Below are positions 1 to 28,695 of a stretch of 28,695 bases of DNA, piece after piece (position 1 is the stretch's first letter; each line of letters starts with the position of its first letter). Both the position numbers and the translations under genes were made by a program. Where the stretch lies: the IMG/VR virus record IMGVR_UViG_3300046010_004172, positions 1 to 28,695 of that record. The stretch is one strand, 5' to 3'. The notes beneath the pieces were generated by a model. That model was not told the DNA's origin. It made no database searches and worked only from the letters and a program-made list of their open reading frames with translations. This DNA is from a virus. Taxonomy: Duplodnaviria > Caudoviricetes.

Positions 1-3000
1 ATGCGGGCTTCGGTCGGCTCCTTGATGATGCCGGCAATATCCGTGTCCAGCATGCCCTGATCGATCAACTCCTGCGCCACCTTGGCCGGTTGCGTGATTG
101 CATCCGGATTGACCGCATACCAGAAGCCCGGATTGGGGTTCTGTATGGCCAGGCCATAGAGCGACAACGCCACCCGGTTCTTTTCGGCACGGGTGATGAC
201 CCGCTCGCGCTGCATCATGACCTGCGCCAGGATGTCGGCAGCGGCTTTTCCGGAGCCGGTACGGCGCTTGCTGGCCGGTCCCTTGACCGAGAAACCTTGC
301 CCCGTGCCCATGCCGCGCTCGGAGATCTCTGCGCTTTCACGCTGCAGCGGGATGTAATGCTGGTAGGCCGCTTCCCAGGCGTCGATGGTCTCCTGGGTTT
401 CCAGGCCTTCACGTACTAACAGGGCACGGGTTTCACGGAGGATCGCATCCACCTGGTTGGCAATCGCCTCCAGATCGGTGCGCACGCCCGCCGGCAGATT
501 GGCCAGATAATCCAGCGCATCCTGCGTCTTGATGCCAGAGCCGCCATCCGGGAACTGGTCCGGATTAACCCGAGCGTAATAGTCGTTGGCTTCCGGTGCG
601 TGACGGTTCCACAGATAGGTTTCCAGGTCACCGATGCTGATGCCGCGAGTCGACATGGCGTCCAGTAGCGGCTTGACCTCATTGACCTTGAAGTTGTTGG
701 TCTCGTATTCGGCCTTGCCGTGGTAGAGCGTTTCCTTTTGATAGGGATTCCAGGCATCCGAGGCATTGAGCTTTTCGACCACGCGCTTGGTGTCGATCTG
801 CTTGTCCGCCAGTTTGTAGATCCAGTCGTCCAGCTTGGCTTCGTCGGGCGCAGTCCAGTTCACCAGGGGCGTCTGGCCCAATACATTCTTGCGAGAAGAG
901 AACGGCGCATCCGGCTCGGCCACCATCATGCCATTACCCATACCACCACCACGGGCCAGCAGGGTTTGCTCGCGCAGGTAGTCGAATTCCGGGCTGGTGT
1001 CCGCCGTCACTCTGGGTACGTTGCGGCCACGAACCACGAACGGATCCGACATCCCGTAGGCGCCAATCTGCTCCGCCAGGCTACTGTAGTCGCCGTCCTC
1101 ATTGATGTGGATGGAGTCCATCACCAGGCCAGTCATTTTCATCAGAGCCGTGCGATCGGTCCCCACCGCAAAGGCCTTGGCGCCATTCAATGCTTTCAGC
1201 GCCTTGCGAATGCGCAGGGTGCGTCTTGATTGGCTGCTATCCTTGATGACGGATGACGGGATCGTCGTGACACCAAGCACCTTTTGGCTGGCCGCCACGG
1301 CAATCAGGGTCACCGCATCATTGTCGACCTCAATTTTCTTGGCTACATCCATCAGCGTCGCTGGGTTGTTGATGGTGTGGCTGGAATACTCGTTGGCCTT
1401 GTAGGGGGATACCTGCCCGAAGTCCTTTTCGTAGACGGCTACATTGCCATCTGGATAAATGTAACCGTACCGGTTGGTGTCGATGATGACGTGACCATTG
1501 CTGATCAGGTTCAGATCCTGCTCAAACTTCTTGGTCAGATTCACGTCCGCGTTCGACGGCATCGGGTTGGTCGACGGGTGGTTGTGCAACATGTAATAGC
1601 TGACAGCACCCGCTTTGCTGGCCGCCTTGGCCAGGTCCGTCAGGTACTTGTCGATGTCGCTGCCGACGATAACGGCAGAAGAGGATGGCAGCCTGCTGGA
1701 CAGGCCTACCTGGGAGACGATCTTTCCCTGTTGATCAAGGAAGAACAGGCGGAAGGTCTCGAAGCGCGGGTCACGGTAGACCTGCGCCAGGGTAGCGACG
1801 TCTTCTCTTGAATTTACGGTGTGTCCGACCAGGCTGACGCGCTGTCGGGCGGCGTAGGTGTCGGCAAGTCGGCGACCCAATACTCCCCGATCGGACCCCC
1901 GCAGAGACTCAACGGCGGCGGCTGCAGCTCGCTTCGCTGCCTGAGTCTTCGGCCCTGACTGTCCAGCCGGATCAGCATCAAGGAAGAGGTCGAGTTGTTG
2001 TCTGAAGAGGTCATCTTGTAATGGCTCCTGCAGGATGTTGCCCGTATCGGTTCCGAATGTACCACGATTATCCACCGACTTGATCTGGTTTGAGGTGAAC
2101 ACCGTGTAGGTGGTCGTGGTCGGCGTACCGCGTCCGTTGTTGTAATCATCCTTGACGTTGCGGATGATGGCGCCGTCATGTCCGCCAGCGCGTGCCTGCT
2201 CGATGACGTTGCTGGTTTTGCCGAGGTTCTGCGCGTCCCGCCATGTCTTGCCGCCTGCATCAATTTCCAGCGGATTCCTGAGATTCAGGAACGCATCCAG
2301 GACGCCTGGCTCTGCATTTTGATAGTCAAACGCCCGCCGATCATCCGCGTAGGAATTGGCGGTTTTCTTGGAAGAGGCGAACCAGTAAGCCCCTTCCCGG
2401 TAGCCGAAACCATAACGCTCGTACAGGGTCTTGAAGGTCGCGTCGTCCGCCATGAACCGCAAGTCGGGTGCGCCGTGATGTACGACACGCGGTTCACCGT
2501 TTTCGTCAGTCACCATGGAGACGGCAGGTATGGCTCCCTCTTCCTTGGCGTTGATGGCGTCGATCAATTCGCCTACACTAGTCTTATGGGGAAGGGCGAG
2601 CGCAGGCCCGGTGCCGGTTGACTGTACGATGGGATTAGAGCGCGAGCGTCCTGCGTATTTGGCCGCAACCGGCATCACCTCCATATCCACGATTTCATGA
2701 ACATAGAACTTGCGATGCTTGCCGCGCGGCAAGTCGTCGTGGTCTTTGATCGTGAGCTTTACTGCAAAAAGATCATCGCCATATTGCAGTGGGGCAATAA
2801 ATTTGTGAACGCCAAGGATGTTGGTGTCGTCTCCGGAATCAGGTTCTGAGGCTACTGGGACGCTTACCCTGATAATGGCCGGCATTTCATGTAATGCCGC
2901 CAAATGTATTCTTGCGTCGTCGCTTTTTGTGATTGCCGTACCACTGGTCGCCTTGTGCGTCATCACCCGCTTTGACACGATCAGTTTGTCTCCTGTCGCC

Positions 3001-6000
3001 TTGTTCAGCCAGCCATCGCTATTTGCTAGATTCTTGACGGCCCATGCGCGCGCGTCATCAACACTACCTCTAAAGTAATCTTCAGCCAAAACAACCGGTG
3101 ACATGGCTTGGTTTTTGTCGGCCTCAAAATCCCCAAACCACGCCTTGAATCGTGGTGTCCGCACCATCACCCATTGCTGCTCGGTTAGCTTGGATGATTT
3201 GCCGTTGGGCGCCTTCATCCACTGCGGCGTGCTCTCGTAACGGGCTTTGGTGTCCTCGTATTCTTTCTGTAGCTGCTGCTCGGTCGGTTCTCCGCGACTA
3301 AACTTTGCGGTGATCTCGACATCATCATCCGAGAAAATCACGTAGTTCATCTTGTCGCCGGTCTTGCCACCCGTCTGCCCCTCGGCGGGATAGCGAATGC
3401 CGCGTATGCCGAGCGAGTGCAGGTATTCGGAGGCGGCCTGGTCGGAACCCTGGACGACAGATAGCGAACCATAGAGTCCTTCACCGATCAGCACGTCATC
3501 CCGAACTGGCTTGATTGAAATGCCACTGCTCGGCTCATTAGCCTCCACGAATTGACGCACCTTCTTTATGACGCGCCTGACCTTCTCACTCTGCTCACTC
3601 AGCGGCTTGTGCCAGTCCAGGTATTCGTCCTCGGCGGGGGCGAGTTCGACTTGGTAGAGTTTGCCTTTATCTGTGTTGACCTGTACGGCTTCGCTCTTGG
3701 CTTTTGCTATAGCCTCCTTGAAAATAGGCTTCCAATTCTTGAATGCCCCTTTGGCCCGACTTCTTAATTCACTGACAAGGAGCGCTTGCGACTTAAAGCC
3801 TTTTCCAATGCCGGTATAGGCGTCCATGATGATCCGATCAACATCGGACGCATCACTATATTCAGACTGAGTGTTACTGAACTCTTTCCCATCAATCAAT
3901 AAAGTTGATTGTTGGCCAGCCAGCTTGTCCCTGTACCACTCACCTACTTCTTTGTCGCTGGAAAAGTACAGGCCATAACCGAAAGCCTGCGCGCCCTCGC
4001 CCGTGCCAATCTTGCTGGTGCTGAACTTGTCGAAGTCATGCGGGCCACCATGCCAGGCCACCATAAACATCGCCTGCCCCTTGCCGGGCTTTGTATTGCC
4101 CTGCGCAGCTCTGTGGATGGAGCGCAATAGATAGGCCAGATCCGCATCATTGAACTGGGCCAGCTTGACGAAGCCGCGCTGGTTCATCCAGTTACGGATG
4201 GCCCCGTAGAATTCCTGAATGGCGGTTTTGATCTTCTGCGGCAGGCTGGCATAGGCCTTCTTGCCCTGCACATGCGCCAGGAACTCGTCCACCAGGTAGC
4301 TGAACCGCTGGGTATCGCTAATCTTGCCATCCTTGCGCAATTCATCGGCCGTCGTGAAGTAGGCGTCCATATTGACGCCCTGCTTCGCGGCCAAGTCACG
4401 GATACCATCGGCCCGGCCTAGCTTGAAATAGAGTCGGGTGTAGGCTTGGCGCTTGGCCTTGCCGAACAGCGCATTGGCGCCGTAGTGATTGGATTCGTGT
4501 AGGATGGATTCTTCCACCTGCGCGAGCGACTTATGCTGATCCGCGACCAGAAAAATCTCGTCCCCACGATGTACCGCGATGACCGTGCCCGTCGCTCCAT
4601 CTTTGGCCGCCTGCTGGCGTATATCCGCCGGCAGTTCGGCTTCGGTGTCTACCGTCCGAATACTTACGTTGGCACTGAGTCCAAGACGACGCCCGATGCG
4701 AGTGGCCGCACGCTCCACGGCTTCACGACCGAGGACGGCACCCACTTTCTGCTGACCCGCCCGCCGCGCCTGCCTAAATAAGGGCAAGCCGCCCATGACC
4801 TTCTCTCGCATGGCGGGGGTGATAGTGAATGCCGGCTGCTCTGACTGGAACCCATAAACGTATTTCGCCGCCGCCGCTATTTCGTCCTTCTTTGCTGCCG
4901 GGTAGGCTTTCTCCATGCCGGAAATAGCCTCATCAAGAGATGATCCGCCCTCAAGAAAACTCTCGGCGGCATAGCGATACGCGCTATCGCCTTTGTATGT
5001 TTCTGCCGGAATGACAGATATATTGGCAGTCCCCACGCGCCCTCCGCCCAGCTTCTTCAGGACTTCATTGGCGACGGAGGGGACAATCTTATCGTAGAAG
5101 GTGCGCATGCCTTCGCCGCCGACTTTTAAGCCTTCTCCGGAAAACCCGCCGGAGTAAATGCCTCTATCAATGCTTGATCGTATTTTGTCGCCCAGTTCCT
5201 TGCCTATGTAGTCATCAACCCTGGTTGATGGCATGGTTTCATTGATGAGATAGTTGTCGTCAAACCCTTTGGCTTGCAGCAACACGTTGTCCTTATCTGT
5301 GTTTTCCCACGTTATGCCCGCAACCTGCCTTCTCAGGTCATACAAATCCGCATTCTGCTGGCCGCTGGCAAAGGCGATCTTGTCGAAGCCGTTTTCTGCG
5401 GCATAGCGGATAGCTCTTTTAATTCCAAGCGATACGACGGGCTTTGGGTCGGCGCCGATGAAAGGACCTTGAGGTACGCCCTGCTTGATGCGAACGCTGA
5501 TGTTGTTGTCGGGTGACCAATTCTTTTCGGCATAAGCATTGGCGTCAGCTTCTGTGGCAAATGATTGAACGACTGCGCCGTTACTTTTTTCCACCCGATA
5601 CTGAACGCCAACGCCTTTTCTGCGAGCGTCTTGTTGCCAATCTGACTGCAGCTCAGTTATGAACAGAACCTTATTGCCATCAGCATCCTGACGTTCGTCG
5701 AAACGAAGGTGGGCAAGGACGTTGGGTTCGTCCCAGTGTGATGAGCGGTAGCTTGTCTGGTCCTTCGCTTTTGCGTATCCAGCCATAGCACCATTGGCCC
5801 CGCGCTCACTGGCCCACGTCAACACGCCTCCAGTTGTGCTGCTCCGGTATAGATCGCCATCAGGCTGCCGTATCACAAATAGCCCATCATCGTTTTCTTC
5901 GACGGACCAGCCTTCCTTTGCGTTAGCTCGTTCTGGCAGCGTAATCAACAGCTCCCGGTAGTTCTCGCCGCCGGGGATGGTGTACTGGCTGAATTTGGTG

Positions 6001-9000
6001 GGCCGATTCTGCTTGTAATCATCGACCAGTTCGGCGATCTCCGATCTCACATCATCTGACACATCGATGTCTTTGATGTCGAGACGGCCATTTACGAGAT
6101 CCCGAGCTGCATCGGTGCTGCGGTCGTAGCCGAGGTTGTCTTCCTGCTCCAGGACTTGCTTGAGCCTGGCAATTGACTCCGGCTTTTGCTCGCCCTTAAT
6201 CACCTCATTCACCTGCACCCCGTTATCCGCCAGGAATGCAGCAATGTCGGCCTTGCTGGTCTTCTCCTTGCCCTTCAGCTTGAGGAAATCCTCGATACCG
6301 GTCCAGGCGATCTCGTCGGCCTTGATGCCGAGCTTGGCCTGGTTGCTGAACAGCCAGGCTCTCCACTGCGAGCCAGGCATGCTGTCCTGCTTGGCGGTGT
6401 CGAAACCGCGAGCGAGCTGGGAGTAGAAGGTGGGTGCACGACTGAATCGAATCTGATCCTGCCGGTTATCCTGCGCAAACAGGCCATCATCGGCCGGCGG
6501 TGCGTTGTTGGCGTTGCGCCGGCGCTGGCCTTCGCGCTGCGCTTCGGCTAGGGCTTCGCGGTCGGTGTTGGCGCGGTCGGCGGAGGTGGGTTCTCCGAAG
6601 AGTCCTGATTGAGCTTGCGCAGTTTCCGCAAGGTTATCCGGTCCTGCAGGCTGAGTGGCTGCTTCTTGAGGATTGCTTGAAACAGACTTCCCCCTGCTTC
6701 GCTTTGCCAGATTTTGTTGGCCTCTTCTTTCACGGTAGTTCTCCAGGCGTTTAACCAGATCTTCACGGGTGGCCCGTGGCGTTTCGCCGAACATATCGGT
6801 GGTGTCGCGGGTGGCTTCGTTATACGTGAAGTCCGCAAAGTCCGACAAGTCCTCGATGACCGCCTTGTTGCTGCGCGGGTTATCGGCAAACAGCCGGATG
6901 ATGTCATAGGCTCTGGGATCAATATCCAGATCCTGCTGCTCGGCAATCTGCTGCATGGTCAGATCGCGGCGCTTGCCGTTGATGATGGCCTTGGCTGCAT
7001 CCGCCAGCCAGGGACGGACATCAAACGCTCCCTGCCCTTTCAGTCGCGACACTTTCGGCGCCAACCGGGACAAAGTCGACATGACCAGCTTGGCTTCCGG
7101 GTCGACCGCCTGACTGTGCAGCCGGACCAACTCTTCGTTGTCGTAGGCTTTCTGGAAGACAGCGGAATTGAGTCGATCATGCGCCTGGCGATTGGGCGTG
7201 CCGTCCGCATCCAGTAAGCCGCCCTGCTCCGACTCCGGCATGGACCGCACAAACTGCAGCACGGTATTCCGGCCCAGTGTCCCGTCCTCGTCAAAGTCCA
7301 GCCCCGCCAGATCCAGTCGCTCCGCGTCGTTCTTAGCTTGCTCCACGGGTGACAGGCTGAGTCCGCCCGAGATATTCGATTCGTCACCGATGTCGGCGGT
7401 GATCTCGGGATCCGGCATGAGGCGCACCAGCACCGGGTTCTGCATGCCCTGAATGACTTCGGGGCTAATGCCATGCAGGTCATCCTGCTCCAGGTCGGCC
7501 CGGTACTGCTGGGCTGAGCCTTGTCGATAGGCTTTCTGCAGTCCAGCGATGCGGCCATTCCCGGCAATCGCGCGGGGTGCCTGGAGGGTTTGGTCACCAT
7601 ACTGGGCATTGACCGTGCCATCGGCATTGTTGGACGCCAGCACGCTGCCTGCTTCTACCACCGCATATTGAACGGGAATACGCCGCCCTTTGGCGGTGAC
7701 GGTGGTTTCCTTGCGGCCAAGCTGCGATTCCGGGACGGTGCCGCCCGCAATGACGGGCGCGCCTTCCGCGAAATTACGCGATGGACTCAATCGCAGATAA
7801 TCCGGATTGCCGGCAATGCTCTGCATCTGCTGGACCGAAGCCGGATTGGACCGGGTGCGGTTTTGCAGGATAGGGGTTAATGCAGGCTGGCCGACAGGAT
7901 CGACGGCCGCTGATGCGGGGGCAACGCCTCCGCCATCTCGATCAGGCTGTCCGCTCTCAAGTCGTACTCCTGCATCTCCAGTGCCCACTCCAGTTCCTGG
8001 TTCTGCTCCCGGAGCGAGATCAGTTCCTGCTGTAGCGCCTGCAACATTGCTTCCAATGCTTCCCGTGGGATTAGTGGCATTTAGCAGCCCTTCTTGCCCG
8101 GCCGTACTGGTTTCTTGGTTTTGCCTTTCATTGGCGATCTCCTGTGTGGGTGGAACTTCAAACGCATCGAGCGCGTCTTGCGCGTCGGTGAAGGTGCTAT
8201 GGGTCTGGCCCTGCGGATCGAGGATGGCGATGCGGCCGTCACCCAGATCATTGAGCGTGTAGCCCTGCTCCTTGAGCGAACCTAGCCCCGGCGTCGTGGC
8301 GGCAGGGTCGGGCGTGGGTTGGATTTCTTCGGCGCTTCCTGCTTGTCCTGCTTGTCCTGCAGGCGGCGCACTTGCGCTAATGGGATCTTGGGCATCAGTG
8401 GCTCCTGGTATGCCGGTGGAGGAAATGGTGGTGTCTTCGGGCTGGTCGGCCGGCATCGTCGCTGCTGCGGCAAGGCGCTGAGCCATGATGTCGCGGGCCT
8501 GCTTGGCGCGCTCCATGCCCGCTAGATTGGGATCGGTCTCGTTCTTCAGAATCTCCATGAACATGGGATTCTTGTTGTAGAGCGACTCGATCTTGTTCTC
8601 AGATGACCAGCGCTTGGCCGCTGCATCCGCCGCCTTTCCAAGCAGCACCTGGCCGCCGGTGCCCACTAAGGTGGCAACAGCCGTCTGCATCGCCGCAGAC
8701 GGGCGCTCAGCTATGAACTCCTTGGCTGTCTTGTCTGGGTTCAGCTCAACCCACTTGTCGAGATCCTGCAGGAATGTGGCAGCCTGCTCGCCCAGCATTT
8801 CAGGGACCAGCTGTTTGGCAAAGGTTTTCCAGAGCGCGTCGTTCGCTTTGATGCTGCCCAGCAGCTTGCTCATCGGGATGGCCTCAGTCCCCACCTCGAT
8901 AATGCCCTGCGTCGTCCCGTACAGCGCGGCTCGCTCAGGGCTTTTGCCGGCATCACGCGCTTCACCGTAGGACTGCCCGCCCGTCATCACGCCCATCGGG

Positions 9001-10124
9001 CCAAGCGCCATGAGCGGATTGCCCGTAACGACGGCCGCCGGAATTGTCATCAGGTTCTGGGTGATCGACTGCATGCCGGAGTACACGCCCGCCGCCAGGT
9101 CACTGTCCGCTTTTGGGGTCAGCCTTTCGGCAATGCTTTTCTGGCCTTGACGCGCTTTACTGTAGGTCTGAGCCAGCTGCTGCACTGGATCCTGCACGCC
9201 AAAGGCGTTAAAGACGGGTCCCGTCAGATATTTGTTGGTGGCTTCGGCGCCGGCCTGCAAAGTACCAAGAACGCCTTCACTGCCCCGATAAACACCGGAC
9301 AGCGCTGCGGATCCAAGATTCTTGGCGGTCTGGCCAGGGTTATTGACCACGCTTTTCGGATCCATCACCTGGTTGTAGGCGAAATCCTCCACCGCATTTC
9401 CGGCATCGGTCAGAAGATTCTTGCCGCGCTGCAGGAGCGAAGGCGGTTCAACGGGCGCTTGGGTCGGTCTGGGGGTTGCTGTCTGCGGCTGGCCGCTATC
9501 CGGTTTGCCCGCGACTGCATCCGCCACCTGAGCACCCACTTCACCATCCGGCACAAAGCCCTGCAGATCCAGTGGGCCAGCCTCTGGCGATTCTGGTGCT
9601 ATATCGGCACTCCCAAACGCCATCATCAGCTTGCGCGCATTGCGACGACGGGATCCGGTGGCGGCAACGCCGGGTCGCTCATATCCGGCCATAAAGGCAT
9701 CGGACGCTTCTTGATAATTGGTGGCCTGCTTGAGCTGCTCCAGGGCCGGCCGTTCGGTGGTCAGCAGCTCCTGCTTCAGGAACTGATAGTTGGCCTCCTC
9801 TGAATTGATATCCAAGCCCTTGTCGCGGGCAAAGGCTTCAAATTGCTGGCGACGTGGCCCGGTCCATTGCGCCCATCCATAGCCGCCACGGGATCCTGCC
9901 ACCGTCGGCTGGATCTCCTGCATATTCTTGAACCAGCCGGTCTCGGTGGCCAGATTGCCCACCACGCCGGCCGCATGATGCGGCTGCAGCTTTAAGTCGG
10001 GGTCGGTCGACAGTCGCTGCATGACCGACAGGCCAAGCCCGATACCCTGCTGCTTATCAGGCGCGGGGGCGGCATCAGATTCGGGTAGGCGCAAGCCGCC
10101 GTCAACAATGTCAAATACTGGCAT
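1..10124 (-). CDS. Giant polyvalent internal virion/ejection protein (>3370 aa, 3'-truncated by the window edge)
   Basis: ATG at 10124, 3 nt after the stop of the 463-aa gene. Hand translation stays open to the window edge (MPVFDIVDGG...DTDIAGIIKEPTEAR), which explains its absence from the ORF track. Motifs: AAGVVGNLATETG/GYGWAQWTG/YERPG (tail lysozyme), GNGRIAGL (DdrB-ParB), ELQSDW, HESNH, WHGGP and YHGAP (ART-like), HNHPSTNPMPSNAD (JAB). Confidence 0.93.
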   Translation of the reverse strand, partial: MPVFDIVDGGLRLPESDAAPAPDKQQGIGLGLSVMQRLSTDPDLKLQPHHAAGVVGNLATETGWFKNMQEIQPTVAGSRGGYGWAQWTGPRRQQFEAFARDKGLDINSEEANYQFLKQELLTTERPALEQLKQATNYQEASDAFMAGYERPGVAATGSRRRNARKLMMAFGSADIAPESPEAGPLDLQGFVPDGEVGAQVADAVAGKPDSGQPQTATPRPTQAPVEPPSLLQRGKNLLTDAGNAVEDFAYNQVMDPKSVVNNPGQTAKNLGSAALSGVYRGSEGVLGTLQAGAEATNKYLTGPVFNAFGVQDPVQQLAQTYSKARQGQKSIAERLTPKADSDLAAGVYSGMQSITQNLMTIPAAVVTGNPLMALGPMGVMTGGQSYGEARDAGKSPERAALYGTTQGIIEVGTEAIPMSKLLGSIKANDALWKTFAKQLVPEMLGEQAATFLQDLDKWVELNPDKTAKEFIAERPSAAMQTAVATLVGTGGQVLLGKAADAAAKRWSSENKIESLYNKNPMFMEILKNETDPNLAGMERAKQARDIMAQRLAAAATMPADQPEDTTISSTGIPGATDAQDPISASAPPAGQAGQAGSAEEIQPTPDPAATTPGLGSLKEQGYTLNDLGDGRIAILDPQGQTHSTFTDAQDALDAFEVPPTQEIANERQNQETSTAGQEGLLNATNPTGSIGSNVAGATAGTDLAPGAEPGTGVGTGDAGVRLESGQPDRDGGGVAPASAAVDPVGQPALTPILQNRTRSNPASVQQMQSIAGNPDYLRLSPSRNFAEGAPVIAGGTVPESQLGRKETTVTAKGRRIPVQYAVVEAGSVLASNNADGTVNAQYGDQTLQAPRAIAGNGRIAGLQKAYRQGSAQQYRADLEQDDLHGISPEVIQGMQNPVLVRLMPDPEITADIGDESNISGGLSLSPVEQAKNDAERLDLAGLDFDEDGTLGRNTVLQFVRSMPESEQGGLLDADGTPNRQAHDRLNSAVFQKAYDNEELVRLHSQAVDPEAKLVMSTLSRLAPKVSRLKGQGAFDVRPWLADAAKAIINGKRRDLTMQQIAEQQDLDIDPRAYDIIRLFADNPRSNKAVIEDLSDFADFTYNEATRDTTDMFGETPRATREDLVKRLENYRERRGQQNLAKRSRGKSVSSNPQEAATQPAGPDNLAETAQAQSGLFGEPTSADRANTDREALAEAQREGQRRRNANNAPPADDGLFAQDNRQDQIRFSRAPTFYSQLARGFDTAKQDSMPGSQWRAWLFSNQAKLGIKADEIAWTGIEDFLKLKGKEKTSKADIAAFLADNGVQVNEVIKGEQKPESIARLKQVLEQEDNLGYDRSTDAARDLVNGRLDIKDIDVSDDVRSEIAELVDDYKQNRPTKFSQYTIPGGENYRELLITLPERANAKEGWSVEENDDGLFVIRQPDGDLYRSSTTGGVLTWASERGANGAMAGYAKAKDQTSYRSSHWDEPNVLAHLRFDERQDADGNKVLFITELQSDWQQDARRKGVGVQYRVEKSNGAVVQSFATEADANAYAEKNWSPDNNISVRIKQGVPQGPFIGADPKPVVSLGIKRAIRYAAENGFDKIAFASGQQNADLYDLRRQVAGITWENTDKDNVLLQAKGFDDNYLINETMPSTRVDDYIGKELGDKIRSSIDRGIYSGGFSGEGLKVGGEGMRTFYDKIVPSVANEVLKKLGGGRVGTANISVIPAETYKGDSAYRYAAESFLEGGSSLDEAISGMEKAYPAAKKDEIAAAAKYVYGFQSEQPAFTITPAMREKVMGGLPLFRQARRAGQQKVGAVLGREAVERAATRIGRRLGLSANVSIRTVDTEAELPADIRQQAAKDGATGTVIAVHRGDEIFLVADQHKSLAQVEESILHESNHYGANALFGKAKRQAYTRLYFKLGRADGIRDLAAKQGVNMDAYFTTADELRKDGKISDTQRFSYLVDEFLAHVQGKKAYASLPQKIKTAIQEFYGAIRNWMNQRGFVKLAQFNDADLAYLLRSIHRAAQGNTKPGKGQAMFMVAWHGGPHDFDKFSTSKIGTGEGAQAFGYGLYFSSDKEVGEWYRDKLAGQQSTLLIDGKEFSNTQSEYSDASDVDRIIMDAYTGIGKGFKSQALLVSELRSRAKGAFKNWKPIFKEAIAKAKSEAVQVNTDKGKLYQVELAPAEDEYLDWHKPLSEQSEKVRRVIKKVRQFVEANEPSSGISIKPVRDDVLIGEGLYGSLSVVQGSDQAASEYLHSLGIRGIRYPAEGQTGGKTGDKMNYVIFSDDDVEITAKFSRGEPTEQQLQKEYEDTKARYESTPQWMKAPNGKSSKLTEQQWVMVRTPRFKAWFGDFEADKNQAMSPVVLAEDYFRGSVDDARAWAVKNLANSDGWLNKATGDKLIVSKRVMTHKATSGTAITKSDDARIHLAALHEMPAIIRVSVPVASEPDSGDDTNILGVHKFIAPLQYGDDLFAVKLTIKDHDDLPRGKHRKFYVHEIVDMEVMPVAAKYAGRSRSNPIVQSTGTGPALALPHKTSVGELIDAINAKEEGAIPAVSMVTDENGEPRVVHHGAPDLRFMADDATFKTLYERYGFGYREGAYWFASSKKTANSYADDRRAFDYQNAEPGVLDAFLNLRNPLEIDAGGKTWRDAQNLGKTSNVIEQARAGGHDGAIIRNVKDDYNNGRGTPTTTTYTVFTSNQIKSVDNRGTFGTDTGNILQEPLQDDLFRQQLDLFLDADPAGQSGPKTQAAKRAAAAAVESLRGSDRGVLGRRLADTYAARQRVSLVGHTVNSREDVATLAQVYRDPRFETFRLFFLDQQGKIVSQVGLSSRLPSSSAVIVGSDIDKYLTDLAKAASKAGAVSYYMLHNHPSTNPMPSNADVNLTKKFEQDLNLISNGHVIIDTNRYGYIYPDGNVAVYEKDFGQVSPYKANEYSSHTINNPATLMDVAKKIEVDNDAVTLIAVAASQKVLGVTTIPSSVIKDSSQSRRTLRIRKALKALNGAKAFAVGTDRTALMKMTGLVMDSIHINEDGDYSSLAEQIGAYGMSDPFVVRGRNVPRVTADTSPEFDYLREQTLLARGGGMGNGMMVAEPDAPFSSRKNVLGQTPLVNWTAPDEAKLDDWIYKLADKQIDTKRVVEKLNASDAWNPYQKETLYHGKAEYETNNFKVNEVKPLLDAMSTRGISIGDLETYLWNRHAPEANDYYARVNPDQFPDGGSGIKTQDALDYLANLPAGVRTDLEAIANQVDAILRETRALLVREGLETQETIDAWEAAYQHYIPLQRESAEISERGMGTGQGFSVKGPASKRRTGSGKAAADILAQVMMQRERVITRAEKNRVALSLYGLAIQNPNPGFWYAVNPDAITQPAKVAQELIDQGMLDTDIAGIIKEPTEAR
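1814..2014 (-). CDS. Possible overprinted small ORF (66 aa) in the +1 frame of the giant gene
   Basis: AGGAG at 2029-2025, 10-nt spacer, ATG at 2014 (MTSSDNNSTSSLMLIRLDSQG...WSDTP). Lies in the ART2-JAB linker. The SD could be a by-product of in-frame CAG-GAG codons. Confidence 0.3.
   Translation of the reverse strand: MTSSDNNSTSSLMLIRLDSQGRRLRQRSELQPPPLSLCGGPIGEYWVADLPTPTPPDSASAWSDTP
6548..6733 (-). CDS. Putative overprinted small ORF (61 aa) in the +1 frame of the giant gene
   Basis: GGAG at 6744-6741, 7-nt spacer, GTG at 6733: MKEEANKIWQSEAGGSLFQAILKKQPLSLQDRITLRKLRKLNQDSSENPPPPTAPTPTAKP. Lies in the low-complexity linker after the ParB region. Confidence 0.5.
   Translation of the reverse strand: MKEEANKIWQSEAGGSLFQAILKKQPLSLQDRITLRKLRKLNQDSSENPPPPTAPTPTAKP
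7877..8080 (-). CDS. Overprinted coiled-coil small protein (67 aa) in the +1 frame of the giant gene
   Basis: ATG directly follows the TAA of the 16-aa ORF. Codons in this frame are mostly G/C-ending (CAG CAG GAA CTG ATC TCG CTC CGG GAG CAG AAC), while the giant frame switches to A/T-ending codons (GCA GGA ACT GAT...GGA GCA GAA CCA GGA ACT GGA). Heptad-like LEAMLQALQQELISLREQNQELEWAL. Confidence 0.7.
   Translation of the reverse strand: MPLIPREALEAMLQALQQELISLREQNQELEWALEMQEYDLRADSLIEMAEALPPHQRPSILSASLH
8081..8131 (-). CDS. Overprinted 16-aa basic peptide MKGKTKKPVRPGKKGC
   Basis: AGGAG at 8143-8139, 7-nt spacer, ATG at 8131. Its TAA abuts the ATG of the 67-aa ORF (TAAATG). Confidence 0.55.
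   Translation of the reverse strand: MKGKTKKPVRPGKKGC
8282..8395 (-). CDS. Putative overprinted 37-aa basic peptide MPKIPLAQVRRLQDKQDKQEAPKKSNPRPTLPPRRRG
   Basis: AGGAG at 8406-8402, 6-nt spacer, ATG at 8395, TAG at 8284-8282. Same +1 frame, in a Pro/Ala/Gly linker of the giant ORF. Confidence 0.5.
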   Translation of the reverse strand: MPKIPLAQVRRLQDKQDKQEAPKKSNPRPTLPPRRRG

Positions 10125-10127
10125 GAG

Positions 10128-11519
10128 TTAGTTCACCGGGACGGTTGGATAGAACTTATTGCCCACGGCATAGCCTTGCAGCGTCTTGCCTTGGTATTGC
10201 ATGGCTCCGAATTTCCCCTGGCTCGCCGCGTAAGAGGCATCCTGCAGGGGGATATCCTTATTGCTGAACATGATGCTTTGCACGGCATCAATATGATTGT
10301 TTCGTCGCGTCTGAAGGGCGGGGGAAATGAGCGGCTTGCCCATGCTATCTGTCTCGGTAGTCGGGTAGGCTACCTCCGCTAATTGCTGGGCTGTTTTGAC
10401 GTCGAACTTGTTGGCTTTTCCAGTTTTGCTGGTTCTACCAACACTACCCAGCCCCTTCGCATCTGCGTCGGCGTAGTTCTTTTCCTGCAACGATTGCTCG
10501 GTATTGAGCTTCTCCCGGCGCAATTCGGTCAGGGCGCGCTCGGCCTCTTCCTTGGCCTTGCCCTGGCTTTTCTTGCTGAGATATTCGAGACGCTTGATCT
10601 CGTCACCCACCTGACGCGAGCGGATCTGGTCCTGCTCATTGGCCGAGATCGGCTTATCCGGTCCAAACGCCTTGGCGCGCAGATAGCCTTCCAGTGCCTC
10701 CCGATTTTTGGGGGTCTGCACATAGCGAGAGAGCGTGCCGACCGCATCCAGTGGGCGCGCAATGTCGCTCTGCTGCATGATCGTCACCGGGTCCATCGGG
10801 TCGTTGCTGCCGTTGGCGGTATAGGGCGCGGTATAGGCGGCATACTGGCCATCGGCGTCCACGCCTTCTACGGTCAGGAGTGGCACATAGCCTTGCGGGG
10901 TTTGCTGAAAGCCGGCTAATTGCTTGCCGGTCACCCGGAATTCCTTACCGCTCATCTCATCCTTGCCGACACCGCCCAGGTTACGGGCGAGCTTTTGCTG
11001 ATAGGCCGGGGCCAAGACTTTCAACGCTTGCGGATCGTTGGGGTTAAGCTGGCCGGACTTGAGTCGCTCGGAAATCTCCTTGGCTTGGGCCGTGTAGTTC
11101 GCATCCCCCAGCAGGCCGACATCCAGACCAAAGCCCTGCAGCGCTTCCAGGTCACTGGGATCCGCTCCCTGCGTCTCCATCTTCTTCAGCCGAAGCTGAA
11201 TGTCAGGAAACTGGGCTTGTAGCTGACTGCGGCGCTGCTCTTCTTTAGCGGCATCCAGCTTGATCTGGTCGGTCTGCGATTCCAGATCAAACGCCCGCTC
11301 CTTCATGCCCACTTCCTTGGACTTGATGGTGTTATCGAACTCCTGGTTCTTGGCCTGCGCCTCGTACCAGCGGTTCTGGGCTTCCTGCCCGGCCCGCAGA
11401 CGCTCCGCCTCGGCCCGCCGCAAGTCGCGGTCGACGTAGGAGTCATAAAGTTTGTTGACGGACTGCAGCCCCGAGGTCAAACCCTCGGTAAAGCCGCGCA
11501 TTGCAAAGCCGTTGGCCAT
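10128..11519 (-). CDS. Internal virion / DNA ejection protein (463 aa)
   Basis: GGAG SD upstream. N-terminal GFAMRGFTEGLTSG Gly-rich amphipathic segment followed by coiled coils. Sits directly upstream of the giant ejection protein, as in podovirus ejection modules (inference from position). Confidence 0.75.
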   Translation of the reverse strand: MANGFAMRGFTEGLTSGLQSVNKLYDSYVDRDLRRAEAERLRAGQEAQNRWYEAQAKNQEFDNTIKSKEVGMKERAFDLESQTDQIKLDAAKEEQRRSQLQAQFPDIQLRLKKMETQGADPSDLEALQGFGLDVGLLGDANYTAQAKEISERLKSGQLNPNDPQALKVLAPAYQQKLARNLGGVGKDEMSGKEFRVTGKQLAGFQQTPQGYVPLLTVEGVDADGQYAAYTAPYTANGSNDPMDPVTIMQQSDIARPLDAVGTLSRYVQTPKNREALEGYLRAKAFGPDKPISANEQDQIRSRQVGDEIKRLEYLSKKSQGKAKEEAERALTELRREKLNTEQSLQEKNYADADAKGLGSVGRTSKTGKANKFDVKTAQQLAEVAYPTTETDSMGKPLISPALQTRRNNHIDAVQSIMFSNKDIPLQDASYAASQGKFGAMQYQGKTLQGYAVGNKFYPTVPVN

Positions 11520-11589
11520 AGTGAAATCTCCAGCAATGCCAGTGTTTTACCGCATCGCTTCAGGCGTTTGGGAACTACGATTTACCAAC

Positions 11590-11611
11590 AAAAAGCCCGC
11601 GCGAGGCGGGC
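11590..11611 (-). terminator. Rho-independent terminator
   Basis: Minus strand GCCCGC-CTCGC-GCGGGC followed by TTTTT, just after the 219-aa gene stop. Confidence 0.75.
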
Positions 11612-11618
11612 CTTGTGG

Positions 11619-12278
11619 TTAGGTGAGAAGGTCGTAAAGCGGTCGCTGGTCGTCGGGTGGCTTACTGGCCAGTCCCTGCTGGACGCGGGCGATATCGTCG
11701 GGGAATTGCTGCTGCATCTGGTGGATCTGTGCCAGGCCCTGAATGGCCTGCTGCACTTCTTGCTGAGTCAGCTCGCGGGGCTTGCCACCCTGCTGCTCCG
11801 GCACACGGCCCTCGGTCAGCATGGCCTCGTAGGGTTCGCGGGACGGTTGACCCTCCTCGGTGACGGGCTGCACCAACAGCTTGACTTGCATGGTGTCGCG
11901 CCCGGTCGGGATCAGATCGGCAATCTGCACATCACCCACCCTTTCCTGCTCGTTCAGGGGGGATCCAATCGACTGGCCAATGATCGGCTTCAGCGCCAAA
12001 GACAGCGCCTGCAACGTCTCCGGGTTACGAAACGCCGCTTCGCCCTGGCTCTGGAACGCCTGCCCGGCTTTCTGCAACTGCTGCAGCGCGGGGCCGACAT
12101 TGGGATTGGCCACCAGGCTCATCGCCGTTTCGGCGGTCTTGTCGGCGTCTTCATCCATCCTGTCATCGCCGGCATACGCTGCCAGCATAGGGGGCTGCTC
12201 GGGTCGCTGCGGGTCCTGCCGGGGCGGTGCCGGCGGCATGGCCTGCTGCGGGGTTACGGACGCGAGTCCTGGGTTCAT
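11619..12278 (-). CDS. Putative internal virion protein (219 aa), partly paralogous to the 463-aa protein
   Basis: GGAGG SD and ATGA overlap with the upstream gene. Gln/Pro-rich. Central region aligns by eye with residues ~150-265 of the 463-aa protein. Confidence 0.75.
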   Translation of the reverse strand: MNPGLASVTPQQAMPPAPPRQDPQRPEQPPMLAAYAGDDRMDEDADKTAETAMSLVANPNVGPALQQLQKAGQAFQSQGEAAFRNPETLQALSLALKPIIGQSIGSPLNEQERVGDVQIADLIPTGRDTMQVKLLVQPVTEEGQPSREPYEAMLTEGRVPEQQGGKPRELTQQEVQQAIQGLAQIHQMQQQFPDDIARVQQGLASKPPDDQRPLYDLLT

Positions 12279-12826
12279 GGGGTGCCTCCGATAAATGCGC
12301 CCCAGCCATTCATGACGCCATTGAGGGCCTGCTTGAACCCATCAGAGGTCTGGCTATAGCTGGATGACAAGAGGTTGCGGGTTGGGGTTTTGGCAAAGAC
12401 CATGGGGCGGTCTTTCAGGATGTCAGGCATCGCGTTTTGCTCATAGCTGTCCTTGATGCTCGCTGCGCCCAATCCATTCCCGGCATAGTTGTCCATCTTC
12501 TGCTCTAGCGTGCTGTCGTCCTTCTCGGCGATCACCGAGTTCTCGCCCAGCACCTGGTTGGCCGAGACGGATGCCTTGGCTGCTTTGCCAATGGCCTGCT
12601 CACCGCCGGGCGGATTGTCCATCGGCGGGTCCTTGGTGTACTCCTTGTACCCGGCCAATCCAGCGCCCGCGGCCGTGCCGATCAGCGTACCGATGGCTTC
12701 ATTCTTGGCTTCCGACTCCTTGGCGCTGGTTTCGTACTGGTCCCAGATCCGGCGATTTTCGACATCACCCAAGCGGTCCAGATTGCGCAGGCCCATCATG
12801 CCGTAATTGAATCCTACGTTGTTCAT
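12275..12826 (-). CDS. Putative internal virion protein (183 aa)
   Basis: ATGA-coupled to both neighbours. Gly/Ala hydrophobic stretch AIGTLIGTAAGAGLAG is typical of ejection proteins. Confidence 0.7.
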   Translation of the reverse strand: MNNVGFNYGMMGLRNLDRLGDVENRRIWDQYETSAKESEAKNEAIGTLIGTAAGAGLAGYKEYTKDPPMDNPPGGEQAIGKAAKASVSANQVLGENSVIAEKDDSTLEQKMDNYAGNGLGAASIKDSYEQNAMPDILKDRPMVFAKTPTRNLLSSSYSQTSDGFKQALNGVMNGWGAFIGGTP

Positions 12827-13272
12827 ACGCCGGCAAACCTCATGTCACGTTGCGCGCTGGCCAAACCAAAGCGCGCCTGGTTCTTGATGCCCACCTGGCT
12901 GGATGCGCTGGTCAGGGCTTGCTGCTGCGCCATCGCGGCTTCCGCCTCGGGGGTCATCTGGACGCCCATGCGCCCCAGCGTGCGGGACTGAATGCCAGGG
13001 GCTAGATTGGGGCCGGACAGCGCCTTATCGACCTGCCCCAGGCCCTTCACCATCAAACCGCCTCGGGCAAAGTCGGCCTGCTGATTGGCAAAGCCGCGCT
13101 GCTGTTGCAACGCATTGTTGAAGAGTTTCTCGGACATCATGTAACGCGAAAAGGCCGCGTTAGCAGCCGGCGTGTTCTCGGCGATCATCTGCTGACCGAT
13201 GTCGTAATTGCCCTGCTGCAATGGACCCAGTCCTTTAGGGGGTGCAGCCCCACCACTTCCGCCCATGCCCAT
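12823..13272 (-). CDS. Putative internal virion protein (149 aa)
   Basis: AGGAG SD. Gly/Gln/Met/Ala-rich helical protein in the ejection cluster. Confidence 0.7.
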   Translation of the reverse strand: MGMGGSGGAAPPKGLGPLQQGNYDIGQQMIAENTPAANAAFSRYMMSEKLFNNALQQQRGFANQQADFARGGLMVKGLGQVDKALSGPNLAPGIQSRTLGRMGVQMTPEAEAAMAQQQALTSASSQVGIKNQARFGLASAQRDMRFAGV

Positions 13273-13281
13273 GTTCGTCTC

Positions 13282-14076
13282 CTATTTCTTGCCGGCGCTA
13301 TACATGCCCATGCCCAGGCTCATCATCGAGCCACCCAATTGACCCATAGCCTGATTGGCCGCGATGTTGTTCTGGACCTGGGCGTTGATGCGTGCTGCCT
13401 GATTGCTGGCTGCGTTCTGGCCGCCGCCGGTCACCAGGTTCAGGCCTGTGCCCAGTCGCTCCTGATAATCCCCAAAGCGCGACAAGGCCTGATCACGGAA
13501 ACCGCCGACCCGCTGCGTTTGCTGGTCCAGTGCCTGACCCATTTGGCCCCGACGTTGCCCATACTCGTTGAGATAAGCCATCCGGCCTTGAGCATTGGCG
13601 CCCCGCATGGCCACATCCAGCCCATTGGCGGTGGTGCCCATCGCGGCCAGTGCCTGTCCGGATCCCGGTCCACCCGAGCGATTCGCCATCGTCGTCATGC
13701 CCTGCTGGAGATTGGGCATCTGCTGCCACATTTGATTGACGCTGCGATCCGCGGCCCCTTGGTAATTGCTATCGGCATCCAAGCCGCGCAGCTCCTGCCC
13801 CAATTCATTGGTGCGCTGGTTGGCCTGCTTGAGGTAGCCCAGGTCGTCCTTGAGTCGCCGATTCATCATCGGGTCAAGTTGCTGCTGCCAGAAGCGCCCC
13901 TGCTCGTAAGCCTGGCGATTGACCGATGCCGCTTTGAGTTCTTCGGGGGTGGGTCCCCAGTTATCGACTGGGCCACTGAATGCGCCCGCTGCACCGGCGG
14001 CAGATACTCCAAGGCCTACAGTCCCAATACCAACGGCGGCAATGGTCGCCGCTGACACGCCTGCAAATACCATCAC
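13282..14076 (-). CDS. Putative DNA ejection/pilot-type internal virion protein (264 aa)
   Basis: GTGA overlap with the upstream gene. Hydrophobic Gly/Ala N-terminus, Gln/Asn-rich helical body and Gly/Met-rich C-terminus. Confidence 0.75.
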   Translation of the reverse strand: MMVFAGVSAATIAAVGIGTVGLGVSAAGAAGAFSGPVDNWGPTPEELKAASVNRQAYEQGRFWQQQLDPMMNRRLKDDLGYLKQANQRTNELGQELRGLDADSNYQGAADRSVNQMWQQMPNLQQGMTTMANRSGGPGSGQALAAMGTTANGLDVAMRGANAQGRMAYLNEYGQRRGQMGQALDQQTQRVGGFRDQALSRFGDYQERLGTGLNLVTGGGQNAASNQAARINAQVQNNIAANQAMGQLGGSMMSLGMGMYSAGKK

Positions 14077-14546
14077 ACTGCTCCCGGCGCCGGCAGCGCC
14101 TTGATAAATTCGTCGTATTCTTCAAACGTCTTGCAGCAGAAGGTCGACTCCGGATCTTCCGGTATGCCGTCTTCATGCGCATAGGCGCAAAACCATTCCA
14201 CGTCGGTCAATGCAATCAGGGCGCGCTGGGTGCCGGGTTGCGTCACCCAGACATTCGGCGCTTCCACCTCGGTCTTGTTGCCATCCTGATCGACCACCAG
14301 GCATCGACCACTGAGCGCCACGGTGAAATGCTCCTGCTTGTGGACGAGGGTCACGATGCAGGATCCAGCCGGCGCAAAAGCCCGCCGACCAAACAGCCCT
14401 TTAGCCTGGTAATGCCAGACCGGTGGCTCGAAGGTGGTGTCCAGTTCCGACAAAGCCTGCGCCAGCTTGGCGAAGTTCTGCCGGTTATCGACGGCGATAT
14501 CCCCCTCTCGGACCTGAATCAGCTCAAGCACGCAGCACCCGCTCAT
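14073..14546 (-). CDS. Cupin-like phage protein
   Basis: HYQAKGLFGRRAFAPAG...HKQEH...EAPNVWVTQPGTQR matches a common phage cupin-like pattern. Start uncertain (ATG 14546 or GTG 14531); the track start at 14627 overlaps the upstream gene too far. Confidence 0.7.
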   Translation of the reverse strand: MSGCCVLELIQVREGDIAVDNRQNFAKLAQALSELDTTFEPPVWHYQAKGLFGRRAFAPAGSCIVTLVHKQEHFTVALSGRCLVVDQDGNKTEVEAPNVWVTQPGTQRALIALTDVEWFCAYAHEDGIPEDPESTFCCKTFEEYDEFIKALPAPGAV

Positions 14547-14916
14547 AGACGTTCGCCACCGATTGCCAGCCAGACGACTTTTGGAATCCCGGTCGATTGC
14601 TCCACATGACGATGCGGTCGAAGCCATGCTCGATGGCGATCTCGTCCACCTGGTCCTGGAAGGTTTCGATGTTGTCCTGGCCTCGCGCGTAGGCCACCCA
14701 TAGGAACATCTCCGGTCGGCCGTTAAAGGCGTTGATCTGGGACTGCACGACGATGAAACCGGGGTCGCCGGTGTAGAGGTAGGCCTTGCCCGTCACGCAC
14801 GCGCTGTACACGTCCTCGGGCCGCCAGGGCGCGTCGATCTTGCGCCGGGTGTGGTCGAGGCCAGGCCGAATCTCGTCCCAGCACTCCCGTATGTCTTGGA
14901 GGATTAGTTGGCTCAT
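14524..14916 (-). CDS. Phage protein with GNAT-like pattern (~130 aa)
   Basis: Likely start MSQLILQDIRECW at 14916. MFLWVAYARG...IAIEHGFDRIVMWSNRPGF resembles the small GNAT-fold proteins found between tail and ejection genes in podoviruses. Confidence 0.7.
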   Translation of the reverse strand: MSQLILQDIRECWDEIRPGLDHTRRKIDAPWRPEDVYSACVTGKAYLYTGDPGFIVVQSQINAFNGRPEMFLWVAYARGQDNIETFQDQVDEIAIEHGFDRIVMWSNRPGFQKSSGWQSVANVYERVLRA

Positions 14917-14963
14917 GCGCCCATCATCCACGCTGGACAAGGCGCGTCCACAACTACGTTTTG

Positions 14964-15134
14964 CTACTCGGGTTTGGGGTACTTAGCCTTGATCCGGTCG
15001 ATCTCATCCACCATGACCTGCGCGTCCTTGGGGAGCTTCAGGGTACGGAGGATTTTCCAGATTTCGTCGAGCTGATCCTCCAGACGCTGTGGCGCCAGAA
15101 TGCGGACCACGCCGCTGAATCCAGGGACTGTGAT
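14964..15134 (-). pseudogene. Chimeric remnant: nozzle-like N-terminus fused to a tail-fibre-chaperone-like C-terminus
   Basis: Reads ITVPGFSGVVRILAPQRLEDQLDEIWKILRTLKLPKDAQVMVDEIDRIKAKYPKPE*. The first 20 aa match the 811-aa nozzle start (ITVPGFSGLNLISAPQRLED). There is no in-frame start between the upstream TGA and ITV. Confidence 0.7.
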
Positions 15135-15181
15135 TGACGCCGCAGAATTGGCATAGCCGCGACCTGTTCAGGCGGGATGAC

Positions 15182-15303
15182 TTAGCTCCGTGCTCCCTGC
15201 TGGACCGCCTGGATCAGTTGGCCAACTTCTGCAAACGGCTTGGTGCCGAGATAGGCCAGCATGTTATTGATCAGGTTCGTGGATAGGCTGATTTTTCTGG
15301 CAT
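15182..15303 (-). pseudogene. Small tail-associated gene with a 1-nt frameshift in an A-run
   Basis: ATG CCA GAA AAA TCA... stops after 10 codons. One extra A gives MPEKISLSTNLINNMLAYLGTKPFAEVGQLIQAVQQGARS*, resembling the small LxYLGxxPY/FxEVxxLI proteins seen after phage tail fibres. Confidence 0.65.
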
Positions 15304-15306
15304 GGT

Positions 15307-15657
15307 TTATTCTTCGGCGGGGGTTTCAGGGGCCAGTTCAACCTGCTGACTATCACGAGTCTCAGCCCGATTGAGGTAATCTGAAAAAAGAGCTTGGTGA
15401 ATCAGACTGACCGAAATTGTCTCTCCGGTTTTTTCCAGCGTGTCGGTGTCTCTTAATTCGATCTCAGCAAATGGGTCTATCGTGTACCCAATCCCTCCGC
15501 CGTCCACGGATTTGCGAATCTGCTCGGAGTCGAGGTTGATAACTTGCTCTTCGTCATATCTGACGGTGGGAAGTCCCCCCAGCGGATTGCCCATGACAAT
15601 CTGCCATGAGCGTTGCCACGAAGTTCCAGATACGGTTTGTTCTTTGTAATCTGCCAT
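15307..15657 (-). CDS. Hypothetical tail-fibre-associated protein (116 aa)
   Basis: GAGGA SD. Acidic protein directly downstream of the 650-aa fibre. Confidence 0.75.
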   Translation of the reverse strand: MADYKEQTVSGTSWQRSWQIVMGNPLGGLPTVRYDEEQVINLDSEQIRKSVDGGGIGYTIDPFAEIELRDTDTLEKTGETISVSLIHQALFSDYLNRAETRDSQQVELAPETPAEE

Positions 15658-15670
15658 TTTTGTCCTCTAA

Positions 15671-17623
15671 TTATGAAAACGCTAATACTGATGAGCTAAT
15701 GAAGTTAGATACTTCAACGTCCCATAATACATACACGCTAGTGGCAACCGTCGCAGTAATAGTGGCTGTTCCAGTACCGTATGCAATGGACAACACCAAC
15801 CCGGCTGAAGTAGTAACATTCGTAGCGACGATCGTTCTTGCTGTCGTAGAAGAAACATGTCTCGTGTAGTAAATTGTTTCAGCAGCACCTTCGGAAACTC
15901 CACCACCAGCGGTACAAGCGCACCTAACCCGAATAACCGCGTTGGTCCAAGACGATACCGAATTAAATGTCACCGTACAGGTTGATGTCGTTCCGGAGAC
16001 CGATATAACTTGCGTAGCCCTGGTAATGCTGTTAAGGCTTCCGAATGGGTTATTAGCGGCAGACTTTATGACCTGTGTTTTTGATGACAGAGTTCCAGCT
16101 ACTGCCAGATTGGCGCTCGAATCCAGCGCCAGTGCATTTTCAACGGTGTTATCCAGAGATATGGACACTTTCGCCGAGTCGGCGGCTGTCCTCAGCGACC
16201 ATGCACCGTTCTGATTAAGGTCCATTCGTCGAATAGAACCGCCCGTCTGAAACTGTAAAGCGCCGTTTGCTCCACCGCTTGCGACGATATAATTGATGCC
16301 ATTTCTTGAAAAATATACAGCGTCTCCGGTTGCCCCAACTCGAACAGTACCAGCAGACCCAGCAATTTCCAGTGGACCTAAAGGACTATTAGTGCCAACC
16401 CCCACTCGATTATTCGTCGCATCAATAAACAGCGTGTTGGAGTCGAAATTGAGGTTATTCGGGCAAGAGACTGCCGTGCCGTTGATTGTTAGCGTGTCGC
16501 TGCTGGCGTCTCCGAGGGTGGTATTGCCGGTTGCGCCAAGGGTGGTGAAATTACCGGCGGCTGGAGTCGTTCCGCCAATCGCGGGAGGCAAGGACAAATC
16601 CAGCGTCCCGCCCAGCGTCAGGTTTCCAGACGTGGTGACGGTGCCAGAGAGGGATAGGCCAGAGACAGTGCCGGTGCCGCCGACGGAGGTGACGGTGCCT
16701 GGAGCCGCACCAGCCGAAATCCCATCCAACTTGGCCTTGTCCGCGGCGGACATTGATCCGGCGGCTGAAGTTGTCGCGGCGGTAATCGCAATGATGGGCG
16801 TCGTCGGGTTAGAGGAAACCGTAATGGGGGCGGTCCCGGTGACGGTCGTAATGGACCCGACGGTTCCCTCTATTACCGAAGTCGTCCCCGCATTCGGATC
16901 GTAGTAGGCGCTATAAAGCCCTCCTGCGTCACGGTTACGCACCCAGTAGTACCAGGTGGGGCTGCCCGCCGCAGGCTTGTGTAGGAAAACGGACCCGGCG
17001 CTCTCGCCAAGCTTGCTGGCTACTGCCACGTTGTCAGTGAGACTTGCCCACACCTCGGTCACATCGCGGTCGCCGATGTAACTGTTGGTCCACTTGATTG
17101 CGACGTAGCCAATAACTCCTTCCGCGGTCAGGCTAGTCGGTGTTGGGGGTGGTCCATCCCATACTGACCCCACCACCAACGTCACCAGATTGCTGCTGGA
17201 CGAGTAGTTCCTCGCGTCGCCAGAGTAACGGGCGTAAAGCGAGTGCGTCCCCTGAGTAAAACCGCTCGTCGTATAAATCGCTAGGTCATCGGTGACCGAT
17301 ACCGTAGCCAGCAATGCGGTGCTATCGTAGAAAGCCACGGTGCCGGTAGGAGTATTCCCCACCACACTGGCCGACAGAGTGACCGTTGCCCCGACCGCCG
17401 GGTTGGGGGGGTCTACCGCTAACACCAATGTGGTCAGGACAGGAAGGTCCGGTGCTGGTTCGGGGGGTGCTGTGCCCCCTCCCGATGAAGTCGTTTGTGT
17501 CAGTGTCGATCTGGAGAGTCCGTCGACTTGGCTGGACACATCACTGATCGCATTGCGTAATTCGCGCAAAAACCCAGCGAGTGTGCTGTCCTTGATCGTG
17601 GTGGGGACGTTACGTAATCCCAT
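15671..17623 (-). CDS. Tail fibre with Ig-like (Big_3-type) and FN3-like domains (650 aa)
   Basis: VTLSASVVGNTPTGTVAFYD...GTHSLYARYSGD (Big_3-like); PPTPTSLTAEG...IKW...TEVWAS...WYYWVRNRD (FN3-like); fibre motifs SAADKAKLDGI, IGGTTPAAGNFTTL and NTLFIDATNNRVGVGT. TAATG overlap with the nozzle gene. Confidence 0.85.
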   Translation of the reverse strand: MGLRNVPTTIKDSTLAGFLRELRNAISDVSSQVDGLSRSTLTQTTSSGGGTAPPEPAPDLPVLTTLVLAVDPPNPAVGATVTLSASVVGNTPTGTVAFYDSTALLATVSVTDDLAIYTTSGFTQGTHSLYARYSGDARNYSSSSNLVTLVVGSVWDGPPPTPTSLTAEGVIGYVAIKWTNSYIGDRDVTEVWASLTDNVAVASKLGESAGSVFLHKPAAGSPTWYYWVRNRDAGGLYSAYYDPNAGTTSVIEGTVGSITTVTGTAPITVSSNPTTPIIAITAATTSAAGSMSAADKAKLDGISAGAAPGTVTSVGGTGTVSGLSLSGTVTTSGNLTLGGTLDLSLPPAIGGTTPAAGNFTTLGATGNTTLGDASSDTLTINGTAVSCPNNLNFDSNTLFIDATNNRVGVGTNSPLGPLEIAGSAGTVRVGATGDAVYFSRNGINYIVASGGANGALQFQTGGSIRRMDLNQNGAWSLRTAADSAKVSISLDNTVENALALDSSANLAVAGTLSSKTQVIKSAANNPFGSLNSITRATQVISVSGTTSTCTVTFNSVSSWTNAVIRVRCACTAGGGVSEGAAETIYYTRHVSSTTARTIVATNVTTSAGLVLSIAYGTGTATITATVATSVYVLWDVEVSNFISSSVLAFS

Positions 17624-20058
17624 TACGGCGCTTCTTTCATCTCGTCCATGACGCGCCCCACCATTACCGTACCGACTGGGATGCTACCTTCCAGTGTGAT
17701 CTGAAATGCCGTGAACCGACCGGGCGCGACATAAGGGATGCGAAACGGTCGGTTACCCAGGATTGCATCCGGCGAGGTGCTGGTGCTGATTTCGTAGATT
17801 TTTACGGCTGCGTTGTTGTCATATCCATGCAAGACGAACTTTAGTGTCCGCCCAGTGAGATCGACCCTGGTCGTAAAAATCTGTGCCACACCCATCAGCT
17901 CAGGGATTGGTAACTGGAACCACTTGGAGGTCCATTTGTATGCCTTGAATGCCGCTATGTCTTGGTTCCACCCGTAGATTTTGCCGTCTGCCTTGGACAA
18001 TATAAGTAGTACGTCGGTAACCAGATCATTGCAAAATGCCACGGCGTCCAGCGTCAAATCGGTAAAACTTTGCGTCTGCGGGTCGTAGATAAACCCTTTC
18101 TTGGCGCCCAGCGAGTCCGTGTAGGTCGCCAGATAGCGGCCTTCTACCTGTGCGGCGTTGAGCGTGGACTTGTCACCCACATACCCCAGATACGTTTGCC
18201 ACTGTTCCCGTGTCATGACCGGCTTAGTCAGTAGTTGGACATTGGCCCCGGAGACGGCCACCAACCCGTCGGGGCTGGCGTAGATAGCGAACTCACCCAT
18301 ATCCACAATCGACCGTCTCGCCACGCATCCGTGTGGGTATTCCAGCTTCTGCATGGACCAGTTAGCCGGGCTGTCGCCTATCAGGATGTAGGGCATTCCC
18401 TTGGTGACCACGACCAGACCGGATGAAGTCGGCGCTAGACCTACCACCTCGTACTCAGTAGCTACCTGATGCGCGATGGGCCAGGCGTAAGGCGCATAAG
18501 GAACCGTCCCCCAGATCGTTCTCCCGCGAAAGCCAGCCACAACGCCGTTCGGTGCGTTGATCAGTCCCTTGATGCCCTGCACCGGCACCGCCCACCCTGT
18601 CGTCGCGAGCGGTTCGCCAAGTTGTGCGTCGGTCTTGCTATCGGTAAAAGTGAAAGCAGGGTTTGTCGCTTCTGCCCAGGTAATGGTATTGGCGTCGTCT
18701 TCCTCGGTGGTCACCAGGCGGAACGTACCCAACTCGTCGGTACGGTAAATACGCAGCTTGGTCGGCTGGGTGTACGCCGCAAGTGGGTACTTTGTTTCGT
18801 CATAGGAGGCAATAGGTAGCGACGCCGCAGGGAACAACGCCGGACTCCCCGGCACCACGTCGATCGGGTCGGTTGGTTGTGAGGGTTCGGATTCGTCTCC
18901 AGACGCATTAACAAAAGTGACGCAGTAAGCGCGCGACCGCACGGTGTCGATCGTGGCGGCGTCTTCCCAGGTCGCCACTTCTCCAGTTTGTTTGGTATGA
19001 AGGATGACTAGCGCAGGGGGGACAATCGTTCCCGTGACTAGGTTGACCGTAGTCGATGCGTCCAGCGCATTACCAACGTCGGCCAGTTTGGCGTAGCGCA
19101 ACTTCTGATCCGCAGCGAGTGCTCCGCTAAACGTGCCCGTGTGAGGAAACCCACCGGCTGAATTGACAACGGTAAAACGATTTCCCGATACTTCACCTAC
19201 AGAGTAAATGGCTTCCCGAGATAGAACGCCCTGTAGCGTTGCATTATTTTTGTAAGTTAAGACGATCTGATCCCCAACGTCCACACCGAGCGATGCACCC
19301 GAGGCTACCTGTATCCACAGTGGTTTACCCACCGTCATATTGATCCAGGTCGTCCCATCCAGCGACCCCGCTTTTCCCGCCGCGATCTGTTTCAGTCCGG
19401 TATTGAGAAGCTCTATGTTGCGTGTCCCATTTAACGCAATGGTGTAGGGACCGGGGTCCATTCCGGGAAAAGTCACCAGAATCTGCGACCCGGTTTTCAG
19501 GCTGCTCGGTAGGTCCGCCGACGTAGTGATCTTGGTATTGTAGGTACGCGCCGTATTGCCGATCGGTCGGGTGTAGAACGAAGCGAAAGCAATCTCTCCC
19601 GATCGGATCTGCGCTTCGACGGATTTTTGCAATGGCGCTGGCTTGGGCACCCCCAGCCGCTTTGGCAGAGAAGCCCCGGAAGGAATTGTTCCGCCCGACG
19701 GGAAATTATCCAGCGTGCGGGGGTAGCTGTTTGCATCGTCGCTGGCTAGGGCGGCGTCAGAATAGAAAACGCGCCTGTCATTAGAAGCGTCCGAAAAGAA
19801 GACTGGGCTACGCGCAAAATCCTTATCGCCCGTATCCCGAATCAGTTGCCCCTGGTCGTACAAGTAGATGGTCGAGGGATCGCCGAGAGATGTCGTCGCA
19901 CCCGTGAAAGTGGTCGACAGCTTGTCCCCATAGTAGGGGCGCAGATCACCGGAACGAAAATCACAATCCACCGCCACTTGCGCCTGGTGATCTTCCAGAC
20001 GCTGCGGGGCCGAAATGAGATTAAGGCCGGAAAAGCCTGGCACGGTAATTCGGCTCAT
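17623..20058 (-). CDS. Tail nozzle / tubular protein with large internal insertion (811 aa)
   Basis: RAYCVTFVNASGDESEPS, GLINAPNGVVAGF, PYAPYAWP, CVARRSIV...YASPDGLV and YKWTSKWF are motifs I associate with 933W-like podovirus tail proteins. Position between the adaptors/fibre and the FN3 fibre fits. Confidence 0.8.
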   Translation of the reverse strand: MSRITVPGFSGLNLISAPQRLEDHQAQVAVDCDFRSGDLRPYYGDKLSTTFTGATTSLGDPSTIYLYDQGQLIRDTGDKDFARSPVFFSDASNDRRVFYSDAALASDDANSYPRTLDNFPSGGTIPSGASLPKRLGVPKPAPLQKSVEAQIRSGEIAFASFYTRPIGNTARTYNTKITTSADLPSSLKTGSQILVTFPGMDPGPYTIALNGTRNIELLNTGLKQIAAGKAGSLDGTTWINMTVGKPLWIQVASGASLGVDVGDQIVLTYKNNATLQGVLSREAIYSVGEVSGNRFTVVNSAGGFPHTGTFSGALAADQKLRYAKLADVGNALDASTTVNLVTGTIVPPALVILHTKQTGEVATWEDAATIDTVRSRAYCVTFVNASGDESEPSQPTDPIDVVPGSPALFPAASLPIASYDETKYPLAAYTQPTKLRIYRTDELGTFRLVTTEEDDANTITWAEATNPAFTFTDSKTDAQLGEPLATTGWAVPVQGIKGLINAPNGVVAGFRGRTIWGTVPYAPYAWPIAHQVATEYEVVGLAPTSSGLVVVTKGMPYILIGDSPANWSMQKLEYPHGCVARRSIVDMGEFAIYASPDGLVAVSGANVQLLTKPVMTREQWQTYLGYVGDKSTLNAAQVEGRYLATYTDSLGAKKGFIYDPQTQSFTDLTLDAVAFCNDLVTDVLLILSKADGKIYGWNQDIAAFKAYKWTSKWFQLPIPELMGVAQIFTTRVDLTGRTLKFVLHGYDNNAAVKIYEISTSTSPDAILGNRPFRIPYVAPGRFTAFQITLEGSIPVGTVMVGRVMDEMKEAP

Positions 20059-20067
20059 AACCTACCC

Positions 20068-20325
20068 CTAGCTCATGTTCATGCTGCGGGCGGTTTCCCA
20101 CCAACTCGCTCCGTTCCAGATGAACGCAACCGTATAGGCAATAGCCGCGTCCCCGGTGATCCTATAAGTAATGCTGCGCCCGACAACCTCAACATCTTTC
20201 CAGGCCCGCAAGGCGCCGTTATCCAGCGGGAAGTCTAGCCCTGACTGACCGTTCTCTGGTGGCAGCAGCGTCGGATCAACTTTTTTGATGATACCGGCGA
20301 ATTTGTTGATGTCGATTAAAGTCAT
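20068..20325 (-). CDS. Small chimeric ORF (85 aa): nozzle-like N-terminus plus fibre-like C-terminus
   Basis: Likely start MTLIDINKFAGIIKKVDPTLLPPENGQSGLDFPLDNGALRAW, 10 nt after the spike stop; it aligns with the nozzle N-terminus. Ends in YTVAFIWNGASWWETAR, like fibre C-terminal F-x-[YW]-[DN]-G-x-x-W-x-E motifs. Confidence 0.6.
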   Translation of the reverse strand: MTLIDINKFAGIIKKVDPTLLPPENGQSGLDFPLDNGALRAWKDVEVVGRSITYRITGDAAIAYTVAFIWNGASWWETARSMNMS

Positions 20326-20335
20326 ATTACGGCGC

Positions 20336-23300
20336 TCAACGAACCGATTGAATCCAGCCGGCAACACGAGCAGCCAACTGGTAGTAGCCCTCTGCATTGG
20401 GGTGCGGGTCGTTGTTGTGGGTCAGGATGACGGCAGATCCTGTGTATTCCGCGAAAGGTTTTTCTGCATCGCCGGGCCAATCGGGTGTAATGACGGTAAA
20501 GCCATAATCCGGGTCGACCGAGCTGCCCGCGTCTACCAGATAGATGCCCTCGCCGGTACGATTGTCGTAGTTCTGGATAATAAGACTTCTCACTTCCCAA
20601 AGTGTGGCGTCCATGCGTCGGGTGAACCGAGCGCCCGTGTCGGTATTCAAACTGCCGGTCACGGACAGCGGGATCAATATAGCCACCTTGCCGACGCCCG
20701 CCGCTTGGGCGGAAGCGATCATCGTGTCCACTCGCGCTTTCCATGCAGGGAACAGTTTGAACGACACCTCTCTTGGCACCGTATTCCCGGAGAAATCGTT
20801 ATACCCCGACATAATGGCAACCGCATTCGGGGTGGCTACACCAAATGTTGAAAGGTACTTCGTGAAGTTGAACTCCCAGGTAAGCCCGGTGATCGTGTTC
20901 CACGCGCTGCCGTCCCATACCTGGAAGACGCTAGTGGCGTCGTCGTATATCACTGCGTTGGCGGCGAGCGTAGAAGAGCCTGGGTCTTTCGTGGGTCGAC
21001 CGTTAGCGTCAATGCCCAAGGTGGCGTAGATCGCTGTCATCCCTACAACATCGGCATGAGTCGGTGCGGCGGCAACTTGCTTCCAGGTTTTAGTGGTGCC
21101 CATGTACCGATAGGCGCCGACCGGGTGCATGAACGGAGTGAATCCGTAATTTGCGTGAGCGCCGTACAGCTCGAAGAGGTTTTTTAAGGACCAACCGCTT
21201 CTCGCCTCATGGAATACACTTGGTTGAGAAGCCCCCGCTCGAATGCCCAGCGTGGTAATCGCTGGAATCAGTGATTGAATCCGGTTTAGCCAATGCCCCT
21301 CAAACGTCATGCTGTCGCCGATGGCCAACATACTGAACGCGGTTGACGGGGTTGACGGGCTTTTTACGACTGCCGTAGTGGTTTTTGTGGCGACGGGATC
21401 AAATTCCCCGTCATATAGGGTAGCGGTTAAAGCAACATCGCCTGCTGCGGCAGGAGTCGCCCAGGCCTTGCGCTCGTTGTTGCCGAACCCAGTGCCGTTA
21501 ATGCGGGTAAAGAAAACATCCCGCACGGTACGCCGCTGGATGGCCTGGTAGTAGATGTTGTTCTGGTTGCCCGCCAACATGTAGATTTTGGAAGGGAGCG
21601 CCAGGGTATTGTCCGCCCACTGCAAGGCTTGATTGATCTTGCCTTTATCCAGGTTACCCCTATACGCCAGGGTGTAAGGCTCATAAATCGTCGGAGTTGT
21701 CCCGCGCTCGAACTGTATCTTGTCGGTCTCGACTGCTGACGTCGTACCCAGACGGGCGTATGCCGCATTACTGGGGCTGGTAATGGATAGTGTGGAATAT
21801 GTACTTCCTTGGCTGATGTAGACCTTGTCGGCGTTATACCAAGCAATCTTGGCGGTGTAGACAGTGTTAGCAATGTAGGCAGTGGAAGGCGCTACGGGCA
21901 TGTAGTCGGTGTAGACGGTGCTGCCGGCGAAAGCCGCGTTCGTGCTGACCTGACCGCCACTTCCCCATACGGATGAGGCCACACTTGGCCCACTAATTTC
22001 AAACAGGTTTTTTCCGACCGATTCTTGTAAGTAGGCGTCTAAAAGTCCTTGATCCTCCGAATCTGAAATAATGGCAGATAGATTCAGGTTTTCGTTATCA
22101 ACCAGCTTATAGTAACTTTCATAGCCAGTGGACACCGCGCCTACCTCTATTTGGCCCCCTGATATTTTCGACGGCTCTAGGACGACACGAATAAAGTGCG
22201 TAGCAGCCCCTATAGCACGAGGCGCTGATTTGTTTATGCTCCCGTACAGAGATAGGTACTGCTTATCCTGGCCATACTCATACACCGTCCAGTTGAAGGC
22301 GTCGTTATTGACGTACTGAGTCGAAGGAGTAACCGGAATAAATCCAGATGCCGAGGTTGTCCACGCTGGACTAGTGGCAACCATTCCTGACGTGTTGTTA
22401 ATTGTGGCATTCGCTGTAAACGCTTGAGATGAGTCGAATAGGTTCTTTCCGACCTTTTTGTATACATCCGGCTCGGCAAATGCTGACTTAGATTTAATGG
22501 AAGCGATGACGGAGTCTGTATCAACGATGCTCGCGCGGATCAGTTCCTTGTAAGGTTCATAGACCGTTTTAATGGCCCCGTCTTCTATCTGCAAAGTGGT
22601 ATTACCACTTAACCCGCCGCCCTCTATCCTTATAAAATGGGTCGTTGCCCCCAAGGTGAGGGGCGCAGATGCGGTATAGACTAGGTTATAGACCCCAACG
22701 TAGGTTTTTGTGGCGTCGTACTGGGCGATCTTGATGTTCGCGGGGGCGTTGTTGACATAGGTGGCCGCAGCTGTGACAGGGATAAAACCAGAAACCTCGG
22801 TCGTGAAAGCCAGATTAGTCGATGGCAACCCAGTTGTGGTGTTGATTATTGAGTTCGCCAGGAAGGTCTGATCTTTGTCAAAGATGTTCTTGCCGACGCT
22901 ACGAATACTGTCGTAAGCCGCTTTGCTCGGATAATCCGTTATCGGTGTTGAGACGGACGAACTAACGCGCCGATAGACATACGCAGCCACATTGCCGCTA
23001 CCCGCGACCAGGAAATAAGCGCCGTCTGCCACAGCAGCGCGACCGGTGGCCTCATCCGGATATAGGTTGGCGTTAACAACTGCTGCGTCTCTAGCGGCCT
23101 CGGCGTTGGCCTCCGCAATCGTAGCGGCTTCGGCACTAGCCACCGCCGTATCTCGGGCGGCAACAAGATCTGGTGTCAGCGTCCCAGTGTCGCCGCGAGG
23201 AATGGTGAAATTAAGCACTGGGTCAAGCTGCGTCCCGGTAATCGTTACGACCGCAGAAGATCCGGGCAACCCAGTGGTTACCAAGCCAACAGCCAGTTCA

Positions 23301-23365
23301 GGCACCGCTCCGGGAATACCGCGAAAACCAGTAATGCTGACAATGTTTGATATTAAGCTGGCCAT
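20336..23365 (-). CDS. Tail spike/fibre with three GKNLF repeats and a C-terminal SGNH (GDSL) esterase (1009 aa)
   Basis: GAGGA SD. SGNH blocks: AIGDSMT (~21311-21319), ARSGW, SGYNDF, NDPHPNAEGY. Three ~115-aa repeats GKN[IL]F...[GD][FY][IM]PV...Q[IF]ExG...TxYE[PS]Y. Confidence 0.88.
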   Translation of the reverse strand: MASLISNIVSITGFRGIPGAVPELAVGLVTTGLPGSSAVVTITGTQLDPVLNFTIPRGDTGTLTPDLVAARDTAVASAEAATIAEANAEAARDAAVVNANLYPDEATGRAAVADGAYFLVAGSGNVAAYVYRRVSSSVSTPITDYPSKAAYDSIRSVGKNIFDKDQTFLANSIINTTTGLPSTNLAFTTEVSGFIPVTAAATYVNNAPANIKIAQYDATKTYVGVYNLVYTASAPLTLGATTHFIRIEGGGLSGNTTLQIEDGAIKTVYEPYKELIRASIVDTDSVIASIKSKSAFAEPDVYKKVGKNLFDSSQAFTANATINNTSGMVATSPAWTTSASGFIPVTPSTQYVNNDAFNWTVYEYGQDKQYLSLYGSINKSAPRAIGAATHFIRVVLEPSKISGGQIEVGAVSTGYESYYKLVDNENLNLSAIISDSEDQGLLDAYLQESVGKNLFEISGPSVASSVWGSGGQVSTNAAFAGSTVYTDYMPVAPSTAYIANTVYTAKIAWYNADKVYISQGSTYSTLSITSPSNAAYARLGTTSAVETDKIQFERGTTPTIYEPYTLAYRGNLDKGKINQALQWADNTLALPSKIYMLAGNQNNIYYQAIQRRTVRDVFFTRINGTGFGNNERKAWATPAAAGDVALTATLYDGEFDPVATKTTTAVVKSPSTPSTAFSMLAIGDSMTFEGHWLNRIQSLIPAITTLGIRAGASQPSVFHEARSGWSLKNLFELYGAHANYGFTPFMHPVGAYRYMGTTKTWKQVAAAPTHADVVGMTAIYATLGIDANGRPTKDPGSSTLAANAVIYDDATSVFQVWDGSAWNTITGLTWEFNFTKYLSTFGVATPNAVAIMSGYNDFSGNTVPREVSFKLFPAWKARVDTMIASAQAAGVGKVAILIPLSVTGSLNTDTGARFTRRMDATLWEVRSLIIQNYDNRTGEGIYLVDAGSSVDPDYGFTVITPDWPGDAEKPFAEYTGSAVILTHNNDPHPNAEGYYQLAARVAGWIQSVR

Positions 23366-23366
23366 C

Positions 23367-23753
23367 TTAATCCTCTGCGACAGTCACTTCAGGAACAACC
23401 CGGATGCGATCTTTAAAGTCATCGGGGTCAGGGGCAAGCGTCATTATATCCGCTCCGTGTGACACCGTGGCTGGCACTTCAGCCTGGATGTCCCATACAT
23501 ACTTTCCAGGGGCCAGTAGCGCTGTCATTGCGGGAGGCACTCGGATAATCGCTTTCCGCTCAACAATAAGATCTGCGGGATCGTCCCCCACGGTAGACAC
23601 GACCTGTAGCGCAGGCGGTTCGTCAAAGTTCTCCCGCATCGTGAAAGTGTGAGTGAACCCAGTGATGTCCGTGGACTCGTCGTATTGGATTTCAAGGTAG
23701 AACGAGTCCCCGACCCGCATGTCATCGGCAAAATATTTGGAGGATGTGCTCAC
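23367..23753 (-). CDS. Small beta-sandwich tail protein (BppU-N-like, 128 aa)
   Basis: GDSFYLEIQY...DITG...TALLAPGKYVWDIQ pattern is common in phage fibre-attachment domains. Lies immediately upstream of the spike. Confidence 0.7.
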   Translation of the reverse strand: MSTSSKYFADDMRVGDSFYLEIQYDESTDITGFTHTFTMRENFDEPPALQVVSTVGDDPADLIVERKAIIRVPPAMTALLAPGKYVWDIQAEVPATVSHGADIMTLAPDPDDFKDRIRVVPEVTVAED

Positions 23754-23756
23754 GAC

Positions 23757-24452
23757 TTAGCCCCCCCGTTGCGTTGGGACCCCGCCGATACCACCGCCCC
23801 GCGGGTTGTTCGCCGCGCCGCCGATGTTGTTGGTGTTGGCGCTGCTGGCGAAATCGTTCTGGCGTCCGAGGCCCAGCGCATTGGCGAACTGCTGGTAGTG
23901 GGCCAGGGCGCGTTGGGCGTTGCCGGCGTACTCCGAGTCCTTGCTGAAGGCGCGATAGCAGACGTAATCCACCATCGCCCCGCCATAGAGTTCCTCGTAA
24001 GCGGTCAGCGTCGAGCTGGTGGTGTAATCGGTCGGCGCCTTCTGGTAGATCACCTCCACCGAAGCGCCACTGGTGGCCGGCGGATACACCCAGAAGGTGC
24101 TGGGGTTGCGCTCATCGACCATGAAATGCTTGACGGTAGAACTACCCGCCATCTGGTGCCAGCCAGGGTTCTGCTGATCCAGGAAGCCGCGCTGCGTCAC
24201 GGTAATCGCCGCGCCGCTGGTGTTCCGGGGGATGTCCATCAGCCGCAGCCCATCAGCGGGCAGCTCCTGCTTGGCCCCGGCGGTCAGCGCCTTGGTCGCC
24301 ACCGTCGAATAAATATCCGGTCGCACCACCGCCAGCTCGCGCCGACTGTCATTCAACCAGTTGAGGATCTCCGTCTCCGGCCACCTCACGTTCGTGAGGT
24401 CTTGAAAAATCATGGACGCCCGGTCCAGAATGTTCTTAGCGGTCAGTGCCAT
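23757..24452 (-). CDS. Head-tail adaptor-like protein (DUF6682-like, 231 aa)
   Basis: LQ/FQD...VRWPETEILNWLNDSRRELAVVRPD, FWVYPPA and DYVCYRAFSKDSEYA are motifs of N4-like/933W-like adaptor proteins. AGGA SD. Confidence 0.8.
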   Translation of the reverse strand: MALTAKNILDRASMIFQDLTNVRWPETEILNWLNDSRRELAVVRPDIYSTVATKALTAGAKQELPADGLRLMDIPRNTSGAAITVTQRGFLDQQNPGWHQMAGSSTVKHFMVDERNPSTFWVYPPATSGASVEVIYQKAPTDYTTSSTLTAYEELYGGAMVDYVCYRAFSKDSEYAGNAQRALAHYQQFANALGLGRQNDFASSANTNNIGGAANNPRGGGIGGVPTQRGG

Positions 24453-24516
24453 GTAAGGTTCCTGCTACGGGAAAGTAGCGTCATCACGACGCGAAAAAAG
24501 CCGTCATCTCGACGGG
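24453..24516 (-). promoter_or_regulatory. Terminator plus GTCGTGATGAC hairpin plus RBS leader (copy 2)
   Basis: Minus strand CCGTCGAGATGACGG-C-TTTTTT-CGCGTCGTGATGACGC-TACTTTCCCGTAGCAGGAACCTTAC-ATG. Confidence 0.7.
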
Positions 24517-25143
24517 TTAAAAACTCGGTGCGGACCTCAACGGTCGGCGGGTGCCATCCTTATCGGCGCGGATGCTGTAGCTGCCAATCAAATGCTCGAA
24601 CTGCGCCCGGAAGTCGGTCCACTGCGGGTCGAACCAGGGGCGGTTACTCATGCGGGTCAGCCGGTACTTGGCGCCCGCTTCCAGCGCCTCCAGATGCTGA
24701 TCGCACAGAAACGCCGGGATGGACGTCGCATTGCGCAAGGGCGCCAGGATCATCGTGACTTTGATGACGCCCGCCTTTTCAGCGGCCGGGGCCAGTGCCA
24801 AAGTCTCGGGATTGGGCCGGTAGAAGCCGAGCGGTAACCCGGTCGGGTTCAGCTTGGTGATCTCGTTGGCGTCCTGGCGGGTGATGGGCTGAATGGGTTC
24901 GCCATCCCACAGCACCTCTTTGAGATCGGTGATCATCGCGTCATCGCTAGGCGTCAGCGCGATGTTTTGCGTGCCGGCTGCGAGGGTGCGGCTCTGCGTG
25001 TTGGCATAAATCTGGGTGCGCTCGCAGAACTCGATCGTCGCCCACAGCAGCGCCTGAACCACGATCGGAATCGGGCAGTCGAGCATCATCGGCCCGACCA
25101 TGGATTCGAGTGTCACCGTATCTTCAGACGTGGTGTAAGCCAT
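24517..25143 (-). CDS. Second adaptor-like virion protein (208 aa)
   Basis: Real start is probably MAYTTSED at 25143 (TAATG overlap with the upstream stop). Contains CPIPIVVQAL...IEFCERT and LEAGAKYRL. Confidence 0.78.
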   Translation of the reverse strand: MAYTTSEDTVTLESMVGPMMLDCPIPIVVQALLWATIEFCERTQIYANTQSRTLAAGTQNIALTPSDDAMITDLKEVLWDGEPIQPITRQDANEITKLNPTGLPLGFYRPNPETLALAPAAEKAGVIKVTMILAPLRNATSIPAFLCDQHLEALEAGAKYRLTRMSNRPWFDPQWTDFRAQFEHLIGSYSIRADKDGTRRPLRSAPSF

Positions 25144-25499
25144 TACCGGTCGTATGCTCGCTTGCCCATAATGTCCTGCACATACTTGCGCAGGCGCGTG
25201 GCGTTCCATTTCGGATCAACCGTCTGGCCCAGTTCGCGCTGCAGATAAGCCTGCAGGGCGGGTTTATCCATGGCGCCGAGGTCCACCAGGGGCGGTTCCG
25301 TCACAGGTTCTTCTGGAATTTCAACAGGTTCAACGGTGTTTGTGTGACCTACGATTTCCCAATTGCCAGGGTGTATCGCCAGCGCCGATTCAAAGCTGTC
25401 GGCGACTTCCAGCACCTCATCCTGTGCCCAGGTAATGTCCTGGCCATTCAGCCGGTAGACCTGGCTCGGCTTGGGGCCGATGTACTTGACCTTGATCAT
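25143..25499 (-). CDS. Phage protein with C-terminal HeH/Rho-N-like helical motif (118 aa)
   Basis: GGAG SD then MIKVKYIGPK at 25499; the track start at 25529 lies within a hairpin. C-terminus LGAMDKPALQAYLQRELGQTVDPKWNATRLR. Confidence 0.75.
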   Translation of the reverse strand: MIKVKYIGPKPSQVYRLNGQDITWAQDEVLEVADSFESALAIHPGNWEIVGHTNTVEPVEIPEEPVTEPPLVDLGAMDKPALQAYLQRELGQTVDPKWNATRLRKYVQDIMGKRAYDR

Positions 25500-25512
25500 G
25501 GATCCGCTCCAT

Positions 25513-25572
25513 AAAAAAGGGCGCCACACAGGACGCCCTTCACGAATTAAAGGCCCGGCACCAAGGCCGGGC
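25513..25572 (-). terminator. Two tandem terminator-like hairpins after the decoration gene
   Basis: Minus strand GCCCGGC-CTTGGT-GCCGGGC-CTTT, then AAGGGCGTC-CTGTGT-GGCGCCCTT-TTTT. Confidence 0.65.
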
Positions 25573-25577
25573 GAGAC

Positions 25578-25994
25578 TTACTTAGGTCCGAGCAACTTGC
25601 CGTTGATCAGTACCGTGATCGCACCGGAGGCACCGGTATTGATGGTGCCAAAGACAGCCTGCAAGAAGCTGTCCTTCTCCACCCGAACGGGCGCAGCCAG
25701 GAGGTAGTGGACACCGTTTGCGGCAGCCGTACCGGCGGCATAGTCGTCCAGGAACGCATCGGCGTCACCGGTTGAGCCATCGACCGGGGCAAAGCCCAGA
25801 TCCAACGGTGCCGCGGTGCCGAGGTCGGCATTCTGGATGGTGATCGACCGGATCTCGGTGCCGGCCGGAATGACCAGGAAGTTCCACAGATCGCCCGTTG
25901 CCGGGGTCGCGGTGATGGATGCCTGGTCGCTGTAGTCATAACTGCGCTCACTGGTCGGCGAGCGAGTCAGCGTGCTTGCGGTAACAATAGCCAT
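25578..25994 (-). CDS. Capsid decoration/cement-like protein (138 aa)
   Basis: GAGGA SD, directly downstream of the major capsid gene. Beta-rich GDLWNFLVIPAGTEI...LDLGF...DADAFL pattern. Confidence 0.75.
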   Translation of the reverse strand: MAIVTASTLTRSPTSERSYDYSDQASITATPATGDLWNFLVIPAGTEIRSITIQNADLGTAAPLDLGFAPVDGSTGDADAFLDDYAAGTAAANGVHYLLAAPVRVEKDSFLQAVFGTINTGASGAITVLINGKLLGPK

Positions 25995-26011
25995 AGATAT
26001 TCCTCGAAATG

Positions 26012-26039
26012 AAAAGGGGCCAATCCCAAGATCAGCCCC
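26012..26039 (-). terminator. Terminator after the major capsid gene
   Basis: Minus strand GGGGCTGATC-TTGG-GATTGGCCCC-TTTT (10-bp stem with two G-U pairs). Confidence 0.65.
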
Positions 26040-26052
26040 GATAGGGGATCGA

Positions 26053-27348
26053 TCAGAGCTTCACGACGGAATCGACCACAGCGACACCATAATCGGTCGG
26101 TTCGCTGTTGCCGTTCTTGTCGGCGAAGTTGAAGCGCAGCTTGCTCATGCCGAACATCGCGTCACCTGCCACCTCGATGCCGCGCTTGAAGTTGTACTCG
26201 CGCTCCATCCAGTTGAAGACACCGCCGTTGCCGTTGTTGCGACCATAGGCCATCGCCAGCGCCTGACCACCGGTGAGGATGGCGCGCTCAACCGCAAAGC
26301 CGCTGATGCTGCCAATCGTCACACTGGACTCGGTGCCGGTATAGCGATCGCCGACCGCGACATACTTGACGCCGGCTTCTGCCGACTCGAAGCGCACGGT
26401 AAACCGCGGCAGCTTCTTGACCAGGATGCCGTTCCACAGGCCCGGTTCGCCGCTGAACAGCGGGTGCTTGGAGCCATAGGACTTGCGGACCCATGCGTTC
26501 TGCAGGAAGGTTCTCCAGGTATTGGAGGTGCCTCCGGACGTCTGCATGTGATACCACTGGCGCGGGGTGACCCACAGAATGGCCTTGATCGGCTCGTCAG
26601 ACGCCGCAGGATCGTCCGCCACCTTGACGTTCGGCATCGGGAACTCCTGGTCATCCAGCAGCAGCGACAGGGTGTCGATGTGCTCCAGCGTCATGATGTC
26701 GGTGTTACCGATACTGTTAAGCTGGGCACCACCTTGAATGATGTTGCCGGTCGACGCCGTATCCACCACGAAGTGGCGGTTATAGGTCGGCGCCTTGATG
26801 CTGTTGACCGCGATGTCGGAGAAGTCCACATCGCCCGCGGTCGGTATGATCCAGTCACGACCGGTCATGGAGCCACGCGCACCGGCTAGGTGGCAGATCG
26901 CCATCTGATCGTAGAGACGCGGGAAGTAGCCTTCGAGCTGGGCCATCGCCACACCACGCAGGTTATGCACGGTGCGCTGGTTGCCCATCTTGGCGCCCGC
27001 ATCCACCGCCTTGGTCAGCAGATCAATGCGCACGTCCATGCTGGAAGAGGTCAGCTTTTCGCCAGTGCCTTCCGCCGAACGATCGCCGACGATCGGCTTG
27101 CCGTTGATGGTGTCGAAGAGGTCAACCGAGACGGTATCGCCCTGGGTCTTGGACAAATCGGTGACGCGCACGATAGGCATCGTGGCGGCCGTCTGGCCTT
27201 TCAGCTTGGACTCGGCAGACCCCTGATTGGGGGCTTCACCGGTCAGGGTTTTGGTAAAACTCGGCGCCTGAATGATTCGGGCAAACAGGGCCGCGCCATA
27301 GATTTTGCGGGCTAACGGAGAACCCACAGGTACAGTTGTTTGTGCCAT
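26053..27348 (-). CDS. Major capsid protein, N4-gp56/DUF4043 family (431 aa)
   Basis: PIVRVTDLSKTQGDTVSVDL, KPIVGD...EGTGE, QRTVHNLR, HLAGARG, HPLFSGEPGLWNGILVKK, RAILTGGQALAMAYG, GMSKLRF and DYGVAVVDS are typical of this capsid family. Follows the scaffold gene. Confidence 0.93.
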   Translation of the reverse strand: MAQTTVPVGSPLARKIYGAALFARIIQAPSFTKTLTGEAPNQGSAESKLKGQTAATMPIVRVTDLSKTQGDTVSVDLFDTINGKPIVGDRSAEGTGEKLTSSSMDVRIDLLTKAVDAGAKMGNQRTVHNLRGVAMAQLEGYFPRLYDQMAICHLAGARGSMTGRDWIIPTAGDVDFSDIAVNSIKAPTYNRHFVVDTASTGNIIQGGAQLNSIGNTDIMTLEHIDTLSLLLDDQEFPMPNVKVADDPAASDEPIKAILWVTPRQWYHMQTSGGTSNTWRTFLQNAWVRKSYGSKHPLFSGEPGLWNGILVKKLPRFTVRFESAEAGVKYVAVGDRYTGTESSVTIGSISGFAVERAILTGGQALAMAYGRNNGNGGVFNWMEREYNFKRGIEVAGDAMFGMSKLRFNFADKNGNSEPTDYGVAVVDSVVKL

Positions 27349-27415
27349 TTAAGTGTCCTGCAATGGGATAAGGCGTCATCACGACGCGCATAAAAAAACC
27401 GCCCTCTCGGCGGTT
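27349..27415 (-). promoter_or_regulatory. Terminator plus GTCGTGATGAC hairpin plus RBS leader (copy 1)
   Basis: Minus strand AACCGCC-GAGAG-GGCGGTT-TTTTT-ATG-CGCGTCGTGATGACGC-CTTATCCCATTGCAGGACACTTAA-ATG. Confidence 0.7.
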
Positions 27416-27420
27416 CGCGG

Positions 27421-28404
27421 TTACTTCATTCGGCGGATGAATTCCTCGGGATCCAGTCGCGCCAATTGAGCAGGGTCCATATTGAGAAAATGGTTCTGCA
27501 GATCAATCGTGCTCATGGACTCGGAGAGTTCAGTCGCCTCCGGACTGCTACCCCCGCGCAGATCGGAGAGCGTGTTGATCGTCAGCTCTTCTTTCTGCAC
27601 GGGCTTGGCGGCAGGTTTTCGGACGGGAGACTGATAGGCCGCGGGGACTTTCACCGGGCCGTAGTCTTCCTCCAGACGTGCCACAACGGCTGCAAAGCGT
27701 TCCTCCACGGAAGCGTTCTTCCATTTCGGCTTGACTTGCATGTCGCTGTCGATCGCAACGGCGGCTTCCCACAGTTGCGTGTCCCCTTCTTCACTGCGCA
27801 AGTACCGCAGCACCGGATTCGCATCGATGGCCGCATTGACCATCTCGGCGTCCTGCTGCAGCTTGGCCTCCCGCTCACGGTTAAAGTGCGCGGCGATTTC
27901 CTGGACTTGCTGCCGTTGCGCGTCGACTTCCTGGCGAAGGCGTAGGTTCTCCGCTCGCATCTTGGCGTTGGCTTTGGCGAGTTCCGGGAACTCCTCCTCA
28001 AACGCCTTGAGTTCAGGATCATCCATATCAACGGCCGCTTCGACCGGCGTACCAGACGCCTTGGCTTGCTGCAGCATCTCCAGCTCACGCTGAAGTTGGG
28101 CGTTCTGTTCAGCCAGGGCACGCTTCGCTTCCCGCTCCTGCTTCAACACAGCAAAGGGAATCGCATGCTTGCCATCGGCCGACAGCACGGGGGCTTCCTC
28201 GTCTTCCTCGGTCTTGACCGCCTCGGGGGACGACTCCGATTCCGCAGGATCCTCGTCCTGCGCTTCATCCGGTTCAGGCGACTCGGTCTGCGCGCCACCC
28301 AGAAGCCTGATCAGCGCTTCCGGATCGGTTGGCAGTGAGCCGGGGTCAAGCTGATTCAGATCAAATTCAGCCTGCACGTCAGGGTTGACGTTCTCATCAG
28401 TCAT
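27421..28404 (-). CDS. Capsid scaffolding protein (327 aa)
   Basis: Acidic disordered N-terminus, VLSADGKHAIPFAVL motif, long coiled coil. Lies immediately upstream of the major capsid gene. Confidence 0.85.
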   Translation of the reverse strand: MTDENVNPDVQAEFDLNQLDPGSLPTDPEALIRLLGGAQTESPEPDEAQDEDPAESESSPEAVKTEEDEEAPVLSADGKHAIPFAVLKQEREAKRALAEQNAQLQRELEMLQQAKASGTPVEAAVDMDDPELKAFEEEFPELAKANAKMRAENLRLRQEVDAQRQQVQEIAAHFNREREAKLQQDAEMVNAAIDANPVLRYLRSEEGDTQLWEAAVAIDSDMQVKPKWKNASVEERFAAVVARLEEDYGPVKVPAAYQSPVRKPAAKPVQKEELTINTLSDLRGGSSPEATELSESMSTIDLQNHFLNMDPAQLARLDPEEFIRRMK

Positions 28405-28558
28405 CGTCTTCTACTTGCATTTATCGGATGCATCCGTGTGGGTGAGCCATTGCTCTGCGTCGCTTCCCAGCGATGCATGTCGCCATCCCGGCGAGAAAAG
28501 AAACCCGCCATTCAGCGGGTCGGGCCGGTCTTACGCAGATCCGGCGAGAATCGGGCAC

Positions 28559-28581
28559 AAAAAAACCCGCGCGAGGCGGGC
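28559..28581 (-). terminator. Rho-independent terminator
   Basis: Minus strand CCCGC-CTCGC-GCGGG-TTTTTTT; same core as the 11590-11611 terminator. Confidence 0.75.
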
Positions 28582-28602
28582 CGTTTTGGCGTGGGGATTA
28601 GG

Positions 28603-28695
28603 TTATGGGTTACTGGCCATCATCGGGCTGGCCCGGAACTGGTTCAAATAGCCATTAGCGGCCTGGGTCTTGCGCTTCCAGCTACTCTTGGCGCC
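28603..28695 (-). CDS. 3' end of an upstream gene (partial; identity not determinable)
   Basis: Open frame GAKSSWKRKTQAANGYLNQFRASPMMASNP* from the window edge, followed by a terminator. Synteny would suggest a portal, but the sequence does not show it. Confidence 0.5.
   Translation of the reverse strand, partial: GAKSSWKRKTQAANGYLNQFRASPMMASNP

Follow-up and report, generated by a model that had tools for sequence, protein, structure and literature searches.

Short tags at module junctions covary with an embedded peptidase in a giant polyvalent phage protein

We found that unrelated modules of one giant polyvalent phage protein end in the same short peptide tag, with the consensus hydrophobic-x-F-S-R, and that among homologues the spelling of the tag follows the clade of a predicted metallopeptidase embedded in the chain. 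The most far-reaching interpretation, to which we give a probability of roughly 0.45, is that these proteins are self-processing polyproteins with a clade-specific site code (F-S-R, F-S-N-R, S-x-x-R or x-x-Q), each tag serving as both cut site and crossover point of a cassette array that works without a recombinase. The stretch of DNA analysed (the window) is 28,695 bases long and is the entire viral record.

Translation showed that the minus-strand frame at 3..10124 encodes 3374 residues without an internal stop and is open at the contig edge. The original prediction had described it as an uninterrupted frame missed by the ORF track, and this was borne out; the frame is absent from the closed-ORF track because it was listed only as a 3′-open frame. 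The first 3374 residues of a database protein of 3978 aa, P0002, are letter-for-letter the same, and by translation and this match 3..10124 (−) holds the first 3374 of the 3978 codons of the polyvalent protein gene. The full protein ends in LPD38 (PF18857, 132 bits, aa 3668–3860 of P0002), in agreement with the expectation that the frame runs into a region of the kind that precedes LPD38/39 domains. The complete 3978-aa chain combines disparate catalytic domains from six Pfam families with two fold-supported modules. Phage_lysozyme2, ddrB-ParB, LPD3, ART-PolyVal and RadC all scored above cut-off in the frame, and the predicted module order and coordinates were right. Assignment to the polyvalent phage proteins was supported by Pfam, PHROG and the LPD38 of P0002, and within this known class the protein is unremarkable, being of the 933W/phi24B-gp47 type. 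It had also been suggested that the exact domain combination may be new. Among the 120 listed homologues P0002 is alone in having the full set of six Pfam families, but the combination is weak as novelty because relatives 89–96% identical in shared DNA reshuffle their modules. The junction tags and the module shuffling had escaped the original prediction, and we rate both as more interesting than the anatomy.

All features given here and below lie on the minus strand. The protein begins with a phage tail lysozyme (aa 45–167, 9624..9992; Phage_lysozyme2, PF18013, E 2.8e-24), in place of which relative L006 has an SLT transglycosylase. A second region (aa 277–503, 8616..9296; phrog_9880, E 4.9e-16), predicted to cross the membrane, is exchanged among relatives. 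Its description as Gly/Ala-rich and hydrophobic held for composition (G+A 0.26 versus 0.20 for the overall protein) and was backed by the phrog_9880 match, but no segment exceeded 1.3 on the Kyte–Doolittle scale over 19 residues and no strong transmembrane peak was found. The DdrB-like ParB module with its C-terminal extension (aa 752–1135, 6720..7871; PF18763, E 2.2e-17, Pfam match aa 752–901) retains Arg858 and is 96% identical to L006 at the nucleotide level. The proposed likeness to DarB/DdrB stood for DdrB but not for DarB proper, since the adenine methylase and SF2 helicase pair of P1 DarB had no Pfam or NCBIfam match in the protein.

The next module (aa 1230–1783, 4776..6437) carries hypervariable inserts and belongs to no Pfam family. 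Alignment revealed invariant His1463, His1472, Arg1474, Glu1491, Gln1493 and Asp1495, and 3132 homologues were found among 7990 candidates. A model of aa 1229–1785 built from 100 sequences reached pLDDT 86.9. In VIA its best match was ICL2 609–764 (Z 9.4, rmsd 3.5, 149 aligned), with NatD (Z 7.7, rmsd 3.4/135) and AtaT (Z 7.7) also found; acyltransferase folds made up most of the 50 rows, and rows on model range 85–147 were matches to a helical insert. Searches of Pfam, PDB sequences and Foldseek (at E 0.001) returned no match, and three clusters without names came from the ESM Atlas, under 0.9. These middling Z scores indicate that the module, as modelled, adopts a GNAT fold, as the original prediction had proposed. 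The terminal residues of the model form short strands, and stand-alone versions of the module end just past P-L-F. A phage GNAT family adjoining ART domains is mentioned in section 11 of Iyer 2017 (PMC5512222).

The embedded peptidase (aa 1790–2016, 4077..4757) was recognized by alignment and fold model, with H1876-E1877-x-x-H1880 and E1947. The motif H and E and the later third-ligand E were invariant in 28 of 28 sequences, and a model built from these had pLDDT 88.1. The top VIA rows were metallopeptidase-type folds at Z 6.3–4.5, namely 1oz9 (Z 6.3, rmsd 3.2/85), 3e11 (Z 6.0), jannalysin (Z 5.2, rmsd 2.8/68) and N4 gp50 2157–2366 (Z 4.5, rmsd 5.3/166). These values of 6.3 or less are middling, Foldseek matches were at E 0.1 or worse, and no match appeared among PDB sequences or Pfam. 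The HExxH region was thus without a Pfam match, but the predicted zincin fold and the motif with its downstream Glu agree with the peptidase expected there, and by motif and modelled fold the module is a predicted zincin-like metallopeptidase. HExxH occurred in 92 of the 120 homologues versus about 5 in shuffles, and HE-x2/3-H in 107. The other 13, many of them still tagged, had no HE-x2/3-H motif, and an upstream gene with a matching peptidase clade was present at only 2 of 8 listed loci of such motif-less homologues.

Two ART modules follow. ART1 (aa 2021–2274, 3303..4064), which travels together with the peptidase in relative P0020, has the expected H and Y motifs and a large insert, but its ART-PolyVal match (PF18760, E 4.3e-4, N-terminal part only) was sub-threshold, at 21.5 bits versus a cut-off of 31.2. 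ART2 (aa 2540–2687, 2064..2507) matched the same family at 60.6 bits against that cut-off. ART2 had been described as split by an LPD3-like insert; LPD3 is indeed inserted, but between a short N-terminal accessory element (aa 2278–2334, 3123..3293) and the catalytic core, which is unsplit. In relative L003 a 64% identical piece stands directly before the ART core, so that element and core are nearly adjacent. LPD3 (PF18798, E 3.8e-10, aa 2356–2463, Pfam match 2736–3059) sits in a swappable slot at 2507..3133 that has no bordering tags and that is occupied by 565 different bases in a contig from metagenome run X18. In a rough 10-row alignment the H and Y of the H-Y-D triad were present in both ARTs and no acid was found at the aligned last strand, which was also so in several homologues. 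The RadC/JAB module with its C-terminal extension (aa 2699–3060, 945..2030; PF04002, E 3.4e-10) adjoins ART2 without a consensus tag and is 89% identical to L006 in nucleotides. As predicted for JAB, its RadC profile match (aa 2771–2881) was above cut-off, at 40.3 versus 22.1 bits, and the E...HxHxS...D motif was intact (E2789, H2847, H2849, S2851 and D2860). RadC occurred in 7 of the 120 listed homologues; Iyer 2017 (PMC5512222) describes it as confined to conjugative elements in section 33 and mentions prophages in section 16. The remaining 3..887 encodes the beginning of the conserved C-terminal scaffold, whose end is LPD38 (phrog_14770, phrog_616; 98% identical to L006 in amino acids).

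Three tags were found at the borders of these modules. Tag 1, I-R-F-S-R (aa 1225–1229, 6438..6452), is a crossover point relative to L006, P0004 and P0013; tag 2 is A-K-F-S-R by sequence (aa 2273–2277, 3294..3308); and tag 3, A-P-F-S-S-R-K (aa 3073–3079, 888..908), reads F-S-N-R-R in relatives. Three of the six central junctions are off-consensus (aa 1783, 2020 and 2698), including both beside the peptidase: P-L-F/R-Q precedes the peptidase (aa 1781–1787, 4764..4784), with a loose contig end at 4768, and A-M-F/M-V precedes ART1.

We measured the agreement of tags within proteins at two anchors that are independent of the tag, the end of the GNAT-fold module and the end of ART-PolyVal, both of which are present in 47 of the 120 homologues. 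Among the 46 of these 47 proteins in which unrelated modules lie downstream, agreement at tag positions 2–4 was 1.25 versus 0.38±0.12 after permutation (22 clusters, p 0.001). At 16 clusters it was 1.27 versus 0.40, and an excess was seen at every dereplication level. The possibility that the tag is the N-terminus of duplicated modules was excluded by these pairs, whose downstream 120 aa are unrelated. At the DNA level, codons were identical in 36 of 61 tag positions versus 26.3 expected (22 genes). The ratio was, however, similar within genes (1.37) and between genes (1.29), and the serine codons differed in class (AGY versus TCN) in 7 of 20 within-gene pairs from the 22 genes. The signal therefore belongs mainly to the peptide, alongside some exact repeats of recent origin in the DNA; stretches of 17 nt (L006, L002) and 26 nt (L009) are common to some junction pairs. 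Sites of a site-specific recombinase were considered and rejected, as no repeat or inverted-repeat family among those listed lies at the junctions, and the six junctions of this protein have at most 6 nt in common in register.

Comparison with relatives demonstrated that the central enzyme modules are exchanged and reordered between conserved ends. In this protein the middle reads ParB, GNAT, peptidase A, ART, LPD3-ART, JAB, whereas in L006, with ends in common, it reads ParB, peptidase B, GP88-like, JAB, GNAT, ART; L006 thus differs in lysozyme and peptidase, has a GP88-like module and has JAB before the GNAT-fold module, and its C-terminal part is 94% identical in nucleotides. ART precedes GNAT in P0004, and P0004, P0013 and P0006 show further orders. 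Across 8 relatives, 30 of 53 switch points fell within 15 residues of a tag versus 3.6 expected, where the points are not independent and the tag pattern was derived from the same proteins. Many of the switch points away from tags are inserts inside the GNAT-fold module, and some are the off-consensus junctions of this protein. Between P0004 and L006 an ART cassette is inserted at one F/Y-S-N-R site that is present at both cassette ends. The ART cassette difference between L006 and P0013 likewise has a tag at each side, and the ends of the L006 cassette carry a perfect 17-nt repeat. In metagenomes, contigs break off beside three junctions, at 6437/6445 (X18) and at 4768 and 869 (X15). This comparison covered contigs of 4 of the 24 listed runs at 90% likeness and excluded short joints, which may come from other organisms.

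The relation between tag and peptidase was examined in an out-of-sample set chosen only by likeness to the peptidase. From a peptidase-profile search of 1.84 billion representatives, the best 150 of 5091 matches yielded 123 new proteins of at least 1000 aa, all of which retain the zinc-binding motif with its catalytic Glu. In this set no tripeptide was more enriched than FSR (246 versus 42), which occurred in 112 of the 123 proteins. Away from the peptidase the count was 129 versus 33; with both ends masked too it was 80 versus 15, in 52 of the 107 proteins of at least 1800 aa, the other 55 having no central FSR. Masking reduced the excess without removing it, so that neither peptidase borders nor a conserved LPD38 site alone accounts for it, and central FSR was elevated in every one of the six scaffold groups of n ≥ 3. 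At the ART end, S-R tags made up 19 of 32 cases versus 4 of 38 among three other clades, with Q in 6 of 7 (clade 0) and S-x-x-R in 26 of 26 (clade 1). Other peptidase clades carry Q, S-x-x-R/FSP or FSN tags, and clade 1 also has some FSR (12 versus 5.6). Ten proteins with a scaffold like this one but with peptidase B had FSN at 25 central sites and FSR at 3. The pair formed by this protein and L006 is a natural experiment, in which the scaffold is near-identical and the peptidase and the tag both differ. A protein of a cultured 209-kb cyanophage, Dolichospermum phage Dfl-JY45 (XAI97106.1), which lacks LPD38, combines this peptidase clade with five F-[SA]-R tags; Achromobacter phage CF418P1 has the clade and no clear tags. 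Many proteins have two peptidase-like domains and an LPD1-type clade also pairs with FSR/FSK, so it is ambiguous which domain reads the tag. The tag may also be inherited together with the peptidase clade.

On these sequence patterns we give an even chance that the embedded zincin recognizes and cuts the tags and so releases the modules. Judging from homologues, the protein would be packaged within the head and ejected on infection, and the lysozyme would open the wall. Homologues and podovirus ejection in general point to the end regions for envelope crossing. The zincin would then cut at the tags, most likely after ejection, because the ends are likely packaging and channel parts. Cuts are predicted near 1227, 2275 and 3075 and would divide the chain into lysozyme-ParB, GNAT-peptidase-ART1, LPD3-ART2-JAB and the scaffold, four pieces in all; positions 1783, 2020 and 2698 mark junctions that may stay uncut or be cut otherwise. 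The freed ParB, GNAT-fold, ART, LPD3 and JAB modules might act on host targets, and the multi-target anti-defence payload of the original prediction would be one possible role for them. The tags would double as crossover points for cassette exchange: the sequence encoding a tag provides short homology, and recombinants formed there would therefore still be processable.

Other explanations have to be weighed against such cutting. The tags could be bound and not cut, as docking or pause sites for folding, packing or threading through the tail module by module. The covariation results show recognition rather than cutting, and the terminal strands of the GNAT-fold model, with stand-alone ends past P-L-F, make the motif partly structural; the HExxH-containing region of N4 vRNAP, moreover, is needed for encapsidation of a protein packaged without being cut (Iyer 2017, section 8, PMC5512222). 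A pure binder could, however, lose the catalytic Glu kept in 123 of 123 proteins and the third ligand kept in 28 of 28, and we regard this explanation as unlikely. We think it somewhat less probable again that DNA recombination produces the tags as a by-product, in the form of short repeats left and homogenized by cassette insertion and having no peptide role. That would account for the exact 17-nt and 26-nt repeats, for cassettes gained or lost with duplicated tags and for the surplus of identical codons, but not for a codon excess that is also seen between genes, for the changes of serine class, for junctions with so few nucleotides in common and no listed repeat family, or for a tag that keeps to the peptidase clade where scaffolds differ and also in the 209-kb cyanophage.

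The tags might instead be cut by a protease of the host or by a different one of the phage, the embedded peptidase being linked to them by descent and directed at peptidoglycan or host proteins. The 13 homologues without HE-x2/3-H fit this idea, and the phi24B preprint (10.64898/2026.04.10.717836) proposes that the gp47 peptidase targets peptidoglycan. We nevertheless consider it the least probable of the explanations, since this protein and L006, whose scaffolds are 98% identical and whose hosts probably belong to one group, differ in tag together with peptidase, and FSR accompanies this peptidase clade in phages of unrelated hosts. Self-processing by the embedded zincin is the reading that we prefer.

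One chain with an embedded protease, whose lineage-specific short site is repeated at module borders, is known from the polyproteins made by RNA viruses of eukaryotes. These have an unrelated protease and unrelated domains, and their cutting is proven whereas here it is predicted; exchanged cassettes are a feature of the present system. The analogy was drawn in section 34 of Iyer 2017 (PMC5512222), where autoprocessing by these peptidases was predicted and the processing of P1 DdrB cited (sections 8 and 33), with N4 vRNAP, ArdC and TraC1 listed as unprocessed; recombinant N4 vRNAP with its HExxH domain stays full length (PMC13492108). The polyvalent proteins defined there resemble the present one in size (>2000 aa), in lysozyme, DdrB-ParB, zincin MPTase, ART, LPD3, LPD38 and RadC, and in virion-gene context, and mosaicism of orthologues was already proposed. 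The nearest known type, phi24B gp47/933W, shares the LPD38-ending scaffold and the capsid family, but scaffold identity is about 30%, and LPD5, LPD1 and MuF-C take the place of ParB, GNAT-fold, ART and JAB. In the 933W-type 2789-aa homologue of Escherichia phage PhiR12_3, [FY]-S-R occurs four times versus 0.7 expected, three of these being central and beside module borders. The 'DarB-like' gp69 of Bcep22/JC1 has an N-terminal lysozyme, LPD3 and LPD38, but also a methylase-helicase pair that is absent here, and P1 DdrB has DdrB-ParB and a zincin peptidase and is reported to undergo processing ahead of packaging (Iyer 2017, section 8), but is far smaller and has no LPD38 scaffold. Packaging and ejection, as originally claimed for this protein, are supported by homology, in that phi24B gp47, a proposed ejection protein (bioRxiv 10.64898/2026.04.10.717836), and JC1 gp69 (PMC9144972) were found in virions by mass spectrometry.

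The genomic context is that of a podovirus virion operon, which the polyvalent gene closes, with genes for capsid, adaptors and phrog_511 upstream of it in the same orientation. Six upstream genes (463, 219, 183, 149, 264 and 184 aa; 10128..14627), 93% identical to L099 in nucleotides, had no Pfam or PHROG match except for the cupin-like 184-aa gene and likely encode further internal or ejected proteins. The virion genes at 15671..28404 encode an Ig-domain fibre, phrog_511, a GDSL spike, two SU10-type adaptors, the capsid protein and a likely scaffold; the major capsid protein is of N4-gp56 type (PF13252, E 1e-94; TIGR04387, 65.8 versus cut-off 60). Of 50,697 phage records, 332 were matched by the pre-LPD38 region and 405 by the capsid protein, all at <60% identity and chiefly Vibrio, 933W-type, Ralstonia and Burkholderia phages. 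The relative L006 lies in a MAG of a Methylococcaceae bacterium (G001), in an integrated element with 93–96% DNA identity; its place is after genes for an integrase and an HTH_17 protein, with a transporter gene on one side and smpB on the other. This one MAG suggests a temperate phage of a methanotroph. The tmRNA gene was rejected as integration site in G001, as none lies beside smpB and it is on another contig; a capsid gene was not found there with this query, in a genome that may be incomplete. The 24 listed metagenome runs that contain this DNA, nine of which may be its source, were all lake, freshwater or hydrocarbon samples, with no RNA dataset among them.

Splitting of such proteins by embedded zincins has been proposed since 2017, and the available main text of that proposal (Iyer 2017, PMC5512222) names no junction or cleavage motif; nor does a cut site appear in the available parts of PMC9503650, PMC10386132 and PMC10172136. 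No description of the tag was found in the open literature, subscription papers being outside this coverage. The site code at the junctions is the new and apparently unreported part. As candidate sites can be read to the residue from the tags, with cross-specificity predicted between clades, the old autoprocessing hypothesis becomes directly testable by expression and mutation. The search for new injected effectors, of which the GNAT-fold module with its more than 3000 homologues is one example, also gains objective domain boundaries from the tags, which would further explain how phages reshuffle their payload without breaking the delivery scaffold. If the site-code interpretation is true, module borders and released effectors would become readable in thousands of uncharacterized giant phage proteins, including those of the 933W type.

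We found that the Gly/Ala region of the window polyvalent protein (window 8441-9616) is itself exchangeable. In an 11,971-base contig of metagenome run X15, this region was replaced by 1645 different bases, and different versions were present in the Methylococcaceae relative L006 and in P0004, a close relative with reordered modules. The GNAT-fold module (window 4776-6437) matched no family in a Pfam search and had >3000 homologues, with conserved blocks separated by hypervariable inserts. Stand-alone versions of this module carried a C-terminal Gly/Ala-rich tail of 15-45 residues. A Cys-rich GP88-like module (L006:5252-6712; PF17338, 25.2 bits), possibly an iron-sulphur enzyme, serves as a cassette in L006. 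The homologues P0011 and P0015 contained 9-12 ART-type ends per protein, forming ART arrays that resemble the 12-copy ART case in Iyer 2017 (PMC5512222).

Split forms were observed at L017:1685-15229 and L046:3-12209, where a gene with the short junction tag and no peptidase lies downstream of a gene carrying a peptidase of the matching clade. Many proteins without a peptidase open with an M-x-x-x-x-C-L-like stretch.

Among the virion genes, a repeat-containing gene for a 1009-aa product resembling a GDSL-esterase tail spike (window 20336-23365; phrog_11541) had lower GC (0.49 at 22001-23000). Two SU10-type adaptor genes lie side by side (window 23757-25209), the same arrangement as the dual tubeA described in Bcep22-like phages (PMC10386132).

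In the Methylococcaceae MAG G001 (contig C33; L099:4588-6512 and L006:74-13870), the order was integrase, HTH_17 gene, six upstream genes, polyvalent gene and smpB. Only these six genes, directly adjoining, separated the integrase/HTH_17 pair from the polyvalent gene, which was intact (4213 aa), and likeness to the window ended at the start of the cupin-like 184-aa gene. A search of G001, which may be incomplete, found no capsid gene with the query used. The locus may be a deleted prophage that retained its injection block, or an assembly artefact.

Follow-up and report, generated by a model that had tools for sequence, protein, structure and literature searches.

Small genes very likely nested in the +1 frame of linkers in a giant polyvalent phage protein gene

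In phage lambda, the late gene Rz1 is embedded out of frame in Rz and encodes the lipoprotein partner of its membrane-bound host; Rz1 is defined by a lipoprotein signal with a lipobox cysteine inside the membrane-anchored Rz. Among bacteria, comS (in B. subtilis srfA) and gndA (in E. coli gnd) are same-strand nested microprotein genes (PMC11230408). Each is a single small gene that lies wholly within a larger coding sequence in a shifted frame, and its homologues are nested at the equivalent site; comS is within the coding region of an activation domain and gndA in the 6PGD coding sequence (PMC11230408). A further example comes from actinophage methylases, in which the ShiLan domain is an HNH gene lying out of frame (PMC11855218). 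Read in the host frame, this gene appears as a loop free of stops; its product is an endonuclease, its distribution is as patchy as that of a homing element, and it lacks a Shine-Dalgarno sequence (SD) (PMC11855218).

Phage polyvalent proteins with a DdrB-like ParB domain were described by Iyer et al. 2017 (PMC5512222). The main text of that paper gives zero matches to 'overlap' or 'linker' and describes no nested genes (PMC5512222), and no description of nested arrays in polyvalent genes was found in the open-access literature, to which our search was confined. In P1, iddB is annotated inside ddrB (PMC10695390), and is thus an ORF within a DdrB-ParB gene. It is antisense and lies over the ParB/helical coding region, and we rejected it as a precedent because the ORFs described below are on the same strand as their host.

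Annotation treats each polyvalent phage protein as a single ORF, with linkers that count as filler. Here, we find in one such gene that the linkers very likely carry small, conserved genes in the +1 frame that annotation has missed. The gene is part of a 28.7-kb stretch of viral DNA, which was analysed as a whole and is called the window throughout. The minus strand of the window has a structural block with a major capsid protein (PF13252, phrog_334), two SU10 adaptors and phrog_511, and the giant ORF forms the end of this block, running from 10124 to the window edge. Pfam identifies Phage_lysozyme2 (residues 45-167), ddrB-ParB (752-901), LPD3, ART-PolyVal and RadC domains. With several conflict domains in one polypeptide among late virion genes, the giant fits the polyvalent class (PMC5512222), and its product is likely an ejection protein. 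In the AF2 model, the region preceding the nested ORF D falls into two parts, one ParB and one all-helical; this two-part model has no PDB match at E<=0.001 in a fold search.

The nearest relative, L044, is 98% identical over the ParB region, and the host of the window phage would be a member of the Methylococcaceae, judged solely from the assignment of L044. Despite this identity, the middle of the giant (window 6440-2030) is largely non-homologous to L044 and has a different module order; breakpoints cluster near 6437-6456 in other sequencing runs. Compared to L003, L005, L098 and L101, window 7877-7590 (minus strand) has ParB profile positions 2-46 and 51-94 in swapped order. The swap sets P1-type DdrB apart from the D-bearing clade and corresponds to a local rearrangement of the domain N-terminus.

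Table 1. Coordinates of the giant gene, its domains and the nested ORFs (window positions unless a locus is named)
Feature	Position	Strand	Remarks
Giant polyvalent virion protein gene	1..10124	-	3374 aa, open at window end; host frame of nested ORFs
DdrB-like ParB domain of giant (aa 752-901)	7422..7871	-	Pfam; AF2 hinge at model residues 170-173
All-helical domain 3' of ParB (about aa 924-1134)	6723..7355	-	AF2 model; last predicted helix overlaps SD of D
ORF A	8282..8395	-	37 aa, +1, basic, pI 11.7
AGGAG SD of A	8402..8406	-	6 nt spacing
ORF B	8081..8131	-	16 aa, +1, basic; weakest of the four
AGGAG SD of B	8139..8143	-	7 nt spacing
ORF C	7877..8080	-	67 aa, +1, acidic, pI 4.4, coiled-coil-like
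GGAG SD of D	6741..6744	-	7 nt spacing
ORF D	6548..6733	-	61 aa, +1, GTG start
ORF E, candidate fifth nested ORF	1814..2014	-	66 aa, +1, AGGAG-10-ATG; precedes RadC/JAB domain
phrog_16759-family nested +1 ORF	L027 3249-3392; L060 2401-2550		PHROG match

An earlier note on this sequence had listed four small ORFs in the +1 frame of the giant ORF (10124 to 1). All four (A to D, Table 1) are found on the minus strand at the coordinates and lengths that it gave, wholly inside the host ORF, in another frame and with the host frame intact. The SD spacings given for three of them are borne out as well (AGGAG-6-ATG for A, AGGAG-7-ATG for B, GGAG-7-GTG for D). As had been proposed, the ORFs fall in low-complexity linkers where the giant loses its third-position bias: A/G/P/S/T/Q/E/D residues make up 67-92% of the giant frame over A-D compared to 56% gene-wide, and giant GC3 is 0.47 (A), 0.47 (B), 0.34 (C) and 0.45 (D) compared to 0.73 in the ParB region. 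Giant GC3 falls to 0.42-0.48 near 5700, 3900 and 2900 as well, where no SD-led +1 ORF of at least 15 aa is listed.

The TAA-ATG coupling of B and C holds in the window, where the ATG of C directly follows the TAA of B, but it is lineage-specific. In L044, a further segment of 174 nt separates B from C, with a similar helical segment in L027, L029 and L060, and the coupling in the window results from the absence of this segment. The junction is covered by single contigs in sequencing runs X11 and X24 and is therefore not an assembly error.

The whole giant gene contains 10 SD-led +1 ORFs of at least 15 aa, with 10.6 +/- 3.2 expected from 200 synonymous-codon shuffles. Since this number is that of chance, the window by itself is no proof. 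Judged from sequence comparison, it is through conservation in relatives, and not through number, that A-D stand above chance.

We compared the substitutions between the window and L044 in both frames. In the +1 frame, silent/replacement changes are 3/0 for A, 3/1 for B, 7/8 for C and 5/1 for D; in the giant frame they are 0/3, 0/5, 2/9 and 1/5, respectively. The control regions have 45/14 in the giant frame and 7/55 in the +1 frame. Overall, 18 of the 28 changes to the +1 frame of A-D are silent compared to 7 of 62 in the controls (pooled p = 6e-7; single-ORF p values of 0.003 for A, 0.01 for B, 0.004 for C and 0.0004 for D). Two other SD-led +1 ORFs (7483-7040 and 7021-6959) show shadow-like changes and were rejected as genes; because they behave as shadows, the L044 test does discriminate. 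As for comS- and gndA-type genes, these patterns point to purifying selection in the nested frame itself, which is strong for D, well supported for C (a mixed pattern, with 8 replacement changes) and for A (few changes), and weak for B (likewise few changes).

For the wider comparison, ParB-region loci were gathered from viral contigs, genomes and GenBank phages, and an HMM of D built from 4 sequences was run over the six frames of 56 sources. This search yields 46 matches at iE<0.01 (the 4 seeds and near-copies counted), all in the +1 frame and none in the other five frames, located 376-395 codons from the start of the ParB match. Weaker matches are found at the same place in L033, L034, L041 and L052. 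Five of the 56 sources are cut off before or at the D site. Of the 51 loci that reach it, 50 have D in this one position, over a range of 43-98% in ParB identity and in several groups of proteobacteria. L028 has no match to the D HMM in any of the six frames and possibly carries a replaced or diverged nested gene. Just 3' of the helical domain of L028, about 70 codons of the +1 frame are free of stops, and GC at giant position 1 is high. In L012, ATA is found in place of the ATG start of D.

Frames were compared over D in 33 non-redundant loci (<90% identity). Left out were L019 and L035 (copies of L001 and L002), the truncated L016, L021, L042, L054 and L059, and also L003 and L005, which were handled separately. 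On the same DNA, identity is 0.338 in the +1 frame compared to 0.216 in the giant frame, and the +1 frame is ahead in 96% of the 528 pairs, which are non-independent. The ParB control shows the reverse, with 0.280 in the +1 frame and 0.543 in the giant frame. GC3 is higher in D's own frame than in the giant's in 33/33 loci, and the giant frame is open through D and 100 further codons in 32/33.

A conserved initiation signal of their own is another trait that the nested ORFs share with comS- and gndA-type genes. An SD lies 5-9 nt before the start of D in 26 of the 33 loci compared to 19 of 498 control starts, the former figure being somewhat inflated because the choice of start preferred the best SD among nearby candidates. 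In L040, D starts at an ATG without an SD. C has an SD in 4/6 cases (L006, L027, L029 and L060, with none clear in the window or L044), and A has one in all.

The AF2 model of D comprises helices at residues 3-10, 12-22 and 29-46 followed by a low-confidence Pro-rich tail (mean pLDDT 79), and a pattern of W, G and hydrophobic residues is kept. A fold search with D gives no match at E<=0.001 in PDB or BFVD; the best VIA match among 48,161 chains has a Z of 4.2 and consists of generic helices, and ESM Atlas gives no usable match. Neither A nor D matches Pfam/PHROG. At E<=0.001, the D profile recovers 130 cluster representatives, D is present in 3/401, 1/401 and 2/399 sampled genomes, and tblastn did not find it in plasmids. 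Dartukuta (L004, MW749009.1) is an isolated phage with a nested D, and its GenBank record annotates only the giant over the D homologue. Its label is that of a Bacillus phage, but in giant gene and nested D it is similar to proteobacterial prophages.

C has homologues in L044, L006, L027, L029 and L060, at 33-42% identity outside L044, and the +1 frame beats the giant frame in 6/6 pairs among four lineages. The C HMM matches only 5 of the 56 sources (+/-4 kb), which makes C clade-limited. Pfam/PHROG give a weak coiled-coil match only, and ESM Atlas only matches under 0.9. Upstream of C, a basic A-like ORF with an SD is found in 5/5 C-bearing lineages; these ORFs are alike mainly in their first 8-11 residues (29/66 vs 18/66 identities). 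B is confined to the window and L044, with no homologue beyond L044; a tail of the Lys-Lys-Gly-Cys type, similar to that of B, closes the A-like ORFs of L027 and L029. On this evidence D is almost certainly a real gene, C very probably one and A quite probably one, and for B the balance tips slightly towards a gene.

The description of these ORFs as a new system was too strong, as nested same-strand genes are of a known kind. Compared to comS and gndA, however, we find an array of several putative genes in the inter-domain linkers of a phage protein, with the nested frame the better conserved. In contrast to ShiLan, A-D have SDs (the SD of C being found in relatives) and no nuclease domain, and D is nearly fixed in its clade. 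A ShiLan-type endonuclease was rejected: A, C and D have no Pfam/PHROG nuclease match, D is predicted to be all-helical, and B (16 aa) is too short. Like Rz1, the nested ORFs would be phage late genes lying out of frame inside another, but A, C and D lack a cysteine or signal-like stretch and the host is a multidomain protein of >3,000 aa. In B, the only Cys is terminal and hydrophobic stretches are lacking, and no spanin Pfam family is matched; an embedded spanin of the Rz1 type was therefore also rejected.

Nested arrays recur in related giants. Across 39 loci (255 kb of giant ORF), there are 182 SD-led alternative ORFs, which are mostly single or shadows. Clustering them recovers D, C and the A-like ORFs together with further families with shifted GC3, as well as shadow families without such a shift. 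Four nested ORFs each are found in L027 and L060, before ParB or its place. One family of these two loci (Table 1) matches phrog_16759 and, over their first 48-50 positions, two virion-structural PHROGs; in phage BUCT555, its phrog_16759 relative is annotated as a normal CDS flanked by the packaging genes and the capsid gene. A tblastn search with the ORF of this family also matched several jumbo phages.

The earlier note missed a candidate fifth nested ORF in the window, E. Compared to L044, E has no change in 66 codons while the next 282 codons differ at 84. Over 10 loci, no stop occurs in 650 columns of its +1 frame compared to 45 in 1,160 columns downstream, GC3 falls in 10/10 loci, and silent variation is 0.33 vs 0.46. 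Over E, the giant frame is still more conserved than the +1 frame (0.54 vs 0.40). E is likely dual-coded and is probably a real gene.

The explanation that we prefer, and to which we give about an even chance, is that small +1 genes under selection in their own frame occupy the linkers of the giant, are predicted to be started internally and late, and act as small helpers of head assembly or cargo loading. The late mRNA would be read end to end in frame 0 to produce the giant. Ribosomes would also start at the internal SDs in the +1 frame, so that the small proteins would be co-expressed late with the giant. The substitution pattern shows that selection keeps the small proteins and that the giant tolerates an Ala/Gly/Pro/Gln-rich shadow; by its composition, the linker in the host frame is probably disordered.

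The role in head assembly or cargo loading is the least certain part of this explanation, and we put it forward tentatively. It derives from the late context, from the virion-linked family in the same arrays and from the use of D as an N-terminal module. The virion-linked family is none of the window's A-D, and the link consists in array membership in relatives. D is the in-frame N-terminus of three proteins (P0097, P0119 and P0130) that match phage families and are single-member clusters without name or context. We take the repeats of these three proteins to mark head cargo. No viral locus was found for P0130, and no longer D fusion was found among 8,000 candidates, which is weak evidence. 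Another called protein, P0015, has D twice in tandem.

More speculatively, and with the odds against it, such giants may be polycistronic in two frames, their domains alternating with linker shadows of head-loading genes. D would then be a capsid-targeting unit acting in trans (nested or free) or in cis (as the N-terminus of a cargo effector), and the block of domain and nested gene would recombine as a cassette. In the D tree (54 columns, 7/38 branches starred), the free D of L069 is beside the nested D of L026 and the fused forms are scattered. The idea that the giant captured older free genes was dropped as unproven, as the tree gives no order of free and nested forms.

Alternatively, with the nested genes still real, D would serve specifically as chaperone or inhibitor for the helical domain upstream of it, being produced from the mRNA of the giant and keeping the giant safe or soluble until packaging; this restricts to the helical domain what the earlier note had suggested for adjacent domains. 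We consider this unlikely, albeit the most serious of the alternatives. D lies 3-20 codons past the helical domain in the 50 of 51 loci, it is 3' of the helical part in 21/21 loci from D-only viral searches, and it stays when the ParB core is missing (L074, with profile positions 229-359 matched, and L093, with 176-370). Nevertheless, the SD of D lies within the last helix of the domain, so that this linkage is expected from the overlap alone. D is also absent after 6/6 distant DdrB-type domains (P1, D6, phiARM81mr, ctCJ8213, Piluca and Pun_Y3), and it heads other proteins. Finally, D is free-standing in L069 (G257:C280), downstream of a tRNA-Ser gene and with a GGAGG SD, and in L070 (G390:C39), near a contig end; in both, the giant-equivalent frame is closed over D. 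The D of L070 is near a tRNA-Thr gene, and L070 has integrase-like fragments too. A complex prediction for the ParB and helical domain with D gave 0.70, 0.00 and 0.00 in its runs, with controls not folded, and counts neither way on binding.

A and C are not tied to ParB either. The A+C pair is 2.6 kb upstream of ParB in L006, and in L060 it precedes a zincin-like segment on a contig that ends 529 nt after C. Taken with the persistence of D without the ParB core, its free-standing forms and its absence after distant DdrB-type domains, this argues against the service to the adjacent ParB domain that the earlier note had suggested and makes immunity to a ParB nuclease unlikely. A toxin-immunity pair with ParB as the toxin was rejected on the behaviour of D in L074, L093 and the six distant domains. 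What stands of the suggestion is the nested gene layer itself, with own-frame purifying selection and arrays that recur in related giants.

The small proteins might also be independent, late or host-directed products that use tolerant coding space and have no tie to the giant or the head, which we regard as rather improbable. Arrays vary between relatives, with several nested families in the 39 loci, A+C moves as a unit apart from ParB, and the free D of L069 sits beside a tRNA gene. However, the position of D is fixed over the whole range of ParB identity and hosts given above, and the sole nested family with a known match is virion-linked.

Still less probable, to a degree that leaves it little room, is that the +1 segments are reached by programmed frameshifting or act through translation itself (pacing or mRNA protection), the peptides mattering little. 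SD-like motifs are able to stimulate frameshifting, which counts for this alternative, as do the short length and low complexity of A and B and their poor conservation past the N-termini. But a +1 stop is found at most 10 codons upstream of the start of D in 23 of the 33 loci, favouring fresh initiation over entry by frameshift, and the start (ATG or GTG) is kept 5-9 nt from the SD; we accordingly rejected a programmed +1 frameshift product. The W/G/hydrophobic pattern and the three AF2 helices of D also speak for a peptide that matters.

That the ORFs are shadows of linker composition, their likeness a by-product of conserved DNA or of the giant frame, is the least credible explanation: the number of SD-led +1 ORFs equals the shuffle expectation and +1 shadows of ParB also cluster across loci, but the frame pattern is opposite to that of the controls and D homologues are found in L069 and L070, whose giant-equivalent frame is closed, and as in-frame parts of other proteins, which largely refutes it for D and leaves it possible for B and partly for A and E.

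If the nested genes, under our preferred explanation, are translated, deletions and domain swaps in giants would also strike hidden genes, and linker sequence could not be read as selected for the giant. Small candidates would also be gained for the loading of multi-thousand-residue proteins into the podovirus head.

Other nested ORFs are seen in the relatives. A further SD-led +1 family, absent from the window, is found in L027, L029, L038, L040 and L055, 1.8-3.4 kb after the start of the ParB match, with a GC3 of 0.77 in its own frame compared to 0.36 in the giant's. Other linkers hold isolated SD-led +1 ORFs whose GC3 is shifted and whose composition is protein-like, in L006 (399-686), L033 (at -332), L041 (at -200 and -1214), L044 (at +3463) and L058 (at +2902).
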